From a phage: a stretch of 64,000 nucleotides of DNA. Shown here in pieces: positions 1 to 64,000 of the stretch. The notes beneath the pieces were generated by a model. That model worked only from the letters and a program-made list of their open reading frames with translations. It did not search any database and was not told the DNA's origin. The stretch lies in the sequence record PZ386970.1. One strand, 5' to 3'. Position 1 is the stretch's first letter; each line of letters opens with the position of its first letter. The translations under genes were made by a program, and so were the position numbers.

Positions 1-1027
1 CATTAGCACAATCAAAATCCGGATGTCTGAACCACCTTTTTTCTAAAAAGCCATCTAACAAAGAGGTTTCAATATTTACTGTATGTGAAAACTCAGTCTC
101 ATTTTCAAGAGTGAAAATAGTCTCTAAAGGCTTCCACAGTTCTAACAAATTACCTTCAAACTTTTCAGAAGCGTATGCTTCAAGAACTTTCAAAATGTAG
201 TCTGTGCTACCTGTACGTCCTGAAACTTTGAATTGAGTGATACCAATATCATTATAAAGTTTCAAATCTTGTGGACGAACAAAACGAGTTCTCAACCAGT
301 TAAACGGGTCTGTATCACGAGCTTTAATACAGTGCTGCATAGGATATCCATTTAAGGATTTAGCATCATCAGCTGTAACATCAGTACTATGGAAAATATA
401 GCAAGAGTCACGATAGCTACAATGTGTTGTATACCCTTTACCAGCATTAGAACAGAACTCATTTACAAGAACTTCAAATATTATATTGTTTTTATTGCAA
501 AACTCTGCTGCACGCTTCAGGAAAGAAACTGAACGGTTCTTATGAATTCCACAGCAGACCTTTTTGATATTATACTGGTCATGTAAGTATTTGATTTGAG
601 TTACAGCATCGACATGTAGAATTGTTGAAACTTCAATCTCAATGTCTTTATTGACTTCACGAACAATTTCCATAACAACAGGGTTAGCGATAGTAATACG
701 CCATACGCCTATTGACCAAAGATACTGAACATAATCCTGAATAGCTTTCTTCTTCCACTCAACTAGTTCTCTTTTTGAACCAGGATTTATCGTGTTGAGT
801 GTATAGTTAAAGCAAATACCTAATTCGTTACAACGTTTAACATAATCTTCTAACATCTTTTTGTCAACGTCAGGAAGCCTAAAATCAGGTCTGGCTGCTA
901 CAAAAGCCATTTCTCTTGTAGAGCCGTATACTTCGTTTATCAAGCTATTAGGATAAGTTTTATTGAGCTCTACGATTTTATCAAGAAGAGCTAAATCAAA
1001 ATTCGTTCCGATTTTAAAAGTATTCAT
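1..1027 (-). CDS. Partial CDS (N-terminal ~342 codons; C-terminus lies beyond the window start). Cys-rich protein with possible U32-family (YhbU/RlhA/TrhP-like Fe-S enzyme) features
   Basis: Manual reverse-complement translation from ATG at 1027 is open to position 1 (MNTFKIGTNFDLALLDKIVEL...); no complete ORF >=60 aa on any frame in 1-1083; Cys-rich segments (KVCCGIH, EFCSNAGKGYTTHCSYRDSCY) loosely resemble U32 family; family assignment is inference. Confidence 0.5.
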   Translation of the reverse strand, partial: MNTFKIGTNFDLALLDKIVELNKTYPNSLINEVYGSTREMAFVAARPDFRLPDVDKKMLEDYVKRCNELGICFNYTLNTINPGSKRELVEWKKKAIQDYVQYLWSIGVWRITIANPVVMEIVREVNKDIEIEVSTILHVDAVTQIKYLHDQYNIKKVCCGIHKNRSVSFLKRAAEFCNKNNIIFEVLVNEFCSNAGKGYTTHCSYRDSCYIFHSTDVTADDAKSLNGYPMQHCIKARDTDPFNWLRTRFVRPQDLKLYNDIGITQFKVSGRTGSTDYILKVLEAYASEKFEGNLLELWKPLETIFTLENETEFSHTVNIETSLLDGFLEKRWFRHPDFDCAN

Positions 1028-1083
1028 TTTTTTGCATCTCGCGTTAATTGATGCGATGGTTTTTGCAGGTCTTACTTAAATTA

Positions 1084-1485
1084 TTATAGATTCGGTTTAT
1101 ATGATTTAAATGTTTCGAATTCGCCTTTATTCATAAGAGCTTTGAATTCGTCAGGACGCATAGCTTTGTCGTCGATAATCCAATCATATACTGGTTTATG
1201 TGTTAGCAAATTATGGTACTTCAAACCAATGTTTTCCAAGTTCTGAATCAGACTTGGGAGAATGTCAATTGCTATACGACCAGGACCTACTGACTTCATA
1301 CCACGAGCAGTGTAAAGCGTTATGGTATGCCCTGCATCATACAGGGCATTAATGGCAGACACCATTTCGACGTCTGGTTTGAAGTTCACGTAATCACGAT
1401 TGTTATTCCACTCTGTTATACAATCATCGACATCAAAACAAAGATTAAGCATGTTTTCTACACGGTGCATTAGATTCGTTCCCAT
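1084..1485 (-). CDS. HAD-superfamily small phosphatase (KdsC-like sugar-phosphate phosphatase candidate)
   Basis: 133 aa; N-terminal DVDDCIT matches HAD motif I (DxD nucleophile); overlaps the upstream gene stop, suggesting co-translation. Confidence 0.6.
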   Translation of the reverse strand: MGTNLMHRVENMLNLCFDVDDCITEWNNNRDYVNFKPDVEMVSAINALYDAGHTITLYTARGMKSVGPGRIAIDILPSLIQNLENIGLKYHNLLTHKPVYDWIIDDKAMRPDEFKALMNKGEFETFKSYKPNL

Positions 1486-3155
1486 TGATGAGTGATATCG
1501 CCACCGATTGGACGATAGGAAACACCAGTTTCTTTATCAGTTAGTACCCATTTACCAGGATTTTTTGTAATCAGAGTAGCCGTTACAGGTTCTGCTACGT
1601 CATAACTAATAGAGCCGTCCTGAAGTACACGGCCCATGTTACGTAATTGCTTAGTCAGAAGTTCCATGCCTTTATAATATGCGGCTACCGCTTTAAGTGG
1701 ATTATTCTTGAAATAACCACCCAATGCAATCCAGATAATTGCCACCGCCAAATGATGATACTCGTTAAACGAACTCATCTTTCCATATTTGTAAACTAAT
1801 GGATTGATGTTAATAGTCACATTACAAGTTGTTTCATCAATAGTAAACTGACCCCAGGTCGGATTAGCATTGAATTCATCATAACCTGAAACAGCATAAA
1901 GCACTTTAGCTTCATCATATAATTTTGGCCCGTAAATCTTGGTTTCACCAAAATATCCACGAGGGTCGATAAACTTGACTTCGCCGTTATCAGTAATCAT
2001 AGTATTACTGAAGTTCGGGTCACCGTGAATAACAGAGTACTGTCCCTGAGAACGGTTATGATAACGAATAAGATGTTCTAAAGCTTGTTTCAACATTGGC
2101 TTCAGACGTCCAATCTTAGTGTAGTTCACGTGTGTGATTTTACCAAATGAATCAATCAATGGCTGAATGCTTTCACAACGATCAATAACTTTCGTATAGA
2201 ACTCTTTAGTGAAATCACGGCGAACAGTTTCAGGACTTACAAAATAAGTGTCTGTGCTGAATTTCAGTGCATCTAAAATTGCATCAACAATTTGTGGACG
2301 AGCAAGACTTGATTTGGATTTAATATATTCAAATGCCGGCTTACCTTTAATGCGTTCCATTTCAAAGTTATTTTCATTAACAGAAACTAACTGAGGAACT
2401 GAATCTGATTTCACTTTCAAATACCACGAAATCTCATCTTTCTGAAGAGCTCGACCCTGTTCGGTTAATGCGAATTTAGTTACAGTTTCTTCACCAATTT
2501 CAACTGCATTAAAACTACGATTAAGTTCACGAACTTCATGAGCTTTTTCAAGTTTAGGCATATCACCTAAATCAATTATATTCATAAGCTCTGATTTATT
2601 GAATGCGCCGCTGTAAAGGAATTCTACGAAATCACGTCCTTTGCAGTATTCATGAATTTCCTCATCGGTAGAACCCATATAGAATTCCCAGTCTTTGAAT
2701 TGATAAATTCCTACAACATTACCGCCTGTTGCACCTACATTAGTGATATTTTCACCGTCGAAATTATATCGACATTCATCACCCTTAACATAGATTGCGT
2801 TAACATTCCAAGACCATGAACCAAAATCAGGAATAATATCGCACCAGTTAACAATTACGTTATGGCCGTCTAAATCTTTGTGTAATTTAGCAAGAGCATA
2901 AGCAGAACCATACGCTTCATCAACTGTACGAATAGTCACATTGAACCCTTCTTGCTCACAATAAGCTCGAACAGTTTCAGCAAATTTTGAATGAACTACT
3001 ACAATAATTTCATCTGCGCCAAGGTCAGAATAAATTGTATATAAATTGCTCAGAATAGTGTCTTGTTTATAGTTAACAAGCACCTTAGGAATATGATGCG
3101 TTATTGGATACAAACGAGTTGCCAGTCCGGCACCAAGAATAACAGCTTTTTTCAT
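1470..3155 (-). CDS. Bifunctional sugar-1-phosphate nucleotidyltransferase (N-term) / sugar kinase of the APH-choline kinase fold (C-term)
   Basis: 561 aa; N-terminus AVILGAGLATRLYP matches the GxGTRL nucleotidyltransferase signature; C-terminal HGDPNFSNTMITDNGEVKFIDPRG matches the kinase catalytic loop of APH/choline-kinase-like phosphotransferases. Confidence 0.7.
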   Translation of the reverse strand: MKKAVILGAGLATRLYPITHHIPKVLVNYKQDTILSNLYTIYSDLGADEIIVVVHSKFAETVRAYCEQEGFNVTIRTVDEAYGSAYALAKLHKDLDGHNVIVNWCDIIPDFGSWSWNVNAIYVKGDECRYNFDGENITNVGATGGNVVGIYQFKDWEFYMGSTDEEIHEYCKGRDFVEFLYSGAFNKSELMNIIDLGDMPKLEKAHEVRELNRSFNAVEIGEETVTKFALTEQGRALQKDEISWYLKVKSDSVPQLVSVNENNFEMERIKGKPAFEYIKSKSSLARPQIVDAILDALKFSTDTYFVSPETVRRDFTKEFYTKVIDRCESIQPLIDSFGKITHVNYTKIGRLKPMLKQALEHLIRYHNRSQGQYSVIHGDPNFSNTMITDNGEVKFIDPRGYFGETKIYGPKLYDEAKVLYAVSGYDEFNANPTWGQFTIDETTCNVTININPLVYKYGKMSSFNEYHHLAVAIIWIALGGYFKNNPLKAVAAYYKGMELLTKQLRNMGRVLQDGSISYDVAEPVTATLITKNPGKWVLTDKETGVSYRPIGGDITHQWERI

Positions 3156-3196
3156 GTTGTGGTCCTCATTGGTAAGTAGGTGTATTGTACACTATT

Positions 3197-3340
3197 CTAG
3201 TTAAAGCATTCATACTTTGCCTGTAGACCAATCATAATCCATCCAATTACAAGTGTTGGAATCATTACTGGAGCCGTTAAGCTCCAGTAGATAGTCATGA
3301 CAAGCATCAATAGTAAAAGTCCTATTGTTATTGCTTTCAT
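3197..3340 (-). CDS. Small hydrophobic membrane peptide (47 aa), at the T4 imm-like position next to gene 43
   Basis: Manual translation MKAITIGLLLLMLVMTIYWSLTAPVMIPTLVIGWIMIGLQAKYECFN; ATG overlaps the SIS gene stop (TAATG); below the ORF-track cutoff. Confidence 0.35.
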   Translation of the reverse strand: MKAITIGLLLLMLVMTIYWSLTAPVMIPTLVIGWIMIGLQAKYECFN

Positions 3341-3972
3341 TATTCGCCTCGTAACATGGCACCTAGTGCACCGCCAGGGTGGAACTTAAGGAAGTCATTA
3401 GAGGTAAATCCACGTTCAGAAGAAAGGTTGATAGCAAACGTATCGATAAGCGCTAACAACAATGTAGTGGACATTGTCGGAGCTAAAGAGTTCTCATCGA
3501 CCTCTACCGCGATGCCTGTACAGAAAGAGTAATCAAAAAGGGCTTCATTTTCTTGCGGAATGTCAGGGTTACAATGTAACAGAATCTGTTTAACCTGAGG
3601 ACGAATCATACGAAGATGTTTAGCAACACCTATCATTTCTTCGGTCTTACCAGAACGACTAATATGAATCAACACATCATTAGGCGCAATGAATCCTGCA
3701 TCACCGTGAGAATAATGCCCGGTGTTCAAGTACATACTAGGAATACCTAGTGAAGCAAATGTCTCAGAAGCTTTAGTTGCAATATTAGCATTCTTACCAA
3801 CACCTGTAATAATTACTCGGCTTTCATAATTACTAAGTCCTGGGCGTCGAAGAGTTTCTAGAATAGCATTATAACGAGCAGGGTTTTGACTAATTACTTT
3901 GGCCATAGTAGCCAAAGAAGAAGCTTGTTTTATGATTGCGTCAATAGCGATAGTGATTGGTGTAGTTTTCAT
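3340..3972 (-). CDS. SIS-domain sugar-phosphate isomerase (KdsD/GutQ/GmhA-like; arabinose-5-phosphate isomerase candidate)
   Basis: 210 aa; VIITGVGKNANIA and HISRSGKTEE resemble the SIS phosphosugar-binding motifs (SxSGxTxE). Confidence 0.7.
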   Translation of the reverse strand: MKTTPITIAIDAIIKQASSLATMAKVISQNPARYNAILETLRRPGLSNYESRVIITGVGKNANIATKASETFASLGIPSMYLNTGHYSHGDAGFIAPNDVLIHISRSGKTEEMIGVAKHLRMIRPQVKQILLHCNPDIPQENEALFDYSFCTGIAVEVDENSLAPTMSTTLLLALIDTFAINLSSERGFTSNDFLKFHPGGALGAMLRGE

Positions 3973-4012
3973 ATTTCTCTCATTTAATTAGTTTACCGTC
4001 CATGGTATTATA

Positions 4013-6724
4013 TCAAAAATCGAACATATCGAACAGAGATGCTTTCTTCTCGTAATCGAGTTTCGCTGCTGATGTGAATCCTTCAAGTGGTTTAATAAAT
4101 GTCTTCTCAAGGAGAACAGTGTAGTCCATCCAATGAAGTACGTCGTCTTTAATTAAATCTGTGATTTCAGTACCAGAAGGCCATGCGATACATTTATCAC
4201 CGAATGGGTTTCCATCACGTAAAGGCAGAACGTATACCTTTTCGCCTTCTACAACTTGTGGAGCATCAATATTACCTTTGATAGCCCGGTTATATGTCAG
4301 AATTCCACGAATATGGAACGGGCATTTAGGACCAGGGAATCCACCAACGTCATATTTAGCAATGTTATTCGCAGAAGATACCGACGCGATGCTAATATAA
4401 TTCAATTGACGGAATTCTTTTTCAAACTCTTTAAAATATTCTTGTAATGATTCTTCACCTTCTTGAAGCATACGACGAATACATTCTTTAAGAGCTTTCT
4501 GTACTGCTTTAGGGGTCGAAGATTTCTGAGTCTCTAGACCCATGATTTTGAGTTTAGGCTCAGCGTAACGAGTACCTTCCATATCCCACACGTTTAATGC
4601 ATAACGTTTCTTACCAGTCCAGAATCCACCAATACCTTTAGAACCAAGCGGAGGCCCAGCGATAGCTTCTCGGTCCATGAACATCAAATGTTGCTTATTA
4701 TTCATGTATTCGCACATTTCACGGAAACCTCTATCAATAGCAGGTTCCATACGTTCACGAGCGAACTTATCTAAGAAGTCTACCCAATGGTTGGTATCAC
4801 GGAATTTAGATTCACCAACCTTATCGATAATTTTATCAGCAGATACGTAAATAGAGTCTGTATCACCATAAAGAACGAAAGCTTCGCCTTCTGTACCACA
4901 AACTTCATTCAGATATTCATTAACTTTACGTTCAATCCACTGTAAAGCCATTTGCCCGAATGTTGTGATTGCAGTAGCATTACGCAAATCATAATAACGG
5001 AACCAAACGTTACCAAGTGCACCATAAAGTGAGTTGATAAGCAATTTACGGTTAATTTGTGCAGTCATACCTGCAACTTCAGTACGTTGAGCTCTAAACA
5101 GCATTTCATTAAGAGATTTAGCAGACAACTTTTTAATCTTTTCTTTAATCTCATCACTGAAGTCGAAACGATAATCAACATCTAATGGTTCGTCAACAGA
5201 AAGATTAGGATTATGCAATGCCTCTTTAATTATTTCACCATTACGTTGAGCTGCAAGCATGTAACCTTTATGTTCTTTACGTTGATTAAAGACCTTAGTG
5301 ATTTCAGTTGGAACTACACCATCACGGTCTTTATAATACATCATGCCGTTAGGAGAGCAACTGTACACATCTGAAGGACGTTCAGCAACAGCGTTAATAT
5401 AATCATGCAATGGAGCTACTTTAAACGTTCCTGCTATTGTTTCTGGGCTAATATTCACTTGGCGAATAATACTTGGATACAGAGATGTAAGGTCGAAACT
5501 CATTACATATTTGTATCGATTTGGAATAGGTTCCTTAACAAAAGCGCCTGGGTAAGGTTGAACTGGATGCGAACGACCTTGTGGAATCACCTTGTTCTGC
5601 TCTTTAAGGCTATTAAAAATAATAGCATCCCATGTTTTAATTGGGCTAAACACAGATTGAATCTGTATCTTAGCATAATAACCCATGTCCAAGCTCAAGT
5701 TAATGAACTGGCGTTTAGCATCAATTTGCAATACACGATACACGTCGATAATGTTATAAGAAATATATCGTTGGTGATTGCTTTCACGAAGCTTAGAAAT
5801 AGGGCCGTCGTATTTCAGTTTACCAACGTTCAATTCAAATTCTGAAATGTAATCCAGAGAATATGACGGTTGATTGGTAAAAGAGAATTTTTTGTAAAGG
5901 TCAATGTAATCAAGAACAGAGATACCGAACAATGTAATGATTTCACGAGAACCATACATGTTTTCGATAACTTTAACACGAGTTTTACGATGTGGCGATA
6001 AACGTTTCGCAGTAGATTCGCCAAAAATATTCTTGATTCGGTTATACACATATGGAATATCAAATGACTCAACGTTCCATCCAGTCAAAATGACAGGAGT
6101 TTTCTGTTGCCAGAAGTTGAGATATTCCATCAACAATTCTTTTTCGTTATCGAACGGCATATAAATGATTTTATCGATAATTTCAGATGGAACTTCATCA
6201 CCGCCTTGTTCTTGAAGCTTAGCCGCAATTTCGATAGACCATTCTTCTACATTACCATATGGAGAATTCAATAGATCAAATACGTAGAACCTGTCGTCAA
6301 TTGAGTCATAATGGGTGATAGCATCAATCGGATGTTTTGCTTGTGACGGCTCAGGGAACCCATCCGGAGATGTTACTTCGATGTCGAAGTTAGCCACACG
6401 AATTTTTGTATGGTCGTATTTGATTTCATAGTTATAAGTGTCAGACAAATACGCCAATTTGAAATCGTCCATGCCAAGTGCTTCAAGTCCGATATCTTCC
6501 ATGCGTTTAATCCATTGGGAGGCATCACGCATATTAGCGAACAACTTACGAGTACACGGCTTACCGTAGATATCGAAATATTTCGTAGCCTGACTTTCTG
6601 GACAATGAGCAAACAGTGATGGTTTATATTCTACTTCGCGAGTACGTTCACGGCCATTAGAATCGATGTAACGTTCAAAAATTGAATCACCAATCTGTTC
6701 AACCGTTAAGTAAAATTCTTTCAT
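4013..6724 (-). CDS. 43: DNA polymerase gp43 (family B, T4/RB69 type)
   Basis: 903 aa; exonuclease motifs (FDIEV), polymerase motifs DxxSLYPS and YGDTDS; sequence recalled as matching RB69 gp43 (903 aa). Confidence 0.98.
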   Translation of the reverse strand: MKEFYLTVEQIGDSIFERYIDSNGRERTREVEYKPSLFAHCPESQATKYFDIYGKPCTRKLFANMRDASQWIKRMEDIGLEALGMDDFKLAYLSDTYNYEIKYDHTKIRVANFDIEVTSPDGFPEPSQAKHPIDAITHYDSIDDRFYVFDLLNSPYGNVEEWSIEIAAKLQEQGGDEVPSEIIDKIIYMPFDNEKELLMEYLNFWQQKTPVILTGWNVESFDIPYVYNRIKNIFGESTAKRLSPHRKTRVKVIENMYGSREIITLFGISVLDYIDLYKKFSFTNQPSYSLDYISEFELNVGKLKYDGPISKLRESNHQRYISYNIIDVYRVLQIDAKRQFINLSLDMGYYAKIQIQSVFSPIKTWDAIIFNSLKEQNKVIPQGRSHPVQPYPGAFVKEPIPNRYKYVMSFDLTSLYPSIIRQVNISPETIAGTFKVAPLHDYINAVAERPSDVYSCSPNGMMYYKDRDGVVPTEITKVFNQRKEHKGYMLAAQRNGEIIKEALHNPNLSVDEPLDVDYRFDFSDEIKEKIKKLSAKSLNEMLFRAQRTEVAGMTAQINRKLLINSLYGALGNVWFRYYDLRNATAITTFGQMALQWIERKVNEYLNEVCGTEGEAFVLYGDTDSIYVSADKIIDKVGESKFRDTNHWVDFLDKFARERMEPAIDRGFREMCEYMNNKQHLMFMDREAIAGPPLGSKGIGGFWTGKKRYALNVWDMEGTRYAEPKLKIMGLETQKSSTPKAVQKALKECIRRMLQEGEESLQEYFKEFEKEFRQLNYISIASVSSANNIAKYDVGGFPGPKCPFHIRGILTYNRAIKGNIDAPQVVEGEKVYVLPLRDGNPFGDKCIAWPSGTEITDLIKDDVLHWMDYTVLLEKTFIKPLEGFTSAAKLDYEKKASLFDMFDF

Positions 6725-6783
6725 TTAATTTCCTTTAGACGAGTTATTGTCTTTTGTTTGTTGATGAACTTATTATACTCCAA

Positions 6784-6801
6784 ATGGGACCGAAGTCCCA
6801 T
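6784..6801 (-). terminator. Stable UUCG-tetraloop hairpin between regA and gene 43 (terminator or gene 43 mRNA regulatory structure)
   Basis: Minus RNA AUGGGAC-UUCG-GUCCCAU; no clean U-tract; followed by TATAAT-like sequence ~50 nt upstream of the gene 43 ATG. Confidence 0.45.
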
Positions 6802-6805
6802 TGCT

Positions 6806-7174
6806 TTAATTACCAATTGTATATTTTGCTTTCAAAGTCCAGTCGTCTTTCTGTTTAAAAGAGATAACACGGAAGTTATTAGTCAGGCTAAATAGATCTT
6901 CACGAGCAGAGTCTTCAATAACAATCAATCCCCAGTCTTCAAGCAACTGAGCAATCGAATCACGTCGCTGATAGTCTTCACCGTCAATATCAACCTGGCG
7001 TCCATCCATACGCAGCATTTCTTTAAAGTGGACAATATAGTACTTACCTTGCTTTTGGAGGATATGACAAGACTGGTAAAGGACTTTATCTTTGTTATTA
7101 GCGATGCCCATACGGGTCAAAGTCTCTTTGACTTTCAGAAAATCTTCAGGGTTCTTCAATTTAATTTCAATCAT
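6806..7174 (-). CDS. regA: RegA translational repressor
   Basis: Translation from MIEIKLKNPEDFLKVKETLTRMGIANNKDKVLYQSCHIL is near-identical to recalled T4 RegA (122 aa); start overlaps gp62 stop as in T4. Confidence 0.93.
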   Translation of the reverse strand: MIEIKLKNPEDFLKVKETLTRMGIANNKDKVLYQSCHILQKQGKYYIVHFKEMLRMDGRQVDIDGEDYQRRDSIAQLLEDWGLIVIEDSAREDLFSLTNNFRVISFKQKDDWTLKAKYTIGN

Positions 7175-7176
7175 TT

Positions 7177-7740
7177 TTACCATTCCAATGCTAATTTTTT
7201 AAATTGTTTTTGTTCTTTCACGTTTTTGGTAACTTCTTTAAGAAATTCATCAGTGACCATGGCCTTCAGTTCTTTAAGGACTATTGGCAACTTGTTATTT
7301 TTTTCAAGGAGCCGCTTATACTCGGTAGCATCATTCATGTTGATTGTGTAATGTTTCATCAACAGTTTGATAACTAGTAACTCTGAAGTGTCTTCAACTA
7401 GTTTAGCCCATTTAGAGAATCGACGACCACGCGGAATTGCCGCCATCATATAGTTGAAGTGCGCTTCATCACTTAATTCAGAACCGACTAAGTTCATCAT
7501 GTAAACGGCTGGCATACATTCTGGGAACTGTGATAATGAGTTCTCAACCATAAATTTTGAGTAGTCGACCTGAGCAATTGACATAGATTTCTTTTCATTA
7601 ATAGCATTAATGATTTTAAAGAATTCATTCTCAGGTTTTTCTTTAAACATATCAGCACATTTTTGAATCGCATCAGCGTCATTAGACTTCCATGCAATTT
7701 GGTGCTCGTTAAGCTGGACGTCATCATCGAATAAGTTCAT
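7177..7740 (-). CDS. 62: Clamp-loader subunit gp62
   Basis: 187 aa (same length as T4 gp62), between gp44 and regA in conserved order. Confidence 0.88.
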
Positions 7741-7741
7741 A

Positions 7742-8704
7742 TTATTTCCAAGTCAGTTCACAGGTCAGTTGAAGAAGCATATACATAACATGTAATTCAA
7801 TATTACTTGCTAGTCCATGAAACTTATTATTTTCGCCTGCAATTTCGTAAAGCGAAATAATACTTTTACCAGGTGCAACTTGGTCATAACATTCTGAAAC
7901 TAATTTATCGATGAACCATGAATAATCTGCAGCATATTTTGGAGCTAATGCACGAAGTTGTTTGATATCTTTGTTCTTCATTGCTTCGATAACATCAGAG
8001 ACTGTGCCACGGTCATTAGTTACGATAGACAGAATACCTGCATCAAGAACACCTTTAGACGAGTACTGGTCTAATTGGCCAATTGTACGACGAAAGTCTG
8101 GGAAGTTCTTTTTAACCAGAGCTGCAACAACTTTCATATCAGCGATTTCGATATTTTCGTTCTTACAGATTTCAACCATACGATGAATCATTTTCTTCAT
8201 CATCGAGATTTTATCTTCTTCAGTCGGACGACCGAATTCGATAACTCGACAACGGCTACGTAATGGTTCAATAATTCCGTCAATGTTGTTAGCAGTGATA
8301 ATAATAGAGCAGTTACTAGAGAATTCTTCCATAAACGTACGAAGGTGACGTTGTGATTCGGCGAGGCCACTACGGTCAAATTCATCAATAACAATAACTT
8401 TAGGCTTGCCTTCCATTGAGACTGAACGAGCGAATGCAGTTAACGGACCACGCACAAAATCAATCTTACAATCAGAACCGTTGACGAACATCATTTCGGC
8501 ATTGATATCATTACATAATGCTTTTGCTACGGTTGTTTTACCTGTACCAGGAGAAGGAGAGTGCAAAATAATATGAGGAAGTTTTCCTTTAGATACTAAA
8601 GACTTGAATGTTTCGTGGTCATACGCAGGCAGAATACATTCGTCAATGGAAGAAGGACGATATTTCTGTTCTAGAATGTGTTCTTTGGAATTGATAGTAA
8701 TCAT
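7742..8704 (-). CDS. 44: Clamp-loader ATPase subunit gp44 (AAA+)
   Basis: 320 aa; Walker [11 protein letters not shown], Walker [12 protein letters not shown] motif (LRSRC). Confidence 0.95.
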
Positions 8705-8779
8705 GTAATTTTCCTCATTATCATTAAACTGGAGGATTTCTCCTCCATAATCGTACTACATTAAACGTAAAGCTTTGAC

Positions 8780-9466
8780 TTAGAAGTCGTGAGTAGAATC
8801 AGCTTCCATTGCAATAACATAACTTACTTGAGAGCTTTCAAACTTAGCTGCAACTTTATCACCAGCTCCCCACAACATTACTTTATAGTTACCTGGCTGG
8901 ATTTTCATATTAGCCATATTGATTACGAAGTTAAAGTTGTTAGAACCATCATAATCGGTAAGAGTCAAAGAATACTTAGGACGAGTCAAGCCAGAATCTT
9001 CAACTTTATTGTAACCGTTGATAACAATTTTACCATCTTTATTTGTAATAGCAATTGTATCAATCTGCAGTCCACGTGAAACTCGGAGCAATTGTTGGAG
9101 GTCTTCAGCTTTAATTTCAGTAATAACGGAAGCTACTGGGAACTGAATTGGCTTATTCGGGAACACGATAGTGCTCTTGTCAGCGGCAGGCCAATAAACT
9201 GTGGAACGTGTATCTGCAATTTTAATATTACCGTCAGTGTGCATTGAAATTTCAGCATCATCAGACACTAGACTCAAAATGCTTAAGAAGCTATTCAAAT
9301 CATAAAGTGCTACGTCAAAATCAATTTCATCAGAGATATTTGCTTCTGCATAAGTGGTGCCATTAACTGCACGAGTCATAATAAATTTACCTTGACTCAG
9401 AAGAATACCGGAGTTAATAGAGGCAAAGTTTTTCAGAATAGCGATAGTATCTTTAGACAGTTTCAT
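8780..9466 (-). CDS. 45: Sliding clamp gp45
   Basis: Start taken at MKLSKDTIAILKNF giving 228 aa, the T4 gp45 length; position after gp44. Confidence 0.93.
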   Translation of the reverse strand: MKLSKDTIAILKNFASINSGILLSQGKFIMTRAVNGTTYAEANISDEIDFDVALYDLNSFLSILSLVSDDAEISMHTDGNIKIADTRSTVYWPAADKSTIVFPNKPIQFPVASVITEIKAEDLQQLLRVSRGLQIDTIAITNKDGKIVINGYNKVEDSGLTRPKYSLTLTDYDGSNNFNFVINMANMKIQPGNYKVMLWGAGDKVAAKFESSQVSYVIAMEADSTHDF

Positions 9467-9506
9467 TTTATTTCCTTTCAAGACAATTCAAAGTTTAACA
9501 AATTTA

Positions 9507-9923
9507 TTATGCAGCAACCATCTGCTTTTTAATAGCTTCAGGCAGTGATTCAATATATTCTGGAATTTTAGAAGCAACAATTTCGCCAGCTGCAATTAGT
9601 TGTTCGTCGGCATCAACACAGTAAAAATCTTCAAGGCGTTCAGAACCGTCTTTATCAAGAACGATTTTAGCACCTGCTTCGATAGAATCTTTATAGTGCT
9701 TACGCATCAGATGAATCCACATATCAGATACATCATTATCAATAAAACCATAAATCATAAAACGAGTTTCTTGTGGCAAAGATTGAAGCTTTTTAGCACT
9801 TGCGTCATCACAATGCAGGACCCATGCTTTACGAACACGATTATGGTTATGCGGGTTAGCGTCAGTACGGATAGAAGTAACTTTCAGATCAGCAGCGGTA
9901 AAACCTTTAGCAGTAGTAAACAT
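9507..9923 (-). CDS. rpbA: RNA polymerase-binding protein RpbA
   Basis: 138 aa ORF at the T4 rpbA position between gene 45 and 46; assignment by synteny and size. Confidence 0.7.
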   Translation of the reverse strand: MFTTAKGFTAADLKVTSIRTDANPHNHNRVRKAWVLHCDDASAKKLQSLPQETRFMIYGFIDNDVSDMWIHLMRKHYKDSIEAGAKIVLDKDGSERLEDFYCVDADEQLIAAGEIVASKIPEYIESLPEAIKKQMVAA

Positions 9924-9935
9924 ATTATTTCTCTC

Positions 9936-10136
9936 TTATTCGTAGAAGTCGGTAACTGTCCATGCGGAATTGCGATTAGACATTATTTTATTATACTCAT
10001 CTTTAAAAGCAGATTTGAGCATTTGTTCAGTAACAATATGTTCTTCACCTGAAAAAGTATTGGTCAAAACATATTTTTTAATTTCAGGGACAACGAGAAG
10101 ATGTTGTCCGGTTGAATACTCCATGTTGTTCTCCAT
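9936..10136 (-). CDS. Hypothetical protein (45.2 position)
   Basis: 66 aa ORF, tightly packed between rpbA and gene 46. Confidence 0.5.
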   Translation of the reverse strand: MENNMEYSTGQHLLVVPEIKKYVLTNTFSGEEHIVTEQMLKSAFKDEYNKIMSNRNSAWTVTDFYE

Positions 10137-10178
10137 TTAATTTGATGTGGTCATTATAACCACATCGTGTTAAAGCGT

Positions 10179-11867
10179 TTATGAAACAGTCATCACAGTA
10201 AATCGTCCAACTTTGCTCATTTGAAGATGTTGTCCATAAGCTTGTGGGTCATGGTCTCTGTGACTAATTATAAACACGTTTGCATCGGTTAGAGAGTTAA
10301 GAATTGTTGAAATAGCTTTAATACCTTCAGAATCAGTCGCTGAATCCATGACTTCGTCCATAATTAATGTATTGATTCTAACACCAGAGACCTTTTCAGC
10401 AATATCTCGCCATGTAAACAACAATGCGATATCGATACGTGCCTTTTCACCTTGACTAAATGAAGCATAACTAAAATCTTCACGGCCACGTGATTTTATA
10501 GATTCATTGAATTCTTCGTCAATAGAAAACACGTAATCAGCTTCCATGATTTTAAGATAATGGTTAATCTGCTTGTTGAACAGAGGCACATATTTTTTAA
10601 TGATAGCACCTTTAATACCAGAATCTTTTAACATATCTGTGATAATACCACGATGGTATTTTTCAAGAACGATATCTGATTTTGTTTTAATGATTTTATC
10701 AAGTTCTTTTTGAAGCAAAGCTATCTCATCGGCATGGTCGATAAATTCTGCTGAGGCTTGTTCTATTGCAGCTTTAACTTTCTTAGCTTTATCAATAGTG
10801 GCAATCATTGCTTGTTTCTTGGTACGAATATCAGATGCAAGGTCCTGTTTAGTCTTAACATTAGCTCTATATTCGTCCACTAGGACACTCAGATTATCTC
10901 TGTGACAGGTAAGTTGCTCGAATGAGTGATTACATTCATGAAGCTTATCGGTAATCTTAGAGACAATAGGATCACCCTGGTGCAACTGTGATGCGCAAGT
11001 AGGACATGTACCGCCATCATGATACATCTTAATAACTTTGTTATATGAGTCAATTTTAGATTTAATCAAGAATGCTTCTTGTCCTATCTTGTTGAATGCC
11101 TCAGTAGGATCTTCATCAAGAACGATATTAAGTAGTCGCTCATTAGCTTCTTCGATTTCTGCTTTTAATGAACGAGCTTCTTTGGCTAGGTCGTCATACA
11201 TATTCTGTAGACGCGCTACATTATCACCAGATAATTTCTTTTGACGTTCGATATTATCGTTATAAATCTTAATTTGTTGGATAATACCATCTTTCTTGGC
11301 ATCAAGAACTTGTCCCTGGGAATTAAGTTCTCGAACTTGAGACTTATTGATTTTATCCATTTCAGCGAGTGTGCCAACTTCTAAAAGGTCTTCGACAAGT
11401 TTTCTACGAGCAGGGGTGCTAAGAGCCATGAAAGGGGTATACCCTGCCGTCCCAAGCACAACGATTTGTTTAAAAGACGCGTATGACATTCCGATGCTAC
11501 GTTCAAATTCTTCTTGGAAGTCACGACTGCTGGCAGATTCATCGAGACGAACACCGTCAACGGAGATTTCGAAAATATTGGGCTTTTGGCCGCGTTTAAT
11601 GAAGTATTTTTTATCATCGAATTCCATCCAAAGCTCAACTAAGAGCTCTTTCTTGTTCGTGCTATTAATGATTTGTCCTTTCTTAACATCACGAAATGGT
11701 TTACCGAAAAGTCCGAAAGTAATGGCTTCTAACATCGTAGATTTACCACCGCCGTTTTTACCGGTGATTAATGTCTTTTGGACTTTATCTAATTGGATAT
11801 CAATAGGATTCCCACCTACCGACATGATGTTTTGATAACGAACACGATTTAATTTAAATGATTTCAT
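10179..11867 (-). CDS. 46: Recombination/repair exonuclease subunit gp46 (Rad50/SbcC-like ATPase)
   Basis: 562 aa; Walker A GKNGGGKST, central coiled coil, CxxC zinc hook (GGTCPTCASQ), C-terminal signature/Walker B region. Confidence 0.95.
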   Translation of the reverse strand: MKSFKLNRVRYQNIMSVGGNPIDIQLDKVQKTLITGKNGGGKSTMLEAITFGLFGKPFRDVKKGQIINSTNKKELLVELWMEFDDKKYFIKRGQKPNIFEISVDGVRLDESASSRDFQEEFERSIGMSYASFKQIVVLGTAGYTPFMALSTPARRKLVEDLLEVGTLAEMDKINKSQVRELNSQGQVLDAKKDGIIQQIKIYNDNIERQKKLSGDNVARLQNMYDDLAKEARSLKAEIEEANERLLNIVLDEDPTEAFNKIGQEAFLIKSKIDSYNKVIKMYHDGGTCPTCASQLHQGDPIVSKITDKLHECNHSFEQLTCHRDNLSVLVDEYRANVKTKQDLASDIRTKKQAMIATIDKAKKVKAAIEQASAEFIDHADEIALLQKELDKIIKTKSDIVLEKYHRGIITDMLKDSGIKGAIIKKYVPLFNKQINHYLKIMEADYVFSIDEEFNESIKSRGREDFSYASFSQGEKARIDIALLFTWRDIAEKVSGVRINTLIMDEVMDSATDSEGIKAISTILNSLTDANVFIISHRDHDPQAYGQHLQMSKVGRFTVMTVS

Positions 11868-12112
11868 ATGTATTCTCTTCGAATGAAGTCCTCTACATAT
11901 TTTAACATGTCATCCCTATCAGCAAAATATTCATCTAGTTCTGCATACATAACAACACCTGGTGCGTACTCACAGGTAACATACATTGTTCCAAAGAAAC
12001 GAGGAGTTGATTCCTCGTAATTCTCAGTCCATTCTACGATACCAAAATAACCGTCGCCAATACTAAATTCATGGCGCTGGTATTCATTAGTCTTCGTAGT
12101 CATTATAAGCAT
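11864..12112 (-). CDS. Hypothetical protein (46.1 position)
   Basis: 82 aa ORF, start overlaps upstream stop. Confidence 0.5.
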   Translation of the reverse strand: MLIMTTKTNEYQRHEFSIGDGYFGIVEWTENYEESTPRFFGTMYVTCEYAPGVVMYAELDEYFADRDDMLKYVEDFIRREYI

Positions 12113-12347
12113 CCTCGATGCAGGCTTCAGCCATTTTCAGAAGAGAACCAGGAGTATCACCGTCCATTACATTGAAACTGAATTCCACAGCCCAGTCTGT
12201 ACAGACACGAACTGCTTTAACTTCACCGTCTTCAACTCGTAATGGTTCAATCCAGTATTTCACTGTGTTCTCGAATCCATCATCATCTTTAACGTCTATT
12301 TCAACTTCAAGCCCGAGCCCAGCATTGTTAAATTCATCTAAAGTCAT
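12087..12347 (-). CDS. Hypothetical acidic protein (46.2 position)
   Basis: 86 aa ORF between gp47 and gp46. Confidence 0.5.
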   Translation of the reverse strand: MTLDEFNNAGLGLEVEIDVKDDDGFENTVKYWIEPLRVEDGEVKAVRVCTDWAVEFSFNVMDGDTPGSLLKMAEACIEDAYNDYED

Positions 12348-13363
12348 TGTGTTGCCTCAATATAAAGTTCGTTGGAATATTTGACCAGCGCTTCTCTGTC
12401 TTCGTCTGAGATATCTGGAATCGCATCAATATATTCTTTAATGATATCTTGAAGTGATTTAATCTCGATTTCCTGGTCGTCATCGGATTCAACACTGTTA
12501 TCAACTTTAGAAACCATACGAAGAGAGTGAACTACTTTTTCAAGTTCAGATTCAAACTTAGTCAATTCTGAATCAATTTCTGATACTATAACACGTACGG
12601 CTAGATTAGTATAATCAGAATAATTGATTTTGCCTTTAAACGGATAAGTGATTCGTCGATGCCATGTTGTTTCATTAGGAATAAATTCCATACGTTCAAC
12701 ATCAGTGTCAAATACCCAGAATCCGCGCGGGTCATTCTCATCGCCTGCAGTAAGGGTCCATGGTGTCCCAATATATTTGACGTTAGCAGCTTCAGAGATT
12801 GTGTGGAAGTGGCCAGACCAGACTTGTTTATAGGTCTTTAAGAAATCAGGTTCAAGCCCATGAGACTTCATTCCTTTATAGAAATAAAAGCCATTCAGTT
12901 CCCAGTGTCCAACACAATACGCAGCAGAAGAAGTCTTGATGTGCTCTAAGATTTCACCTGTATTTTCTTCACACATCCATGGAATTAAATCAATCAGACA
13001 CCCATCGAAATCAACAGTCGTAGGTTTATCATAAATAACAACATTTTTACGATGAGACAAAAGCTCTTGGGTTGTATTAGGGTATAAAGTTGTCTTATAA
13101 AAAAGGTCGTGGTTACCCAAAATAGTGTGAACGGTTATTCCAGCGTTTTCAGCCATATCAAATAATTCACGAGTAAACTCCATACAACGTTGTGTTGTGT
13201 GAGCTCGTACATCAAATACGTCCCCGTACTGTATCCATGTTGTTATTCCATTTTTAACAGAATAATCCACCATTTGTTTGAATCCGTGTCGTTGGATGTT
13301 TTGAATCCAAACATCATCCTTTTTTACACCTAAGTGCAAATCGCCCACGTTAAGAATTTTCAT
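12344..13363 (-). CDS. 47: Recombination/repair nuclease subunit gp47 (Mre11/SbcD-like metallophosphatase)
   Basis: Start at MKILNVGDLHLG gives 339 aa (T4 gp47 length); phosphoesterase motifs GDLHLG, GDVFD, GNHD. Confidence 0.95.
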   Translation of the reverse strand: MKILNVGDLHLGVKKDDVWIQNIQRHGFKQMVDYSVKNGITTWIQYGDVFDVRAHTTQRCMEFTRELFDMAENAGITVHTILGNHDLFYKTTLYPNTTQELLSHRKNVVIYDKPTTVDFDGCLIDLIPWMCEENTGEILEHIKTSSAAYCVGHWELNGFYFYKGMKSHGLEPDFLKTYKQVWSGHFHTISEAANVKYIGTPWTLTAGDENDPRGFWVFDTDVERMEFIPNETTWHRRITYPFKGKINYSDYTNLAVRVIVSEIDSELTKFESELEKVVHSLRMVSKVDNSVESDDDQEIEIKSLQDIIKEYIDAIPDISDEDREALVKYSNELYIEATQ

Positions 13364-14177
13364 ATTGCACCTTAAATTTACCATAAATTATACTGTGATA
13401 ACTTAAATCAGGAAAACCTTCTGCGACGGCTAAAGGTCTAAACTTCTTAGGACTTATTCTACCACATTTTACCCAAAGAGTATATAGTGCTTCATAATAT
13501 TCAAATAATGGTCCTTTACGAGCTTCAGAAACAGTTTTACGCACTTTGTCCTTTATTGACGGGTCTAAATTTCTAAGGGTTTCACTAATTTTGTTTCGAT
13601 GGGTTTCATTAATAAGATTTCCTTTAACCCAGCCTTCAGGTTCAGTCCCTGGGACAAACATTTTCTTTTCTTTGCCATTATTATACCATTTGCGACCTTT
13701 ATTGTGACTAGAGGCTTTATATTCAGGAGAACGACCTTTTACATTACCTTCTGGTATATAAGGTAGAAAACTTTGTTCTAACGTTTCAGGGTTGTATGAG
13801 TGTATATGGCCTTTACCATTATGTGAGCCGTACAATGGGTGCTCTTCTTTTGGAAGTGATAATCCGAAAAATCCTTTAGGAGCAGCAATTGCTTTATTCA
13901 TATACATCGGGTTATTGGCAGCATCCACCTTTAGTTGGAGTAAACGTTCAGCTTTTGTCGCTTCTTCTCTTGTGGCGTGTTCACTTACAATACATGAATC
14001 AAAAAGATGTGGATTCATTTTTAGTTCAGAATTGTAAATTTCCTTATACGCTTTTGATAAAACCGTTCCGTGATATCCAGCTTTATGTTTTGCAATATTT
14101 GTGGAACCTATATAAAACGGTGGAAGTTTGTCACCATCATAAATCGTAAAATATACTATGTACATGTTATTCTCCAT
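13350..14177 (-). CDS. Free-standing GIY-YIG homing endonuclease (seg-like) with NUMOD3-type DNA-binding repeats
   Basis: 275 aa; N-terminal YIVYFTIYDG...FYIGST (GIY-YIG), downstream Glu-rich catalytic region, repeated basic HxxK/NKGRKWYNNGKEKK segments; occupies the T4 alpha-gt position. Confidence 0.8.
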   Translation of the reverse strand: MENNMYIVYFTIYDGDKLPPFYIGSTNIAKHKAGYHGTVLSKAYKEIYNSELKMNPHLFDSCIVSEHATREEATKAERLLQLKVDAANNPMYMNKAIAAPKGFFGLSLPKEEHPLYGSHNGKGHIHSYNPETLEQSFLPYIPEGNVKGRSPEYKASSHNKGRKWYNNGKEKKMFVPGTEPEGWVKGNLINETHRNKISETLRNLDPSIKDKVRKTVSEARKGPLFEYYEALYTLWVKCGRISPKKFRPLAVAEGFPDLSYHSIIYGKFKVQYENS

Positions 14178-14467
14178 TTTGTATAGAAATTACTATATCA
14201 TAGTTTATACTGTTTGTAAACCCTAGAAACGAGAAAAGGAACTCCGAAGAGTTCCTATCCACATAGTACACCGTACAGAGGCTCATTTGAACTTTTAAAT
14301 CGAATGGGCTTGTATGTAATAGTTCCTTCGGCAGAAGCTTTATCATAAGACTCTTTAAAACGTCTCATTCTTTCTGCTTTGCCTTTACGGATTTTATCGA
14401 AATTTTCAGAAGTCGGGATGTTCGTCATGCATAAGCACCTCTCAGAAAATGCCTAAATCGATTTCTC

Positions 14468-14689
14468 TCATCGTTTCCACCATTTCTTAACTTGAAATGA
14501 ATCAACCCACACGAGTTGTTTTGGGTCTGCCTTTACAATAGGCAGACAAATTTCTGTAATAGAACCGTCGTGATATTCCTTTTCAGAAATTTTAACACAA
14601 AGAGGACCTCCCAATTTAAGGGTGAACCCTGCGTTCAGCTTCAGACGTTTAAACTTTGTTTGAACTAGCGCCATTAATGATGTCCTCAA
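14468..14689 (-). CDS. Hypothetical protein
   Basis: 73 aa ORF. Confidence 0.45.
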   Translation of the reverse strand: MRTSLMALVQTKFKRLKLNAGFTLKLGGPLCVKISEKEYHDGSITEICLPIVKADPKQLVWVDSFQVKKWWKR

Positions 14690-14972
14690 TAGCCTGACGA
14701 GTAGTAACCCACTGGATTTTAATTAACTTGTCATTATATGGTTGTCGTAGAATATCCCGAGATTTCTTAATAGCATATTCGTAAGCTTCGAAGTTGTTTT
14801 GAATTGCTGCTTCTTGAGCATGAGCATAAAGACGGTTTAGCTCAAAACGATTCTTTTTAAGAATCTTTTCGGATTTTTTACGTGCTTCAGCTTCATTTTT
14901 CTTTTGTATTTCTTGTAGCATTTTGGCTACTGCATCTTCTGCTTCTTTATTTTCAATAATCTCGGTAGTCAT
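14649..14972 (-). CDS. Hypothetical protein (coiled-coil, K/E-rich)
   Basis: 107 aa ORF. Confidence 0.5.
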   Translation of the reverse strand: MTTEIIENKEAEDAVAKMLQEIQKKNEAEARKKSEKILKKNRFELNRLYAHAQEAAIQNNFEAYEYAIKKSRDILRQPYNDKLIKIQWVTTRQAIEDIINGASSNKV

Positions 14973-14973
14973 A

Positions 14974-15189
14974 TTATCTCATTAAATTAAAATAAAAACG
15001 TCCGTCCTCTTCAATACAGAACTCGTACTCAACTGGAGTCCCATTTATCGAAAATGACACGTCATGTGGGTTCAAAGGGTCGATGTCAAAATTAATTTTA
15101 AATTCTCTACCCAACAGTTTTACCAAATAAGGGATTGCTTCGTCAAAAGGTTCTTCTAAGTAGTTAGAGATGTCAATTGTTATCCTCAT
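14974..15189 (-). CDS. Hypothetical protein (start placed at internal Met to avoid overlap with gene 55)
   Basis: ORF-track frame 14974..15267; internal start [10 protein letters not shown] chosen by non-overlap; uncertain. Confidence 0.4.
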
Positions 15190-15730
15190 ATAAAAAATCC
15201 AAACTAGGCGAATCGCTAACAACTTCCTTCTTTTCAGCCCCAGGAGCTTTATAAGCTGATTCTTCATAATGCGTCATTTTATCGTAGATGTCTTGAATAA
15301 ACGTTTCATCTACCAACGCTACCATATCATCGTCATGACTGTCGTAGACATTATGAACGAAGTAACTATATTTCTTTGCAACTTCCTTACGTTCTTTTTT
15401 GATACGTTGGACAAAAGCATTAAAACAAGCTCGAGTTATGTATGCATGTGGGTTATTGTACTTAGTTTCGTCGAAATTATGAAGTCCCTTAATAGAGGCT
15501 TCAATCCCATCTGCAATCATCTCCTGCTTCCAAGACTGGGTATATCCTGAAAAGTTGAAACGTTTGGACAGGCCTTCGGCGATAAGCATAATTGCTAAAC
15601 CGATGGTATCATTCTGACGAATAATTTTGTTTGGGTCTTTATTATTTAAGAGCTCCTTTTTCCACTCGATTATAGCGGCGAGAAGCTCTTTATTATTCAC
15701 ATAGTTATTTTTAGGTTTTTGTTCAGTCAT
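15173..15730 (-). CDS. 55: Late-transcription sigma factor gp55
   Basis: 185 aa; near-identical to recalled T4 gp55 (…[15 protein letters not shown]…[38 protein letters not shown]…). Confidence 0.95.
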
Positions 15731-15802
15731 AAGTACCTCTTAGCTCAATTCATAGGTCTATTATATCATAATATTTAGAGACCTATCTTAAAGCACGAGA
15801 TA

Positions 15803-16072
15803 CTATCGGAGCAAACAATAAGCCTGAAACACTTTTTCCATTAAACGTTTGAACTCATGGATATCGATATAAAGCTCAGTAAGACCGGCATTATAAAGAA
15901 AATCTAAAAAGTTCTCATGTGTTTCGTTATAGTCGCCTTCGTTTAATTGAGATACATGAGTTTCCCAAAAACCAACACCTTTAACGAATGGAAAATACGT
16001 GACTTTCATGTATTCGTCAACATAAAATTCGCCAAGCTTTTCTTCTGTTATAGAAATTCGAGATAGTTTCAT
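15803..16072 (-). CDS. Hypothetical protein
   Basis: 89 aa ORF. Confidence 0.5.
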   Translation of the reverse strand: MKLSRISITEEKLGEFYVDEYMKVTYFPFVKGVGFWETHVSQLNEGDYNETHENFLDFLYNAGLTELYIDIHEFKRLMEKVFQAYCLLR

Positions 16073-16296
16073 TCTATTTCCTTTGCTGCTTCAAGAGCAG
16101 CATCCAGCGAATCAAATTGGTCAACGAAATCAATATTCAACGCATCGTCAACCGTAGCATATAACCACCATTGTTTGAATTCATATTCTAGGATAAATCC
16201 AGGCCCTTCAATCTGAGGAAGACCTAGACTATTTGTACCAACTTCGTAACCAGCTAGACGCAGGTCATTAATCAAAGTTTCTGTTAATACGCTCAT
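16069..16296 (-). CDS. Hypothetical acidic protein
   Basis: 75 aa ORF, start overlaps upstream stop. Confidence 0.5.
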   Translation of the reverse strand: MSVLTETLINDLRLAGYEVGTNSLGLPQIEGPGFILEYEFKQWWLYATVDDALNIDFVDQFDSLDAALEAAKEIE

Positions 16297-16625
16297 TTTA
16301 CCGCCTTAACAATTTTCAGGTCAGCGAATTTTTTCTTACGTTGATTTTTCATACGACGGATAGTCTTTTCAGAGATTTCATGTTTCTGATAAGCTTTAGA
16401 TTCAACACCAAATGCAGCAACGTCAAATTCAGAAAGAATATATTGTACTAGAATTTCACGAATAGAATTACGTCCAATTTTCTGGTCGTGTTTTTGCATG
16501 ATTTCATAAAGACGGAATTCCCACGCGTCAAGAACTTGAGGAGTAACAATATTGCCGGATTCCAGAAGAGCAACAACTTTATCGAAAGCGAAAGAATTAA
16601 CTACGTTTTTGATTTTAGTAGACAT
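16293..16625 (-). CDS. Hypothetical protein
   Basis: Start moved to second ATG (MSTKIKNVV) which has a GAGGAA ribosome-binding site 6 nt upstream; 110 aa. Confidence 0.55.
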   Translation of the reverse strand: MSTKIKNVVNSFAFDKVVALLESGNIVTPQVLDAWEFRLYEIMQKHDQKIGRNSIREILVQYILSEFDVAAFGVESKAYQKHEISEKTIRRMKNQRKKKFADLKIVKAVK

Positions 16626-16691
16626 ATTATTTTCCTCGGTTATTTTATTATCCAACGAGAGAATTATACTCATCTCCCAAGAGTTTGTATA

Positions 16692-16931
16692 TTATTTTTT
16701 AAGCATGAAAAGTAAGTAATTTGTATCACGTGGAGTAATATCAACACCCATATCAAAGATGCCTTTATAGATTGGGTATTTGTTTTCGGTTGTATCGAAG
16801 CTGAAACTATTTCCATCACAACTAACAGTAATAGCATCTGTTAAAATGTCATACTCAACCCTAACAATTGAATCCCCAATTTTAACGTCGAGGTGTTTTT
16901 TGAATTTGATAAAATCTAATTCTTGGGCCAT
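16692..16931 (-). CDS. Hypothetical protein
   Basis: 79 aa ORF. Confidence 0.5.
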   Translation of the reverse strand: MAQELDFIKFKKHLDVKIGDSIVRVEYDILTDAITVSCDGNSFSFDTTENKYPIYKGIFDMGVDITPRDTNYLLFMLKK

Positions 16932-16994
16932 GATATTTTCCTCATTTTAAGACGATAGGAAGACATGTTATTATCTTCCTATCGTTGTACATTA

Positions 16995-17207
16995 TTAACC
17001 GAACTTTTTAGCGCCTTTCCAGCCTTCGTACATAACTGCACAAGTCAGTAGTACAGCGTGCTGGCATTCTTTGTATTTGTAAATCCAGAACCAGCGTAAG
17101 AAGTCTTCATCCTCAACGCCGTTGAGTTTCATATTGGCAAAGAATTCGGCACGTTCTTCACGAAGTTGCCATGACACAATATTTTCAGGATTCATTTTGT
17201 GTTCCAC
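16995..17207 (-). CDS. Hypothetical protein
   Basis: 70 aa ORF. Confidence 0.45.
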   Translation of the reverse strand: MEHKMNPENIVSWQLREERAEFFANMKLNGVEDEDFLRWFWIYKYKECQHAVLLTCAVMYEGWKGAKKFG

Positions 17208-17326
17208 GCCCCATTTTCATCGATGAACTTAATCCAGTCATTTACAGACCATTTAGTTGTATCACCCTTTGGATTAACATTTAAAGTATATAATCCCTGC
17301 TTAAAAAGCATTCGTTTGATATTCAT
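17192..17326 (-). CDS. Hypothetical small protein (internal start MNIKRMLF with GAGGAA RBS)
   Basis: ORF-track frame 17192..17419 trimmed to the RBS-supported ATG; 44 aa; uncertain. Confidence 0.3.
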   Translation of the reverse strand: MNIKRMLFKQGLYTLNVNPKGDTTKWSVNDWIKFIDENGAWNTK

Positions 17327-17333
17327 AATTTCC

Positions 17334-17654
17334 TCAACTGTAACGATAACATTCGTTAGCTTTACGTTTGGCTTCAGTATGAGAAGTATTATAATCATAC
17401 TCTTCTTTACTGTAAACATCTTTTTTCAACTTACGAACTTCTTTGCGGAGTTGTCGATTCATTTCATTCTTGACTTCAGAATCAACACCTTTCATACGTT
17501 TCCATTTATCTGAGCGGAAGATGTTTTCAACCATGTTTTTGTGGCTAACACCATCAGGAGCTTTACGCTTACCAAAATAGTCGTAATCGCGAACTTTCAA
17601 ATCTTTACGACGATATGTTTTACCCATAAGTACCTCAGAGGTTGATTGATACAA
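17334..17654 (-). CDS. Hypothetical basic protein
   Basis: 106 aa, Lys/Arg-rich. Confidence 0.5.
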   Translation of the reverse strand: MYQSTSEVLMGKTYRRKDLKVRDYDYFGKRKAPDGVSHKNMVENIFRSDKWKRMKGVDSEVKNEMNRQLRKEVRKLKKDVYSKEEYDYNTSHTEAKRKANECYRYS

Positions 17655-17883
17655 TGCGTTTGATAAAATTCACTTCACTTACTGAAAGGTCTTTAAGACC
17701 GATTGATTCTAAACGCTGAGTAAGCGTCAACATCGGGATATAGTCCCATTGAGTTTTAGACGCTTGATAAGTACGAACGCCATTAGCAATTTCAACATGC
17801 AAATTTGAAATGGTAACGAATACCAGACGCTCATCATTAACTTTAAGGGTTAGAACAACTTTCTTTGAATCTAAACTAATCAT
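17635..17883 (-). CDS. Hypothetical protein
   Basis: 82 aa ORF. Confidence 0.5.
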   Translation of the reverse strand: MISLDSKKVVLTLKVNDERLVFVTISNLHVEIANGVRTYQASKTQWDYIPMLTLTQRLESIGLKDLSVSEVNFIKRIVSINL

Positions 17884-18047
17884 TTTATTTTCCTCTATAG
17901 TAGTTGGTTTAATCTTAACATATCTATCGAGGATGTAAACTGTTTTATGAAAATATTTTTATTTGAGAGGGGCACAAGGAGATAGTGAAGTGAAGATTCC
18001 AATGGATTATATTAGAAATAGGATAAAGAAGACCAGGCGGCACCTGG

Positions 18048-18371
18048 TCAATCTTCTATGATATCAGAGTCGTATCCTAATGAAATCAAAGACTTTTTAA
18101 ACTCTGCAATATTCTTTTGTTTCTTATCATTTAAAAATATGACAGGATAACGAATATTAAGTGAAGTGAATCCTGCACGTTTAGCAAGAGATACGATTAA
18201 AGGACGGTCATATTCAATCTTACCATTATTAGTGAGGACTTTATAAAATGTATAAGGAGCATTGAGCTCCTTTAAAAGTTTTGTAACAGTATAACATCCT
18301 GGACAACGTCCTACTTCTTCAGGGATGCCGTAGATTTCAATCTTATTCTTTAAGTTCGAGTTTTGTTCCAC
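18048..18371 (-). CDS. nrdH: Glutaredoxin-like protein NrdH (CPGC redox motif); start uncertain (GTG proposed)
   Basis: Conserved KIEIYGIPEEVGRCPGCYTV; no in-frame ATG after the upstream stop, GTG with AAGGAA RBS ~12 nt upstream proposed. Confidence 0.65.
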   Translation of the reverse strand: MEQNSNLKNKIEIYGIPEEVGRCPGCYTVTKLLKELNAPYTFYKVLTNNGKIEYDRPLIVSLAKRAGFTSLNIRYPVIFLNDKKQKNIAEFKKSLISLGYDSDIIED

Positions 18372-18654
18372 GAGAAATAATTCCTTGATAAGCCCAATAA
18401 GGAGGATTAACAGAATCCTCACCCGAGTTTTCTTCAGGAAAATAAACCTGGATAACAAATCCAGATGCATCAAAGGTAAAATAAACCGTAGGCAGTTCAC
18501 CTAACAATTCGGCACGAGCGTTGATTTCTTCGAGGTCTTGTTCACGTCCAGCCCAAAAACTAGGATTTAGACTACATTCGTAAAAATAATAGTCATTACC
18601 GAACATATCAAACCCCTTCCAACTCTCTACCACGTACCGCTCAAAACTAATCAT
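18343..18654 (-). CDS. Hypothetical protein
   Basis: 103 aa ORF. Confidence 0.5.
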   Translation of the reverse strand: MISFERYVVESWKGFDMFGNDYYFYECSLNPSFWAGREQDLEEINARAELLGELPTVYFTFDASGFVIQVYFPEENSGEDSVNPPYWAYQGIISRGTKLELKE

Positions 18655-18656
18655 AA

Positions 18657-18872
18657 TTAAGCCTTTTTATCAAGAACAGAATTCAGTTTGTTAGTAATTT
18701 TGTCCAGACGCTCATTGAACTCACTAGAAGATAAGCCCTTTTCCGGAGAAATTAAACTAATCACGAAAAATACACCAGTAAAAGGAATAAGAAAAATAGC
18801 TCCAACTGCCATAAACAGAAAGAATGTTACAGTTGTAAGAAAATCAGCTAAACCTTTACGAAATTTATACAT
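18657..18872 (-). CDS. Hypothetical membrane protein
   Basis: 71 aa with one hydrophobic helix. Confidence 0.5.
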   Translation of the reverse strand: MYKFRKGLADFLTTVTFFLFMAVGAIFLIPFTGVFFVISLISPEKGLSSSEFNERLDKITNKLNSVLDKKA

Positions 18873-18983
18873 ATTTACCCTTAATTAATTAACCAAGCGT
18901 TGATAAGCAAACCATATTGCGAATAAAATTCTGGACCAAAATGAAAAATCATATCATTTATAGTATCCATAATGTAGTTCAAT

Positions 18984-19454
18984 TTAATCATGTTTCCACA
19001 CCCCATCGGTATTTGACCAAAGTCGCTGATTATCTGATCCTCGCCACAGCTTTTTGGTCGGAAGATTTTTCTCATACTTCCCATCAATAATAACATCAAC
19101 ATATTTAAGCATTTCTAGCTGTTTAATATCTTCAAACTTATATCCTGTCCACAACCAAATGCTTTTATTAGGATAAAGATTTTTTACTGTTTGAACAATG
19201 CAATGAATAACATCTCGGTTATCAGGATAGAGAGGGTCACCTCCGGTTATAGTCAATCCTTCTATATAATCATTATTCAAACATTCAATTAATTGTTCTA
19301 GTGTTTCACCAGTGAATGGAATACCATTTCTAGCATTCCATGTTGATTTATTATAACACCCTTCGCATTTATGCAAACACCCTGTAACGAAAAGAACGAC
19401 CCTACAACCAGGGCCATTCACAAAATCGCAAGGATAAAACCTATCATAATTCAT
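18984..19454 (-). CDS. nrdG: Anaerobic ribonucleotide reductase activating protein NrdG (radical SAM)
   Basis: 156 aa; radical-SAM cluster motif GCLHKCEGCYN; position next to nrdD. Confidence 0.93.
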   Translation of the reverse strand: MNYDRFYPCDFVNGPGCRVVLFVTGCLHKCEGCYNKSTWNARNGIPFTGETLEQLIECLNNDYIEGLTITGGDPLYPDNRDVIHCIVQTVKNLYPNKSIWLWTGYKFEDIKQLEMLKYVDVIIDGKYEKNLPTKKLWRGSDNQRLWSNTDGVWKHD

Positions 19455-20724
19455 TGGTGTTTAACCCTATGCATGATTTCTTTATTTTTACCGAGATTAA
19501 ATCCGCGTTCGTTCGGATTTCCCAAATAGCCGCATGTTCTTCTTATGGTGTTCATCTTTTTAGGATCAGTTTCTCCACAAACTGAACAAACAAATCCGTT
19601 TTCAGTAGGAGTCATTTCATGAGTACTTCCGCATGTAAAACATTTATCCACTGGCATATTAACACCAAAATAATCTAAATGTTGTGCAGCATAATCCCAG
19701 ACAGCCTCAAGACCCTTTAAATTGTTTTTCATATCTGGAAGTTCAACATAAGAAATGTGACCACCTGTCGCAATGAAATGATATGGCGCTTCACGAGAAA
19801 TCTTTTCAAATGGAGTAATATTTTCTTCTACTGAAACATGGAAACTGTTAGTGTACCAGCCTTTATCGGTAACATCTTTTACACTTCCATATTTTTCTGT
19901 GTCTAGTTTACAGAAACGATAACAAAGGTTTTCAGCAGGAGTAGAATACAAACTAAAAGCAAATCCAGTTCTTTCAGTCCACTGTTTAAGATGAGCATTC
20001 ATTTTAGTTAAAATTTCTTGCCCAATATCACGACCAACAAGAATATTCAATTCATGAATACCAATGTATCCTAAAGACACTGAACTTCTACCATTTTTAA
20101 ATAACTCAATTATGTCATCATCAGGTTTAAGACGAACCCCGAATGCACCTTCTTGGTAAAGAATAGGAGCAACAGTCGCTTTAACTCCTTTTAAGGAACT
20201 AATTCTACACATCAAAGCTTCAAAACATAAATCCATTCGTTCATTGAATAATTCAACAAATTTCTGTTCATTGAACTGTGTTCCAATATAAGAATCTAAT
20301 GCGATACGAGGAAGATTCAGTGTTACAACACCGAGATTATTACGTCCATCAAGAATTTCATTACCAGTCGAATCTTTCCATACACTCAAGAAACTACGGC
20401 AGCCCATTGGAGAAACAGGAACAGATGAACCGGTAATAGCTTTATTATTCTTAACAGAAATAATGTCAGGATACATTCTTTTGCTTGCACATTCTAACGC
20501 AAGTTGTTTAATATCATAGTTCGGATCATCTTTATAAAGATTAACACCCTCTTCAACAAACATAACAAGTTTAGGAAAAATAGGAGTTATCCCATCACGA
20601 CCAAGACCTTTAATACGATTTTTCAGAATTGCTTTCTGAATCATTCGTTCAGTCCAGTCAGTTCCCGTACCAAATGTAATTGTTACAAAAGGCGTTTGTC
20701 CATTAGAGCTGAAAAGTGTATTTA
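19451..20724 (-). CDS. nrdD: Anaerobic ribonucleoside-triphosphate reductase NrdD, exon 2 (5' boundary approximate, 20705-20725)
   Basis: C-terminal glycyl-radical motif RTCGYLGNP and Zn-ribbon cysteines (CFTCGS…CSVCG); open frame continues upstream into the intron region. Confidence 0.85.
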
Positions 20725-20756
20725 CTTCATCATTATATTCAGCATGAGTCGCAAAT

Positions 20757-21527
20757 TCATGCCCGTTTATATGAAACAACAAAATTTGGATAGTCCATAG
20801 ATATGCAACGTTCTTTTATAGTGCTAGGATGAAAATTTAGCGCTTTAGCTGCTTCTATATAAGACGTATACTTAATACCGTCAACAACCACATATTCAGG
20901 AACTTTATGAATAGTAGTCTTAATACTCAAAACAAGAGGATGAGTTTCGACTTCACTTTCAGTGCAATTTAAATATTCCGCTGCTTTTTTAAAACTTCTA
21001 AAAGTTTTATTTTTAAGCTTTATCGATACTTGTTTTTTACTTTTTCGACTATTGATATTATTTTGCACATGTTCCTTAGATCTTCCATTTTTAGCATAAT
21101 ATTCAGCTACAGAAGATTTTATATTGTTTTTATGAGATTTGGATAACACTTTACCCTTATGAGCATCTCTTAATTTTTGAATATGTTCTTCAGTATCCGG
21201 ATGTTTATAAAACTTTTTACCGCCTATGGATTTATTTAAACATTTTTTGCTATAAAAATATTTACGTATGACCTCTTCTTCATGTTTTAATGCATCTTTA
21301 TAACTATCAAATGTTTTTAAAATTATCCATTTAGTAGGTGTATCAGTTTTTAAGCGTTCATTTATATACTTAGATGACGTTGTGTAAGTTTTCCAGTTTG
21401 TGGGCTTGTTTTTAATTGTTCTAAATTTTTTATAACCGATATAAATGTCGCCATTAGAAAACTTAACTAAGTATGTAAATGCGTCTTTATCTTTTATTTT
21501 AGTACAACGTCTTTTTATCCATTTCAT
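20757..21527 (-). CDS. Intron-encoded GIY-YIG homing endonuclease with NUMOD3-like repeats and C-terminal helix-turn-helix
   Basis: 256 aa; N-terminal YLVKFSNGDIYIGYKK…KWIILKTF…EEEVIRKY (GIY-YIG-like), basic SKSHKNNIKSS repeats, C-terminal DGIKYTSYIEAAKALNFHPSTIKERC (I-TevI-type HTH). Confidence 0.8.
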   Translation of the reverse strand: MKWIKRRCTKIKDKDAFTYLVKFSNGDIYIGYKKFRTIKNKPTNWKTYTTSSKYINERLKTDTPTKWIILKTFDSYKDALKHEEEVIRKYFYSKKCLNKSIGGKKFYKHPDTEEHIQKLRDAHKGKVLSKSHKNNIKSSVAEYYAKNGRSKEHVQNNINSRKSKKQVSIKLKNKTFRSFKKAAEYLNCTESEVETHPLVLSIKTTIHKVPEYVVVDGIKYTSYIEAAKALNFHPSTIKERCISMDYPNFVVSYKRA

Positions 21528-21556
21528 TGTTTCACCTCGTATTCATAAGATAATCT

Positions 21557-21564
21557 TATTTATA
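21557..21564 (-). promoter_or_regulatory. T4-type late promoter inside the nrdD intron, upstream of the homing-endonuclease ORF
   Basis: Minus-strand TATAAATA ~30 nt upstream of the endonuclease ATG. Confidence 0.7.
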
Positions 21565-21776
21565 CAAGATGACTGCTGCATGTCGCCATGCAGATTAGAC
21601 TATATCTTCATCTTTCGATGCCGGCCGTTTCGAATAGCATTAGCTTCTATTCTACACCGTTACATTCATCACGGTTAGTCGTTAGGCATTTAGTTCAAAA
21701 GAACATTTAGCACGGGATTGTCTTACTAGAGAGGTTCCCCGTTTAGACCGGTTTTACATGAGCCTGAATTAAATTA

Positions 21777-22314
21777 ACTCATACGCCTGAAATGCATCGT
21801 ATACATCTTTTTCTGTTTTAGATTGAGCATAATTCAACGCATCAGCGATTTGCCATTTTTCTGCATCCTCAATATGTTTTGCATAGGTGCGTTTAACATA
21901 AGGAGAAAGTACTTTATCTACATTTGCAAAAGTCGTTCCGCCGTATTGATGGGAAGCAACCTGTGCAGTAATTTGTGCCATAATTGCAGTAGCAACGCCA
22001 ATTGATTTAGGAGTTTCAATCTGTGCATTACCTAGCTTAAATCCATTTTCAAGCATTCCTTTTAAATCTACTAAACAGCAATTAGTAAAAGGAAGAGCAG
22101 GGGAATAATCAATATCGTGCACGTGAATAATTCCGCTTTCATGCGCTTTCATAATAAAAGACGGGACCATATTTTTGGCAATGTGTTTAGACACAATACC
22201 AGCCATAAGGTCCCGTTGAGTTGGAAAAACACGAGAATCTTTATTAGCATTCTCGTTCAAAAGATCTTTATTAGTTTTATGAATTAATCCTTCAATTTCT
22301 TTTTCAATTTTCAT
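21777..22314 (-). CDS. nrdD: Anaerobic ribonucleoside-triphosphate reductase NrdD, exon 1 (3' boundary approximate)
   Basis: 181 aa N-terminal frame ends within 3 codons of the intron start; a GAGT/GCTCA P1 pairing suggests a splice site near 21777. Confidence 0.8.
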
Positions 22315-22784
22315 TTTAAACTCTTTCTAAGCTGCTTTTTGAATGAAGCTATTAATTGTGGTTTAGTATCAGATTCATTATATTCAAATCCTCTTTGAAG
22401 CATCTCAGCCATCATTTCCTCTTTACCTAAACGAGAAAATTCCTTTGATTTATCTCCAACAAAATTAGGATGGATATTATTATCAGAATAATCTTGTTTC
22501 AAATAAGCAAGAAGAGCTTCAAGCCATTCTAGGTAGTCGACATCACGGCCTTTAAGACCAGAACGGTTGAACTTATGCTTCATTTGACCTTCTGCTGCGT
22601 TGCACAGATTACAGAGTAATCCACGAACTCTACCGGCTTTTGGCCCGTTTAATTCGTGGTCGTGGTCAAGATGGTTACCTTGAACATCAGGGTCTAATTC
22701 ACGGTGGCAAATAGGACACTTACCGTTCTGTGCATCATAAAATTTTTGTTTTTCTTCTTTATATTTTGCGCCTGATAATAACAT
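22311..22784 (-). CDS. 49: Endonuclease VII (Holliday-junction resolvase) gp49
   Basis: 157 aa; near-identical to recalled T4 gp49 (…KFYDAQNGKCPICHRELDPDVQGNHLDHDHELNGPKAGRVRGLLCNLCNAAEGQMKHKFNRSGLKG…). Confidence 0.95.
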   Translation of the reverse strand: MLLSGAKYKEEKQKFYDAQNGKCPICHRELDPDVQGNHLDHDHELNGPKAGRVRGLLCNLCNAAEGQMKHKFNRSGLKGRDVDYLEWLEALLAYLKQDYSDNNIHPNFVGDKSKEFSRLGKEEMMAEMLQRGFEYNESDTKPQLIASFKKQLRKSLK

Positions 22785-22819
22785 GATAAACCCTTACCTT
22801 AAATAGATAAGGGTATTTA

Positions 22820-23383
22820 TTAACTTAAACGTCTTTCTAAATATTCAATGTATTCTGCGGCTGCTTGCATCAGGTTACCTTCATATCCGTCATTATTTTC
22901 TTGTCCGGCTAATTTAGCTAATGCATAAGAAATTCGTTCACCTTCGAATTCACCAAGTTTACTACCTAGCACATCCGCAATATCAGCCGAATCAATTTCT
23001 TCGAGTTCATCTATTGAATGGGATTCCCAGAAGCACCAAAGAGAAGTATCACGGTCATAGATGCAAAGTTTCTCACCTGTGTTCAACATCACTTCGTTAA
23101 TGCCATGGTCGCCATAACCATCCTCGGTAGTAGTACCAATTACCTTGATGATTGTTCCTTTCTTTAATTCAGGAAACTTGGCTTGTAGTTCTTCATCTTC
23201 TTTAACAATCTTGAACCATTTACCGCGAGTTTCAGAAATATTCATATCAATATTCTCTATAAAAGTTACGATGAGAACGTTTAGCTTTGCGAAGCTGACG
23301 TTTAGTAGGACGAACTGTAAATGGTTGTCCAGAGAAAAAATTCGGATCGGTTTTAATAAGCAAATACCAATCATGCTTGCCAT
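22820..23383 (-). CDS. Hypothetical acidic protein (T4 pin-like position; true start may be internal)
   Basis: 187 aa ORF; N-terminal hydrophobic stretch may be an over-extension. Confidence 0.5.
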   Translation of the reverse strand: MASMIGICLLKPIRIFSLDNHLQFVLLNVSFAKLNVLIVTFIENIDMNISETRGKWFKIVKEDEELQAKFPELKKGTIIKVIGTTTEDGYGDHGINEVMLNTGEKLCIYDRDTSLWCFWESHSIDELEEIDSADIADVLGSKLGEFEGERISYALAKLAGQENNDGYEGNLMQAAAEYIEYLERRLS

Positions 23384-23545
23384 TTTTTAATAAACGGTAC
23401 AATAATTTAACTTGCATAATAATCTCTTCCCATTTCCATATCAATTAATTCATTTATTGAAGGTTCATCATAACACGTTTCTTCGTCGTTGTAAACTGTT
23501 TCGACGTCTGGCTCGACTGTCTCCCATCGAGCGGTATACCATGGT

Positions 23546-23881
23546 TTAACCCCGGAGTTTATTGAGCTCTTCATAATCAACCCAGGATTCTAGCCCAGAT
23601 GGCAAAGCTGATTCAACGTTCCACAGAAGCTCTTCGATGGCTTGTAGGCGATTATATTCTTCAACAGTAATAGTAACCATTGTTTCAGGCTTTTTAACCA
23701 TCATGTCATTCATCAGAATGTACAGGTCTTCACAAACAGCCGGGTCGTCCCATGTCCATATTTCAGCATCTCGAACCAATGAAGTCGGAATCGAATTTAA
23801 AACTTCAAGCTTAGTAGGAGCGTCAGGGCCGAGAAGAGTTGCTACAAATTTATATGCTTTGGCGAAATCAATATCGTTCAT
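23546..23881 (-). CDS. Hypothetical protein
   Basis: 111 aa ORF. Confidence 0.5.
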   Translation of the reverse strand: MNDIDFAKAYKFVATLLGPDAPTKLEVLNSIPTSLVRDAEIWTWDDPAVCEDLYILMNDMMVKKPETMVTITVEEYNRLQAIEELLWNVESALPSGLESWVDYEELNKLRG

Positions 23882-24141
23882 TTAAAATATTCTCGCAGTT
23901 GGTCAAATCCACCAATGTGACTTCCGTCAGGAGCAAACACTTGAGGCATAGTCAATCCAACTTGTGATTCACGTCCAAGCTTAACCAGAAGCTCAGCAAT
24001 TTTCTCATCGTCGAACACACCTTTTTCTGGCATAACATTAATGAATTCGAATGGCTGTTTCTTAACAGTCAGCAATCGTTTCGCATTATCACAATAAATG
24101 CATTTATGAATAGTAGAGTCATACCCGTACACTTTAAACAT
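23878..24141 (-). CDS. nrdC: Glutaredoxin/thioredoxin NrdC
   Basis: From MFKVYGYDSTIHKCIYCDNAKRLL, 87 aa; near-identical to recalled T4 NrdC; CxxC redox motif. Confidence 0.9.
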   Translation of the reverse strand: MFKVYGYDSTIHKCIYCDNAKRLLTVKKQPFEFINVMPEKGVFDDEKIAELLVKLGRESQVGLTMPQVFAPDGSHIGGFDQLREYFK

Positions 24142-24547
24142 TATTTTTCCTTTCATCGATTAAATATGCAATGCCAAATACAATACATGTAATAAAACCT
24201 GTGATACAGATAGAAACCAACAACACTGTACCAAAGAACCAAATCAAGTTATCTTTAGTAGTTTGTTTGATATCCATCTCACGAATTTCTATAGCTATCG
24301 TATCACCTTTATTCAGAAGCGTATAAAACGATGGTGATACATGCCTGTCAAAAACTCGACCTTGTTCATCTTTATAAACTGCAATAAATTCCAATTTAGA
24401 ATATTTTCCTGTAGATTGGCCTGAGATTAATTCCACTACCTCCACAGGAATTACTTTAGTTTCCATGTAAGTATTCTGGCTGTTCCAAATGAATGGAATG
24501 ATGGCAAAAACTAAAGCTGCGATAAAACAACGAAGGCTATATCTCAT
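24134..24547 (-). CDS. Hypothetical membrane protein (2 TM helices)
   Basis: 137 aa; N- and C-terminal hydrophobic helices. Confidence 0.55.
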   Translation of the reverse strand: MRYSLRCFIAALVFAIIPFIWNSQNTYMETKVIPVEVVELISGQSTGKYSKLEFIAVYKDEQGRVFDRHVSPSFYTLLNKGDTIAIEIREMDIKQTTKDNLIWFFGTVLLVSICITGFITCIVFGIAYLIDERKNNV

Positions 24548-24852
24548 TATAATGTTCTCTCAAATTTGTGGAAGCATTTACGGCATTTCAATTTCAAGTT
24601 ATCAGTGGTCCAGTTAACCAGTTGGACTTGGATAGTTCCACATTCCGGGCATGGGTGTTTTGCTGCCGATTTGGCAGCATTTTCACGTCGTTCAACCATT
24701 TTCATTATTTCGTTCCATGCCGGAGGAACGAACTCTTCTTCACCGTGGATTTTATCTCGCTGAACAAATTCAATCTTTGAACTATCGTCAATAAACTTAA
24801 CCAAGCCATGATTAGTGCTCATATCAATATCCTCTAAAAGACGTAGTTTCAT
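24547..24852 (-). CDS. Hypothetical zinc-ribbon protein
   Basis: 101 aa; CPECG…CRKC cysteine pairs. Confidence 0.55.
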   Translation of the reverse strand: MKLRLLEDIDMSTNHGLVKFIDDSSKIEFVQRDKIHGEEEFVPPAWNEIMKMVERRENAAKSAAKHPCPECGTIQVQLVNWTTDNLKLKCRKCFHKFERTL

Positions 24853-25799
24853 TATAACACCTCAATGGCATTTCGTAAACCGTCCGCTTTCGCATTCAGA
24901 GCTTTTAACGATTTAGTCTGTTCTTTAATCTGGGCTTCGACTTCTTTCAGACGAGATTTGAGGTACTCACGTTCTTCGCTCAAGTTGTCAACTTTTTCTA
25001 CTTTAGGTTCTTTAATAGTCTTAAGTTTATACTCGTTAGGGTTCTTCAGCTTAATTCGGGTGCGAGAACTGAATAACATTGAACCGTTATCTTCGGATTC
25101 GTCGAACGTTTCAACAACATCCATAGTCTCTAACAATGTAATAAGTTTATAAGACAACGAACGAATAGTTTTGTTGTGCTTATTAATTTCTTCGGCTTTC
25201 ATGGTACCGAGATTACGTGAGTAATAATAAGGAACCTGGATATTAATTGATAATGATGCGTTACCATTACCGGTTGGTTTGAATACTGCAGTAACCCAAT
25301 CTTTAACATGAACTTTATTTGTACGACCATCACCACCTGTGAATAATTTACGAGAATGTTTAAAAAGCATATTCACTTGGTTATTGAATTCACAAGCAAA
25401 TTTATCAGCAAATTTAGTTTCAGGAATGGTAGAGAACCAATCGGCTAAATGGGTCTTTTTAACATCGTTAATAATAGTAAATTCAACTAAATCTGATTTA
25501 GATTCCACTGATTTGAAGCATGGCTTCATAAAGTTTTTAATATTATCGCGAGCTACAGTAGAAGATAATAAACGAGAACGTTTGAACCATTGAAGCAGTG
25601 TCCCTAATGAATGAGAATACGCATTCTGAGTATCTTTACAGATATGATTTTCTTGGTCTGTGTATGTACCAAAATCTCGAAGAATACCACTTACTACATC
25701 TCGGTGTGGAACATCAAATCCTAGTGTACCAGTGGCGCGCTGAGCATGAACGTTAGCGATAAGACCGGCAAAGTATTCAATGTAATGTGAACGTGTCAT
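24852..25799 (-). CDS. Hypothetical protein
   Basis: 315 aa ORF with C-terminal coiled coil. Confidence 0.6.
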   Translation of the reverse strand: MTRSHYIEYFAGLIANVHAQRATGTLGFDVPHRDVVSGILRDFGTYTDQENHICKDTQNAYSHSLGTLLQWFKRSRLLSSTVARDNIKNFMKPCFKSVESKSDLVEFTIINDVKKTHLADWFSTIPETKFADKFACEFNNQVNMLFKHSRKLFTGGDGRTNKVHVKDWVTAVFKPTGNGNASLSINIQVPYYYSRNLGTMKAEEINKHNKTIRSLSYKLITLLETMDVVETFDESEDNGSMLFSSRTRIKLKNPNEYKLKTIKEPKVEKVDNLSEEREYLKSRLKEVEAQIKEQTKSLKALNAKADGLRNAIEVL

Positions 25800-25827
25800 A
25801 ATATTTTCCTCTCGTTAAGATAGATTT

Positions 25828-25857
25828 ATTATACTCCAACCATCCTTGGTTGTACAT
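25828..25857 (-). promoter_or_regulatory. Promoter-like element (-35 TGTACA, -10 TATAAT)
   Basis: Minus strand TGTACA-N18-TATAAT; precedes ORF 24852..25799. Confidence 0.5.
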
Positions 25858-26852
25858 CATTCCTTAAGAAGTTTTACTACTTGAATAAGATTAGCTCGTT
25901 CTGTTTTATTTTTACCGTTCAATCCGGCCAGTCGCGAGATTTCATCGTCAATCTGTTGAATAGTTACATTAAGTTCGTTAATCAAAGCTTCAAAGTATTT
26001 GATTTGCTCAGCATGTTTTGATTCAAATTTCTGAACCGGAATAACGTCTTGGTTCAGTTCATCAATAAGGTCTTTAAGAGCATCTTCTTGGTTGATATCG
26101 TATTCAACTTCTTTTATTTCTTCAACGAGCTCGTCTTTATATCTAACGTCTTTTAGTCCTGAAGCTGGTCCTGAAATCTCTTCTTTAAGAGTACAAACAT
26201 ATCCAATACGGTATCCAATGCCGTCTCGCTTGATATCAACTTCGTCGATAAATCCACAATGTTTAAGCCCGGAGCCAATTAGGTCAAAATATCCTTGACG
26301 TCGTCCTTCAAACGTTACACGAACTACTAAGACAGTTTTACCTGCAACCTTTTGAAGCTCACATTTATAAAAGTCAGTTGAACCTGAATAACGTGGATGA
26401 GTTTTAAAGTTCATCTGACGATCTAGACCCATTTGTAAACGTGCTGATACGGCCAGAAAACGTGTTTGGTTCTCGTTAAGATGAGCAACAATCCATTTCA
26501 AAGGCATTTTACCCTGTTCACGGCCGAACAAATCAGTACGTCCTAAATTACGCAGGATATTGTTAGAGTTAATCATCGACAGAACGTTAAGTTTATTCAG
26601 CGCGCTGAAGATTCCATCAGCCATTGATTTTCCATAACCTTTACACGCTTTAATAAGTGCTCGCGGCAGATTAGTATAGATTTCAGACGGCATATGAAAA
26701 TCAAATTTACTAGTCAGTAATTGATGAACTTGGATAGCAATTTGTTCATAATTAAGTGCTCTGCGATCATTATGGTCTTTAAACCACACTTTAATCTGTG
26801 AAGCACATAAACCGTTAATTTCATGTTTTACCGCATCAGATGTAATGCTCAT
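25857..26852 (-). CDS. Hypothetical protein
   Basis: 331 aa ORF with C-terminal coiled coil. Confidence 0.6.
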   Translation of the reverse strand: MSITSDAVKHEINGLCASQIKVWFKDHNDRRALNYEQIAIQVHQLLTSKFDFHMPSEIYTNLPRALIKACKGYGKSMADGIFSALNKLNVLSMINSNNILRNLGRTDLFGREQGKMPLKWIVAHLNENQTRFLAVSARLQMGLDRQMNFKTHPRYSGSTDFYKCELQKVAGKTVLVVRVTFEGRRQGYFDLIGSGLKHCGFIDEVDIKRDGIGYRIGYVCTLKEEISGPASGLKDVRYKDELVEEIKEVEYDINQEDALKDLIDELNQDVIPVQKFESKHAEQIKYFEALINELNVTIQQIDDEISRLAGLNGKNKTERANLIQVVKLLKE

Positions 26853-26914
26853 AACTATTTCCTCAGATTGAATTGGAACTCAAAACCATTATAACCCGTC
26901 CTTGGGTAAAGCGT

Positions 26915-27442
26915 TTATGCGTGAACCGACTTTAAACGTTCTTCAAATTTCCGAAGAGTACTAATACGTTCTGCTTTCTGTTTTGTGTAGTTTGCAATAC
27001 GTTCTGAAGTGAGAGCGTATCGTTCGTTTACTGATTCTTTCATGAAGTCAGGGATTTCACGAGAAGCTTTAATTTCATCAAACTTATCGAGTACTGCCTG
27101 GTCTTCAGCAATTAAATTTTCGTACATCTCGATATCTTTCTTGATGAAGTCGATATCTTCCTGGGTTACTTTGGATAAACGAGATGCTTTATCCTTTTTG
27201 TACTGCTCGTTAGTTTCACGAGACCAGAATAATGTACGTTTTTTATTAGTGTTTTTGTAGACTTCCACAATTCCAACTGAATCGATGATAACAATCCAAT
27301 TCCAGCGAGATTTGAAAATCTGACCTCCATCCACGGTAATCTCGTTACCATAAGCAACGTCATTAAAGAACTTGCTCTGTGCTTCAGATTTAAATTTACC
27401 GTCGTTATAATTTACCAGGTTGAAAATATCTTTAGCGTTCAT
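26915..27442 (-). CDS. Hypothetical protein
   Basis: 175 aa ORF; GGAGG RBS and upstream early promoter. Confidence 0.6.
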   Translation of the reverse strand: MNAKDIFNLVNYNDGKFKSEAQSKFFNDVAYGNEITVDGGQIFKSRWNWIVIIDSVGIVEVYKNTNKKRTLFWSRETNEQYKKDKASRLSKVTQEDIDFIKKDIEMYENLIAEDQAVLDKFDEIKASREIPDFMKESVNERYALTSERIANYTKQKAERISTLRKFEERLKSVHA

Positions 27443-27459
27443 GTTTTACCTCCAGTAGT

Positions 27460-27488
27460 TGATAGGTCTATAATAACATAACCATAGA
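27460..27488 (-). promoter_or_regulatory. Early promoter with overlapping stem-loop (PeSL-like cassette): -35 GTTTAC, 17-nt spacer, -10 TATTAT
   Basis: Minus strand GTTTAC-N17-TGTTATTAT, inverted repeat GGTCTAT/ATAGACC around the -10; ~20 nt upstream of RBS and ATG of ORF 26915..27442. Confidence 0.7.
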
Positions 27489-27500
27489 CCTTGTAAACAA

Positions 27501-27788
27501 CTAAAAGAAACTTTTTTCGGTATTTTTTCCACTGAACCAAACCGACTTCGGGTTTTTTTGTAATTTTTCAGATTTAAGTTTCTCTTCCTGTTCTTTCTTA
27601 TATACACCCTTGTCGTACTGGAGCATCTCTATGGCACTCTTTTGCAAACGATCTAAGGTAATTAAGGCTTTAGTTTTTCCTTTCAAGGAAGAGTCCTGGC
27701 GAACCTCCTCGCTATATTGCATTGTAGAACTAACCATACGATGAGCATAGAGTTCGACTGCGGCTTTAATTTTTTGCATAAAATCCAT
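27501..27788 (-). CDS. Hypothetical protein
   Basis: 95 aa; AGAGGA RBS 6 nt upstream of ATG. Confidence 0.55.
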   Translation of the reverse strand: MDFMQKIKAAVELYAHRMVSSTMQYSEEVRQDSSLKGKTKALITLDRLQKSAIEMLQYDKGVYKKEQEEKLKSEKLQKNPKSVWFSGKNTEKSFF

Positions 27789-27926
27789 AACATATCCTCT
27801 TTGATTTGTACATCATTATTTTTAAATATTTCTATGCCCTCAGTAGGTTCCTGGTGTCCTTCTTTGAGGTAAGCTATATGATTATTCATCTTTATGGCTT
27901 TTGTTACCTCAGAACTTCCTATAAGC

Positions 27927-28928
27927 TTATTTCAGTAAAGTTACTTCAGAGATTTCCTCCCAACCATCTTTATCAGTTGAAATAAAATCTGCTACATAAA
28001 GAGCCGTACGTAATGATACATTGCGAAGACGAGATACGTTAGCCTTCATCCAGGACAATGCTTTATACGTTTCTGCATCCGTCAGACCACGTTTCTGCAT
28101 CATGTCAGTAGATAATATTACATCTTCAACTCGAACCATAATCTCTTCATTAGAGTGTACTCCAAGGTCGAGATACACTGAACGAGATACTAAAGCTTGA
28201 AGGTGCGGAGCAAGTTTCGAACCACGTTCTAACTCTTTATCGATATCAACGTTTGTAATGAAAACGATAGTACCTTCAAACTCAAATTCTTTATCAATAC
28301 CCTTATCATCGAGATAAGATGACGCAGTACTCCAACAAACTTTGCGTTTATCGCCAGTATCCAATGCTGCTTTAAGAAGGTTCAGGATGTCCATATCCGA
28401 GAATACGTCAACGTCGTCGATTAAGAGAACGCTGTCTGCATCACGGTTGAGCCAAAGTTGTTCGTAAAGGCCAATACCAGAGATTTTGCCATTAATGCTT
28501 TTGTATTTGATGAAACCGTTATCATTAGCATTATTAAGTGCTTTATCCAGAGAATACGTCTTACCAATACCAGCTGCACCTGAAATAATGAGTGAACGAA
28601 TTTTGCCATCGATAATGCCATTCGTCATCATGTTCATTACTTTAAAGCGTTTGTTGATACGAGTTTTCATATCTTCAGTGCTTTCAACAACTGCAACTGG
28701 TGATGTCTCAACTCCTTCCATTACGATGTCTGATTTGAAGACCCATACTCCACGTTCAGAACCATCAATCATAACGAAAATTTTACCATCACCTAAGTGG
28801 GAACATTCAGGATTAAGCTTTGCCGGGAACCATGTCTTTGTGGCAACATAAGAACCAGAGATTTCGTTATTACGATAGATACCTTTTTTGATTTGAACGT
28901 TGAACATTTTATTCTCCAATTTACTCAT
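27927..28928 (-). CDS. P-loop NTPase (AAA-like ATPase), function unknown
   Basis: 333 aa; Walker A GAAGIGKTY, Walker B LLIDDVD. Confidence 0.65.
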   Translation of the reverse strand: MSKLENKMFNVQIKKGIYRNNEISGSYVATKTWFPAKLNPECSHLGDGKIFVMIDGSERGVWVFKSDIVMEGVETSPVAVVESTEDMKTRINKRFKVMNMMTNGIIDGKIRSLIISGAAGIGKTYSLDKALNNANDNGFIKYKSINGKISGIGLYEQLWLNRDADSVLLIDDVDVFSDMDILNLLKAALDTGDKRKVCWSTASSYLDDKGIDKEFEFEGTIVFITNVDIDKELERGSKLAPHLQALVSRSVYLDLGVHSNEEIMVRVEDVILSTDMMQKRGLTDAETYKALSWMKANVSRLRNVSLRTALYVADFISTDKDGWEEISEVTLLK

Positions 28929-28945
28929 TTCGTTTCGATAGGTCT

Positions 28946-28974
28946 ATAATAACATGTTTAAAGCAAAAGTAAAC
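28946..28974 (-). promoter_or_regulatory. Early promoter (GTTTAC-N17-TATTAT), PeSL-like, upstream of the P-loop ATPase gene
   Basis: Same cassette (plus strand ataggtcTATAATAACAT…GTAAAC). Confidence 0.7.
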
Positions 28975-28976
28975 AA

Positions 28977-29195
28977 TTATTTGCGACGAGATTTTTTGGT
29001 AAGAGGTTGAAAGAACACTGCTTTACCTGCCGGGGTTAAGGTGACTCGTAATGCGTTACCGATTCCTAAGGATGCTTTAACTAGTCCTTTAGCTTTCAGT
29101 TCACCGAATGCTTGACGTTGGTCTGCATCACGAGTGTTAACCATAAGACCTTTATCACCAGCTTCACGAATCATTTCTAACATTTTGGTTTTCAT
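28977..29195 (-). CDS. Hypothetical small basic protein (start at internal Met MKTKMLEMIR with GAGGAG RBS)
   Basis: ORF-track frame 28977..29252 trimmed because its 5' end overlaps the promoter element. Confidence 0.45.
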   Translation of the reverse strand: MKTKMLEMIREAGDKGLMVNTRDADQRQAFGELKAKGLVKASLGIGNALRVTLTPAGKAVFFQPLTKKSRRK

Positions 29196-29223
29196 TTTGT
29201 TCTCCTCTTGTTTTGATAGGTCT

Positions 29224-29252
29224 ATAATAACATATCCTAAAAGCATGTACAC
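29224..29252 (-). promoter_or_regulatory. Early promoter, PeSL-like (weaker -35 GTGTAC)
   Basis: Plus-strand gataggtcTATAATAACAT…gtacac; precedes ORF 28977..29195. Confidence 0.55.
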
Positions 29253-29282
29253 TACTTTTTAAAAATATTTTGACCCCCTAAA

Positions 29283-29298
29283 GGGACCCGAAGGTCCC
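29283..29298 (-). terminator. UUCG-tetraloop hairpin downstream of the late secreted-protein gene
   Basis: Minus RNA GGGACC-UUCG-GGUCCC followed by UUUA; flanking 35 bp closely repeated at 46940-46965. Confidence 0.5.
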
Positions 29299-29303
29299 CA
29301 CAT

Positions 29304-29570
29304 TTACTTATCGCACTTAGCAACATAATTAGGCATATCACAGAATACGGAGCGAGTAACTACTCGGCCCTTTGACCATGCTTCAGTTGCTTGTCCTGCC
29401 GTGCTATTAATATAGCTTGATTTAATGTTCTCAATACCCTGAGAATGTGATGCATTTACCGAACCGTTGGAAGGTGCAGAAGACTGGTTACCACCAGCTC
29501 CTGTACCTGTGGTAGCACCAACAGAGAATGCCATCATTACTGCGAATAAACCAATTACTAATTTTTTCAT
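29304..29570 (-). CDS. Small secreted protein or lipoprotein (signal peptide), late-expressed
   Basis: 88 aa; N-terminal MKKLVIGLFAVMMAFSVGA signal peptide; TATAAATA late promoter ~33 nt upstream. Confidence 0.6.
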   Translation of the reverse strand: MKKLVIGLFAVMMAFSVGATTGTGAGGNQSSAPSNGSVNASHSQGIENIKSSYINSTAGQATEAWSKGRVVTRSVFCDMPNYVAKCDK

Positions 29571-29601
29571 ATTTACCTCAAGTTAAGAGTTATTTATCTA
29601 C

Positions 29602-30591
29602 TTATTTATAGTAAGAATTATGATTTTCGAGATAGACTTGCTCAAGGAAATCATCCCAGAAACTCATATCTACTTTTTGTTGCATACCGTTCTTAGCGGC
29701 CTGTTCTGATGCTTGTTCTACCTGGTCAACGATATCTTCTAGGAATTCTTGTACAGTTTTAAACGTATGTTTACCAAGCTTAACATCGAGAATAAATGGA
29801 GCATCTTGAAGTGGGTAAACCAGGTCGCCGGTTTTATAAATTTCCAATAGTTGAAGTCCACCACGACATGCATGACTCAATGCTTTCCAGTCAATACCTT
29901 CGTTAGCTTCTGCCTTACGAGCACGTTCACCGTAGTTCTCTTCCAGTTTAACCAGGATGGCATTGAACTCTTTATTGGTTAACGTGTCTTGGAATTTACG
30001 GTCTAACAGACTATAGAACGTTTGCTTACCTGTTTTCTCGTTTTCGGTTTCAACCCATGAAGCAAATTCACCTACAGGCAGAACATTCTTCATATGTGAT
30101 AAACGAATTACTGCACCATTATCAAAGTATTGTCCCCATTCATTAGAACGTTTAAGGGCTTGACGAAGAACAGCCAGTCGAGAACCCTTGACACCGTATT
30201 TAGAAGCTTGCTTACGGACATACCCTAAATAAGATTTCATGTTAGTGGTATAGAAACGAGACCTGTTATCTTGAATATACTTCCATACATCAGGCAAATC
30301 AGATTTAACTACTAGACTTTGTGGAGTGTGAAGCATATCTAATGCGACGGTTTCACCATCCGCAGCTAGTTTAAAGAAATATTTGAGACTATATAACTCA
30401 TGGTCCACGTCGTCTTTTGTGTTCTTAGAAGATGTGTTATTCGTGTTCTTGCTCATATGTTCTTTAACGTTACCGGTCAAGATATCACGAGCATGAGGGA
30501 CATAAATTTCTTTAAAATCGACGTCAGATTCAGGAGTAGACGTTCCATAAAGGTGGCTACCAAAGTAGCCTTTCATAATTGTTTTCATCAT
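29602..30591 (-). CDS. Pol-beta-superfamily (minimal) nucleotidyltransferase-domain protein
   Basis: 329 aa; N-terminal GSHLYGTSTPESDVDF matches the GS-x(9-13)-DxD nucleotidyltransferase signature. Confidence 0.6.
   Translation of the reverse strand: MMKTIMKGYFGSHLYGTSTPESDVDFKEIYVPHARDILTGNVKEHMSKNTNNTSSKNTKDDVDHELYSLKYFFKLAADGETVALDMLHTPQSLVVKSDLPDVWKYIQDNRSRFYTTNMKSYLGYVRKQASKYGVKGSRLAVLRQALKRSNEWGQYFDNGAVIRLSHMKNVLPVGEFASWVETENEKTGKQTFYSLLDRKFQDTLTNKEFNAILVKLEENYGERARKAEANEGIDWKALSHACRGGLQLLEIYKTGDLVYPLQDAPFILDVKLGKHTFKTVQEFLEDIVDQVEQASEQAAKNGMQQKVDMSFWDDFLEQVYLENHNSYYK
29603..29610 (-). promoter_or_regulatory. T4-type late promoter for the secreted-protein gene 29304..29570
   Basis: Minus-strand TATAAATA ~33 nt upstream of the ATG. 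Confidence 0.75.
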
Positions 30592-31061
30592 TTAGCCTTA
30601 TATTCAAGAGTAGGACAGACTTTTTCTTTACGAGCTTTAAGGTATTCACCTATTAATGATTTCTTACGTTCAATAGGCTCAAGTCCATTTTTAATTCGTT
30701 CTTGGTTTTGCGCAATGAGCTCAATTTCTTTATAATATTTTCTGTCGTTATATTTGTCTAACAACCAAGACGGACCAATTACCAACCCGGTAGCAATAAA
30801 AGCCATGACTGCTACAATTAAAATGCCTACACCAATTGAGGCTGGAACTAATGTCCATAGACTGCTAAAAACAAAGAATTTAGTTAAAATTTCCTGGCCA
30901 ATGATTGTGACTGCTGCTAAAATCGCAAATCCAATAATTGAAACAGCCAATACCGGGATTAACGTTTTCCAAAAATAAGCACACAACGTTTTCGGACGAT
31001 TCCATGTACTATTGAACGCGGCATAAATTTTAAAGTGCCAAGAGTTTTCATTGATAATCAT
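30588..31061 (-). CDS. Hypothetical integral membrane protein
   Basis: 157 aa; 3 predicted TM helices; overlaps the upstream stop. Confidence 0.55.
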   Translation of the reverse strand: MIINENSWHFKIYAAFNSTWNRPKTLCAYFWKTLIPVLAVSIIGFAILAAVTIIGQEILTKFFVFSSLWTLVPASIGVGILIVAVMAFIATGLVIGPSWLLDKYNDRKYYKEIELIAQNQERIKNGLEPIERKKSLIGEYLKARKEKVCPTLEYKAK

Positions 31062-31070
31062 AATAATTCC

Positions 31071-31613
31071 TTATTTCAAAGTCGGGATAATAGAATCGAG
31101 ATAAGCTTTAAGAGCAACCGCTTCATCTTTGTCTAATGTAACGATATGCTGACGAAGGTCATCAATTTGGCGAATAACTACGACATCACCGTCTTCATAA
31201 GAAGGATTAACGCCTAGGACTGTTGTATAGTCAGGGCGGTCCTGATTTGTAATAAAAGCATTACGGCATTTAGCCCATTGAAGTTTGGCCTTTTTGGCTG
31301 TTTCAGATTCCACGAATTCTTTCACCTTAGTGACGAATGTTTTCCAATTATTAATAGAAAGGCATTCATCTTCTGTTTCGATATTAACCCCACTATAAAG
31401 GCCGTGATAAAAACGAACTTGAAGGTCTTCATCGATGTTAATTACAGATGCATGGCCGGGCGGATTGAGTTTCAAAATCTTGTCCAGTTCCATAGGAAGA
31501 ATAGTAATAGAATCATCTTCTTGTGTCAGAACATACACATAACCGCGTTTTTCGATACATAAATCGCCAAACAACTCGGTTGTTTCAATTACGGTTTTCA
31601 TATTATTCACCAA
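31071..31613 (-). CDS. Hypothetical protein
   Basis: 180 aa ORF. Confidence 0.55.
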   Translation of the reverse strand: MVNNMKTVIETTELFGDLCIEKRGYVYVLTQEDDSITILPMELDKILKLNPPGHASVINIDEDLQVRFYHGLYSGVNIETEDECLSINNWKTFVTKVKEFVESETAKKAKLQWAKCRNAFITNQDRPDYTTVLGVNPSYEDGDVVVIRQIDDLRQHIVTLDKDEAVALKAYLDSIIPTLK

Positions 31614-31917
31614 TTAAAGTTTCAACAAAATTCACCAAAGCATTCTGGCAAGCGTCAACCTGATTTTCATAAAAGTCTCCGTTATCATTTACCGCATGAT
31701 AAGCTACATCACTCAAATCTGAATCGGCTTCACGTAAGTCACGGATAAGGTCCATCAATTTATTAGCTTGTTCACGGGTCATTTTACCATACTCGTTTCA
31801 ATAAGATTCACTATGCCGTTTACCATGTTATAAGTAAACATCGGATAATTGTATTGTACTACAACATAAGCGATAAGCAAAAGTTTCATTTTGTTCTCCA
31901 ATTGTTTTGATAGGACT

Positions 31918-31947
31918 ACTATAACATAGTCCTACCAAGATGTAAAC
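31918..31947 (-). promoter_or_regulatory. Early promoter with stem-loop (PeSL-like)
   Basis: Plus-strand ATAGGACTACTATAACATAGTCCTA (8-bp inverted repeat) then GTAAAC; precedes small ORFs in 31614..31886. Confidence 0.65.
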
Positions 31948-32207
31948 TACCGATTATGTTTTAAATGTTGATAAAGTTCTTCAACTTGTTTAGGGTCCAA
32001 AACAATTAGGTCATTTTCTTGACGAAGATAAATCCATCCCTTATCCCCAGGTCCATTTTTACAAAACATCACCGTCGTCATATCATCATCTTCAGCGCTT
32101 TCAGGTAAAAGTTCAAGTACACCGTCTTCAGATTTTCCAGTATAATCGTAAAGCATAATATCCTCACATAATCTCGTTAACATACATTTGCAATTCGGTG
32201 TGGGCAT
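31947..32207 (-). CDS. Hypothetical protein
   Basis: 86 aa ORF. Confidence 0.45.
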   Translation of the reverse strand: MPTPNCKCMLTRLCEDIMLYDYTGKSEDGVLELLPESAEDDDMTTVMFCKNGPGDKGWIYLRQENDLIVLDPKQVEELYQHLKHNR

Positions 32208-32343
32208 CTGCCATCTTTTTCATAGCTCTGTTAATGTCGATGTCTCCATCTTCGCAACCGTGAGCATTTTCCCAATCAGATACAGCATTAGCGTACTCTT
32301 CAATCAAAAACATTAACTTAGAAATTTTTTCTTTACGTGTCAT
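32164..32343 (-). CDS. Hypothetical small protein (start at internal Met MTRKEKISKL)
   Basis: ORF-track frame 32164..32412 trimmed to the RBS-supported ATG downstream of the promoter element. Confidence 0.4.
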   Translation of the reverse strand: MTRKEKISKLMFLIEEYANAVSDWENAHGCEDGDIDINRAMKKMADAHTELQMYVNEIM

Positions 32344-32370
32344 AATGTTCTCCTCTAGTAAGTAAGGTCT

Positions 32371-32399
32371 ACTATAACACAACCTGAGGAGAAGTAAAC
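32371..32399 (-). promoter_or_regulatory. Early promoter, PeSL-like
   Basis: Plus-strand ggtctACTATAACAC…GTAAAC; precedes ORF 32164..32343. Confidence 0.6.
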
Positions 32400-32410
32400 T
32401 GATAGATGCC

Positions 32411-32438
32411 AAAAAGCCCCAACCGTAAGGAAGGGGCT
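32411..32438 (-). terminator. Rho-independent terminator (minus strand)
   Basis: Minus RNA AGCCCCUUCC-UUACGG-UUGGGGCUUUUU downstream of ORF 32445..32747. Confidence 0.65.
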
Positions 32439-32444
32439 AGTAAA

Positions 32445-32747
32445 TTAGATAGATGTAGGCTCTAATTTTATTTTCATGAACTCGGCAAATTGTCTGGCAG
32501 TTTTTATGCCTTGTTCGTGACATTCAAATGCATCATCACAGGGGCTATTTTTGTAATGCTTTGCCATATACTTATAGAATTTTTCAGAATTCTCGACATT
32601 TTGAATTTCAAACAAAGTATATACGTTTTTAATCCCTGATTCCATAAAGTTATCAAAATATGGGTCGGTGTACGCAGTACCAACGATAGGAGTTGTTGCT
32701 GCAAAAAACCCCAGCATCGCCATGACAGCTATCGCTCTTAAGGCCAT
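32445..32747 (-). CDS. Small secreted protein (signal peptide)
   Basis: 100 aa; N-terminal MALRAIAVMAMLGFFAATTPIVGTA signal-peptide-like. Confidence 0.5.
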   Translation of the reverse strand: MALRAIAVMAMLGFFAATTPIVGTAYTDPYFDNFMESGIKNVYTLFEIQNVENSEKFYKYMAKHYKNSPCDDAFECHEQGIKTARQFAEFMKIKLEPTSI

Positions 32748-32759
32748 ATAGGCCTCCTG

Positions 32760-32972
32760 TTAATTTTGGCCAGTATTTATTTTTCGCCTTTGGACGGCCT
32801 TAACATCTGTGAGGTATTTTTCCAGCTTGCGCTTGCGTGTATAATCAGCTTTAGAACCAGTTTGACGGATATCCTCGTTTAAATGAGAAATAGAATGTCC
32901 TAATTCTCTTCGGATTTCATCCAATTGGGTTACAGTAAGATTACGAAGTTGTCTTTCGTTTAATTGCTGCAT
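32760..32972 (-). CDS. Hypothetical basic protein
   Basis: 70 aa; TATAAATA late promoter ~25 nt upstream. Confidence 0.5.
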
Positions 32973-32996
32973 ATATACCTCTTGGTTAGATATTAG

Positions 32997-33004
32997 TATT
33001 TATA
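32997..33004 (-). promoter_or_regulatory. T4-type late promoter upstream of ORF 32760..32972 (overlaps tk stop)
   Basis: Minus-strand TATAAATA ~25 nt upstream of the ATG. Confidence 0.6.
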
Positions 33005-33581
33005 ACAACCCTGTCAAATCATTCCAATGCTTCCGGCATAATGACACATATCTATCAGTATCACCAATTTCAATTTGACTGCCATCTGTAATTGGAAGTC
33101 CGTCTTCCGTGACTCTAGCTACCATTGTGGCCTTTTTACCACAATGACAGACACCTTTAAGTTCAACAAGCTTATCGGCAATAGCCATTAATGCTTGAGA
33201 ACCTTCAAATAGATTACCTTTAAAATCTGTTCGTAGTCCATATGCCATTACTGGCACATTGTATACGTCAACAATACGACTAAGTTGATACACCTTTTCA
33301 GTAGTTAAGAACTGAGCTTCGTCAACAAATACACAGTGAATATCCTTTTGTGCTGCAGCCCATTTATAGAATTCAAAGATATCCATGTCTTTTGTAATTA
33401 TATTGGCATCCTGACGAATACCAATACGAGAGACTATTTCACCTTTTGAATCACGAGTATCAATAGCCGGTTTAAGAACTAATACACCCATGCCACGTTC
33501 TTTATAGTTATGTGCAGCCGTAAGTAATGAAGCAGACTTACCAGCGTTCATAGCGGCATATGTAAAAATTAAACTAGCCAT
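33000..33581 (-). CDS. tk: Thymidine kinase
   Basis: 193 aa; P-loop YAAMNAGKSASLL, C-terminal zinc cysteines (CHCGKKA…CRKH). Confidence 0.95.
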   Translation of the reverse strand: MASLIFTYAAMNAGKSASLLTAAHNYKERGMGVLVLKPAIDTRDSKGEIVSRIGIRQDANIITKDMDIFEFYKWAAAQKDIHCVFVDEAQFLTTEKVYQLSRIVDVYNVPVMAYGLRTDFKGNLFEGSQALMAIADKLVELKGVCHCGKKATMVARVTEDGLPITDGSQIEIGDTDRYVSLCRKHWNDLTGLL

Positions 33582-33590
33582 AAGAGTCCC

Positions 33591-33773
33591 TTATAGTGAA
33601 TTCACATAGTCAATGAGTTCTTGTTCTTTCCTGTCAAATGATTCCAACAATGCTTGATATTCTTCATCTGTTAAAGGAGCATATTCATCGTACGCATTGG
33701 TGGCTGCTTGCTCATCCAATAGGTCATGGATAAGTTCGAACAGTTTAGCTTTCTCTTCTTTAGTCAATTTCAT
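33591..33773 (-). CDS. Hypothetical acidic protein
   Basis: 60 aa ORF. Confidence 0.45.
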   Translation of the reverse strand: MKLTKEEKAKLFELIHDLLDEQAATNAYDEYAPLTDEEYQALLESFDRKEQELIDYVNSL

Positions 33774-34264
33774 TTAGGTTCCCAATCAACAATCACAATT
33801 TCTAGTTTAGTGGAATACGTATCTAAAATCTCTTCGATGACATCCCAGTTTCCACCACCAATACCTGCACCAATTCTTGGCATATAAATTACAGGCTTTG
33901 TTATCTTATTCTTTCCGAATTTATTTAATTCTATTATACAATTCATTAAAGCAGAGTACTCAAAATTAGGTCCCGGCTCAAACTGTGTATAAAGATTAAA
34001 GCAATAAGCTTTATGGGTCTTAAAATATTTTTCATAAACTGAATAAGTCCCGAGTTTAGACTCGTCTCCGAATTCGGTTTGAAGTTTATCGGCTTCTAAA
34101 ATTTTTGGATAAGCCTTTGCTAATTGACCTGCTACACCGGCGCCCATTGTATGAAAACAATTACACCCATGAGCAATATTATTACCTTTAGAAAACAGGG
34201 CGACAATATCGCCCTTGATATAGTTTTTAATCACTTGCTGCAAGTCCTCTAGTATAAGAGTCAA
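33770..34264 (-). CDS. Macro-domain protein (ADP-ribose binding/processing candidate)
   Basis: 164 aa; GCNCFHTMGAGVAGQLAKAYP resembles the macro-domain glycine-rich ADP-ribose-binding loop. Confidence 0.55.
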   Translation of the reverse strand: MTLILEDLQQVIKNYIKGDIVALFSKGNNIAHGCNCFHTMGAGVAGQLAKAYPKILEADKLQTEFGDESKLGTYSVYEKYFKTHKAYCFNLYTQFEPGPNFEYSALMNCIIELNKFGKNKITKPVIYMPRIGAGIGGGNWDVIEEILDTYSTKLEIVIVDWEPK

Positions 34265-34574
34265 CTAGACGGTCCACCATAGAATTGCATGCTGCCTTAT
34301 CTTTAGGTTCCGCCACCGAGCATTCTAATATTTGCCATTTTTTATAGTATCTTTTAATTAAGGTAGACGCCTTGAACCTACTAGACGCCCCATCTTTTTC
34401 TCCGTCTTTATACGCATATAACAATTTTTGTGAAAAATCTACTTTACACTCTTGACTTTTACCACAATAATCAGACGCCGTTCTGTTTGTATACTCCGTC
34501 ACATCAGTATATGTAGTATTAGCAAGAGCGTTAAATGAAACCAAGCCAACTATTAAAGCCAACATTTTGGTCAT
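34227..34574 (-). CDS. Small secreted protein (signal peptide)
   Basis: 115 aa; N-terminal MTKMLALIVGLVSFNALA. Confidence 0.5.
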   Translation of the reverse strand: MTKMLALIVGLVSFNALANTTYTDVTEYTNRTASDYCGKSQECKVDFSQKLLYAYKDGEKDGASSRFKASTLIKRYYKKWQILECSVAEPKDKAACNSMVDRLVDSYTRGLAASD

Positions 34575-35113
34575 TCTTTTATTTCCAGTAGTTTATTTGA
34601 TTTAAGGTAATTAGCCTTTTCTAGGACTTCAGAAGCATATTTACTTCCAGCACTTGTCTTCCATCCCGCATTATATGAGGATATGGCTTTTCTTATATCC
34701 CCGTTATGTATATTTAACCAATAAGAAAATTCGATATAAGCCCATCTTGCTGAATTAGACCGCTTAGATAGCATTTTCTTAATTTGGGCATCAGTCATAT
34801 TATAACCAAGCTGGTTAATTCTTGCCCTCATTGTTGGTAGATAGTTTTGGAACATTCCATACGCATGGTGACCTTTCTTATCTTTAAGATTAATACCGGC
34901 AGATGATTCTTGCCATAATATTGCGGCCATTATGTATCCAAGTCCTTTCTTATGCATATTTTCATGCGTTTTAAATTTTCCGTCCTTAGAAAACTGTTCC
35001 CCAAACTGATAAGCATAATTCAAGTTATCGAGTTGGACATTACTAAAAGTATGCTCGGAGCTATGTGCTGATAATGAAAGAGCAAATAGACCAGCGAGTA
35101 GTGCTTTTCTCAT
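34571..35113 (-). CDS. Secreted lytic-transglycosylase-like (SLT-domain) protein
   Basis: 180 aa; signal peptide MRKALLAGLFALSLSAHS; WQESSAG…HAYGMFQ resembles the SLT catalytic motif (ES…G…GLMQ). Confidence 0.55.
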   Translation of the reverse strand: MRKALLAGLFALSLSAHSSEHTFSNVQLDNLNYAYQFGEQFSKDGKFKTHENMHKKGLGYIMAAILWQESSAGINLKDKKGHHAYGMFQNYLPTMRARINQLGYNMTDAQIKKMLSKRSNSARWAYIEFSYWLNIHNGDIRKAISSYNAGWKTSAGSKYASEVLEKANYLKSNKLLEIKE

Positions 35114-35121
35114 GTTTACCT

Positions 35122-35580
35122 CTAGATTTTAATCACTGCTTTAGAAGCTTTTCCTGGTAGTCGTTTACTGTTAATAATAGCCATTCTGCATTGAAGAGTC
35201 TTCATTTTGAATGCTGGATTTTCGCGACAAACTGTAAGGCCTAACCAAAGATTTCCATCAGTTATTTCTAAACGGCCTGGGCGATATTCGACACCTTCAA
35301 CAAAATCTTCATCAACATCCGGACGTGCCGGCATTGATAAAAATTCTGCAACTTCTTTAACATGATTTTTTACTTTATGAAATAATTCAAAAACGTAGTT
35401 CTCATCTATTTCTCTCTGGATGGCACGATCTAAGAGATGTTGAGAATACTTGATATGAAAGCCTGGTAGTCCAAGAGACTTTGCAGCATCTTTTATACCG
35501 GCATTTATTTTGCGGAACTCCGTTTCAAAGATTCGACGGAGTTTATTACGGCGGATAAAAACTTCCGAATTGATAGTCAT
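35122..35580 (-). CDS. regB: Endoribonuclease RegB
   Basis: 152 aa; near-identical to recalled T4 RegB (MTINSEVFIRRNKLRR…YSQHLLDRAIQREIDE…). Confidence 0.92.
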   Translation of the reverse strand: MTINSEVFIRRNKLRRIFETEFRKINAGIKDAAKSLGLPGFHIKYSQHLLDRAIQREIDENYVFELFHKVKNHVKEVAEFLSMPARPDVDEDFVEGVEYRPGRLEITDGNLWLGLTVCRENPAFKMKTLQCRMAIINSKRLPGKASKAVIKI

Positions 35581-35608
35581 TTTGATTTCTCCTCTAGTTG
35601 ACAGGTCT

Positions 35609-35637
35609 ATAGTAACACAACTAGAGGAGAAGTAAAC
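35609..35637 (-). promoter_or_regulatory. Early promoter, PeSL-like, upstream of regB
   Basis: Plus-strand gacaggtcTATAGTAACAC…GTAAAC immediately upstream of regB RBS/ATG. Confidence 0.7.
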
Positions 35638-35641
35638 TACT

Positions 35642-35851
35642 TTATTCTTGGAATGGTGTGAGTTTTCCAGCTATCGAACAAATTTCTACCATCGCAGGAT
35701 AAAACTCTTTCACTTGTTCAAGGCGCTGGACAGCGTACCGCATTTCGCCTTCTTCAAGACAAGCCGCTTGGTCATCGAGCAAATATTTGTGGTAACCTGT
35801 ACAGGCTTCACTAATGATACGTTGGAATTCTTGCAAACTTTCAATTTTCAC
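35642..35851 (-). CDS. Hypothetical protein
   Basis: 69 aa ORF. Confidence 0.45.
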   Translation of the reverse strand: MKIESLQEFQRIISEACTGYHKYLLDDQAACLEEGEMRYAVQRLEQVKEFYPAMVEICSIAGKLTPFQE

Positions 35852-36117
35852 TAGTATTTTTCCTCAGGTCGAAATACTGCACGACATGCCCACATGCTGG
35901 CTTCTTTTAGATGTTGCTTAGCATACTTAAGAGCCTGCACTGCATCCATATCTTCTTTGGTTTGTTGCTCTGTTTCATTTTCTTTCAAGATATATGCTTC
36001 TTCAATCAGAGCATCAAACAACAATCCAAGACGGACTTCGGCATCTTTAATAGCGTTCACTTTACCGATTTTATCATCGGTATGCGGCTTGTAGCCTTTG
36101 ATGTCTTCAATCGACAT
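35851..36117 (-). CDS. Hypothetical protein (internal start MSIEDIKGYK chosen; upstream frame overlaps neighbouring ORF)
   Basis: ORF-track frame 35851..36285; GAGGAA RBS before the internal ATG. Confidence 0.4.
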   Translation of the reverse strand: MSIEDIKGYKPHTDDKIGKVNAIKDAEVRLGLLFDALIEEAYILKENETEQQTKEDMDAVQALKYAKQHLKEASMWACRAVFRPEEKY

Positions 36118-36331
36118 AAGGAATTTCCTCATCGGTGGCAAGGTCATATTCGACCAATTGGATAGGCTCGTTAATACCATATCCACGTACAGTGATATCA
36201 GTTGTCGGATAGTTTCCAGTAATATCACCCGTTCTAAATGATTCAATGAATGATTGCTCGCCTGAGCAACTAAACCAGGCGGCAAAACATTTTAAAACAT
36301 CTTCAGACCCTTCTATAATCAATTTAGCCAT
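36107..36331 (-). CDS. Hypothetical acidic protein
   Basis: 74 aa ORF. Confidence 0.45.
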   Translation of the reverse strand: MAKLIIEGSEDVLKCFAAWFSCSGEQSFIESFRTGDITGNYPTTDITVRGYGINEPIQLVEYDLATDEEIPYVD

Positions 36332-36693
36332 TATAGACTCTCAGTAAAGGTACGAGCGATAACGTCGCGCTGCTGTTCCGGAGTCAGAGAGTTAAAGCGA
36401 ACTGCATAACCGGATACACGGATGGTCAGCTGCGGATATTTTTCTGGATGCTTAACTGCATCTTCCAGAGTTTCACGACGCAGAACGTTAACGTTCAGGT
36501 GTTGTCCACCTTCAATTTTAACTTTAGGTTGATGTTCAATTTCAATTTCACGGGCATTCAAACCGTAGAAAATTTCTGGGTCTACAATAGCGTCTTCTTT
36601 AAAAGTCTTAGAGACAATAATCCGGGCTTGAGTACCGTCTTCAAAATAAATAGTGCCTTTATGTGCACCTTCAAGAATTTGATATGCTTTCAT
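36331..36693 (-). CDS. Autonomous glycyl-radical cofactor (YfiD/GrcA-like)
   Basis: 120 aa; C-terminal [27 protein letters not shown] matches the pyruvate-formate-lyase glycyl-radical motif (RVSGY). Confidence 0.8.
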
Positions 36694-36699
36694 ATAACC

Positions 36700-37008
36700 T
36701 CAATTAGAAAATAAATTTATCCAAGTTTTTTCTTTAATCAAAAATGGGTCGGAATTAAACGCCATTAAACTTTGAGTGATTAATCCCTTAAATGGTCCAT
36801 CAATAAATTCCATTTTGAAATGCGGAATACTAGTCATCAACCGTGCATTAGGAGCAGTACAAAGAACCTGCTGCCCTGCGAACGGACCTTTAGTCAAACG
36901 ATATCGTTTAGGTTTAAAATGGTAAATCTCGTAATTTTCTACAAGAGCCCTTTTATTGCATACTGGGCTGTTATAACAATATTCAAAAACTTCAATAGTG
37001 GTCATCAT
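36700..37008 (-). CDS. Hypothetical protein
   Basis: 102 aa ORF. Confidence 0.5.
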   Translation of the reverse strand: MMTTIEVFEYCYNSPVCNKRALVENYEIYHFKPKRYRLTKGPFAGQQVLCTAPNARLMTSIPHFKMEFIDGPFKGLITQSLMAFNSDPFLIKEKTWINLFSN

Positions 37009-37544
37009 TGCATTCCAATCACAAAAAATTGAGGACGAGCATTACCGCCGATGCAATATTTGCTTTTGCAACAGTGTTGGACTGTTTTAATATGTACATT
37101 GTAAATCTTATCCATATCAGGAGCTTTAATAGGCTCGTCAATTATATACAGAATACGAGAAAGCGTTAATCCACGGAATTTAGAACCTTCATTGCCAATA
37201 AAACTACGAACAGAATCAGTAAATAAACGGAATCGAATATCGTCGCTAGAATAACGAGAAAATTCTTTTTTAATGTTGCCAGCAGAAATTTTAGAATAAG
37301 CTGAAGTATTAGAAAGAACAATAACTGTTCCACCGTCGTACAGCCAATTAACAGCAAAATTAGTTACTGCGGTCGATTTACCTGATTGTCTGCCGCCGTC
37401 TAAACGAAGTGTACAGTACTGCTTGAGTACGTCTTCAAATGGTGGGGCATAACCATTCTTACAAATTTCTTCTACTCTAGCATCAGAATGGTGTGTAAAA
37501 GCATTCATCAGGGATAGATAAGGACCAGTTAAAAATGTTCTCAT
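37005..37544 (-). CDS. P-loop NTPase-like hypothetical protein
   Basis: 179 aa; Walker A-like GGRQSGKST. Confidence 0.5.
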   Translation of the reverse strand: MRTFLTGPYLSLMNAFTHHSDARVEEICKNGYAPPFEDVLKQYCTLRLDGGRQSGKSTAVTNFAVNWLYDGGTVIVLSNTSAYSKISAGNIKKEFSRYSSDDIRFRLFTDSVRSFIGNEGSKFRGLTLSRILYIIDEPIKAPDMDKIYNVHIKTVQHCCKSKYCIGGNARPQFFVIGMQ

Positions 37545-37702
37545 TTAGTTTCTCTTAAGGTTGGGGCCATTCCATGGCGCATGAATTGTCCATTTCTGTA
37601 TTTACCCATTACCGCACTTGGGCTCGACCTTATTACAGGTTGGTGGGAATCCCTCATAGAATCATGAGGTCCAGGTTGTTCCCATTTTATTTAAATGTAA
37701 AT

Positions 37703-37720
37703 AGGCCTAAGTATCGGCCT
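37703..37720 (-). terminator. Hairpin downstream of the IP gene 37723..38301
   Basis: Minus RNA AGGCC-GAUACUUA-GGCCU followed by AUUUACAUUU. Confidence 0.4.
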
Positions 37721-37722
37721 TA

Positions 37723-38301
37723 TTAATTACCACGGGCTGCATTAGCAACGGCGTAAGCGTACTGAACATTAGCGTCTTTAAATGTACCTTTAGAGGTATC
37801 TATTTCCGCCTTAAAGCCGCCTTTAGCCATTACATCGGCAAATTCTTTACGGAAAGCCATTGCGTCAAGACCTTTCCATGATGATTTATGCTTGGCAAAT
37901 TCAAGACCAGCGTAGTTGACAGCCTTAGCTAATTTATTATCAATAACCCATTTACCTGCTTTAGGCACAAACTTCGGACCTTTTTGTTTAGAGAACAGTT
38001 TTAAATTCCAACGACGAAGGTCACTGTCGGCTTTAACAAAAGCTGCATCTAAGTTACTAGCAACAACATCTTCAATATGAGCAAATTTAAGTCCGTCAAC
38101 TTCAATATTTAGATCGTTACGCCAGCGTAGTCCTTCCCAAGCGAAGGCTTTAAAATCAGAAGCTTTTGTGGCTAGATATCGTTCAAGTGGAGCAGTTTTA
38201 GGGTCAAAGCCGTTTCCGCCACGATAATTCCACTCGTCCTTATTAATGCCTTGGACTTTTCCTGCAAAGGCCTCGGCGATAAATTCTTTATACGTTTTCA
38301 T
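37723..38301 (-). CDS. Head internal protein (IP) with N-terminal capsid-targeting sequence
   Basis: 192 aa; N-terminus MKTYKEFIAEA matches the T4 IP capsid-targeting sequence (MKTYQEFIAE); Ala/Lys-rich. Confidence 0.8.
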   Translation of the reverse strand: MKTYKEFIAEAFAGKVQGINKDEWNYRGGNGFDPKTAPLERYLATKASDFKAFAWEGLRWRNDLNIEVDGLKFAHIEDVVASNLDAAFVKADSDLRRWNLKLFSKQKGPKFVPKAGKWVIDNKLAKAVNYAGLEFAKHKSSWKGLDAMAFRKEFADVMAKGGFKAEIDTSKGTFKDANVQYAYAVANAARGN

Positions 38302-38327
38302 TTTTGTTCCTATTGATTTAATTTATG

Positions 38328-38642
38328 TTATTCTTTAGGGAAGTTTTTAGAGTATGCATCATAAAGTTTATTACCAATACGGCGGAAGACTTTAGCTGCA
38401 AAACGGTTTTCAGGGTTTTTAATCATGATTTGCATCATGTAAGTTCCTGCATCCGAAAGAGCTTCTTCATAGTACCCATTAATTTCTTTAAGAGTCCTAC
38501 GTTTACCGCCAGGACCGTCAACAGTAATTTTCCATTTACCTGTAGAAGTGCGGCTCGGTGGCTCAACTTGTTCAATCCAAATATAACCACCTTCAACGCG
38601 TTGGTTGGCGGATTCTGCAATAAATTCTTTATACGTTTTCAT
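38328..38642 (-). CDS. Head internal protein (IP) with capsid-targeting sequence
   Basis: 104 aa; N-terminus MKTYKEFIAES. Confidence 0.8.
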   Translation of the reverse strand: MKTYKEFIAESANQRVEGGYIWIEQVEPPSRTSTGKWKITVDGPGGKRRTLKEINGYYEEALSDAGTYMMQIMIKNPENRFAAKVFRRIGNKLYDAYSKNFPKE

Positions 38643-38672
38643 TTTTGTTTCCTTGTTTGTTTTGATAGAGTA

Positions 38673-38702
38673 ATTATACCATATTAATACTTAAGCGTAA
38701 AC
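38673..38702 (-). promoter_or_regulatory. Early promoter (-35 GTTTAC, -10 TATAAT) upstream of IP gene 38328..38642
   Basis: Minus strand GTTTAC-N18-TATAAT. Confidence 0.65.
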
Positions 38703-38705
38703 AAT

Positions 38706-38966
38706 TTAAGCTTTACCGCCAGAAATAATTCCGAAGTTGTTAAAATCGTATCCAATATCGTCAACATCTACTTTAGGACTTACTACAACATAAGCAATTT
38801 CACTACGTTTTGCATAGGTGTTGATTTCTTTACCATCGCCACCCAAGAAAGAATACCCATTACGTTTTAATGAGCCAAAGTCTTCCGCATCACCAATGAA
38901 AGCTTTAACTTTAAATTTATGACCTTTGGCATCTGCTTCAGTGATAAATTCTTGATACATTTTCAT
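38706..38966 (-). CDS. Head internal protein (IP) with capsid-targeting sequence
   Basis: 86 aa; N-terminus MKMYQEFITEA. Confidence 0.75.
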   Translation of the reverse strand: MKMYQEFITEADAKGHKFKVKAFIGDAEDFGSLKRNGYSFLGGDGKEINTYAKRSEIAYVVVSPKVDVDDIGYDFNNFGIISGGKA

Positions 38967-38972
38967 TTTTCC

Positions 38973-39386
38973 TTAGTAAATTGATTTACCATAGTATTTG
39001 TACCAAGTCGGACGTTGAGCAATTTTTTCATCTAAGCGTGCTTGACTTATCGCAATGGACGCTTCGGACGGGACATAATTATTACGAAATTCGGCAGGGA
39101 TGTCGGAAATATCCTGGACAGTCGTGTCCTTGATTTTGAAACCACGTTTCAAGCATTCGGCGATTAGCTCGATTTGTCGTAAACGTAAAAATTCGAGTTT
39201 GTCGTAAAAGAATGTTACGTGACCTGTGCCTAAGATAAATGTTGGAGAGATTTTAAAATCCTTTACACGTTTACCGTTTTGAACATGTTTACGGACTGCA
39301 CCAAATACGCGTGGTAATTCACGATACTCGGCCATAAGATGTTGGTCGGTCAGTTCAGAAACAAGTGTTAAATTGATACGAGTCAT
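38973..39386 (-). CDS. denV: Endonuclease V (pyrimidine-dimer DNA glycosylase) DenV
   Basis: From [34 protein letters not shown], 138 aa; near-identical to recalled T4 DenV; GGAGGAA RBS. Confidence 0.95.
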
Positions 39387-39413
39387 AATTTCCTCCAAGT
39401 AGTTGATGAATGT

Positions 39414-39443
39414 ATAGTATCAAAACCCTTGGAGGAAGTAAAC
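39414..39443 (-). promoter_or_regulatory. Early promoter, PeSL-like, upstream of denV
   Basis: Plus-strand gaatgTATAGTATCAA…GTAAAC; precedes denV RBS. Confidence 0.65.
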
Positions 39444-39444
39444 A

Positions 39445-39726
39445 CTATTTTTCTGAAGCGCCTGAAATATATTTTTCAAGACGTTGTTTCATCAGCGAGC
39501 CGTTCTTAGCGATTTCTTCCGGTTTATCGCACATACGCAACAGTGCTTCAAGCTTAACGATATCACTGGTGCGCTCAAATTTGCGAGTATCTATCTTACT
39601 AGCAAGTTCAGAAATACGTGCTAATAGACTTTCGGCTTCGACCAAAGCTGCACCTAGCTTAGTTGCAAATGTGTCAGTAGCTTCGTTAAGAATAGATTCT
39701 GATAAAAATTCACTATATGTTTTCAT
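39445..39726 (-). CDS. Head internal protein (IP) with capsid-targeting sequence
   Basis: Start at [11 protein letters not shown] (93 aa); overlaps gene e stop. Confidence 0.75.
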
Positions 39727-40211
39727 ATATACGCTTTCCAAGTTCCTGTTTTAAATGTTGAGATTACGCGTTTCGCGCGATTGGGTGTCTGACGATACCA
39801 TTTAGATTGGGCTAGATTTACTGCCGCCTCGTCCCAACGTTTCTGTTGAAGCATACGAAGAGAATTAGTAAAACCGGCGACGCCTGCTACACCCATTTGG
39901 AAGACCATATTGACCAGTGCACATCGACGAACCGCATCTAAAGAATCATACACCGGTTTAAGTTTAGCATTACCCAAGATTCCGCGAACGGCTTTATCAA
40001 CGTCTTCATTAAATAGCTTTTCAGCCTCATCAAGGGTAATTGTACCATTGCATTTACGACCGATCATTCTGTCAAGTTCAGCTTTAGCTACGGCTAAAGA
40101 CGGGTTCTTTGTTACTAAATGGCCTATGCCAATCGTCCAAAAGCCTTCAGTGTCTTTGTATAAAGTCAGTCTAAGACCTTCGTCATTACGAAGCATTTCA
40201 AATATATTCAT
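39723..40211 (-). CDS. e: Lysozyme (endolysin) e
   Basis: From [32 protein letters not shown]; near-identical to recalled T4 lysozyme (catalytic E11, D20, T26 context). Confidence 0.97.
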
Positions 40212-40245
40212 AATACCTCCCACGTTTATAGGAGGTATTTATTAC

Positions 40246-40704
40246 TTATAGGAGGGTAGTGAGCACCTTATATAATGATTTGCCCATTACATATTCCCAT
40301 TGAGAAGGTTTAATTAAAGCGAATGCATCAAATTCAGGAATCTGTCGTCCGTCTGGGAATGTATGATAGGAATTACAAACACTGTTTCTGAATTGCTCGT
40401 GCTCTACAGGGATGGTATATAGGAACAGATGAATATTCTTATTGTCTGAGTAATGATGTTCACCTAGGTCTTTCAGGAAGGCAGGGTCATATTGTGTAAA
40501 CCCAGTTTCTTCTTCGCATTCGCGAATGGCGGCTTCAATAGGAGATTCGCCAGGTTCGACACGGCCTTTAGGAATATCCCACCGATGAGCTAAAGAACCT
40601 TTAGGACGAGAACCAGTTACACGCCCCATGAATAATTCTTTATCTTCGGTAAGGAAAATAATACCGGCTGATAGTTCTTTTACTTTATTTTTCTTACTCA
40701 TCAT
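40246..40704 (-). CDS. nudE: Nudix hydrolase NudE
   Basis: 152 aa; Nudix box GRVEPGESPIEAAIRECEEETGF. Confidence 0.85.
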   Translation of the reverse strand: MMSKKNKVKELSAGIIFLTEDKELFMGRVTGSRPKGSLAHRWDIPKGRVEPGESPIEAAIRECEEETGFTQYDPAFLKDLGEHHYSDNKNIHLFLYTIPVEHEQFRNSVCNSYHTFPDGRQIPEFDAFALIKPSQWEYVMGKSLYKVLTTLL

Positions 40705-40945
40705 CTCGGTCCCATGATTTGGCCATTAATTCAGACATAAATTCTTCAATGCGCGTTTCTTTAGATGGACTTTCACTATTAGAGACCGCAAGTTTGTAAT
40801 CTGCAATAGGACAGAACATATCAAGGTCCATATTAAGGTCGTCTTTGATTTTTTCTTCTGACACATCTTTATCGTATGTGTACAGATAACTATCACATGA
40901 TTCTGATTTAATGTAAATTGCTATACTCATCTCAAATTCCTGCAT
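40694..40945 (-). CDS. Hypothetical acidic protein
   Basis: 83 aa ORF. Confidence 0.45.
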   Translation of the reverse strand: MQEFEMSIAIYIKSESCDSYLYTYDKDVSEEKIKDDLNMDLDMFCPIADYKLAVSNSESPSKETRIEEFMSELMAKSWDRDDE

Positions 40946-41274
40946 TCAGTAATAAAACGTTCAACTTCGTTATTCTTGGCTTTTATCTTGTCTTTATGTT
41001 CTTGTAAACTACTTTTAATAAGATTAATAATGATGGCGGCGGTACCGCCGCCAATGATGCCACCAACAACACTTATGATACTAGATGCTAATAAGATAGC
41101 AATAATATCAACAAAACCGAAAGAACTCACCTTAGTACTAAAAAACCATACCGACGGTACAAATATAATCCATCCTGTTATCCATTGGCACTTATTGAAA
41201 AACTTTTCAAGCTCAGCTTGAGTTGTTCGTATTACTTCATCGATAGGTTGATATCCATTAATGTATCTATTCAT
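40927..41274 (-). CDS. Hypothetical membrane protein
   Basis: 115 aa; 2 TM helices. Confidence 0.5.
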   Translation of the reverse strand: MNRYINGYQPIDEVIRTTQAELEKFFNKCQWITGWIIFVPSVWFFSTKVSSFGFVDIIAILLASSIISVVGGIIGGGTAAIIINLIKSSLQEHKDKIKAKNNEVERFITECRNLR

Positions 41275-41275
41275 A

Positions 41276-41581
41276 TTATTTTCCTCGACATTCTTTAATG
41301 AAATTTTCTAGATTGGTAGATTCAATAGCTTTTTTACGAGCTTCTGCATGTTCTTCTTCAGACAATTTACATTTATAATTAACCCAGACATTATGGTCAA
41401 AACTAGTCGTGGCATATAATAACAATGCTCCAACGAATAACAAAAACGGCGATAAGAATACAAAACCAGGAACACCATCCATATCGTAAGCCTTTTGTAA
41501 TACTGCAACAGAAAGGGCTGCGTAAAAAGGTGATGCAAATATTGTTAAAAGACCAATTCGGTTGGTTTCGCCTAATTTCAT
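41276..41581 (-). CDS. Hypothetical membrane protein
   Basis: 101 aa; 2 TM helices; early promoter/stem-loop upstream. Confidence 0.5.
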   Translation of the reverse strand: MKLGETNRIGLLTIFASPFYAALSVAVLQKAYDMDGVPGFVFLSPFLLFVGALLLYATTSFDHNVWVNYKCKLSEEEHAEARKKAIESTNLENFIKECRGK

Positions 41582-41608
41582 AATATTCTCCTCATGTTTA
41601 ATAGGACT

Positions 41609-41638
41609 ACTATAACATAGTCCTATAATTGTGTAAAC
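41609..41638 (-). promoter_or_regulatory. Early promoter with stem-loop (PeSL-like)
   Basis: Plus-strand ATAGGACTACTATAACATAGTCCTAT then GTAAAC; precedes ORF 41276..41581. Confidence 0.7.
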
Positions 41639-41650
41639 AGTTTTGTGAAG

Positions 41651-42607
41651 TTATTTGAAAGGTTTTACCATATGGAAATTTTGTTTGAAACGTTTGACGT
41701 AATCATTTTTGCCGAGCTTATGATACATAGCCACTACTTCATAATAGTTCTCGTATGCGTACTCACGGAACCAACCGGAGGTGATGCTTGTACAGACTTT
41801 TTCTAATGCCATCATGAAACTGGCTTCAGGGTTAATTTTAAAGTCATTAGGAATCTGAGAACGTTCAAGAGCTAGTACACATGCTTCTTCGTATACACCG
41901 GCCAATTTGACCATTTCTGGTAATGATTCGAACTTCTCGCGTGAGGTCATGACTTCAGAACCATCTTTCATGTAAAATGTATAAGCCGGACGGTCTGTTA
42001 GTGCAATGGCTTCATGAATAGTATCATGGTCATATGTGTAGATGTCATCTTTAAAGAATGCGCTTTTAGAAGTGTCAAGAACTGGGTGAGCATAGTTCAA
42101 GGTTTCTTTCTGGCGTTTCAGCATAATTTCAGTAAGTTCATCATTCAGTGTAACACCTTTACCGCGAAGATACTGAATATGGTTCATAGTCTTTAAAAAG
42201 AATGGATTATTTTTCTTGAAACGATGAGACATCTTAATTGCAAGACATATCTCAGGAGTTGCCCAGTAAAACCCGTTCAAACGGTCTTTAGTCAAATTTT
42301 TCTTGGCGTATTTTAAAAGGTCATAAGAAGACGTGAAATCTTCAGGAGTGAGTTCACCGACTAATTCACGGACATTAGTGATTGCCGGAACGATGTATGC
42401 TTCAAAATGAGTTTCGCGTCCATTATGGAAGCATTTGAAAACTTGGACATCAGGGTTATCTTGGTGAACATATACGCCCATCATTTGATTTTTGAATGCA
42501 TTCCAAGAACCTTGGTCCGCAATAAAGTCCCAGTCACTATTTTTGATAGCGCTAGAATCAATAAGACCGTGATAGTGAAGTGCACGAGAACCAATAACTA
42601 ACATCAT
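41651..42607 (-). CDS. Hypothetical protein
   Basis: 318 aa ORF; no motif recognised. Confidence 0.6.
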   Translation of the reverse strand: MMLVIGSRALHYHGLIDSSAIKNSDWDFIADQGSWNAFKNQMMGVYVHQDNPDVQVFKCFHNGRETHFEAYIVPAITNVRELVGELTPEDFTSSYDLLKYAKKNLTKDRLNGFYWATPEICLAIKMSHRFKKNNPFFLKTMNHIQYLRGKGVTLNDELTEIMLKRQKETLNYAHPVLDTSKSAFFKDDIYTYDHDTIHEAIALTDRPAYTFYMKDGSEVMTSREKFESLPEMVKLAGVYEEACVLALERSQIPNDFKINPEASFMMALEKVCTSITSGWFREYAYENYYEVVAMYHKLGKNDYVKRFKQNFHMVKPFK

Positions 42608-42632
42608 AATAATTTCCTCGAATTTAGATTAC

Positions 42633-42872
42633 TTAAATTTCACGACATGCGATATTATATTCATCCCAGAGGTCATCGTGTGAAGCCTCTACCAATGGAA
42701 CGATTGTACCGTTTATGTCTTCATTATAAGGGCAAATTGTACAGTGCGCATCTTCGAATCGGATGCCTTTGTGTTCAGATTTTTTATAACGCATATCGAA
42801 TATCTTTGCAAACTTTTCACGAGTAATGGTTTTACCAACCACTTTGGTTCCGATACTTTCGTAATAAATCAT
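42633..42872 (-). CDS. Hypothetical protein (start at MIYYESIG with GGAG RBS)
   Basis: ORF-track frame 42633..42884, trimmed 4 codons. Confidence 0.5.
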   Translation of the reverse strand: MIYYESIGTKVVGKTITREKFAKIFDMRYKKSEHKGIRFEDAHCTICPYNEDINGTIVPLVEASHDDLWDEYNIACREI

Positions 42873-42900
42873 TGTGGACTCCATTTAATTTGATAGGACT

Positions 42901-42930
42901 ACTATAACATAGCCCTATCTTGTTGTAAAC
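42901..42930 (-). promoter_or_regulatory. Early promoter with stem-loop (PeSL-like)
   Basis: Plus-strand gATAGGACTACTATAACATAGCCCTATc then GTAAAC; precedes ORF 42633..42872. Confidence 0.7.
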
Positions 42931-42934
42931 TGTT

Positions 42935-43132
42935 TTAGCAAGAATAACTAGATGATACCCAGCCTTGAACAGTAATACTATTGTGGGATAATGAGATCGC
43001 GTCCTGGAGATTCAGACCTGCGTTATCTTCAATCCATAATGTAACTTCTTCGCGTTCTTCTGTTGCAATTTGGAACAGGTTTTCCAGAGCAGCTACTGCC
43101 GTACGTACAGCACAATCTAATTCACGAGACAT
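42935..43132 (-). CDS. Small acidic protein, member of a tandem paralog family with conserved C-terminus (QGWVSSSYSC)
   Basis: 65 aa; C-terminal G-W-V-S-S-S-x-x-C shared with the two upstream ORFs. Confidence 0.5.
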   Translation of the reverse strand: MSRELDCAVRTAVAALENLFQIATEEREEVTLWIEDNAGLNLQDAISLSHNSITVQGWVSSSYSC

Positions 43133-43141
43133 AATATTTCC

Positions 43142-43414
43142 TTAGCAAGTGTGAGAAGATGCAACCCAACCGCCATCTTCAAGGCTCAAGTTGTAGTCGT
43201 ATTGGTGAACGTCGGCCCATTCAGGATTACCATGTTTAGTATGATGTTCAAGGTCGGCTTTAAGATAACCTGGTGAATGATAGGTTCCGCCCATACCATA
43301 TGCCGGATACAAATTAAACGTGGTGTTTTGTTTATCAGCAATTTCTTTGGCTGCCTCAATAGCTGCATAGATTTTTGCTACAGCTTCAGCCAGTTCAGTT
43401 TGTTCTTTAGACAT
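43142..43414 (-). CDS. Small acidic protein, tandem paralog family member (…GGWVASSHTC)
   Basis: 90 aa; N-terminal MSKEQ…; conserved C-terminal motif. Confidence 0.55.
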   Translation of the reverse strand: MSKEQTELAEAVAKIYAAIEAAKEIADKQNTTFNLYPAYGMGGTYHSPGYLKADLEHHTKHGNPEWADVHQYDYNLSLEDGGWVASSHTC

Positions 43415-43423
43415 AATGATTCC

Positions 43424-43729
43424 TTAGCACAATGCAGAAGACGAAACCCAAGCACCTTCAGTAATAACGTAACCATTACCTTCACGCTTAACATCGCCAC
43501 CATTATTTTCAATTTCATCTTTCATCCACTGGGATACGATTTCACCCTTAGGATAATAAGTACGACCGCTACCATAATCACCTACAGAAAATGATACGGC
43601 ATATTGGTCTGCGATCTTTGTTGCTTCTTCTTCGATACGTTCAGCTTGATTCAGAAGTTTATAAATTGCATCTGAAGCAGATTTGGCATCATTAAACTCT
43701 GGTACTTTAATTTCAATAATCTTACTCAT
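43424..43729 (-). CDS. Small acidic protein, tandem paralog family member (…GAWVSSSALC)
   Basis: 101 aa; N-terminal MSKII…; conserved C-terminal motif. Confidence 0.55.
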   Translation of the reverse strand: MSKIIEIKVPEFNDAKSASDAIYKLLNQAERIEEEATKIADQYAVSFSVGDYGSGRTYYPKGEIVSQWMKDEIENNGGDVKREGNGYVITEGAWVSSSALC

Positions 43730-44085
43730 TTTCTACATTCCTTAATAAAGTTTTCGATTGTTTCATTTTCACGTTTAGCTAGGAGTTCATTATAACTAAT
43801 CATTTGAGAAGCGTAAACCTTTTTATTTTTCTTGTTATGGTTTATAAAATCGTAGTAAAAATAGACTACAGTACAAAATGATGCGATGGATGCAAAGGCT
43901 TGGGTATACCGTAAGTCCTGCCATTGGTCTGTGAATCCACTGGTATTCCCTATAAATCCTAACACAACTCCGTCAATAAGAAATCCAACTAATCCAAAGG
44001 CAAATCCCATGCCAATACTCATAATAAAAATTAGAATGTTCTCACCAAGAGAAGGCCATACGGTTAAGAGTTGAGGCTTTTGCAT
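43726..44085 (-). CDS. Hypothetical membrane protein
   Basis: 119 aa; 3 hydrophobic helices. Confidence 0.5.
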   Translation of the reverse strand: MQKPQLLTVWPSLGENILIFIMSIGMGFAFGLVGFLIDGVVLGFIGNTSGFTDQWQDLRYTQAFASIASFCTVVYFYYDFINHNKKNKKVYASQMISYNELLAKRENETIENFIKECRK

Positions 44086-44489
44086 CTTATTTCCTTAACG
44101 AATTCCATAGCTTCTTCATATTCATATTTTTTAACAGCCTCGTCATATTGAGCTCTTGCTTTTGCACATTGAATTTTCCATTCGCGTACTCGAGCTCTGT
44201 GATGACGGCCTTGGTACCAATATCCTGCCCAATTAATAGGCATTAATAAAAACGGTACAATAAGTGGTGCGACGAACATTAATGAAAACGCTGCATCAGA
44301 CGATATAACTTTATTGGAATCTAAAACAGCTCCTATAATCATAAAGATTAAAAATGCTAAAGCTAAAATAGGACCAAACAACACTTCATTAGGAATTAAT
44401 TTACGTTTGTATTCGTACGCCCAAGGCTTAATTGGCATGTATAGGGTTGGCTTTGACATATTCTCTACATTCCATAATAAATTGCTCAA
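44064..44489 (-). CDS. Hypothetical membrane protein
   Basis: 141 aa; 2-3 TM helices. Confidence 0.5.
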   Translation of the reverse strand: MSNLLWNVENMSKPTLYMPIKPWAYEYKRKLIPNEVLFGPILALAFLIFMIIGAVLDSNKVISSDAAFSLMFVAPLIVPFLLMPINWAGYWYQGRHHRARVREWKIQCAKARAQYDEAVKKYEYEEAMEFVKEIRCKSLNS

Positions 44490-45030
44490 GGATTAAATTG
44501 TTAGTGAAATTAGGACTAACAACCATGGTTTCATAAAGCGCATCAATAGCACTTAAAGCATCAACTCTTTTAAGCAAAGGCTTGCCTTCATACATAGTTT
44601 CAGAATCAACGATTAAAGTGAAGTAGTATTTTTTATTATCGACTAGAACTTCTGTATCGATATAAAACATATTAGACCTCAGAAGTTTATCTCTAAAGCC
44701 TACATAATCATCTGAACGTTCACTGATATATTCCCATTCGGTGTTTAAACAACAAACAGACCATGTAGGAGCAACGAAATCAGTGAATCTAATATCATGG
44801 TCTGCAACTAGTTTAGCAATAGCTCCGATATCATGAATCATAATACCTGGGGCTAATAAAGATTTTCTACTATGGCTAGCCGTTTTCTCAGTAGTCTCAT
44901 AAGAAGACGACCAGTACCATTTACGTCCAGTTGCAACATATCGTAATGAATCAACTAAAGACGTAGGTGGATTTACCTTATCTCGGAACTCTTCGAACAT
45001 TGAGTCAATATCATTATTTTGGTTTCGCAT
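44428..45030 (-). CDS. Hypothetical protein (start at MRNQNNDID with AAGGAG RBS)
   Basis: ORF-track frame 44428..45051 trimmed to the RBS-supported ATG immediately after a terminator hairpin. Confidence 0.55.
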   Translation of the reverse strand: MRNQNNDIDSMFEEFRDKVNPPTSLVDSLRYVATGRKWYWSSSYETTEKTASHSRKSLLAPGIMIHDIGAIAKLVADHDIRFTDFVAPTWSVCCLNTEWEYISERSDDYVGFRDKLLRSNMFYIDTEVLVDNKKYYFTLIVDSETMYEGKPLLKRVDALSAIDALYETMVVSPNFTNNLILEQFIMECREYVKANPIHAN

Positions 45031-45053
45031 GTTAACTCCTTTATTATCCAAAA

Positions 45054-45075
45054 GGAGGACCGGAGTCCTCCGTAT
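45054..45075 (-). terminator. Terminator-like hairpin between ORFs
   Basis: GGAGGAC-(UCCG)-GUCCUCC followed by UUUUGG on the minus strand; T-rich on plus strand as well. Confidence 0.55.
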
Positions 45076-45079
45076 TATT

Positions 45080-45673
45080 TTATTTCAAAGAGTTAATATA
45101 TTCTTGTACATCAGCAGAAGTGGTTTCGACACCGGCTGGAGTGCCATTGAACGTTTCAACACGAGTCAGAGTGTCTTCGATATCAACCTTAGTCAGTGCA
45201 GCGATTTCAATTACATCATCAGCCGTAGAGATACCAAGGGCATTGGCTGCTCGAGTTTCACGAATGTATTCGAGTTTGATTGCCAGGTTCTGACGAGCAT
45301 CGTCAAGTTCAACCACCTTACGAGCAATTTCAATTCGCATAGCGGCATACCCGTCAGCTTTTGTATTAAGTTGTTCGGCAGTTCGACGATACAGAAGACC
45401 AAGCTTAGCATGCATGGTAACATCTTGTCCTTCAGCCAGGAGCTTACGAATTTCACGTTCCTTAGAAGCGGCTTGCTTGTTCTTTTCATTAACAAGTTCG
45501 CGAATACGTTTTTCTTCATTAATAGATTTAACAGAAGCCGTTTTTAGTTCTTTGATTTGGGTAATCAACTTATCTGCAGCTGCGTTATACTGTTCTTCGA
45601 CAGTCAGATTTTTAGCCATAGCAGTACCCAGTTTAGTGCGGATAAATTCAACAAGTTTCTTCAGTGTGTTCAT
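45080..45673 (-). CDS. Coiled-coil protein (possible PspA/IM30-like), start at [10 protein letters not shown]
   Basis: ORF-track frame 45080..45715 trimmed; long amphipathic coiled coil (…[44 protein letters not shown]…); PspA resemblance is a weak impression. Confidence 0.5.
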
Positions 45674-45743
45674 ATTATTACCTTTCAATTGGTGGTTTAT
45701 TATCCATGAGAGCATTATACTCTGCTCTCAGGAGTTTGTACAC

Positions 45744-45992
45744 TTATTTGTACGAATTAATAATCTCTTCCATTTTATCCAGAACATGGATATCGATTAT
45801 ACGAGGAAGTGCCGAAAGATTAGAACCGTCGAAAGATTTAAGGTCTTCCAAAATAATATTTTCAATGGCTTTTAAAGCTTCCGCAGATTCTGATGCAGAA
45901 TTAAATTCAGGAATTTCTCCAAAAAGACGTAAGAATGAACCAAAGTATTCTGCGGCGATTTCTTTAGCTTGTTCGATATCAGACTTAAACAT
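45744..45992 (-). CDS. Hypothetical acidic protein (start at MFKSDIEQAK)
   Basis: ORF-track frame 45744..46025 trimmed to the RBS-supported ATG. Confidence 0.45.
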   Translation of the reverse strand: MFKSDIEQAKEIAAEYFGSFLRLFGEIPEFNSASESAEALKAIENIILEDLKSFDGSNLSALPRIIDIHVLDKMEEIINSYK

Positions 45993-46049
45993 TTTGTTTT
46001 CCTCATTTGTTGGTGGAGTAATCATATCACCATCCTTGGCGTTTGTACA

Positions 46050-46277
46050 TTATTTTTTAATCAAATTGACATAAAACTTGGCGTCTTCCGGGTGCATGCC
46101 TTCGCAGTATTCTTCAACCATGAACTTCTTAACAGCTTCATAAGGACCACTCAGATTAAGCTCAGTTGTCCAGAACTTGGAATCTTGGACTGAATCGATA
46201 CGAACTTCAGGGTGACGATTGCGAATAACTTCTTCGGTGTATTCATAATCAACGACATCAATACTAACTGTAGCCAT
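46050..46277 (-). CDS. Hypothetical protein
   Basis: 75 aa ORF with upstream promoter element. Confidence 0.5.
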   Translation of the reverse strand: MATVSIDVVDYEYTEEVIRNRHPEVRIDSVQDSKFWTTELNLSGPYEAVKKFMVEEYCEGMHPEDAKFYVNLIKK

Positions 46278-46305
46278 TTTGTTTTCCTCTTGATTTGATG
46301 TGATT

Positions 46306-46335
46306 ACTATAACATAAACTTACTTAGATGTAAAT
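46306..46335 (-). promoter_or_regulatory. Early promoter-like element (-35 ATTTAC)
   Basis: Plus-strand tgattACTATAACAT…GTAAAT; precedes ORF 46050..46277. Confidence 0.5.
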
Positions 46336-46488
46336 TATTTCAACGTCACCTTTAGCTGCTTTATAACCTTCGGCCCAAGATACAACAGAGTTTTTATCTG
46401 AGGATTCAAATTCAGGCATTGGGCTCTCGCCAATATTCACACAGTATGTTTCTTCGTTTTCATCGAACCAAATAATTAAAGTAGTCAT
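46324..46488 (-). CDS. Hypothetical small protein (54 aa, below ORF-track cutoff)
   Basis: Manual translation MTTLIIWFDENEETYCVNIGESPMPEFESSDKNSVVSWAEGYKAAKGDVEIIYI; AGGAG RBS; upstream promoter element. Confidence 0.35.
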   Translation of the reverse strand: MTTLIIWFDENEETYCVNIGESPMPEFESSDKNSVVSWAEGYKAAKGDVEIIYI

Positions 46489-46517
46489 TTTGTTTACTCC
46501 TCTGTAGTTGATAAGTC

Positions 46518-46546
46518 TATAGTATCATCATCCTTTTGGCTTGTAC
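46518..46546 (-). promoter_or_regulatory. Promoter-like element (-35 TGTACA, N17, -10 TACTAT)
   Basis: Plus-strand gataagtcTATAGTATCAT…TGTACA; precedes small ORF 46324..46488. Confidence 0.5.
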
Positions 46547-46555
46547 ATCATTATT

Positions 46556-46861
46556 TTAATTTTTCCAACTTAACAACTTGTAGTATCCTTCATTCGTACG
46601 AGGTTTATCCCAAGAAATACTAATATATGATTCGCTATCAATAGAAGTCGCCGGGTTTTTCTCTACCGTAAGACCTTCACTTTCCAGCCATTCAATAGTA
46701 TTTGCGCATAAATCAGAAGAACACCTCATCGGAAACCGGCAAGATTTTTCACCTTTAGCTGCAGTGTTATACATCTTTTCTAAAATACGCTTTTGCACGT
46801 TTTTAAAAATAGTTTCAGCAGATTCTTCAGATTTTTTATTCAGTTCAGTATAAAGACTCAT
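46556..46861 (-). CDS. Hypothetical protein
   Basis: 101 aa ORF with upstream promoter element. Confidence 0.5.
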   Translation of the reverse strand: MSLYTELNKKSEESAETIFKNVQKRILEKMYNTAAKGEKSCRFPMRCSSDLCANTIEWLESEGLTVEKNPATSIDSESYISISWDKPRTNEGYYKLLSWKN

Positions 46862-46889
46862 AACATTTTCCTCTGTAGTCGATAAGTCT

Positions 46890-46918
46890 ATAGTATCACA
46901 TCTAGGGAAGAAGTAAAC
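46890..46918 (-). promoter_or_regulatory. Early promoter, PeSL-like
   Basis: Plus-strand gataagtcTATAGTATCAC…GTAAAC; precedes ORF 46556..46861. Confidence 0.65.
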
Positions 46919-46949
46919 AACTTTTTTAGTAAGTTATAGACCCCCTAAT

Positions 46950-46965
46950 GGGGACCGAAGTCCCC
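46950..46965 (-). terminator. UUCG-tetraloop hairpin downstream of the IP-like late gene
   Basis: Minus RNA GGGGAC-UUCG-GUCCCC; context gaccccctaaNggggaccgaag repeated at 29271-29300. Confidence 0.5.
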
Positions 46966-46970
46966 ATTCT

Positions 46971-47597
46971 TTACTTACGAGTTTTTGCATACTGAGCAGC
47001 GTCAGCAGCCAAACGACCTGCTTGTCGAAGTTTTTCTTTAATCTCATCATGAAGTGGTTGAGTATACTTCAAACCTTCGATAGTCAAATAAAGACGATAA
47101 AGGTCTGGGGTATCAAGGTTGTTGATATGTTGACCATTACGAAGAATATTGAATTCACGAACGAGTGAAGATGTATCAGATTCAATATCACGAACAAGCG
47201 AAGATAGTTGTTTATATTTTTTTTCCAGGCTAGAAGTATCAAACTTAAGAGCAGGAGCTTTAGGAGTTGCTTTTACTTCCGGCTTAGGCTCAGGTTTTGC
47301 TACTGCTTTAGGGGTCGCAGGTTTAGGAATGGTAGGAGCAGGTTTTACTTTAGGCGAACCAGACTTAGCAGAAACACCACCACTAACAATATCTTTGAAT
47401 GCTTTAGAAGCTCTATAATATTCTTTTTGGCTTGAAGTGTCGATACCGTACATGGCTTGAACGTTTTTGAAAAACTCTGTACTAGTTTTTGTACCAGAAA
47501 TAGCATCGTAAGCAGCTTGCCATTTCTCTTTTGTCATACGTACACCGGCTTCGGTGATTACTTCCGTTTCGGCTAAAAATTCATTAAAAGTATACAT
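46971..47597 (-). CDS. Internal-protein-like late protein with divergent capsid-targeting N-terminus and Pro/Lys/Ala-rich linker
   Basis: 208 aa; N-terminus MYTFNEFLAETE (variant of the MKTYQEFIAE targeting sequence); PKVKPAPTIPKPATPKAVAKPEPKPEVKATPK low-complexity linker; TATAAATA late promoter upstream. Confidence 0.7.
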   Translation of the reverse strand: MYTFNEFLAETEVITEAGVRMTKEKWQAAYDAISGTKTSTEFFKNVQAMYGIDTSSQKEYYRASKAFKDIVSGGVSAKSGSPKVKPAPTIPKPATPKAVAKPEPKPEVKATPKAPALKFDTSSLEKKYKQLSSLVRDIESDTSSLVREFNILRNGQHINNLDTPDLYRLYLTIEGLKYTQPLHDEIKEKLRQAGRLAADAAQYAKTRK

Positions 47598-47632
47598 TGA
47601 TGGTCCTTAGAAGGTAGGTTTATTGTTTACTA

Positions 47633-47640
47633 TATTTATA
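47633..47640 (-). promoter_or_regulatory. T4-type late promoter for the IP-like gene 46971..47597
   Basis: Minus-strand TATAAATA ~36 nt upstream of the ATG. Confidence 0.75.
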
Positions 47641-47641
47641 C

Positions 47642-47670
47642 AAAAAAGCCCCAACCTTTCGGAAGGGGCT
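47642..47670 (-). terminator. Rho-independent terminator (minus strand) at the end of the tRNA/small-RNA region
   Basis: Minus RNA AGCCCCUUCC-GAAA-GGUUGGGGCUUUUUU. Confidence 0.7.
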
Positions 47671-47689
47671 ATGCCTTGCGGCAACCTTG

Positions 47690-47980
47690 TCGGGGTTCCA
47701 CCTGCTAAGGCAAGTGTTTGTACGAAACGCCGGGATTTGAACCCGGTTATTAAGTAGTTGACGCTACTCAATATTTTTAAAAGGCCATATCTCGACCATA
47801 TCCGAACGTTCCGTCAAAAACGCTACTCGGCTTACGGCAAAGATATTTCCTCGAATCGATAATTCTGTGCGCCGTTTCTGCTGTGATGTAAGGGGATATT
47901 AACAAATCATAAAGATTTATTAAGACCAGTCCTTACTCAGGGAACATCAGTCCGACGACTTGCCGGTAGCGACCCGGCTT
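47690..47980 (-). ncRNA. ORF-free region adjacent to the tRNA genes; candidate small stable RNA(s) or degenerate tRNA
   Basis: ~290 bp with no ORF >=60 aa; minus strand contains a canonical T-arm-like CCGGG-TTCAAAT-CCCGG and a possible 7-bp acceptor pairing (CGGAACG/CGTTTCG) ~95 nt apart, but no clean cloverleaf. Confidence 0.3.
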
Positions 47981-47981
47981 C

Positions 47982-48326
47982 TTATTTTGGCATATCATCA
48001 ATTTGTTCTCGACGCCTACGCCATAGATTAATCGCTTCATTGACACATTCTGCGTTTGGTATATGACGGCAATAATATAATGATTCGCGTTTCTGGAACC
48101 GATGTTGCAACGGGATTTCGTTTAAAAGGTCTTTACGGTCAAAGTATTCAAAACTAGTTAACCCGGAACGGTTTTTAAGAAACTTCCAATGTCCGAATTC
48201 ATTTTGAAAATAAACATAATCAGCATGCTGATACAGCGAATTAATTAACCTATCGGAAATAACTGTTTCACGTTCGTTAAAATAAAACGTTAAATCATGA
48301 ACTACCAGATAAACATTGCCTTTCAT
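47982..48326 (-). CDS. Hypothetical protein downstream of the tRNA genes (start at MKGNVYLVVHD)
   Basis: ORF-track frame 47982..48374 trimmed because its first 16 codons overlap the tRNA-Arg gene; GAGGAAAAT RBS before the internal ATG. Confidence 0.5.
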   Translation of the reverse strand: MKGNVYLVVHDLTFYFNERETVISDRLINSLYQHADYVYFQNEFGHWKFLKNRSGLTSFEYFDRKDLLNEIPLQHRFQKRESLYYCRHIPNAECVNEAINLWRRRREQIDDMPK

Positions 48327-48344
48327 ATTTTCCTCACTTGAAGT

Positions 48345-48421
<77 letters not shown>

Positions 48422-48425
48422 GATT

Positions 48426-48500
48426 GGTGACCCTGGCTGGTTTCGATCCAGCTACCTATCAGTTATGAGCTGACAGCTCTCCCATTGAGCTACAGGGCCT
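48426..48500 (-). tRNA. tRNA with CAU anticodon (Met, or Ile if lysidine-modified as in T4 tRNA-Ile)
   Basis: Manual cloverleaf: acceptor GGCCCTG/CAGGGTC, D-arm GCTC-AATGGGA-GAGC, anticodon stem GTCAG/CTGAT with loop CTCATAA, T-arm GCTGG-ATCGAAA-CCAGC, 3' ACCA. Confidence 0.8.
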
Positions 48501-48578
48501 TAATAACTTTCTATTATGAAAGGCACTTTAGAGCACCTTTGGTAATAGAGGGTATGAATTAATAATAACACATAATTC

Positions 48579-49103
48579 TTAAAGCAAATCAATCATTTTA
48601 ACAGTTGGCAAAACAATTTCTTCTTCAATATAAGCAAATTCAACACGTTCAACTACACGCAAGAAATCGTAATCATAGTATTCAGAAGCATAGCCAAGAA
48701 TATCAATAAGTCCTTGAGATATCTCATCGCCTTTAACAAAGAACAGGTCGAATACGCGGGCTTCGTCTTCTTCAGATTTATCACCAAGGTCTACTTCGAT
48801 GCCAAAGACCTTTTTAATAAATTCCGGTTGGAGTTGGTCTGAGAACAGTCCTTCAACCAAGTATTCATAGATTAAAAGCGAGCAATCACTGAATGGCGTA
48901 TTGCCACAGTAACGTTCAGCTTTAGTGCTGGAATGACGGCTCTTAAATTTCTTCAAGAGGTATTTGAACTGTTGGAGCTCATGCTCTTCCACTTCAAACA
49001 ATGTTTTGGTTTTATAGTTGTCGCCGTCATTTTCATAGGTAGTGACATCAATTACGTAACCCTTAGGAATTGTACTGCCTAAACAAATATTCATTTTACT
49101 CAC
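48579..49103 (-). CDS. Hypothetical protein
   Basis: 174 aa ORF. Confidence 0.55.
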   Translation of the reverse strand: MSKMNICLGSTIPKGYVIDVTTYENDGDNYKTKTLFEVEEHELQQFKYLLKKFKSRHSSTKAERYCGNTPFSDCSLLIYEYLVEGLFSDQLQPEFIKKVFGIEVDLGDKSEEDEARVFDLFFVKGDEISQGLIDILGYASEYYDYDFLRVVERVEFAYIEEEIVLPTVKMIDLL

Positions 49104-49390
49104 CGTACCATATTAATGTAATTATATTCAATGCAACGTAATTTCAAAGGGTTCTTGAAAATATCATATTCAAGAGGGCCTTTTTCTGTTTCGATAAAGA
49201 AATCAAAGTTCACACTATTAAATTTGCGGTCTTCCCAAAGTAATTTAACCTGTGAAGATGAACGGTCGATATAAACTTTTTCAACTTCAAAGTTGGTCAA
49301 AATACCATAGTCATCAACTAGTGCTTTAGCTGCACGTTGGTCGCTTTCATATCCATTCTCAACGGATTTTACCTTAGCATAAAGAATCAT
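49100..49390 (-). CDS. Hypothetical protein
   Basis: 96 aa ORF, overlaps the upstream stop. Confidence 0.5.
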   Translation of the reverse strand: MILYAKVKSVENGYESDQRAAKALVDDYGILTNFEVEKVYIDRSSSQVKLLWEDRKFNSVNFDFFIETEKGPLEYDIFKNPLKLRCIEYNYINMVR

Positions 49391-49767
49391 GAATGTTCCA
49401 CCACTTCAAAGGTATGAGCATCAACAATATGATACCAGTCAAAATTTTCTTCTGCGTTTTTATAAATTTCGCGAAGAGCCTCAACAGTTTTACCTTTAGC
49501 GTAAAGGTCGTCGATACCACCATAAGGATAACAGTCATAACCAGCAAACAGAAGGAAATTAATAGTTTCTGTAGGGGCTGGATGCAGAACGCCGTTATCA
49601 TCTACTACTTCAAAGAATGTGTAAGAAGGAGTACAAGTTTTAATCCAAGCCCATGCTTGAGCCGCTGAATCAAATGGTCTGCGTATCAAACGACAATCAG
49701 GGTCTTTAGAAGGATTTGCTTCAAAATCCGCATATACATGATATTTCATTTTACTCATCTTTTGCAA
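49387..49767 (-). CDS. Hypothetical protein
   Basis: 126 aa ORF. Confidence 0.55.
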   Translation of the reverse strand: MQKMSKMKYHVYADFEANPSKDPDCRLIRRPFDSAAQAWAWIKTCTPSYTFFEVVDDNGVLHPAPTETINFLLFAGYDCYPYGGIDDLYAKGKTVEALREIYKNAEENFDWYHIVDAHTFEVVEHS

Positions 49768-49936
49768 TTTTATCCATAACGATAGCGATTAAGCCGATTA
49801 GAAATGCTACTACCAATGAGATAGAATTTTCTGTTGTTGTCAGTAGTCCACAAATGAATCCTACAAACATCGAAAAACTAAAAGCCATTGAAGCAATTAC
49901 TACAGCAACATTACGAATCAGTTCAGCACGTTTCAT
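49751..49936 (-). CDS. Hypothetical small membrane protein
   Basis: 61 aa; two hydrophobic helices; upstream promoter element. Confidence 0.45.
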   Translation of the reverse strand: MKRAELIRNVAVVIASMAFSFSMFVGFICGLLTTTENSISLVVAFLIGLIAIVMDKIAKDE

Positions 49937-49964
49937 TTTATTCTCCTCAGTAGTTGATAGGGTA

Positions 49965-49994
49965 ATAGTATCACTACCCTATCTAAAAGTAAAC
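49965..49994 (-). promoter_or_regulatory. Early promoter with stem-loop (PeSL-like)
   Basis: Plus-strand GATAGGGTAATAGTATCACTACCCTATC (9-bp inverted repeat) then GTAAAC; precedes ORF 49751..49936. Confidence 0.7.
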
Positions 49995-50005
49995 GGTTTT
50001 ATAAA

Positions 50006-50314
50006 CTATTTTATTCCGCGTGATGCAATCGTATTCTGCCGTTTAACGCCAGTTTGTTTAAAGTTATGATTGTCGAGTTGATCGGTACGAGCAACTCCGA
50101 ATGATGATTTAATCTTAGCTTTAGATCCTTTAGTTATAGAAATAAACATCTCGGGAGCCCCTTTCTTAAAGTCCGAAGCAATTACTTCAACACCGTTCTT
50201 AGCAAGTGACCTCAGAATTGCTTCCGCATACTCATCATCAAGACCCGCTTGAGTATGAATAACGAATGTCTTTGGTGCAGCTGCTTCACAGATAAATTCT
50301 TTAAATGTTTTCAT
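50006..50314 (-). CDS. Head internal protein (IPI position) with capsid-targeting sequence
   Basis: 102 aa; N-terminus MKTFKEFICEAA; adjacent to 57B as ipI is in T4. Confidence 0.75.
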   Translation of the reverse strand: MKTFKEFICEAAAPKTFVIHTQAGLDDEYAEAILRSLAKNGVEVIASDFKKGAPEMFISITKGSKAKIKSSFGVARTDQLDNHNFKQTGVKRQNTIASRGIK

Positions 50315-50344
50315 TTTATTTTCCTAATTAATTTTGATAGGACT

Positions 50345-50374
50345 ACTATAACATAGTCCTATCAGCATGTAAAC
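50345..50374 (-). promoter_or_regulatory. Early promoter with stem-loop (PeSL-like) upstream of the IPI-like gene
   Basis: Plus-strand ATAGGACTACTATAACATAGTCCTAT then GTAAAC. Confidence 0.7.
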
Positions 50375-50386
50375 TGTTTTGTGAAA

Positions 50387-51072
<686 letters not shown>

Positions 51073-51076
51073 TTTA

Positions 51077-51811
51077 TTACCTTAAGATTGTTTCAATTTT
51101 AGAATAAAGCTCTTCTAAAGAGCCGTCGTTTGTAATAACTAAATCGCCTTCTTCAATAGGCAACCCAGCTTCTGTAATATGTTTATCAACGGATTCCGTA
51201 CCAGAGCGAACCACATGAATAACTGTAGCACCCATCGCTCTAGCGGTTTCCATTTCATGGACTTGACGTGTATCGGTTACAACATAGTAATCGAAATCAC
51301 TTCCAATATAATCCATATAGTTTAATGCAAAAAGTTTAACCCAATACATACGGTCAAATAAATTAACGACAACATCCGTACCGAGGGCTTGCATAAGACG
51401 GCGGATTGACCATGTGTCGTTGATATTATTTATAGCTTCACGCAGGGCTTCATATGGTTTAATATCTAGATACGAATATCCACCTTCTAACGATGATAAT
51501 ACTTTAACATTATTAATTAGTAAATATTGACTTTGTAAATAAATTAGTGCTTCTTCCATTAATTCAATAACATCCAACTTATTGATATTTAATGGCGTTT
51601 CACGGTCGTATCCAACACCTTCAAAGTATTCATATTTCAACTCGGTGAATACATCAGGGTTTTCAACATGTTTACGTCCCCAGGCTATTGCTAGAGCGTC
51701 TTTAATCGGATATGCTAATTGATATTTTACAGATTTAAAGTTTGAATTGATGTAATCAGCAGTAGTGTCTTTACCACTACGTTTGATGCCACTTAAAAAG
51801 ATTAGCTCCAT
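51077..51811 (-). CDS. 1: Deoxynucleoside monophosphate kinase gp1
   Basis: 244 aa; P-loop SGIKRSGKDT; T4 gene 1 position. Confidence 0.92.
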   Translation of the reverse strand: MELIFLSGIKRSGKDTTADYINSNFKSVKYQLAYPIKDALAIAWGRKHVENPDVFTELKYEYFEGVGYDRETPLNINKLDVIELMEEALIYLQSQYLLINNVKVLSSLEGGYSYLDIKPYEALREAINNINDTWSIRRLMQALGTDVVVNLFDRMYWVKLFALNYMDYIGSDFDYYVVTDTRQVHEMETARAMGATVIHVVRSGTESVDKHITEAGLPIEEGDLVITNDGSLEELYSKIETILR

Positions 51812-51864
51812 AGGTTTTCCTCATATAATTTATGAGTGATTATAACATACGGAGCTAGAAGCGA

Positions 51865-52449
51865 TTAACGCAAGGAAGGGTGTCTAGAAATGGATTTAGA
51901 TTCGACCGCTTGACGTGGTTGTTGAGATACAATGACTTCACCATCTTTTTCTATCGTCATATACGCGTAGTGAATAGTTGCTACGCACGTAACGGCAGGG
52001 TCAGAATCTTCAGTGTAACTAAATTCAATTTCGCTCAGATCGGAAATCCATGGTTTATAGAAATTTGCCGTCAAAACTACTTCGGTCTTATTGTTGTTTA
52101 AAATGTGCAAAGTAACAAACTCAGGACCATCGGCATGGGCTGTATTATGACCTGTTATATAGTTATTAGTGCTGAGCATCCATTTATACATGTTCATCCA
52201 GGACGTCATGTCTTCATCAACTATAAATCGTACAATAAAAGGATCATATTCAAATGTAGTGCCTGCGCGCATTGCACGCCCTAGCCCCATTGTGCCTGTC
52301 ACGGTTTCAACAACAGGAATTCTCACACCTGGCAGTGGAGCCGTTTGGGCATTGAGCACAAAACCTGAAGTTCTTGTACTATCTGGGATATCCACAACAA
52401 AGTTTGTTATATTTGTTTGGTTAAAAATCTGTCTCGTTGGACGAGTCAT
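51865..52449 (-). CDS. 3: Tail tube terminator/sheath stabiliser gp3
   Basis: ORF 51865..52455 in the T4 gene 3 position between genes 1 and 2; start among first three codons. Confidence 0.8.
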   Translation of the reverse strand: MTRPTRQIFNQTNITNFVVDIPDSTRTSGFVLNAQTAPLPGVRIPVVETVTGTMGLGRAMRAGTTFEYDPFIVRFIVDEDMTSWMNMYKWMLSTNNYITGHNTAHADGPEFVTLHILNNNKTEVVLTANFYKPWISDLSEIEFSYTEDSDPAVTCVATIHYAYMTIEKDGEVIVSQQPRQAVESKSISRHPSLR

Positions 52450-52551
52450 AAGCACCTCAAAAACGCTTTAATAAAAATGCAGTATAATGGTTTTAGGTCT
52501 CTTCCATTAATCCGGTTCAACAGAATATCAGAAGAACGGAAGAGAATAGAA

Positions 52552-53373
52552 TTAAGATTTCCAAACAGTATTCGCAGAGAAACGTTTTCCTTTTGACATA
52601 AACTGCTGAGTAGGTAACATGATTATGTTAGCCCAGTCTTTAGGAGCTATTTCTGTTATTGTTCCTTTAATGTGGCCTGGCAGGTATGCTTTAATCATTT
52701 TGTCAGCACCTTGAAATCCTTTCACCTTGCTCCAGTCTATCTTCAACTTTGTGTTATTAGTAATAGTAGTTGTGCTAGCATATTGCTTCAGCAATTCTTC
52801 AAGAAACTGTTGACGTGCTTTAGGCGGGATATAGTGCAAGTTTAACCCATACATCAAATTATGTTTACCTAATCCTAAATAAATAATCAAAGGATATCGG
52901 TCCCAATACGGCAGAGTATCTTTATGTTTAGCATCATACACGTAAGTATAAATTTTGCCCGGCGTAGGCTTGACTACTTTATGACCTTTTACACTTTTCT
53001 TAATTGTTTCAGCAAACCACTTAGATGATTTGTTGTTTACTGCTGCGCCTTCATTTCTAATCTTTTCTCGTATTGAACTGCGAAACGAGTTTATCATCAG
53101 AAGTTGACGTTCTTGCTTATTGAGTTTATTTTTAGGTTTAGATTCAAGCGTTTCAATTTTCTGTTCAGTTTTAATAGCCGATGCATATTTAGACATTGCA
53201 GATGTAAACGTCGAGTATTTTATTCCTTTTGATTCTGCAAATGCTTTTGCAGTGATTCCTTTCTCTTTAGCTTTCTTGTACTCTAATCCTACCTTAATCC
53301 ATTTTCTTTCGTTAATAGACCTTGCGATCTTAACGACTTGTACCCCTTCAGATATAACTTGGAATATGCTCAT
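52552..53373 (-). CDS. 2: DNA end-protector protein gp2
   Basis: 273 aa (T4 gp2 ~274 aa); position between genes 3 and 4. Confidence 0.88.
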
Positions 53374-53375
53374 AA

Positions 53376-53825
53376 TTACCCCTTGTATCCGAGTTTTCTA
53401 AGTCCGTCTTCGGTTAGAACTCGAAATTTTATATTTCTCTTTTCAGCAACAGCTGAGGCAGCTTTCCATTTGTCACAGTTCACAGACCAGGTATATATTT
53501 CATTCATATAACGTTTCTTTGCTGCGGTCGTAAGATTTGTGGGCTTAATAGGTGGCTGAGTTTCTTTCTTTGGTTTTATTTCTACAAAAAACTCTTGACC
53601 TGATGCATCTTTCATCCATATGTCCATATAGTATCGACGTTTCTTACCTTCAGCATTACAAAAATATGGAATTACTGCTGTTTCACTACCCCATGCAATA
53701 ATTTCTGGATTTTTATCCAACCATTCGAAAAAGAATTTTTCCCAGTTTGAACGATACGTTATTTTGGTATGGTCTCCACGGTATTTTTTTAAATTTTTTG
53801 GGACCCATTTACCAGAGTAGGCCAT
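53376..53825 (-). CDS. 4: Head completion protein gp4 (start at [11 protein letters not shown])
   Basis: ORF-track frame 53376..53969 trimmed to ~150 aa; a minus-strand TATAAATA late promoter lies just upstream (53853-53860). Confidence 0.8.
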
Positions 53826-53836
53826 GTTGTCCTCCT

Positions 53837-53844
53837 TATAAATA
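53837..53844 (+). promoter_or_regulatory. T4-type late promoter (TATAAATA) for gene 53
   Basis: Exact TATAAATA ~43 nt upstream of the gene 53 ATG. Confidence 0.8.
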
Positions 53845-53852
53845 GTATTATT

Positions 53853-53860
53853 ATTTATAC
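53853..53860 (-). promoter_or_regulatory. T4-type late promoter (TATAAATA on minus strand) for gene 4, divergent from the gene 53 promoter
   Basis: Plus-strand TATTTATA = minus-strand TATAAATA, ~28 nt upstream of the proposed gene 4 start. Confidence 0.75.
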
Positions 53861-53886
53861 CAATTTCATATTGGAAGGAGACTATT

Positions 53887-54462
53887 TTGTTATTTACATT
53901 CTTCGACCCAATAGGATATAGTGCTAAAACAGTTGATAAGAATGCACCTACTATTCCTATGACAGACATATTTCGTAACTATAAAGAGTACTTTAAGCGT
54001 GTTGCTGCCAATTATAGATTACGTTCTTATTATATTAAAGGCTCTCCACGTCCTGAAGAACTAGCGAATATCATTTATGGCAACCCACAATTATACTGGG
54101 TTCTTTTGATGTGCAACGATAACTACGACCCGTATTATGGTTGGATTACATCTCAGGAAGCAGCGTATCAAGCTTCTATTCAGAAATATGCAAATGCTGG
54201 CGGAGATCAAATTCTTTACCATATTAACGAGAACCGTGAGAAATTTTACAATTTGGTTTCATATCCAGACGAGCCTTTAGTGTGGTATGATAAAGGTGAT
54301 GAAGCTCGTAAGTATCCGCAATATAAAGGACCTTTAGCTGCAGTAGATACTTATGAAGCGGCAGTATTAGATAATGAAAAACTTCGTAAAATAAAAATTG
54401 TTGCAAAAGAAGATATAAACTCGTTTATCACAGATTTGATTCGTGAGATGGAGATTGCATAA
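53887..54462 (+). CDS. 53: Baseplate wedge protein gp53
   Basis: 191 aa; first plus-strand late gene, preceded by TATAAATA; precedes gene 5. Confidence 0.88.
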   Translation: MLFTFFDPIGYSAKTVDKNAPTIPMTDIFRNYKEYFKRVAANYRLRSYYIKGSPRPEELANIIYGNPQLYWVLLMCNDNYDPYYGWITSQEAAYQASIQKYANAGGDQILYHINENREKFYNLVSYPDEPLVWYDKGDEARKYPQYKGPLAAVDTYEAAVLDNEKLRKIKIVAKEDINSFITDLIREMEIA

Positions 54463-56195
54463 TGGAAATGATTAGCAGTAGCCTTAATTGGTTCGTGGGT
54501 GTTGTCGAGGACAGAATGGACCCATTAAAACAAGGGCGAGTTCGAGTTCGAGTCGTTGGTCTTCATCCGGCACAGAGAGCACAAGGTGATGTACAAGGTA
54601 TTCCTACAGAAAAACTTCCATGGATGACTGTTATTCAACCTATTACGTCTGCATCAATGTCAGGTATTGGTGGTTCTGTTACAGGTCCTGTTGAAGGAAC
54701 TCGAGTATATGGTCATTTCTTAGACAAATGGAAAACAAACGGGATTGTACTTGGTACATACGGCGGAATCGTACGTGAAAAGCCTAATAGACTTGAAGGT
54801 TTTTCAGACCCGACAGGCCAGTATCCACGACGTTTAGGTAATGATACGAACGTATTAAACCAAGGTGGTGAAGCTGGTTATTATTCGAACTCTAACGTAA
54901 TTCAAGATAACAACTTAGATTATGGTATAAACCCAGACGATACAGATTTAGCAAATATTCCAGAAGATGACGACCCTAATTTTACAATAACAGAAATGTT
55001 ACGTCGTGACGAAGGTCTTCGTGATAAAGTGTATTGGGACCATCTCGGGTATCCTACAGTAGGTATTGGACACCTTATCGTAATGGAAAAGACCCGAGAT
55101 ATGTCTCGAATTAATAAATTGTTATCTGATCAAGTAGGGCGTGAAGTAACAGGAAATCCGGGAACTATTACATTAGAAGAAGCAACAGCGTTATTCGAGA
55201 AAGACCTTGCTAAGATGCAGAAAGACATTCGTTCTAATTCTAAAGTAGGTCCTGTTTATGCTAAAATGAACAGATCTCGTCAAATGGCATTAGAAAACAT
55301 GTGTTTCCAAATGGGTGTTGGTGGTGTAGCAAAATTCAATACTATGCTTAAAGCAATGGCCGAAGGCGATTGGAAAACTGCATACAAATCTGGACGCGAT
55401 TCATTATGGTTCCAACAGACTAAAGGACGTGCTTCACGCGTAACAACAATTATTTTAACTGGTAACATGGAATCATACGGTGTTCCTGTTAAAACACCAC
55501 CTTCACCAGGAGTTGGTGCCGATTTAGTTACTAGAAATACTGATTCAGAAGACCCGGCCGGTCCTCCTGTTCCATTAGATTCACGTATCCTTTTTAAAGA
55601 ACCGGAATCAAGTTATCGCGGTGAGTATCCATACGTTCATGCTATGGAAACAGAAAGTGGTCATATCCAAGAATTTGATGACACTCCAGGTAATGAACGT
55701 TATCGCTTAGTTCATCCAACAGGGTCATATGAGGAAGTTTCTCCATCTGGGCGTCGTACTCGTAAAACTGTAGAAGACCTTTTTGACATCACTAATGGTG
55801 ATGGGAACTTCTTGATTTCTGGTGATAAACTTGTTAACGTTGGTGCTAATGAAATATATTATAACATGGCAGACCGCCTCCATCAAATAGACGGCAATGA
55901 CACAATCTTTATTCGTGGTAACCAAACTAAAACTGTTGAAGGCGATGGAACTCTTTACGTTAAGGGCAATATCAAAATAGTTGTTGACGGAAATGCAGAT
56001 ATTCTTGTTAAAGGTGATGCTAAAACTCAGGTCGAAGGGAATCATGATTACACCGTCAACGGAAACGTTAAATGGACTGTTAATGGTAATGTTGATATGA
56101 CTGTTGCCGGGGATTGGGCAGAAACGATGTCTACAATGAGCTCAGTAGCTTCAGGACAATACACTGTTGACGGATCTCGTATTGATATTGGGTAA
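54462..56195 (+). CDS. 5: Baseplate hub/tail-associated lysozyme gp5 (cell-puncturing spike)
   Basis: 577 aa; central lysozyme domain (…TEMLRRDEGLRDKVYWDHLGYPTVGIGHL…) and C-terminal V-x-G repeat beta-helix. Confidence 0.95.
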   Translation: MEMISSSLNWFVGVVEDRMDPLKQGRVRVRVVGLHPAQRAQGDVQGIPTEKLPWMTVIQPITSASMSGIGGSVTGPVEGTRVYGHFLDKWKTNGIVLGTYGGIVREKPNRLEGFSDPTGQYPRRLGNDTNVLNQGGEAGYYSNSNVIQDNNLDYGINPDDTDLANIPEDDDPNFTITEMLRRDEGLRDKVYWDHLGYPTVGIGHLIVMEKTRDMSRINKLLSDQVGREVTGNPGTITLEEATALFEKDLAKMQKDIRSNSKVGPVYAKMNRSRQMALENMCFQMGVGGVAKFNTMLKAMAEGDWKTAYKSGRDSLWFQQTKGRASRVTTIILTGNMESYGVPVKTPPSPGVGADLVTRNTDSEDPAGPPVPLDSRILFKEPESSYRGEYPYVHAMETESGHIQEFDDTPGNERYRLVHPTGSYEEVSPSGRRTRKTVEDLFDITNGDGNFLISGDKLVNVGANEIYYNMADRLHQIDGNDTIFIRGNQTKTVEGDGTLYVKGNIKIVVDGNADILVKGDAKTQVEGNHDYTVNGNVKWTVNGNVDMTVAGDWAETMSTMSSVASGQYTVDGSRIDIG

Positions 56196-56198
56196 TAT

Positions 56199-56714
56199 AT
56201 GGCACAAATACTTCCTTTAAATACCGACTTAGGAGAAGACATGGAAGGGGCGTCTATTGACGTCCTTTTTACTCCACAGTTAGAAACAACCGAAACTTTA
56301 GTGTCAATAAATATAACAGATTATGAACCGACACAAGGCATTACGGTAGATGGTAATCATTTATATGGAACATATGAAAGTGTGTTTAGCTTTTCTTCGG
56401 ATGCATTGAAATACCGATTAAATGATGATTTTGAAACCGCATCTTCATGGGATGATTTACCGAAAGATGAATCCACACAGTTATATTTGTGGAGAGCTCC
56501 TCAGAATCTTCGTAAAGTGTTTAGTTATACGGTTGAAATGATTTATAACTACCAAGAAGAAAGTTCATCAGGCGGCACAAGAAGTGACTCTGGTACAGAA
56601 CCTCCACCGGCTCCAGTACAAAAAACTCTTACTAAGGTTTATACAAAAACTATAGTAGGAAATTGGAGCAAATGGGCACAACAATTACGAAACTATGTTT
56701 ATATGAGGCCATAA
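56199..56714 (+). CDS. Hypothetical protein (5.1 position)
   Basis: 171 aa ORF between gp5 and gp5.4. Confidence 0.6.
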
Positions 56715-56716
56715 AA

Positions 56717-57010
56717 ATGTCTGGCTTAAGTTACGACCAGTGCGTTACAACAGGTCATGAAGCATGGCCTCCTACGGTAATTAACGCTTCTCAATCTAAA
56801 GTATTCACCGGTGGTATTCCTGTTCTTGTAGCAGGAGACCAAATAACACCTCATACAGAAATTAAAAAACCATACGAGACTCATGGAGGTGTTACTGAAC
56901 CTCGTACATCTAAAGTATACGTCACCGGTAAAAAGGCCGTTCAAATGGCTGACCCAATTTCATGCGGGGATACTGTTTCTCAGGCCTCGTCAAAAGTCTT
57001 TATAAAATAG
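56717..57010 (+). CDS. 5.4: Spike-tip PAAR-repeat-like protein gp5.4
   Basis: From [21 protein letters not shown]…, 97 aa (T4 gp5.4 length); immediately upstream of gene 6. Confidence 0.8.
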
Positions 57011-57018
57011 GAATTAAA

Positions 57019-58992
57019 ATGGCAAACACTCCTGTAAATTATCAATTAACCCGAACAGCGAATGCTATTCCCGAGATTTTTATCGGGGGCACATTTGCCG
57101 AAATCAAACAGAACATTATCGAATGGCTCCATGGACAGAATGAATTTCTTGACTATGATTTTGAAGGTTCACGCTTAAACGTATTGTGCGACCTTTTAGC
57201 ATATAACACTCTTTACATCCAACAGTTTAGTAATAGCGCAGTGTATGAAAGTTTTATGCGCACTGCAAACTTGCGTAGCTCTGTTGTACAAGCGGCTCAA
57301 GATAACGGATATCTGCCTTCATCTAAATCAGCAGCACAAACAGAAATTATGCTCACATGTACGGATGCGTTAAATAGAAACTATATCACCATTCCACGTG
57401 GCACTCGTTTCTTAGCATATGCTAAAGATACTTCTGTTAACCCATATAACTTTGTTTCTACTGAAGATGTCATTGTAGTTAAAGACAAAAATAACCAATA
57501 TTTTCCACGTCTTCGATTAGCTCAAGGACGTATTGTTCGCACTGAATTAACCTTTGATAAATTAAAACCTATCATTATTCGTGATAAGAATATTGACCGT
57601 AATTTAGTTAAGTTGTATGTTGACGGAGCAGAATGGATTAACTGGACTCGTAAGTCGATGGTTCACGCTGGTTCTACGTCAACAATCTATTATATGCGTG
57701 AAACAGTTGATGGGAACACCGAATTTTATTTTGGTGAAGGCGAAATCTCTATTAACACATCAGAAGGTGCGTTAACATCCAACTATATTGGTGGCCTTAA
57801 ACCTGTTCAGGGTTCTAAAATCGTAATTGAGTATATTTCTACTAATGGCGCAGATGCTAACGGTGCTGTAGGATTTTCTTATGCTGATACATTAGCTAAT
57901 ATCACGGTAATCGATATTAATGAGAACCCTAGCAATAACCCAGACTTTGTCGGGGCCGATGGCGGCGGCGACCCTGAAGATATTGAACGTATTCGAGAAT
58001 TAGGCACAATTAAACGCGAAACTCAACAACGTTGTGTAACCGCTTCCGACTATGACACATTCGTCTCTGAGCGGTTTGGTTCTATTATTCAAGCAGTTCA
58101 AACATTCACAGATTCGTCTAAACCTGGGTATGCATACATTGCTGCTAAGCCTAAATCTGGATTGTATTTGACTTCTGTCCAACGTGATGATATCAAAAAC
58201 TATTTGAATGATTATAACTTAGGGACTATTACACCTGTTGTTATTTCGCCTGATTATTTGTTTATCAAAATGAATATCAAAGTTACGTACGCGTTGAATA
58301 AACTCCAAGAATCAGAACAATATCTTGAAGGGCAAATTATTAATAAAATTGACCGATATTATATTGAAGATGTAGAAATTTTTAACTCATCGTTTGCAAA
58401 ATCTAAAATGCTAACTTATGTCGATGATGCAGATATTTCTATTATTGGTTCTTCAGCTACTATTCAAATGGTTCGCGAAGTACAGAACTTTTATAAAACG
58501 CCTGAGGCCGGTATTAAATACAATAATCAGATTAAAGATAGATCGATGGAATCTAATATATTCTCGTTTGATTCGCACAGACCTAATCCAGAAAATGCAA
58601 ACGAAACTATTAAATACGGCGTTCGCATAGTATCTTCCGACCGTAATGACCGTGGCATAGGTCAAGTTATTATTGGTCCATTTGCAGACGGTGATGTTGT
58701 TGAAAACGAAAATATACAACCTTATACAGGTAATGATTTTAATAAACTTACTGTTACTGACGGACGAAACAAATACTATTCAATTGGTGAAGTGAATTAT
58801 CCTGCCGATTCGATTTATTGGAACATTGCTAAAATTGACCTCACTTCAGACCGTTTTGAAGTTCAAACAATTGAACTTTATTCCGACCCTGCAGATGATA
58901 TTATTTTTACAAAGGATGGTTCTTTAATCGTATTCGAAAATGACTTACGTCCTCAGTACTTAACTATAGATTTGGAGCCTATTTCACAATGA
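57019..58992 (+). CDS. 6: Baseplate wedge protein gp6
   Basis: From MANTPVNYQLTRTANAIPEIF (matches recalled T4 gp6 N-terminus); ~657 aa. Confidence 0.95.
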   Translation: MANTPVNYQLTRTANAIPEIFIGGTFAEIKQNIIEWLHGQNEFLDYDFEGSRLNVLCDLLAYNTLYIQQFSNSAVYESFMRTANLRSSVVQAAQDNGYLPSSKSAAQTEIMLTCTDALNRNYITIPRGTRFLAYAKDTSVNPYNFVSTEDVIVVKDKNNQYFPRLRLAQGRIVRTELTFDKLKPIIIRDKNIDRNLVKLYVDGAEWINWTRKSMVHAGSTSTIYYMRETVDGNTEFYFGEGEISINTSEGALTSNYIGGLKPVQGSKIVIEYISTNGADANGAVGFSYADTLANITVIDINENPSNNPDFVGADGGGDPEDIERIRELGTIKRETQQRCVTASDYDTFVSERFGSIIQAVQTFTDSSKPGYAYIAAKPKSGLYLTSVQRDDIKNYLNDYNLGTITPVVISPDYLFIKMNIKVTYALNKLQESEQYLEGQIINKIDRYYIEDVEIFNSSFAKSKMLTYVDDADISIIGSSATIQMVREVQNFYKTPEAGIKYNNQIKDRSMESNIFSFDSHRPNPENANETIKYGVRIVSSDRNDRGIGQVIIGPFADGDVVENENIQPYTGNDFNKLTVTDGRNKYYSIGEVNYPADSIYWNIAKIDLTSDRFEVQTIELYSDPADDIIFTKDGSLIVFENDLRPQYLTIDLEPISQ

Positions 58993-61900
58993 CAGTAAAA
59001 GCGCCAGCAGTCACAAGTCTCAGAATATCCAAGTTGTCCGCTAACCAAGTTCAAATACGCTGGGATGACGTTGGTGCTAATTTCTACTATTTCGTAGAAA
59101 TCGCTGAGACTAAAACGGCAGACGGGGAAACAATTCCTCCTGCCAGCTACAGATGGATAAATTTAGGATATACTCCTAATAACAACTGGTTCGAAAGTAG
59201 CTTAGACCCATTAACTTCTTATATTATTCGTGTATCAACTGCCGCTGAAGGCTTCGAGAGATCCGATTGGGTATATACCGAAATATTTGAATCATTTCAG
59301 ACTAACGCGTATACATTTCAACATATGATTGAAATGCAATTGGCTAACACTTTTATTAGAGAAAAATTTACAAATAACAACATGGCTTATGTCGATTTTA
59401 ATAACGACACTATAATGGCAGCTCTAATGAATGAATCGTTCCAATTTAGCCCTGCTTATGCAGATATTTCATCTATTAAAAATTTCATTATTGGTGAAAA
59501 TGAGTATCATGAAATTCAAGGTTCGATTCAACAGGTGTGTCATGATATAAACCGTGTTTATTTGATGGAATCTGAAGGAATTCTTTATTTGTTTGAAAGG
59601 TACCAGCCTGTGGTTAAAGTCTCTAATGATAAGGGACAAACCTGGAAATCGGTTAAATTGTTTAATGACCGTGTAGGGTACCCTGTATCAAGAACAGTGT
59701 ATTACCAGACAGATTACACCACGTATGTTCTTGGGTATGATAAATTATTTTACGGTCGTAAATCAACAGACGTTCGTTGGTCTGCTGATGATGTAAGATT
59801 TAGTTCTCAAGATATAACATTTGCTAAAATTGGCGACCAATTAAATTTAGGATTTGATGTAGAAATATTTGGTAACTACGCATCATTACCTGCTAACGTA
59901 TCACGTATTGCAGAAGCTATAGTTTGCAATGACGATTATGTATATGTTGCTGCTCGAGATAAAGTTCGTTTTATTAAAACTAGTAATGCCCCTATTGATT
60001 CAGACCCGTTATCTCCGACATATTCCGAACGTTTGTTTGAACAAGAAACATTTAACATCACAGGTAACCCTAAGGCAGTTTGCTATAAAATGGATTCTGT
60101 CGGTGGTAAAATATTTGCACTGATTATTGGTGAAGTTGTTAATCTTAATGACGACCCGAGGACCACTCCTATTGTTGATTCTGCTGATAAGGGTGTTTAC
60201 GTTCTAGACCATGATGCTGGCACATTTAAACGTGTGTTTGGTAATACTGAAGAAGAACGCCGTCGTATTGAACCTGGGTACACCAGTATGTCTACTGACG
60301 GTGTTGAGTTATCTATTTCATCCAGTAATTTTAAATTTCTAGAATCAGATATTGTTGATGACCCAAAAACACAAGTCAAGTACGGTTTAATCGGTGCTGT
60401 CAAATACGAGTATCCTCGCGAATGGTTGGCTGATAAACATTATCATATGATGGCATTTATTTCAACTGAAGACTCTCAATGGGAATCGTTCACTCCCCAA
60501 CCAATGGAATACTATGCTGAGCCATTCTTTAGTTATTCTAGAAAGTCTGGTACTCGTTGTTGGATTAATAACTCGGACAAGGCCGTTGTAATTTATTCTG
60601 ATTTACTTTACACTAAGGTTATTGAGAATCATCCACTTAGTTCTTCAGATCGTGAAGTTCATGAATATTGGAAGGACGGTGACTGTACAATAGTGATGCC
60701 TAACGTAGATTTCACCGGATTTAAAAAATATGCATCTGGCATGATTTTCTATAAAGCATCAGGTGAGATTATTTCTTATTATGATTTTAGTTATCGTGTT
60801 AGAGATAATGTTTCTATAATTTGGAAGCCTACTAATATATTCTTAACAGCATCATTACAAAACCAAGAAAAAGATACCACATGGACTCCTGTAGAAGAGA
60901 ACGGTATTGCAGACCCAGATTTACGTCCATTGCTCACTACAATGATGCCAGAGTCTTATCTTTTAGATAATACAAACTTCGAAGCGTTCTGCGAGGCTTA
61001 TATTCAGTATCTTTCTGACGGTTATGGGACCCATTATAACAACCTTTTGAATCTTATTAAAAATCAATATCCGCGCGAAGAACATGCGTGGGAATACTTA
61101 TGGTCTGAGATTTATAAACGAAACATTTACTTAAACGCCGAAAAACGCGATTTAGTGTCTCGTTTCTTTGAATCAAGAAGTTATGACTTCTATTCAACTA
61201 AAGGAACTGAAGCGTCATATAAATTCTTGTTTAAAGTGCTTTATAACGAAGATGTTGAAATTGAAATTGAATCTAGTTCCGGGACCGAATATGATATCAT
61301 CATTGAATCTGATTCGTTGACAGAAGATTTGGTCGGACAAACCATATACACCGCGACAGGACGTTGTAATGTGACGTATATCGAGAGAAGTTACTCTAAA
61401 GGTAAATTACAATGGACCGTAACAATTCACAACCTCTTAGGTCGTTTAATCCAAGGACAGGAAGTTAAAGCTGAAAGACTCCCTGGTTTTGAAGGTGAAA
61501 TTGTTCGCGGTATTAAAGGTAAAGAGCTTTCTCAGAACAACATCGATTACATAAATCGTGGTAGAGCATACTACGTAATGAAGATTAAATCTAAACTTCC
61601 ATCATCTCGTTGGAAATCAGACGTATTACGTTTTGTTCATCCGGTTGGATTTGGATTTATCGCAATTACCCTTCTCACAATGTTTATTAACACCGGATTA
61701 ACACTTAAACATGTTGAAACCATTATTAATAAATACAAAAACTATAAGTGGGATTCTGGATTACCGACTAAATATGCAGACCGAGTGGCTAAATTAGACC
61801 CACAAGGAAATGTTGAGTTTGACCCTATTACAGGTAAAGCGATATATGAAATAGGCCCTATGGCTGGTCAAGATTATCCATTGCCTGAAGATTATAACGC

Positions 61901-62087
61901 TGAAAACAATAACTCCATATTTCAAGGTCAACTTCCATCGGAACGACGTAAACTGATGAGCCCATTATTTGATGCATCCGGAACAACATTCTCTAGGTTT
62001 AGAGATTTGGTTGAACAGCGGTTAATCGATAATGTAGGAAATCCAAGAGACCCCGTGAATCCACCACAGGTTAAATTAGATGAATGA
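58989..62087 (+). CDS. 7: Baseplate wedge initiator gp7
   Basis: 1032 aa (same as T4 gp7); conserved order 6-7-8. Confidence 0.95.
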   Translation: MTVKAPAVTSLRISKLSANQVQIRWDDVGANFYYFVEIAETKTADGETIPPASYRWINLGYTPNNNWFESSLDPLTSYIIRVSTAAEGFERSDWVYTEIFESFQTNAYTFQHMIEMQLANTFIREKFTNNNMAYVDFNNDTIMAALMNESFQFSPAYADISSIKNFIIGENEYHEIQGSIQQVCHDINRVYLMESEGILYLFERYQPVVKVSNDKGQTWKSVKLFNDRVGYPVSRTVYYQTDYTTYVLGYDKLFYGRKSTDVRWSADDVRFSSQDITFAKIGDQLNLGFDVEIFGNYASLPANVSRIAEAIVCNDDYVYVAARDKVRFIKTSNAPIDSDPLSPTYSERLFEQETFNITGNPKAVCYKMDSVGGKIFALIIGEVVNLNDDPRTTPIVDSADKGVYVLDHDAGTFKRVFGNTEEERRRIEPGYTSMSTDGVELSISSSNFKFLESDIVDDPKTQVKYGLIGAVKYEYPREWLADKHYHMMAFISTEDSQWESFTPQPMEYYAEPFFSYSRKSGTRCWINNSDKAVVIYSDLLYTKVIENHPLSSSDREVHEYWKDGDCTIVMPNVDFTGFKKYASGMIFYKASGEIISYYDFSYRVRDNVSIIWKPTNIFLTASLQNQEKDTTWTPVEENGIADPDLRPLLTTMMPESYLLDNTNFEAFCEAYIQYLSDGYGTHYNNLLNLIKNQYPREEHAWEYLWSEIYKRNIYLNAEKRDLVSRFFESRSYDFYSTKGTEASYKFLFKVLYNEDVEIEIESSSGTEYDIIIESDSLTEDLVGQTIYTATGRCNVTYIERSYSKGKLQWTVTIHNLLGRLIQGQEVKAERLPGFEGEIVRGIKGKELSQNNIDYINRGRAYYVMKIKSKLPSSRWKSDVLRFVHPVGFGFIAITLLTMFINTGLTLKHVETIINKYKNYKWDSGLPTKYADRVAKLDPQGNVEFDPITGKAIYEIGPMAGQDYPLPEDYNAENNNSIFQGQLPSERRKLMSPLFDASGTTFSRFRDLVEQRLIDNVGNPRDPVNPPQVKLDE

Positions 62088-63084
62088 TTCAAGTGTTATC
62101 TATCGTGCAATAGTTACATCAAAATTTAGAACAGAGAAAATGCTGAATTTTTATAATTCAGTTGGTGATGGAGATGATAAGAACTCCATTTATATTACGT
62201 TTGGACGTTCAGAGCCTTGGGCGTCAAATGAAAATGAGGTGGGCTTCGCCCCACCTTATCCTACAGATTCTGTTCTTGGTGTTACTGATATGTGGACCCA
62301 TATGATGGGCACCGTTAAAGTTTTACCTTCAATGTTAGATTCTGTTATTCCTAGGCGTGATTGGGGAGATGTGCGATATCCAGACCCTTACACGTTTAGA
62401 ATTAACGATATAGTCGCATGTAATACTGCTCCGTACAACGCGACAGAAGTTGGAGCCGGTTGGTTAATTTACCGTTGTTTAGACGTCCCTGACGTAGGGC
62501 TCTGTTCAATAGAATCTTTAGATAATAAAGATGAATGTCTTAAATTAGGTGGTAAATGGACCCCGTCTGTTCGTTCTATGTCTCCTCCTGAAGGCAGAGG
62601 CGATGCTAATGGGGTTATCGAAACCGGTGATGGATATATTTGGGAATACCTTTATGAGATTCCTGCCGATGTGTCAATTAACCGTTGCACTAATGAATAT
62701 CTTGTAGTTCCATGGCCGGAAGAAATTAAAGAAGATCCCACGCGTTGGGGATACGAAAATAACTTAACTTGGCAACAAGATGACTACGGCTTGATTTACC
62801 GTGTTAAAGCCAATACGATGCGGTTTAAAGCATATTTTGATTCTGTTTATTTCCCTGAGGCAGCTTTGCCTGGTAACAAGGGTTTTAGACAGATATCAAT
62901 TATCACAAACCCGTTAGAAGCTAAGAAAAATCCAAATGACCCTAATGTTAAAGCAGAAAAGGATTATTACGACCCTAGAGACCTGCAACGTCATTCAGGT
63001 GAAATGATTTATATGGAAAACCGACCACCTGTTATTATGGCAATGGACCAAACAGAAGAAATTAACATTTTGTTTATGTTTTAA
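62080..63084 (+). CDS. 8: Baseplate wedge protein gp8
   Basis: 334 aa (same as T4 gp8). Confidence 0.95.
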   Translation: MNDSSVIYRAIVTSKFRTEKMLNFYNSVGDGDDKNSIYITFGRSEPWASNENEVGFAPPYPTDSVLGVTDMWTHMMGTVKVLPSMLDSVIPRRDWGDVRYPDPYTFRINDIVACNTAPYNATEVGAGWLIYRCLDVPDVGLCSIESLDNKDECLKLGGKWTPSVRSMSPPEGRGDANGVIETGDGYIWEYLYEIPADVSINRCTNEYLVVPWPEEIKEDPTRWGYENNLTWQQDDYGLIYRVKANTMRFKAYFDSVYFPEAALPGNKGFRQISIITNPLEAKKNPNDPNVKAEKDYYDPRDLQRHSGEMIYMENRPPVIMAMDQTEEINILFMF

Positions 63085-63087
63085 TTA

Positions 63088-63111
63088 GGGAGCCTTCGGG
63101 CTCCCATTTTT
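63088..63111 (+). terminator. Rho-independent terminator after gene 8
   Basis: GGGAGCC-TTCG-GGCTCCC hairpin followed by ATTTTT. Confidence 0.85.
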
Positions 63112-63116
63112 GTATC

Positions 63117-63124
63117 TATAAATA
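63117..63124 (+). promoter_or_regulatory. T4-type late promoter (TATAAATA) for gene 9
   Basis: Exact TATAAATA 33 nt upstream of the gene 9 ATG. Confidence 0.85.
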
Positions 63125-63156
63125 GAATATAATATCGGACAACAAAAGGCAGAATT

Positions 63157-64000
63157 ATGGCATTTTTTAAGCAAACTCCTAAACAATTAATCGATACCGG
63201 CGAAATTGGTAATGCCTCAACAGGTGATATCTTATTCGACGGTGGTAATAAAATAAATGACGATATCAACGCTATTTACAATGCATTTGGCGATCAACGT
63301 AAAATGGCTGTAGCAGATGGAACCGGGCCTACAGGTCAAACTATTCATGCCACAGGTTATTATCAAAAAGGAAAGGCAGCCGATTATCAAACTCCTATTA
63401 AACCAGGCACCATGCATGATATTGATGCTTCTGATGGCGGTGTGATTGTTATTATTGACCGTCCTGAATTAGGTGACTCTGTAGAATTCATAAACTCTAA
63501 TGGGTCTATTTCTGTTAACAATCCTTTAAGTATCCAAGTAACCGATGGTTCGATTAAAGGTGTTCTTAATAATCTTGTTATTTCCACCCCTTATACCCAT
63601 GTTGTTCTTCGTTGTGTTGAAATTAATGGGCCAACTTCAGTATGGAATTATTCTACTGATAGCATGTTTGGACAAAAAGAATCTCCCGTCGATGGGACTT
63701 GGAGTCTTACAGGAAACACAGTTTCTATTCCTCTGTTTTATCGCACAGATTATAACATGGCTAAATTGCTTGTTACATGTCAATCCGCCGACGGTAGAAA
63801 AATAAAAACATGCGAAATAAATATTCTAATAGATACAATTAACTCAGAAGTTCTTTCTACCGAATTTGCAGTAATGCGAGTTGGTAATGTAGATGAAACC
63901 GACGAGATTGCTAATATTAGCTTTAGTATTATTAACAACTTTGCTACTATGACGATTACATCCGATATTATTGGATTACGTTCAGCAGTTAAAATTATCT
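63157..64000 (+). CDS. 9: Baseplate wedge/long-tail-fiber connector gp9 (partial; C-terminus beyond window end)
   Basis: ATG at 63157 (MAFFKQTPKQLIDTGEIGNASTGDILFDGGNK…) preceded by TATAAATA and a terminator; open to the window end. Confidence 0.9.
   Translation, partial: MAFFKQTPKQLIDTGEIGNASTGDILFDGGNKINDDINAIYNAFGDQRKMAVADGTGPTGQTIHATGYYQKGKAADYQTPIKPGTMHDIDASDGGVIVIIDRPELGDSVEFINSNGSISVNNPLSIQVTDGSIKGVLNNLVISTPYTHVVLRCVEINGPTSVWNYSTDSMFGQKESPVDGTWSLTGNTVSIPLFYRTDYNMAKLLVTCQSADGRKIKTCEINILIDTINSEVLSTEFAVMRVGNVDETDEIANISFSIINNFATMTITSDIIGLRSAVKII

Follow-up and report, generated by a model that had tools for sequence, protein, structure and literature searches.

An arabinose-donor gene cassette and an adjacent U32-family gene in an RB69-like phage

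Gene layout and identity of the locus

The window analyzed here is a 64,000-nucleotide stretch of phage DNA (sequence record PZ386970.1), and its first 3972 positions hold five genes on the minus strand (Table 1). The original prediction described four overlapping genes, at 1-1027, 1084-1485, 1470-3155 and 3340-3972. ORFs are present at all four positions, and they do lie on the same strand, but a fifth gene, the 47-aa ORF, had been overlooked, and overlaps occur at only two of the four junctions (3340 and 1470), with gaps of 41 and 56 nt at the remainder. The annotation of its relatives makes the ATG at position 1470 the probable start of the HAD gene; an in-frame ATG upstream, at 1485, would lengthen the protein to 133 aa.

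Table 1. Features of the locus and of the T4 alpha-gt position.
Feature	Position	Strand	Relatives and profiles
U32-family Fe-S protein, first 342 of 386 codons	1..1027	-	RB69 ORF050c; PF01136
HAD phosphatase, 128 aa	1084..1470	-	RB69 ORF051c, AfhF-like; TIGR01689 (related), 9iqw
Bifunctional nucleotidyltransferase-kinase, 561 aa	1470..3155	-	RB69 ORF053c+052c, AfhE-like
47-aa hydrophobic (membrane-like) ORF	3197..3340	-	RB69 ORF054c region; phrog_3610
Single-domain SIS arabinose-5-phosphate isomerase (predicted), 210 aa	3340..3972	-	RB69 ORF055c homologue; PF01380
Homing endonuclease, between gp47 and gp55 (T4 alpha-gt position)	13350-14177		PHROG

Judged by sequence similarity, positions 1-3972 correspond to ORF050c-055c of phage RB69, a locus that is already known and that the original prediction had suspected. 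Over the 7 kb compared, the window shows 97.7% DNA identity to RB69 positions 26,626-33,623, and the genes and their order are the same as in RB69 gp45-gp55 and the Afh cluster of phage HY126 (Thomas 2018; Mahler 2025; He 2026; Lee 2026). We found no substantive difference from these clusters, whose other half, with the hydroxylase, kinase and transferase genes, falls outside the window. DNA identity to Mosigvirus GADS24 is 98%, again with the same gene order. UDP-arabinose was first tied to ORF055c and ORF53_52c by Thomas 2018 (PMC6024577), and Lee 2026 (NAR), with reference to He 2026 (phage HY126 AfhE/AfhF), assigned the locus a role in making UDP-D-arabinofuranose. The sugar-donor system is already published, and our own proposal concerns its unassigned U32 neighbor.

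The arabinosyltransferase had been expected outside the window, and this is where it lies: RB69 gp3 and gp46:47, searched against the window by tblastn, produced no match better than E 1.8, the initial transferase gp46:47 is located ~1.2-2.2 kb past position 1, and gp3 is far off. The endonuclease predicted at the T4 alpha-gt position is likewise recognized as such by PHROG (Table 1).

Comparison with Serratia phage LC53 gave dN/dS values of 0.12-0.17 for the HAD, fusion and small-ORF genes, for which dS is unsaturated. For the U32 and SIS genes dS is saturated; the dN of the U32 gene is the lowest among the five.

Enzymes of the sugar-donor cassette

The SIS protein was assigned to the arabinose-5-phosphate isomerases in the original prediction, and profile searches agree (PF01380 at 2.6e-10; KpsF/GutQ TIGR00393 at 4.7e-32; KdsD NF008141 at 1.3e-30). 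It covers model positions 2-153 of 268, the tandem C-terminal CBS domains of full-length KdsD being absent, and because of this absence the TIGR00393 and NF008141 scores fall under the full-length (equivalog) cut-offs. The protein resembles the single-domain isomerase 3etn (PDB; 3.4e-25) rather than full-length KdsD (E. coli, 2xhz; 7.6e-19), and the active-site positions GxGK, HGD and E...APTxSTT align residue by residue with 3etn, 5uqi and 2xhz. Interconversion of ribulose-5-P and arabinose-5-P by the SIS protein is predicted in PMC13326640.

Domain searches also bore out the proposed fusion of a nucleotidyltransferase and a kinase. The N-terminus of the 561-aa protein matches NTP_transferase (8.4e-10, residues 3-99), and the protein also matches archaeal GlmU, AglF and MurU-type nucleotidyltransferases as well as PDB 1jyk (2e-05); the kinase-fold matches, at residues 308-409, are weak. 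The kinase motifs named earlier, HGDPNFSN (residue 377) and IDPRG (residue 396), are present. The nucleotidyltransferase motif had been given wrongly as GxGTRL; residue 8 begins GAGLATRL, and the pattern is therefore GxGxxTRL. The protein thus has the AfhE-type architecture, with an N-terminal sugar-1-P nucleotidyltransferase and a C-terminal APH/choline-kinase fold in ~560 aa, and is 98.9% identical in amino acid sequence to RB69 ORF052c/053c. Thomas 2018 (PMC6024577) showed that RB69 ORF053c/052c should form one intact gene, and in the window the gene is one intact ORF.

The small HAD protein contains the predicted DxD nucleophile, as DVDD (residue 18, numbered on the 133-aa form). It matches the solved structures 9iqw (near-identical; 9.3e-87, residues 1-128) and 1xpj (1.4e-10). 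The match to the capsule phosphatase subfamily TIGR01689 (1.9e-13) reaches 50.5 bits where the cut-off is 162, which places the protein in a subfamily related to EcbF/BcbF and not within it.

The 47-aa ORF sits between the isomerase and fusion genes and matches phrog_3610 at 6.8e-27, while searches with Pfam and NCBIfam profiles returned nothing for it. It is annotated in GADS24 and LC53 and is conserved, with 60% amino acid identity to the LC53 protein and a dN/dS of 0.17.

We consider it very probable that positions 1-3972 are the sugar-donor arm of the 5-arabinosyl-hydroxycytosine cluster of RB69-like (Mosigvirus) phages, together with an uncharacterized accessory gene. The original prediction, that these genes furnish an NDP-pentose (arabinose) donor to a DNA hypermodification system, fits both the RB69-type locus and the literature; RB69 gp51, gp52:53 and gp55 are assigned to this pathway in PMC13326640. 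The passages of that paper citing He et al. 2026 report both catalytic activities for HY126 AfhE, and removal of the 5-phosphate from arabinose-1,5-bisphosphate by HY126 AfhF. By analogy with the published, near-identical proteins, the SIS isomerase would convert ribulose-5-P to D-arabinose-5-P, and the C-terminal domain of the fusion would phosphorylate this at C1 to give arabinose-1,5-bisphosphate. The HAD enzyme would then take off the 5-phosphate, and the N-terminal domain of the fusion would use the resulting arabinose-1-P and UTP to form UDP-arabinofuranose. Outside the window, gp46:47 and gp3 would put the arabinose on the 5-hydroxyl of 5-hydroxycytosine. The 5-hydroxy-dCMP itself would be made by gp48, an O2- and flavin-dependent thymidylate-synthase homologue. 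Its gene lies just past position 1, and the neighboring gp48 homologue is nearly identical to 9iqc/9ir2/9iqu.

The U32-family protein

The ORF that runs off position 1 had been described as Cys-rich and left unassigned. It contains 10 Cys in 342 aa and belongs to the U32 family, matching PF01136 (Peptidase_U32) at 5.4e-11 with 42.7 bits against a gathering score of 22.4. The full-length sequence (386 codons) was borrowed from GADS24. Ten Cys are invariant across 31 homologues, which leaves further Cys beside the U32 motif for a 4Fe-4S cluster, and an AF2 model of the protein (pLDDT 88.5) has the U32 structure 5d88 as its best PDB fold match.

The U32 family includes the O2-independent, prephenate-dependent hydroxylases RlhA, TrhP and UbiU/UbiV, which have O2-dependent counterparts in E. 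coli. RlhA carries out C5 hydroxylation of cytosine, the same reaction as proposed below for the phage protein, and the Glu and Cys residues of its U32 motif are essential (PMC5727448). These residues are conserved in the phage protein. Profile-profile comparison with RlhA gave an E of 2.4e-5 across 203 columns and brought the Glu and Cys pair into register. MAFFT and hhalign agree in aligning phage E185 and C209 with the RlhA motif (E161, C169, C176); either C192 or C203, each of them invariant, is the partner Cys. Beyond the shared domain the phage proteins differ from these hydroxylases: identity is ~20%, they are compact (360-390 aa), they carry an invariant C-terminal Cx4Cx3Cx2C motif of their own, and their context is DNA precursor metabolism.

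We propose that the phage U32 protein may hydroxylate C5 of a deoxypyrimidine nucleotide in a prephenate-dependent reaction that needs no O2. It would provide a second, anaerobic route to the hydroxylated base beside gp48, and if this is true, the phage could make its modified base without air. Gene context points in this direction. In relatives, the next gene after U32 encodes an AroQ chorismate mutase, the enzyme that forms prephenate (CM_2 at 1.7e-11 and 2.4e-10), and the mutase is present at the U32 locus in 54 phage records; in L012 a DAHP synthase gene comes next after U32. In uncultured phages, the U32 gene repeatedly adjoins those for the first glycosyltransferase (GT1) and a Tmk-like kinase, and no thymidylate-synthase-like (ThyA-like) hydroxylase was seen beside it in the 15-21 kb examined. 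In the Mosigvirus lineage itself, the 79-aa ORF downstream of U32 is not recognizable as a chorismate mutase.

That the U32 protein is something other than a DNA-precursor hydroxylase is quite possible, if short of likely. One candidate function is that of a sugar or heterocycle reductase, the label given in Table 1 of PMC13326640, and another is that of a true peptidase; the protein's fold matches after 5d88 are indeed generic TIM barrels, including methylenetetrahydrofolate reductase. However, neither function would explain the chorismate mutase after U32, the DAHP synthase beside it or its pairing with GT1 and the Tmk-like kinase in phages showing no ThyA-like gene. It could also be a TrhP/RlhA-like hydroxylase of phage or host tRNA or rRNA, given that the pyrimidine-hydroxylating U32 proteins characterized so far act on RNA; the phage proteins, however, lack the long, RNA-binding C-terminal extensions of RlhA and TrhP. 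The gene's distribution also leaves room for another role, since the E. coli Dhakaviruses have the cluster and manage without U32. Among 57 cluster-bearing Acinetobacter phages, at most 3 have the gene. So far, no U32 hydroxylase has been reconstituted in vitro (PMC10990095).

Reaction order, acceptor base and related pathways

The original prediction arranged the same enzymes differently: the HAD phosphatase would release free arabinose, the kinase would add the C1 phosphate, and the NDP-pentose would be used on hydroxymethylcytosine. The enzyme classes permit this order on paper, and Table 1 of PMC13326640 labels gp51 as an enzyme that "dephosphorylates Araf5p to Ara". We nevertheless regard this scheme as improbable. 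In the passages of the same paper that cite the AfhE/AfhF biochemistry of He et al. 2026, the order is isomerase, kinase, HAD phosphatase and uridylyltransferase, going from arabinose-5-P through the 1,5-bisphosphate to the 1-phosphate, and free arabinose is not an intermediate; the relatives of the HAD protein, moreover, are sugar-bisphosphate and capsule phosphatases. As for the acceptor, Thomas 2018 named the base ara-hmC, but MS/MS and NMR identify it as 5-hydroxycytosine with a C5-O-arabinose ether link (PMC13326640). Names given in databases, among them "capsule biosynthesis protein", "KpsF" and "GlmU", might suggest that the cassette makes capsule or LPS sugar nucleotides for the host cell surface, a reading to which we give hardly any credence. 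Against it stand the arabinose present on RB69 DNA, the in vitro use of UDP-Araf on DNA by phage transferases (PMC13326640), and the genomic setting: in 340-plus phage genomes the genes lie in a replication/nucleotide-metabolism block, where the base hydroxylase with its kinase and DNA glycosyltransferases are their neighbors.

In the ADP-L-glycero-beta-D-manno-heptose pathway (GmhA, HldE, GmhB), a SIS isomerase, a bifunctional kinase/nucleotidyltransferase and a HAD bisphosphate phosphatase act together. The cassette copies its four-step logic and its folds, with a SIS protein, a bifunctional enzyme and a HAD protein. It differs in sugar (a pentose in place of a heptose), isomerase (KdsD-like in place of GmhA-like), kinase (an APH/choline-kinase in place of a ribokinase fold) and domain order (nucleotidyltransferase before kinase), and its product is destined for DNA and not for LPS.

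The strategy is the same as in T4 hmC glucosylation (gp42), and so is the neighborhood, gene 43 to uvsX. As in T4, the modified dCMP comes from a thymidylate-synthase homologue and is glycosylated once incorporated. However, T4 uses host UDP-glucose and has no donor pathway, and its base is hmC, where here it is 5-hydroxycytosine. UDP-xylose chemistry was described for a neighboring protein in the Shewanella phage Thanatos paper, and the identity of the pentose may therefore differ among lineages.

A known locus for arabinose donor supply

At the DNA level, positions 1-6997 of the window are 97.7% identical, with three gaps, to positions 26,626-33,623 of phage RB69, and 98% identical to Mosigvirus GADS24. 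As originally predicted, the cassette genes all lie on the same strand; however, they overlap at two junctions only, and the predicted number of four genes overlooked a small conserved ORF encoding a hydrophobic peptide. The motifs from which the enzymes had been recognized are present in the window proteins, except that the glycine-rich loop, quoted as GxGTRL, actually reads GAGLATRL. In a comparison with Serratia phage LC53, dN/dS was 0.12-0.17 for the HAD gene, the fusion gene and the small hydrophobic ORF (0.17 for the last). For SIS and U32, dS has reached saturation, and U32 shows the lowest dN among the five cassette genes. On this sequence-based evidence, the cassette genes are real and constrained, the small ORF included. 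The presence of a 47-aa membrane-type peptide within a cytoplasmic nucleotide-sugar pathway is unexplained. A promoter/terminator scan of region 1-4200 gave 14 sites against 15.3 expected, i.e., no excess over chance.

Features of the window and of related loci (L-numbers are retrieved loci or contigs, with their own coordinates)
Feature	Position	Strand	Remarks
DNA polymerase gp43	4013-6724	minus	upstream of all cassette genes
SIS protein, 210 aa	3340-3972	minus	RB69 ORF055c
Hydrophobic ORF, 47 aa	3197-3340	minus	RB69 ORF054c; phrog_3610
Fusion protein, 561 aa	1470-3155	minus	RB69 ORF053c+052c
Small HAD protein	1084-1470, or to 1485 with upstream ATG	minus	RB69 ORF051c
U32 protein, first 342 codons of 386 aa	1-1027, runs off window	minus	RB69 ORF050c
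nrdD, interrupted	19451-22314	minus	anaerobic ribonucleotide reductase gene
nrdD exon-1 ORF	21769-22314	minus	
Group I intron in nrdD	21576-21812	minus	RF00028, 72.3 bits, E 5e-18
GIY-YIG/NUMOD1 homing endonuclease ORF	20757-21527	minus	
nrdD exon 2	19451-20782	minus	
nrdG	18984-19454		
275-aa ORF between gp47 and gp55 (T4 alpha-gt position)	13350-14177	minus	homing-endonuclease PHROGs 10820 (6e-75) and 314 (3.5e-18)
AroQ chorismate mutase	L005 8158-8502; L006 8158-8397		just past window position 1 in relatives; overlaps U32 stop
(dUTPase) - Tmk-like kinase - GT1 homologue - U32 - PolIII-alpha - RecA	L017-L022; U32 ~10001-11100 or 3741-4820		recurrent module
GT1 homologue, SIS, AfhE-like fusion, U32, DAHP synthase, NAD-dependent sugar epimerase/reductase	L012 4996-10804		in a row

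The SIS protein matches the KpsF/GutQ (4.7e-32) and KdsD (1.3e-30) profiles over the SIS domain only, and aligns to the solved arabinose-5-phosphate isomerases 3etn, 5uqi and 2xhz with conservation of the GxGK, HGD and Glu/APTxSTT positions. Unlike KdsD, it lacks CBS domains, and in this respect it resembles the single-domain enzyme 3etn. The N-terminus of the fusion protein is a sugar-1-phosphate nucleotidyltransferase domain (8.4e-10), and weak matches to fructosamine, ecdysteroid and RIO kinase folds were obtained for residues ~310-410. The HAD protein is nearly identical to the solved structure 9iqw (9.3e-87), and near-identity to 9iqc, 9ir2 and 9iqu was also seen for a thymidylate-synthase homologue encoded just beyond the window; on this basis, we take these four structures to be work on phage HY126. 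In many GenBank/RefSeq records the HAD phosphatase gene is misnamed “phosphoheptose isomerase” and the fusion gene “GlmU”.

Arabinose was found on RB69 DNA by Thomas et al. 2018, who showed ORF053c and ORF052c to be a single gene of 561 residues and put this gene and ORF055c forward as candidates for UDP-arabinose synthesis (PMC6024577). Using MS/MS and NMR, Lee et al. 2026 showed that the modified base is 5-hydroxycytosine, with arabinofuranose attached via a C5 ether bond, and not hydroxymethylcytosine, which contradicts the hydroxymethylated acceptor assumed in the original prediction; 5-hydroxy-dCMP is made by the flavin-bound thymidylate-synthase homologue gp48 with oxygen from O2 (PMC13326640). 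According to He et al. 2026, as cited in PMC13326640, the kinase domain of AfhE (the HY126 counterpart of the fusion protein) converts arabinose-5-P into the 1,5-bisphosphate, the Mg-dependent phosphatase AfhF (the HAD counterpart) takes off the 5-phosphate, and the second AfhE domain converts arabinose-1-P into UDP-arabinofuranose. As cited there, the kinase thus acts before the HAD phosphatase and the nucleotidyltransferase last, whereas the phosphatase had been predicted to precede the kinase. Phage transferases use UDP-Araf on DNA in vitro (PMC13326640).

The cassette is very probably the part of the known arabinosyl-5-hydroxycytosine system that supplies UDP-arabinofuranose, an assignment that is well supported because its proteins are nearly identical to characterized ones and the chemistry is published. 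The locus and the sugar cassette are therefore already known, and the earlier finding is right in outline: an RB69-type DNA hypermodification system and an arabinose donor had been correctly named, in agreement with the near-identity to RB69 and the published pathway. The transferases are encoded outside the window, where tblastn with gp46:47 and gp3 found neither; the initial transferase gp46:47 is located ~1.2-2.2 kb past window position 1, and the gp3 transferase near rIIA. In itself the cassette is nothing new; it marks the phage as one of the RB69 type, in whose DNA 5-hydroxycytosine is arabinosylated, and this in practice bears on restriction, CRISPR and sequencing behaviour.

Probable mobile elements elsewhere in the window

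An anaerobic ribonucleotide reductase, NrdD, and the corresponding activase, NrdG, are both encoded in the window. The nrdD gene is interrupted, unlike that of the close relative GADS24. An Rfam search of region 1-23000 at the gathering threshold gave no match, and a focused scan then found the nrdD intron. The 275-aa ORF at the T4 alpha-gt position matches homing-endonuclease PHROGs and no Pfam family. Because GADS24 has small ORFs only at this position, the 275-aa ORF looks like a mobile insertion.

A U32 protein and its possible prephenate supply

The remaining interest of the locus is the lead offered by U32 and chorismate mutase. The partial ORF at the window edge matches Pfam U32 over the cut-off (5.4e-11). 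In Lee et al., RB69 gp50 appears as a table entry only, “sugar or heterocycle reductase”, and the words “chorismate” and “prephenate” are both absent from the text (PMC13326640). Characterized U32 proteins are Fe-S enzymes for O2-independent, prephenate-requiring hydroxylations: RlhA produces 5-hydroxycytidine in 23S rRNA, TrhP produces 5-hydroxyuridine in tRNA and has TrhO as its O2-dependent partner, and UbiU/V, partnered by O2-dependent flavin enzymes, hydroxylate ubiquinone precursors with prephenate as the demonstrated oxygen donor (PMC5727448, PMC6599085, PMC10990095). No U32 hydroxylase has been reconstituted in vitro to date (PMC10990095).

The phage U32 protein keeps the essential Glu and Cys pair of RlhA. 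Ten cysteines are invariant in its family, including a C-terminal Cx4Cx3Cx2C motif of which the first Cys alone falls within the window. In profile comparisons, RlhA was the better match (E 2.4e-5), and UbiU a weak one (E 0.008). The best fold match of the predicted model, a confident one (pLDDT 88.5), is the sole solved U32 structure, 5d88, which was reached by fold search only, as a PDB sequence search gave no match at E <= 1.

Prephenate is produced by chorismate mutase. The gene following U32 in both Serratia phage LC53 and Enterobacter phage Entb_45 encodes such an enzyme of the AroQ type (Pfam CM_2, 1.7e-11 and 2.4e-10, respectively), and the two genes share 4 nt at the U32 stop codon. 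A tblastn search gave 54 phage records with this mutase, spread over at least 13 host genera, and every listed record has it at the same locus, beside an annotated peptidase and/or thymidylate-synthase gene. PHROGs files the phage enzyme under unknown function (phrog_10027). We considered whether RB69 ORF049c, the Mosigvirus ORF downstream of U32, might be a diverged mutase; it has no CM_2 match, reaches only E 0.15 in BLASTP against the LC53 mutase, and belongs to PHROG 8601 rather than 10027. The Mosigvirus product at this position (79 aa, phrog_8601) is unrelated. Since it is not a recognizable mutase, the window phage would rely on host PheA/TyrA.

We propose that gp50 founds a compact U32 subfamily. 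Judged from homology and gene neighbourhood, the chances seem evenly balanced that it hydroxylates a deoxypyrimidine nucleotide in a reaction that depends on prephenate and not on O2. The target would be C5 of the nucleotide, and prephenate the oxygen donor; that gp50 acts on a mononucleotide is a guess based on the minimal form of the module, which includes a dedicated nucleotide kinase. In RB69-like phages, U32 would be a backup to the O2- and flavin-dependent thymidylate-synthase-like hydroxylase, and cytosine replacement would be kept up during anaerobic gut growth. With NrdD and NrdG, the phage is equipped for oxygen-free synthesis of DNA precursors, while the known cytosine hydroxylase needs O2; the aerobic and anaerobic ribonucleotide reductases, both present in the phage, parallel the proposed hydroxylase pair. 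Counted against the proposal are the Mosigviruses without a recognizable mutase, the Dhakaviruses without U32, the uncultured contigs seen in part, and the missing in vitro reconstitution of any U32 enzyme. The literature searched, with He 2026 and Mahler 2025 outside the search, contained no paper tying U32 to phage DNA modification.

If true, U32 would provide the first way to a hydroxylated DNA base that needs no O2, and a third aerobic/anaerobic hydroxylase pair, after those for ubiquinone and tRNA ho5U, here in a virus. The presence of chorismate mutase in phages would also be explained, and a family never reconstituted in vitro would gain a member that is small and soluble and acts on a simple nucleotide.

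U32 in cultured and uncultured phages

Among cultured phages, 222 records contain U32, and their hosts are without exception Enterobacterales or Shewanella; the 5-hydroxy-dCMP synthase is found in 346 records and the fusion enzyme in 374. Of the 57 cluster-bearing phages of Acinetobacter, a genus of obligate aerobes, at most 3 can have U32; in the one examined, the synthase gene directly follows the HAD gene. The idea that U32 strictly tracks facultatively anaerobic hosts is only half true, since U32 is also missing from ~40 E. coli Dhakavirus-type genomes, which makes the correlation with host lifestyle one-sided.

U32 homologues (49-56% identity) also occur on uncultured phage-like contigs, of which ten metagenomic contexts were sampled. 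In seven of the ten, U32 adjoins a homologue of the initial glycosyltransferase (GT1) that falls into the same PHROG, 3891, with E 1e-7 to 1e-15. A Tmk-like kinase gene mostly stands before this transferase gene, and a PolIII-alpha gene mostly comes after U32. None of the ten has a thymidylate-synthase-like gene within the 15-21 kb seen of each. In one contig, a TET-associated glycosyltransferase and a dUTPase immediately follow U32. The recurrent module lies on siphophage-like contigs (L017-L022) of roughly 44-61 kb with 30-40% GC, and has no relative among 50,697 cultured phage records; it may mark an undescribed glycosylated-DNA system. In these uncultured PolIII-alpha siphophages with a kinase-GT1-U32 module, U32 would be the only hydroxylase in a glycosylated-DNA pathway. 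If the proposed activity is real, U32 would also mark an unseen class of glycosylated DNA in phages that are uncultured and may be anaerobic.

The route to prephenate begins with DAHP synthase. The 80-kb contig L012 (25% GC) contains an arabinosylation-like cluster with this shikimate-pathway enzyme (2.6e-70), and UDG, NUDIX and split PolIII-alpha genes are located near the cluster.

A radical SAM/SPASM gene recurs near U32 in contigs L002, L018 and L019, which is unexplained. Contig L003, which has a dockerin/GH43 neighbour, looks bacterial; at 7185-15428, its U32 homologue lies beside genes for a 5'-nucleotidase, a PnuC-like transporter, a deoxynucleoside kinase and a radical SAM/SPASM protein. 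This contig also carries a second, divergent U32 and a nucleoside deoxyribosyltransferase.

Follow-up and report, generated by a model that had tools for sequence, protein, structure and literature searches.

In phage T4 the genes a-gt.2, mobB, a-gt, 47.1 and 47 follow one another in this order; in the phage DNA described here the interval between the a-gt.2 homologue and gene 47 is filled by one gene of another kind. The locus raises the question of what this gene encodes and by which route it came to lie against gene 47. A reading made from the sequence alone had seen in it a free-standing GIY-YIG/NUMOD3 homing endonuclease that occupies the place of the alpha-glucosyltransferase gene, in keeping with a different DNA modification chemistry. 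The window, to which all positions refer, is the whole stretch of DNA analysed (64,000 nucleotides of record PZ386970.1); its source is a Mosigvirus (RB69-like phage), with Escherichia phage LF82-4 as best match (98.5% identity). The gene probably encodes a homing endonuclease of the Seg type (GIY-YIG), directed at the gene 47 region of phages that lack it, and probably arrived together with a foreign 5' third of gene 47.

The open reading frame list gives an uninterrupted frame of 275 codons on the minus strand (13350-14177), located between the a-gt.2 homologue and gene 47 and thus, as first proposed, between genes 47 and 55; its upstream neighbours are homologues of a-gt.2, a-gt.3, a-gt.4, a-gt.5 and gene 55, in T4 order (Table 1). 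The length of 275 aa given in the sequence-only reading holds for the frame; the protein most likely has 271 aa and starts at the second ATG (14165), because this ATG is preceded by GGAG (14175-14172, 6 nt upstream), all homologues begin at the equivalent methionine, and the orthologue in the LF82-4 record is annotated from the equivalent ATG (271 aa). No ribosome-binding site precedes the first ATG (14177). The overlap with gene 47 had been assigned to the start of the endonuclease gene and is formed by its 3' end: the stop codon (13350-13352) falls within gene 47, which starts with the ATG at 13363, and 14 nt are shared. The frame has 115 homologues in the database (E<=1e-3) and a PHROG match at 6e-75 (phrog_10820, described as 'HNH endonuclease'); together with the confident fold described below, these show that it is no chance open reading frame.

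Table 1 Features of the gene 47 locus and of the arabinose module in the window. Strand and basis are given where available; aa, amino acids; nt, nucleotides.
Feature	Position	Strand	Basis or remark
561-aa NTP-transferase protein	1470-3155		
210-aa SIS-domain protein	3340-3972		annotated arabinose-5-phosphate isomerase in related records
Gene 47 (Mre11/SbcD-like nuclease subunit)	12344..13363	-	76% aa identity to T4 gp47; Pfam Metallophos
Putatively foreign (co-converted) gene 47 5' segment, nt 1-379	12985..13363	-	~62% identity to RB69/Bas46; 70-76% to endonuclease-linked alleles
Endonuclease CDS	13350..14165	-	271 aa + stop; longest ORF reaches ATG 14177
C-terminal helical region (aa 187-271), ending in a three-helix HTH-like bundle	13353..13607	-	presumed sequence-specific DNA-binding domain
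Insert of 867 bp relative to endonuclease-free Mosigviruses (45 bp in Bas46)	13367..14233	.	BLAST + MAFFT vs Bas46
Central region, two beta-hairpin repeats (IHSYN...PEGNVKG, KWYNNG...PEGWVKG)	13620..13817	-	presumed DNA-contact linker module
N-terminal GIY-YIG catalytic domain (aa 1 to ~95)	13881..14165	-	YIVYFTIY, FYIGS; invariant Y9, G11, Y18, G20, Y31, E73, N90
Shine-Dalgarno GGAG for ATG 14165	14172..14175	-	sequence reading
Sigma-70 (early-type) promoter-like site TTTACA-17-TATAGT with TG, inside insert	14192..14220	-	consensus scan 10/12 + extended -10
a-gt.2 terminator hairpin	14237..14256	-	conserved in relatives with and without endonuclease
a-gt.2 homologue (DUF5486), upstream neighbour	14255..14428	-	tblastn vs T4 a-gt.2 74% identity; Pfam DUF5486

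Classification of the protein rests on a fold search and on hhalign, because searches of Pfam and NCBIfam, and of PDB sequences with a family profile, returned no GIY-YIG, NUMOD3 or HNH match. The Pfam search returned zero matches at E<=1 (PF01541, PF07460 and HNH included), and PF01541 was found in 0 of the 115 homologues; the NCBIfam search gave nothing meaningful, its RelB match (E 0.006) being dismissed at 16.6 bits against a cut-off of 50; the family profile found no GIY-YIG chain among PDB sequences, and matches to ribosomal protein eL29 (E ~0.5) were set aside as lysine-rich noise. That PF01541 is not matched reflects the limited sensitivity of the model and is compatible with the fold. 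In an AlphaFold2 model built on 47 homologues (mean pLDDT 87.7; >93 for residues 1-90, with >95 in the N-terminal domain), the N-terminal domain is predicted to have the order beta-beta-alpha-alpha-beta-alpha, with a three-stranded sheet and flanking helices, which is the GIY-YIG fold. The top three Foldseek matches in the PDB are I-TevI (probability 0.90-0.97, with weak E values of 0.075-0.26); in BFVD there are 48 matches at E<=1e-3, named as GIY-YIG, Seg-like or group I intron endonucleases, and none of the top 50 is named HNH. With hhalign the protein was matched to T4 SegE (96.4%, E 1.2e-9, 154 columns) and T4 SegG (95.5%, E 1.4e-8, 34% identity over 93 columns; BLASTP, 30% identity over aa 1-110), and to I-TevI at 22% only, on a short NUMOD3-like stretch. 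The name GIY-YIG endonuclease is therefore right by fold and Seg homology, though not by any Pfam match.

Eleven residues are invariant across the 47 homologues (Y9, G11, P15, Y18, G20, Y31, E47, L54, F55, E73, N90). The 'GIY' and 'YIG' tyrosine motifs correspond to YIVYFTIY (aa 2-9) and FYIGS (aa 17-21), with Y5 nearly invariant in the same 47 sequences. GIY-YIG enzymes have a catalytic glutamate and a structural asparagine (E75 and N90 in I-TevI) and a conserved arginine in the first helix (R27 in I-TevI). By position and modelled fold, E73 and N90 would be the counterparts of the catalytic glutamate and the asparagine; they align with the ERKYQ and NPDYFN segments of SegG and with the equivalent positions of SegE. 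No invariant arginine like R27 occurs in the 47 homologues, in which position 26 is mostly K/R.

Behind the nuclease domain, the strands of the central region are modelled at residues 121-124, 131-134, 159-162 and 167-170, and the hairpin repeat aligns with the SegE motif FWVNNG...PDGFIKGR. The NUMOD3 part of the first description found no support: PF07460 is confined to relatives at <=40% full-length identity (higher across the shared N-terminal domain alone), which have a different central region. The helix ETHRNKISETL resembles the NUMOD3 motif by eye only. Judged jointly with the origin argued for below, the product of the frame is probably a Seg-type homing endonuclease like those of T4, free-standing and composed of a GIY-YIG nuclease domain, a linker of beta-hairpins and an HTH at the C-terminus; it is predicted to act as a nuclease.

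Comparison with near relatives supports the earlier description of a mobile endonuclease at a plastic locus, since the free-standing Seg-type gene is present or absent among near-identical genomes. LF82-4 is the only one of 729 phage records to match 12300-15800 with >=80% query coverage; its orthologue XUQ12143.1 has 98.5% aa identity (DNA divergence ~1.5%), with the frame intact in both isolates. About 147 other matching records (95-99% identity) are without roughly 820 bp at the locus, and the endonuclease has no counterpart in RB69, Bas46 and ~140 further Mosigvirus records. In five AV1xx Mosigviruses this site is occupied by an allele with 61% identity; carriage is rare (~6 of ~150 Mosigvirus records). 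Gene 47 and a-gt.2 are separated by 69 bp in RB69 and by 45 bp in Bas46, and homology of the window with endonuclease-free genomes restarts in the T-tract of the a-gt.2 terminator at 14234. The endonuclease gene probably still moves.

The predicted expression signals around gene 47 also differ from those of Bas46. Its early-type promoter-like site has an analogue in AV109 (GTTTAC-18-TATAAT, equivalent place), and the ribosome-binding region of gene 47 (AAGGTG) sits within the endonuclease gene. Bas46 has a MotA-box-type arrangement before gene 47 (TGCTTTA-11-TAGAAT) that is missing in the window, where a regex search of 13300-14300 found no MotA-type middle or late promoters (TATAAATA). All these promoter-like sites, in the insert, AV109 and Bas46, are consensus matches only.

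Evidence for the route of arrival lies in gene 47 itself, which is split. Compared with RB69/Bas46 (Mosigvirus, no endonuclease), identity is 61-62% over gene 47 nt 1-360 and 98% over nt 380-1000; compared with AV109 (Mosigvirus, endonuclease), it is 76% and 98%. The corresponding values for the same two segments are 72% and 68% for L011 and 70% and 66% for L010, both of which carry the endonuclease, and 56-66% and 66-77% for other endonuclease-free alleles. The change is abrupt and falls at nt 379 of gene 47 (window position 12985), right before a near-universal block that encodes IPWMCEEN, and LF82-4 has the same chimeric gene. AV109 gene 47 is itself divided in comparison with Bas46 (66% identity in the 5' segment, 98% in the 3' segment). 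The phages whose 5' segments are most alike are also those with the closest endonuclease proteins after the LF82-4-type orthologues (AV109, L011 and L010; 62%, 56% and 68% identity). Since gene 47 5' segments group by endonuclease carriage across genera, repeated joint transfer is indicated. The split would be the textbook signature of co-conversion, as expected from double-strand-break repair, here read from comparison of genomes. The donor of the 5' segment is absent from the phage collection searched, in which the nearest allele is 77% identical (AV109). The replaced segment encodes the Mre11-type motifs I-III. In the cluster formed by the window phage, AV109, L010 and L011, RKAITH (gene 47 nt ~150-180) is replaced by RAHTTQ; this exchange was considered as a marker of the cleavage site and rejected, as the endonuclease carriers teqhad, L012, L037 and L040 keep RKAITH.

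The same partnership is found well beyond the genus. Homologues with 68%, 56%, 54% and 41% identity, on four unrelated metagenomic contigs, adjoin a Metallophos gene 47 on its upstream side and run into it; those of Dhakavirus IME08, L037, L040 and teqhad also adjoin gene 47. The endonuclease lineage keeps to gene 47 rather than to alpha-gt. A paralogous clade with NUMOD3 lies upstream of gene 39, which fits an exchange of the DNA-binding module upon change of target. Literature searches found no paper on an endonuclease at gene 47.

A mechanism may be proposed after the model of SegF, SegG and SegE. SegE, SegF and SegG cut a neighbouring gene, and co-conversion accompanies their mobility, as shown experimentally (PMC2988022). 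In a mixed infection the enzyme would likewise cut the endonuclease-free allele of a co-infecting phage, most likely in the first ~400 nt of gene 47; we give about an even chance to a target somewhere between nt 1 and ~400. The break would be resected and then repaired from the endonuclease-carrying genome, so that the endonuclease gene is copied along with the adjacent 5' part of gene 47, presumably in a cleavage-resistant form. In the present phage, an unsampled T4-like donor would have supplied a cassette of 867 bp that includes a promoter-like site of its own, and also the sequence that replaced gene 47 nt 1-379, the conversion tract ending where near-universal homology starts (IPWMCEEN block).

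The alternative that survives best, which we regard as rather unlikely, takes the protein for a former homing endonuclease, now immobile, that is kept for the gene 47 ribosome-binding site and a possible promoter or as a DNA-binding regulator, with the chimera as an old relic or a product of ordinary recombination. The arrangement of the locus lends itself to such a reading: the gene 47 start and AAGGTG lie within the endonuclease gene, the MotA-type middle promoter of Bas46 is gone, promoter-like sites occur in and before the endonuclease gene, the gene is rare in Mosigvirus, and embedded signals of this kind favour retention of such genes (review, PMC2988022). The breakpoint is found among endonuclease-free phages as well (L021 vs L026, 99% in the 5' segment and 72% in the 3' segment; L026 vs L031, 74% and 96%), and these breaks may be due either to earlier homing followed by loss of the endonuclease or to crossover where homology permits at nt ~380. 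Because the nt ~360-380 breakpoint occurs in these endonuclease-free phages, the chimera of the window could come from ordinary recombination at a homology boundary. Against this stand the intact frame in two isolates 1.5% apart in DNA, the invariance of the catalytic Glu, the Asn and both Tyr motifs across the family, and the grouping of gene 47 5' segments by endonuclease carriage across genera.

Homing with co-conversion remains the preferred reading, and a wider version of it can be offered tentatively, as less likely to hold. The endonuclease and the first ~380 nt of gene 47 may form a two-part cassette that passes between T4-like genera with different hypermodifications; the enzyme family would cut hypermodified DNA whatever the sugar, the gene 47 segment would be the cleavage-resistant allele, and the catalytic core of gp47 would have been remodelled repeatedly, with the nt ~380 breakpoint left behind even after loss of the endonuclease. 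The hypermodifications concerned are glucosyl-hmC in Tequatrovirus and arabinosyl-hmC in Mosigvirus. If this were true, the catalytic core of an essential recombination nuclease would be subject to repeated remodelling.

That the endonuclease displaced the alpha-glucosyltransferase gene, its presence being tied to an altered DNA modification chemistry, has very little probability left. It is suggested by the T4 gene order, in which mobB, a-gt and 47.1 stand where the endonuclease alone stands here, and by the glucosyltransferases themselves: as first noted, none is seen, tblastn with T4 alpha-gt and beta-gt having found no credible homologue in the 64-kb window (best E 0.018 over 69 aa; E 4.8). 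The match at E 0.018 (44764-44943) was set down to chance; it falls in an unrelated 207-aa open reading frame, too short for a GT-B enzyme. Synteny contradicts the displacement. In RB69 and Bas46 the short interval before gene 47 has neither alpha-gt nor endonuclease; of 27 IMG/VR loci with upstream sequence, 8 have alpha-gt in this interval, 2 have the endonuclease and 17 have neither; and homologues down to 41% identity keep their place upstream of gene 47. Alpha-gt and endonuclease can coexist, because Tequatrovirus teqhad carries both in a row (a-gt, 47.1, endonuclease homologue with 61% identity, gene 47). RB69 has arabinosyl-hmC DNA and lacks homologues of a-gt, b-gt and ba-gt; described for it are a candidate arabinosyltransferase of a separate kind and a sugar-nucleotide module (PMC6024577). 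Arabinosyl-hmC and the candidate transferase explain the absence of alpha-gt in RB69-like phages. Part of the arabinose module is present in the window (~1470-3972). The different modification chemistry is thus real and known in the genus, and its tie to the endonuclease falls away: the missing glucosyltransferase is a genus-wide trait that is independent of the endonuclease.

The weakest alternative, an HNH-family homing endonuclease, takes its support from product names (LF82-4 GenBank record, PHROG 10820 and many RefSeq records) and from a C-terminal 87 aa that resembles the C-terminus of the T4 HNH protein MobD (27.6% identity), and is refuted by fold and profile results, for Pfam gives no HNH match, the MobD likeness is limited to the DNA-binding tail and excludes the N-terminal HNH region, and the N-terminal domain is akin to GIY-YIG proteins in structure and to Seg proteins in sequence profile.

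The database label can accordingly be corrected: proteins of this family, listed as 'HNH endonuclease' or 'hypothetical', escape the Pfam and NCBIfam models and belong to the Seg-type GIY-YIG enzymes, and a copy with 98.5% identity has already been released with a mistaken name. A previously uncharacterised Seg-like lineage is defined that is faithful to gene 47 in several T4-like genera, and the locus offers a clean natural case in which homing-associated co-conversion appears to have produced a chimeric Mre11-like gp47. Two matters that had been joined are separated, the absence of alpha-gt belonging to the known arabinosyl-hmC biology of RB69-like phages rather than following from the presence of the endonuclease. 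In practical terms the gain is modest, and nothing here should surprise a T4 specialist.

Among known systems, the nearest is the LF82-4 protein itself (XUQ12143.1, 'HNH endonuclease'), which is encoded at the same site, next to a gene 47 that is chimeric in the same way; it belongs to another isolate and bears a wrong product name. I-TevI (intron-encoded, in T4 td) is the best solved-structure match for the catalytic domain and shares the 'beads on a string' layout (nuclease, then linker, then C-terminal HTH); the two are not significantly similar in sequence (nothing was recovered in the search of PDB sequences), and the window protein differs in being free-standing, in showing no zinc finger and in having no invariant residue that corresponds to R27. 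The best profile match is to T4 SegE, whose gene lies between inh and uvsW and which cuts uvsW; this match covers the YIG...GY(L/H)GS core and the WxNNG...P(D/E)G(F/W)(I/V)KG hairpin motif. SegE has a different locus and target and is without the C-terminal three-helix domain of the window protein. T4 SegG, between genes 32 and 59, differs in its locus (gene 32, not gene 47), its length (210 aa vs 271 aa) and its DNA-binding part, and T4 segG has no promoter of its own (PMC2988022), whereas an early-type promoter-like site precedes the window gene. SegG nevertheless has a homologous N-terminal catalytic domain, including the ER..Q and NP.YFN segments; like the window protein it is encoded by a free-standing gene just upstream of an essential DNA-metabolism gene with entangled expression signals, and it is associated with co-conversion of the neighbouring gene (PMC2988022).

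In the window, two genes, one encoding a protein whose N-terminal domain is an NTP-transferase and the other a SIS-domain protein labeled arabinose-5-phosphate isomerase or phosphoheptose isomerase in related Mosigvirus records, are the sugar-nucleotide module that has been proposed for arabinosyl-hmC synthesis in RB69 (PMC6024577). The pair is direct evidence, inside the window, for a non-glucose DNA chemistry.

Coordinates of the sugar-nucleotide genes and promoter-like sites. Positions refer to the window unless another genome is named.
Feature	Position	Strand	Remark
NTP-transferase-domain protein, 561 aa	1470-3155	(-)	
SIS-domain protein, 210 aa	3340-3972	(-)	
TGCTTTA-11-TAGAAT region, Bas46 (endonuclease-free Mosigvirus)	2568-2612		counterpart in window: 14192-14233
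Second promoter-like site, GTCACA-17-TATAAT with TG	13680-13708	(-)	consensus match only

Endonuclease-free Mosigviruses carry a MotA-box-type middle-promoter arrangement (TGCTTTA-11-TAGAAT) in the interval from the a-gt.2 terminator to gene 47; the window has an early-type TTTACA-17-TATAGT site in its place. A T4 review describes the endonuclease-specific promoters of that phage as middle or late, never early (PMC2988022). The second promoter-like site is located within the endonuclease coding region, ~320 nt upstream of gene 47, and, judged by its motifs, could be a gene 47 promoter embedded in the endonuclease gene.

The position at nt ~360–380 of gp47 (window ~12985) was also observed as a mosaic breakpoint in T4-like phages without the endonuclease. 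Among endonuclease-free loci, the pair L021/L026 shares 99% identity over the 5′ segment of gene 47 but 72% over the 3′ segment; for the pair L026/L031 the corresponding values are 74% and 96%. For L040, listed earlier as an endonuclease carrier, the 5′ segment is nearest to RB69 (72%), and the 3′ segment matches Dhakavirus-like loci at 95% identity.

In AV109-type Mosigviruses the endonuclease allele is a different one, as are the upstream terminator and promoter (AV109, 2189-2510); an annotated a-gt.2 is apparently absent from these phages. Their insertion seems to be an independent event that reached further upstream.

IME08 (NC_014260, 2501-3100) contains an endonuclease homologue that is not annotated, with 68.5% identity across aa 6–203. 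The annotated gp47 CDS of this phage (3018-4121) is 84 nt too long and reaches into the homologue region, which looks like an annotation error; alternatively, IME08 may hold a truncated endonuclease copy.

A Seg-like paralogue with NUMOD3 (40% identity) was found in IME281 (MH791409, 3001-3678), directly upstream of, and overlapping, topoisomerase gene 39; in T4 this position is taken by the defective mobA.

Follow-up and report, generated by a model that had tools for sequence, protein, structure and literature searches.

Comparative analysis of a probable mobile group IA intron in nrdD of a Tequatrovirus, a diverged sister of the T4 I-TevII system

The ORF of the T4 td intron is looped out of P6 rather than placed 3' of the core, and I-TevII, the endonuclease of another T4 intron, cleaves downstream of its insertion site. 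The td intron, which encodes I-TevI, resides in a different host gene from the nrdD intron. I-TevI cleaves 23-25 nt upstream of the insertion site, and control of I-TevII by a late promoter and an RBS hairpin has been described (PMC2988022). The T4 nrdD (sunY) intron encodes I-TevII, a GIY-YIG enzyme, whereas the nrdB intron is the one that encodes I-TevIII, an HNH enzyme (PMC2988022 Table 1). Two 2010 reviews, one of them PMC2988022, name no more than three endonucleases encoded in introns of T-even phages. Our literature search found no description of a diverged nrdD lineage; the survey of Sandegren and Sjoberg 2004 may hold one.

We identified an insert in the nrdD gene of a Tequatrovirus within a stretch of 64,000 nucleotides (sequence record PZ386970.1), here called the window. 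We conclude, with a probability of about 0.9, that the insert is a mobile self-splicing group IA intron carrying a diverged GIY-YIG homing endonuclease of the I-TevII family, located at the T4 sunY site (Table 1). The T4 nrdD intron shares with it the host gene, the insertion site and the P1/IGS sequence, as well as the order of parts from 5' to 3': a compact core, a promoter/RBS hairpin, a GIY-YIG ORF of ~257 aa and a short 3' terminal domain. Also common to both are TATAAATA inside the RBS-sequestering hairpin, an identical 19-nt RBS block resembling the homing site, and an ORF that runs into the terminal hairpin. Identity to T4 is ~65% across the intron at the nucleotide level (core, 72%; ORF, 63% for nucleotides and 56% for amino acids) and 95-97% across the exons (exon 1, 96.7%; exon 2 past its first 45 nt, 95.1%). 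Relative to the T4 lineage alone, double-compensatory changes affect thirteen core pairs and four of the seven terminal-hairpin pairs. P7.2 is longer in the window intron, its RBS-hairpin loop has a 9-nt insertion, and its ORF has 256 aa against 258 aa in T4, with a stop codon in the stem of the terminal hairpin rather than in the loop. By these comparisons, the window intron is a distinct, strongly diverged sister lineage of the T4 nrdD intron.

Table 1. Features of the nrdD locus in the window
Feature	Position	Strand	Basis or remark
nrdD exon 1	21777..22314	(-)	codons 1-179 and first base of Tyr180
nrdD exon 2, including glycyl-radical domain	19451..20730	(-)	Pfam NRDD 145-562, Gly_radical
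Group I (IA-type) intron, 1046 nt	20731..21776	(-)	Rfam RF00028, T4 alignment, in-silico splicing
Ribozyme core, 199 nt	21578..21776	(-)	P3, P4, P5, P6/P6a, P7, P7.1, P7.2, P8, P9
P1 5' strand, exon AUGAGU	21777..21782	(-)	pairs with GCUCAU
P10 partner UUCA	21768..21765	(-)	
IGS/P1 3' strand GCUCAU	21763..21758	(-)	
J7/9 dinucleotide AU, candidate P9.0 partner	21594..21595	(-)	between-lineage covariation, T4 alignment
P9 GCAUGGCGACAUGC	21591..21578	(-)	
Hairpin sequestering endonuclease RBS	21532..21572	(-)	-17.3 kcal/mol
T4 late-promoter consensus TATAAATA	21557..21564	(-)	exact match, inside 5' half of RBS hairpin
19-nt block TATGAATACGAGGTGAAAC	21529..21547	(-)	contains RBS, identical in both intron lineages
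GIY-YIG homing endonuclease gene (256 aa), I-TevII homologue	20757..21527	(-)	
7-bp terminal hairpin GGCAUGA/UCAUGCU	20741..20763	(-)	10 nt upstream of 3' splice site
Intron 3' end: AU (candidate P9.0 3' partner) and terminal G (omega-G)	20731..20733	(-)	sequence, J7/9 covariation
Span of lineage-linked silent exon substitutions	20702..21787	(-)	allele comparison

The initial annotation proposed that nrdD is split by a group I intron, and this is borne out by a match to RF00028, by covariation and by the 605-aa NrdD that is restored when the insert is removed. Five intron-less alleles (...TATGAAT/ATGAAGTAAATAC..., the slash marking the insertion point), together with the T4 alignment, fix both junctions unambiguously; the intron-less T2/T6-type nrdD site reads ...TATGAAT/ATGAAGTAAATACTCTCTTTAG.... 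On this evidence the 5' exon, which had been estimated to reach ~21777, ends exactly there, and the 3' exon starts at 20730 instead of ~20724. The insertion point falls inside Tyr180, the same position as that of the T4 nrdD intron. Exon 1 covers positions 1-141 of the Pfam NRDD profile and, if unspliced, would continue through three intron codons to a TAA stop. Aligning the exons to T4 NrdD, a check that the initial annotation had proposed, confirmed that ligation is in frame, with 601 of 605 residues identical. By homology with T4, the intron is predicted to splice.

A targeted scan with the Rfam group I covariance model (RF00028, Intron_gpI), likewise proposed earlier, matched 21812..21576 on the minus strand over the full model (1-253) at 72.3 bits (gathering threshold 50, E 5e-18). 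A default Rfam scan of the whole window at the gathering threshold returned two tRNAs only and missed the intron. Because the targeted scan detects it, we regard this miss as a filter artefact and not as evidence against the intron; it also warns that a default scan of a 64-kb window overlooks an intron scoring 22 bits over threshold. The core motifs quoted in the initial annotation, CUAAACGGGGAACCUCUCUAGUA, GAUAUAGUCU and GCAUGGCGACAUGCAGC, are all present and correspond to P3/P4/P5, P7' and P9. Helices P3-P9 were recovered de novo by RNAalifold. The core comprises 57 pairs, including the P3/P7 pseudoknot and the IA-specific P7.1/P7.2. Pairing cells reach 95.4% in the core versus 35-40% in slid controls, pairs with double changes number 26 versus 2-6, and none of 500 shuffles attained the observed pairing or covariation values. 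P7 is invariant and thus uninformative for covariation. P1 has a U.G wobble at the 5' splice site. The last full codon of exon 1 is GAG in both intron lineages and GAA in all intron-less alleles examined, a replacement by which P1 is completed in both lineages.

At the position equivalent to the terminal hairpin, T4 has GGUAGAG/CUCUACU. The thermodynamics of the window hairpin are unremarkable (z -1.6) and its covariation basis consists of only two lineages. The UGA stop codon of the ORF (20759..20757) lies within the 5' strand of this stem, leaving 26 nt to the 3' splice site, in agreement with the earlier observations that the ORF extends close to the splice site and overlaps the intron 3' structure. 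In the alignment, the candidate P9.0 pairs AU with AU-G here and AA with UU-G in T4; the J7/9 dinucleotide is its putative 5' partner, in line with the assignment reportedly made by Michel et al. 1990. The intron 3' terminus reads ...AAUG. Michel and colleagues reportedly described in 1992 that the 3' tail pairs over a long distance with a peripheral loop of the core; a search by eye found no convincing covarying candidate for this pairing.

The late-promoter consensus that had been noted before the ORF is present as an exact copy of TATAAATA, whose last base is separated from the ATG by 29 nt. The window holds 8 copies of the octamer against 8.4 expected, a chance frequency. What makes this copy significant is therefore not its presence but where it lies and that it is conserved at the homologous place in T4. 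In the near-identical phage SA20RB the same octamer is labelled a late promoter. The hairpin around it sequesters the RBS GAGG (21538..21535) and has a z of -5.75 (T4 counterpart, -5.18), a stability equalled in none of 200 shuffles. Its geometry and stability are those expected if the 5' arm of this SD-sequestering hairpin is absent from late transcripts, and by homology with T4 the endonuclease may be expressed only late. The block TATGAATACGAGGTGAAAC is identical in the window and T4 despite 53% identity of the surrounding spacer, and it overlaps a stretch (21551..21531) resembling the intron-less homing site, which it matches at 17 of 21 positions (shuffle mean 14.6, maximum 18). A homing-site-like stretch was reported for T4 by Loizos et al. 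1994, as relayed in PMC3984707. The similarity seen here, only modestly above the shuffles, is consistent with that report; we do not take it as independent proof.

The endonuclease ORF lies downstream of the P7-P9 block, in agreement with the initial annotation, which placed it after a P7-P8-like block. Its product and I-TevII align along their whole length (56% identity over 256 aa, E 2e-101) with only two gaps of one residue each, and both proteins match phrog_314 at about 102 bits. Of the features first assigned to the protein, GIY-YIG is supported, if marginally, by Pfam SegE_GIY-YIG (PF19835; 27.4 bits, cut-off 25), and the HTH by a weak match. Pfam NUMOD3 was not detected in this protein and is present in 33 of 50 relatives; NUMOD1 is found in the protein at 25.6 bits (cut-off 22.8). 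PF19835 is detected in 25 of the same relatives and PF01541 in 4. The GIY-YIG fold and motifs are seen in silico. Across the 50 relatives Y29, G31, E83 and N98 are invariant and Y19 is nearly so, and the 'GIY' motif reads FTY in the window protein. No conserved counterpart of the catalytic Arg of canonical GIY-YIG enzymes was found, the candidate position 36 being R here and K in I-TevII. Sequence searches with the ORF gave nothing meaningful in the PDB, with no detectable similarity to solved structures, and no family match in NCBIfam. A word-indexed protein search yielded the two lineages and nothing else, and more distant relatives were reached only by exhaustive HMM search. Purifying selection on the ORF is evident in silico, where its long-term dN/dS is 0.26; polymorphism within the lineage (0-4 synonymous versus 0-2 non-synonymous differences per pair) is too sparse for selection to be demonstrable at that level. 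By homology with T4, the 256-aa enzyme is predicted to cleave DNA and to promote homing.

Among ~690 phage records with this nrdD region, the intron is found in ~70, of which 45 belong to the window lineage and about 24 to the T4 lineage. Searches of 50,697 phage records and 5.8 billion proteins turned up no intermediates between the two, and the intron 3' end, searched as an exact 32-mer, gave no matches in IMG/VR. The ORF appears intact in ~41 of the 45 carriers (single-piece tblastn matches at ≥99% identity). Decayed copies include a 479-nt ORF-less derivative in phage 215Ecol030PP, which retains both intron ends, and frameshifted ORFs in F1 and 236Ecol005PP.

We compared silent substitutions around the insertion point in 8 carriers, 2 T4-type alleles and 5 intron-less alleles. 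Changes at -11, -8 and -2 (21787, 21784 and 21778) and at +14, +17 and +20 (20717, 20714 and 20711) are fixed in all carriers examined, and those at +23, +26 and +29 (20708, 20705 and 20702) vary between carriers. The linked changes are -11, -8, +14A and +17T in the window and +8, +11, +14G, +15 and +17A in T4. The codons at +14, +17 and +20 are altered in both intron lineages. The patchy distribution among phages and the co-conversion tracts, partly fixed and partly variable, may be read as indirect evidence for homing. Relative to T4, pS is 0.64 for the intron and 0.22 for the nrdD exons. The neighbouring genes gp49 (0.57) and nrdG (0.45) show as much divergence from T4 as the intron does, which tempers the idea that an old intron entered a young host gene recently and makes vertical descent with homogenised nrdD exons possible.

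The insert might instead no longer be spliced, leaving NrdD as two polypeptides and the endonuclease as a free-standing gene, in the manner of nrdA/mobE in Aeromonas phage Aeh1. The GenBank annotation, with two separate nrdD CDSs and no intron, is in line with this, and split RNR genes that function exist in phages (PMC3653736). We nevertheless consider it highly improbable. The complete core scores above the Rfam threshold and its helices are maintained by compensatory changes, P1 contains the U.G pair and is strengthened in both intron lineages by the silent GAA-to-GAG change, the terminal intron base is G, and the ORF-less derivative retains both intron ends. Moreover, the two exons share codon Tyr180, and exon 2 therefore lacks a separate start codon and RBS at the junction. 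The initial annotation suggested a novel pairing, having taken the T4 nrdD ORF to be I-TevIII, of another endonuclease family; the GIY-YIG gene would then have replaced the original one within the intron. The ORF is indeed GIY-YIG, and divergence from T4 is far greater inside the intron than in the exons. However, T4 nrdD itself encodes the GIY-YIG enzyme I-TevII (T4 RefSeq; PMC2988022 Table 1), so the pairing is canonical and the novelty claim falls. With an end-to-end alignment to I-TevII, and with the ribozyme, promoter/RBS hairpin and 3' hairpin all collinear with T4, such a replacement is scarcely credible; pN is a uniform 0.30 in the N-terminal, linker and C-terminal parts of the protein, which rules out a domain swap.

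It is also conceivable that the intron splices while its endonuclease is an inactive, decaying passenger like T4 I-TevIII, the element being kept by vertical descent or hitch-hiking. The frameshifts or internal deletion in some carriers, the sparse polymorphism and the catalytic Arg without an assigned position all fit this scenario. We judge it unlikely, given that the ORF is intact in the window and nearly identical in most carriers, that the catalytic Tyr, Tyr-x-Gly, Glu and Asn are conserved, that long-term dN/dS is low, and that the varying co-conversion end-points fit repeated homing.

If the insert is, as we conclude, a mobile self-splicing intron, its working may be outlined as follows. 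The nrdD pre-mRNA would be transcribed from upstream promoters, and the core at the intron 5' end would fold into P1-P9. Guanosine would attack after the U of the P1 U.G pair, formed between exon AUGAGU and intron GCUCAU, and the 3' end, ~850 nt downstream, would be drawn in by the terminal hairpin, P9.0 (AU/AU), P10 (UGAA/UUCA) and the terminal G; exon ligation would then restore codon Tyr180 and NrdD. On long transcripts the endonuclease RBS would be locked in an 11-bp stem, so that the enzyme would not be made early. Late in infection, transcription from TATAAATA would begin inside the stem, so that the late RNA would lack the 5' arm and the ORF could be translated. The enzyme would cut intron-less nrdD alleles of co-infecting phages, and double-strand-break repair would copy in the intron with a short stretch of flanking exon.

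The mechanism is ordinary, and the intron represents an uncharacterised sister lineage. The main value of the analysis lies in correcting a mistaken claim of novelty for what is the classical T-even nrdD intron/I-TevII system. The second lineage further supplies phylogenetic covariation for sunY features first defined by mutagenesis, namely the helices of the core, the ORF-overlapping terminal hairpin at the 3' end and the candidate P9.0 pair. The two endonucleases, 56% identical, probably share one target, and the pair suits studies of GIY-YIG specificity, its co-evolution with the homing site, and intron competition. In dozens of GenBank/RefSeq genomes of T4-like phages, the locus is annotated as two nrdD fragments and a stand-alone homing endonuclease, one such record labelling P9 a terminator; these annotations could be corrected.

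Competition between the introns of the Bacillus phages SPO1 and SP82 has been shown experimentally. The window and T4-type introns could be long-separated lineages that compete for the nrdD site in the same way, their endonucleases, which differ at 44% of residues, having diverged in target preference; we regard this as speculative and rather doubtful. Positions +14, +17 and +20 presumably lie around the I-TevII cut position. If the idea holds, the silent changes there could serve as marks of self-immunity or exclusion, and in mixed infections each lineage might exclude the flanking markers of the other, or convert them. The DNA-polymerase introns of SPO1 and SP82 (I-HmuI/I-HmuII) are likewise two diverged intron/endonuclease lineages at the same site in closely related phages (Goodrich-Blair and Shub 1996, as cited in PMC2988022, ref. 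43), but their endonucleases are HNH nicking enzymes, unlike the GIY-YIG pair of nrdD. Likeness of another kind, through the ribozyme cores, is seen in the td intron of the Pseudomonas phiKZ-like phage SL2 and the terminase intron of Aeromonas phage 2L372X, which lie in other host genes and at other insertion sites. With 69-73% identity, both cores, like that of the nrdD intron, score above the Rfam threshold. In the SL2 td intron, a GIY-YIG ORF lies directly downstream of the core, as in the window intron.

The window DNA belongs to a T4-like phage, and its nrdD intron region matches many Tequatrovirus genomes at ~99%. The NRDD domain is divided between two ORFs, with a third ORF lying between them (see table). 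We mapped the junctions by alignment with T4 (NC_000866) and with five intron-less alleles (T6, T2H, Jbel, RB32 and ESh15), and the intron boundaries predicted in this way are unambiguous. The initial annotation had approximated the 5' exon end correctly, at ~21777, whereas the 3' exon, placed there at ~20724, starts at 20730. Joined in silico, the exons encode in frame a 605-aa NrdD that differs from T4 NrdD at only 4 residues. The nrdG gene (18984..19454, minus) overlaps the end of nrdD at 19451 (ATGA overlap). T4 carries the HNH homing-endonuclease gene mobC between nrdD and nrdG, but the window does not.

Features of the nrdD locus (window coordinates)
Feature	Position	Strand	Remark
ORF with N-terminal 141 profile positions of Pfam NRDD	22314..21769	minus	
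Exon 1 end	21777	minus	...GCGTATGAGT at junction
Intron, 1046 nt	21776..20731	minus	TAATTT...ATATAATG
Hairpin	21572..21532	minus	Shine-Dalgarno GAGG in 3' arm
Octamer TATAAATA	21564..21557	minus	in 5' half of hairpin 21572..21532
256-aa ORF		minus	between the two nrdD ORFs
7-bp hairpin	20763..20741	minus	5' arm contains ORF stop codon
Exon 2 start	20730	minus	ATGAAGTAAAT...
ORF with remaining NRDD and glycyl-radical domain	..19451	minus	~1 kb after first NRDD ORF

The nrdD insert is a group I intron. The core proposed in the initial annotation is recognised by the covariance model RF00028, which matched 21812..21576 (minus) with 72.3 bits against a gathering threshold of 50 (E 5e-18) in an Rfam scan limited to 20500..22000. 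An Rfam scan of the whole 64-kb window at the gathering threshold reported two tRNAs only and not the intron, a miss that is an artefact of the speed filter. Negative whole-window Rfam scans are thus no refutation, as a 72-bit intron, 22 bits above the threshold, appears only when 1.5 kb is scanned. The tRNA region at 48345..48499 (minus) holds two tRNA genes only, Arg-TCT and Met-CAT; T4 has eight.

We aligned the core with those of a T4-type intron (phage U5), an ORF-less derivative (phage 215Ecol030PP), a terminase gene (Aeromonas phage 2L372X) and a thymidylate synthase gene (Pseudomonas phage SL2), each of the four scoring 70-105 bits independently in Rfam. RNAalifold recovered P3, P4, P5, P6/P6a, P7.1, P7.2, P8 and P9 de novo, with double changes in 28 of 52 pairs; P1 and the P7 pseudoknot were added to these helices before the pairing statistics. 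Pairing cells amounted to 95.4% versus 35-40% with the partners slid, and 26 pairs covaried versus 2-6 in controls, values reached by none of 500 shuffles. When only the T4 lineage is compared, 13 of the 57 pairs show double-compensatory changes. P1 joins exon AUGAGU to intron GCUCAU and places a U.G pair at the splice site, and the last intron base is G. The last complete codon of exon 1 is GAG in both intron lineages versus GAA in intron-less alleles, a change that completes P1. The helix order P7, P7.1, P7.2, P3', P8, P7' is the IA layout, and the T4 record likewise labels its nrdD intron group IA.

The 256-aa protein matches Pfam SegE_GIY-YIG (27.4 bits, cut-off 25) and NUMOD1 (25.6 bits, cut-off 22.8), and shares 56% of its residues with T4 I-TevII in a full-length alignment (E 2e-101). 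Together with the RF00028 match and the covariation, this bears out the proposal of a group I intron in nrdD carrying a GIY-YIG ORF. Among 5.8 billion proteins, the only two 90%-identity clusters were the window type (64 members) and the T4 type (38 members); an exhaustive profile search added 905 more distant relatives, chiefly seg-like N-terminal domains. Four residues (Y29, G31, E83 and N98) never vary in a 50-sequence alignment, and Y19 is almost constant; together they correspond to Tyr, Tyr-x-Gly, Glu and Asn of GIY-YIG enzymes, and no position could be assigned to the catalytic Arg. The dN/dS relative to I-TevII is 0.26, with silent sites close to saturation.

The hairpin enclosing the ribosome-binding site has a stability of -17.3 kcal/mol (z -5.75; T4 counterpart, z -5.18). 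[quoted passage not shown] The octamer occurs 8 times in the window versus 8.4 expected, so the argument for a late promoter is positional. A 19-nt block, TATGAATACGAGGTGAAAC (21547..21529, minus), is identical in both lineages, while the rest of the spacer is 53% identical. The overlapping stretch 21551..21531 agrees with the homing site of intron-less alleles in 17 of 21 bases (shuffles: mean 14.6, maximum 18), in line with the homing-site-like stretch described in T4 by Loizos et al. (summarised in PMC3984707).

The ORF was also thought to overlap 3' intron structure, and indeed its stop codon (20759..20757, minus), 26 nt short of the 3' splice site, lies inside a hairpin arm, with the same overlap in T4. 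The T4 hairpin at the equivalent position differs in sequence, with both-sided changes in 4 of 7 pairs; the evidence for the window hairpin lies in this covariation, its stability being unexceptional (z -1.6). The bases preceding the terminal G, AU in the window and UU in T4, covary with two J7/9 bases (AU and AA, respectively), which fits a candidate P9.0 pairing. This pairing was defined on the sunY (T4 nrdD) intron, and we presume that it involves these bases.

Among 50,697 phage records, the window type occurs in 45 (>=95% protein identity) and the T4 type in about 24 (~56%), and we detected no intermediates. Of ~690 records that contain this nrdD region, about 620 have no intron or almost none. 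Decay stages include frameshifted ORFs in F1 and 236Ecol005PP. In 215Ecol030PP (PP328843.1, 451..929), a 479-nt window-type derivative has lost most of the endonuclease ORF and still has both intron ends as well as the promoter/RBS and 3' hairpins (Rfam 70.9 bits). This natural mini-intron represents a late step in the homing cycle. Relative to the insertion site, silent exon changes (20702..20717 and 21778..21787, minus) at -11, -8, -2, +14, +17 and +20 are common to all carriers examined, and those at +23, +26 and +29 occur in some carriers and not others; the pattern is a co-conversion signature. The exon-2 codons at +14, +17 and +20 are silently substituted in both lineages, with different bases at +14 and +17. 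They lie near the I-TevII cut site, which we take to be at +13/+15.

Nucleotide identity to T4 is 95-97% in the exons, whereas for the intron as a whole it is ~65% (72% in the core and 63% in the ORF). Of 83 silent differences from T4 in nrdD, 12 fall in the 22 codons surrounding the junction. Silent sites have diverged from T4 by 0.64 in the intron ORF, compared with 0.22 for the nrdD exons, 0.57 for gp49 and 0.45 for nrdG. Both gp49 (22311..22784, minus) and nrdG (pN 0.16) are far more diverged from T4 than the nrdD exons (pN 0.0035). This reflects either a local mosaic pattern or an unusual homogenisation of nrdD, and given a mosaic genome a greater age of the intron than of its surroundings cannot be claimed.

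GenBank records give two nrdD CDSs plus a "homing endonuclease" or hypothetical protein. None of the near-identical records compared annotates the intron; in them, one of the two nrdD CDSs begins within it, and in one record (SA20RB, OL960581.1, 883..910) the P9 hairpin is given as a rho-independent terminator. Ribozyme cores sharing 69-85% identity with parts of the window core occur in Aeromonas phage 2L372X, Pseudomonas phage SL2, Vibrio phages and Phapecoctavirus. They interrupt genes for the terminase large subunit, thymidylate synthase and Vibrio-phage NrdD, and most of these introns are unannotated. A GIY-YIG ORF immediately follows the thymidylate synthase-gene core, and the Vibrio-phage nrdD introns carry HNH or wHTH ORFs.

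We found no paper on a second nrdD intron lineage in literature that did not include the key 2004 survey of Sandegren and Sjoberg; for T-even phages, two 2010 reviews (one being PMC2988022) name no more than three endonucleases encoded in introns. The initial annotation had assigned the T4 nrdD intron ORF to I-TevIII, of another family, and raised a distinct intron/endonuclease combination. This is ruled out: Table 1 of PMC2988022 and the T4 RefSeq record place I-TevII (GIY-YIG) in nrdD and I-TevIII (HNH) in nrdB, so the pairing in the window is canonical. The feature is real, and its mechanism is ordinary and, by homology, well understood. The element is best filed as an uncharacterised lineage, sister to the T4 nrdD intron and its I-TevII.
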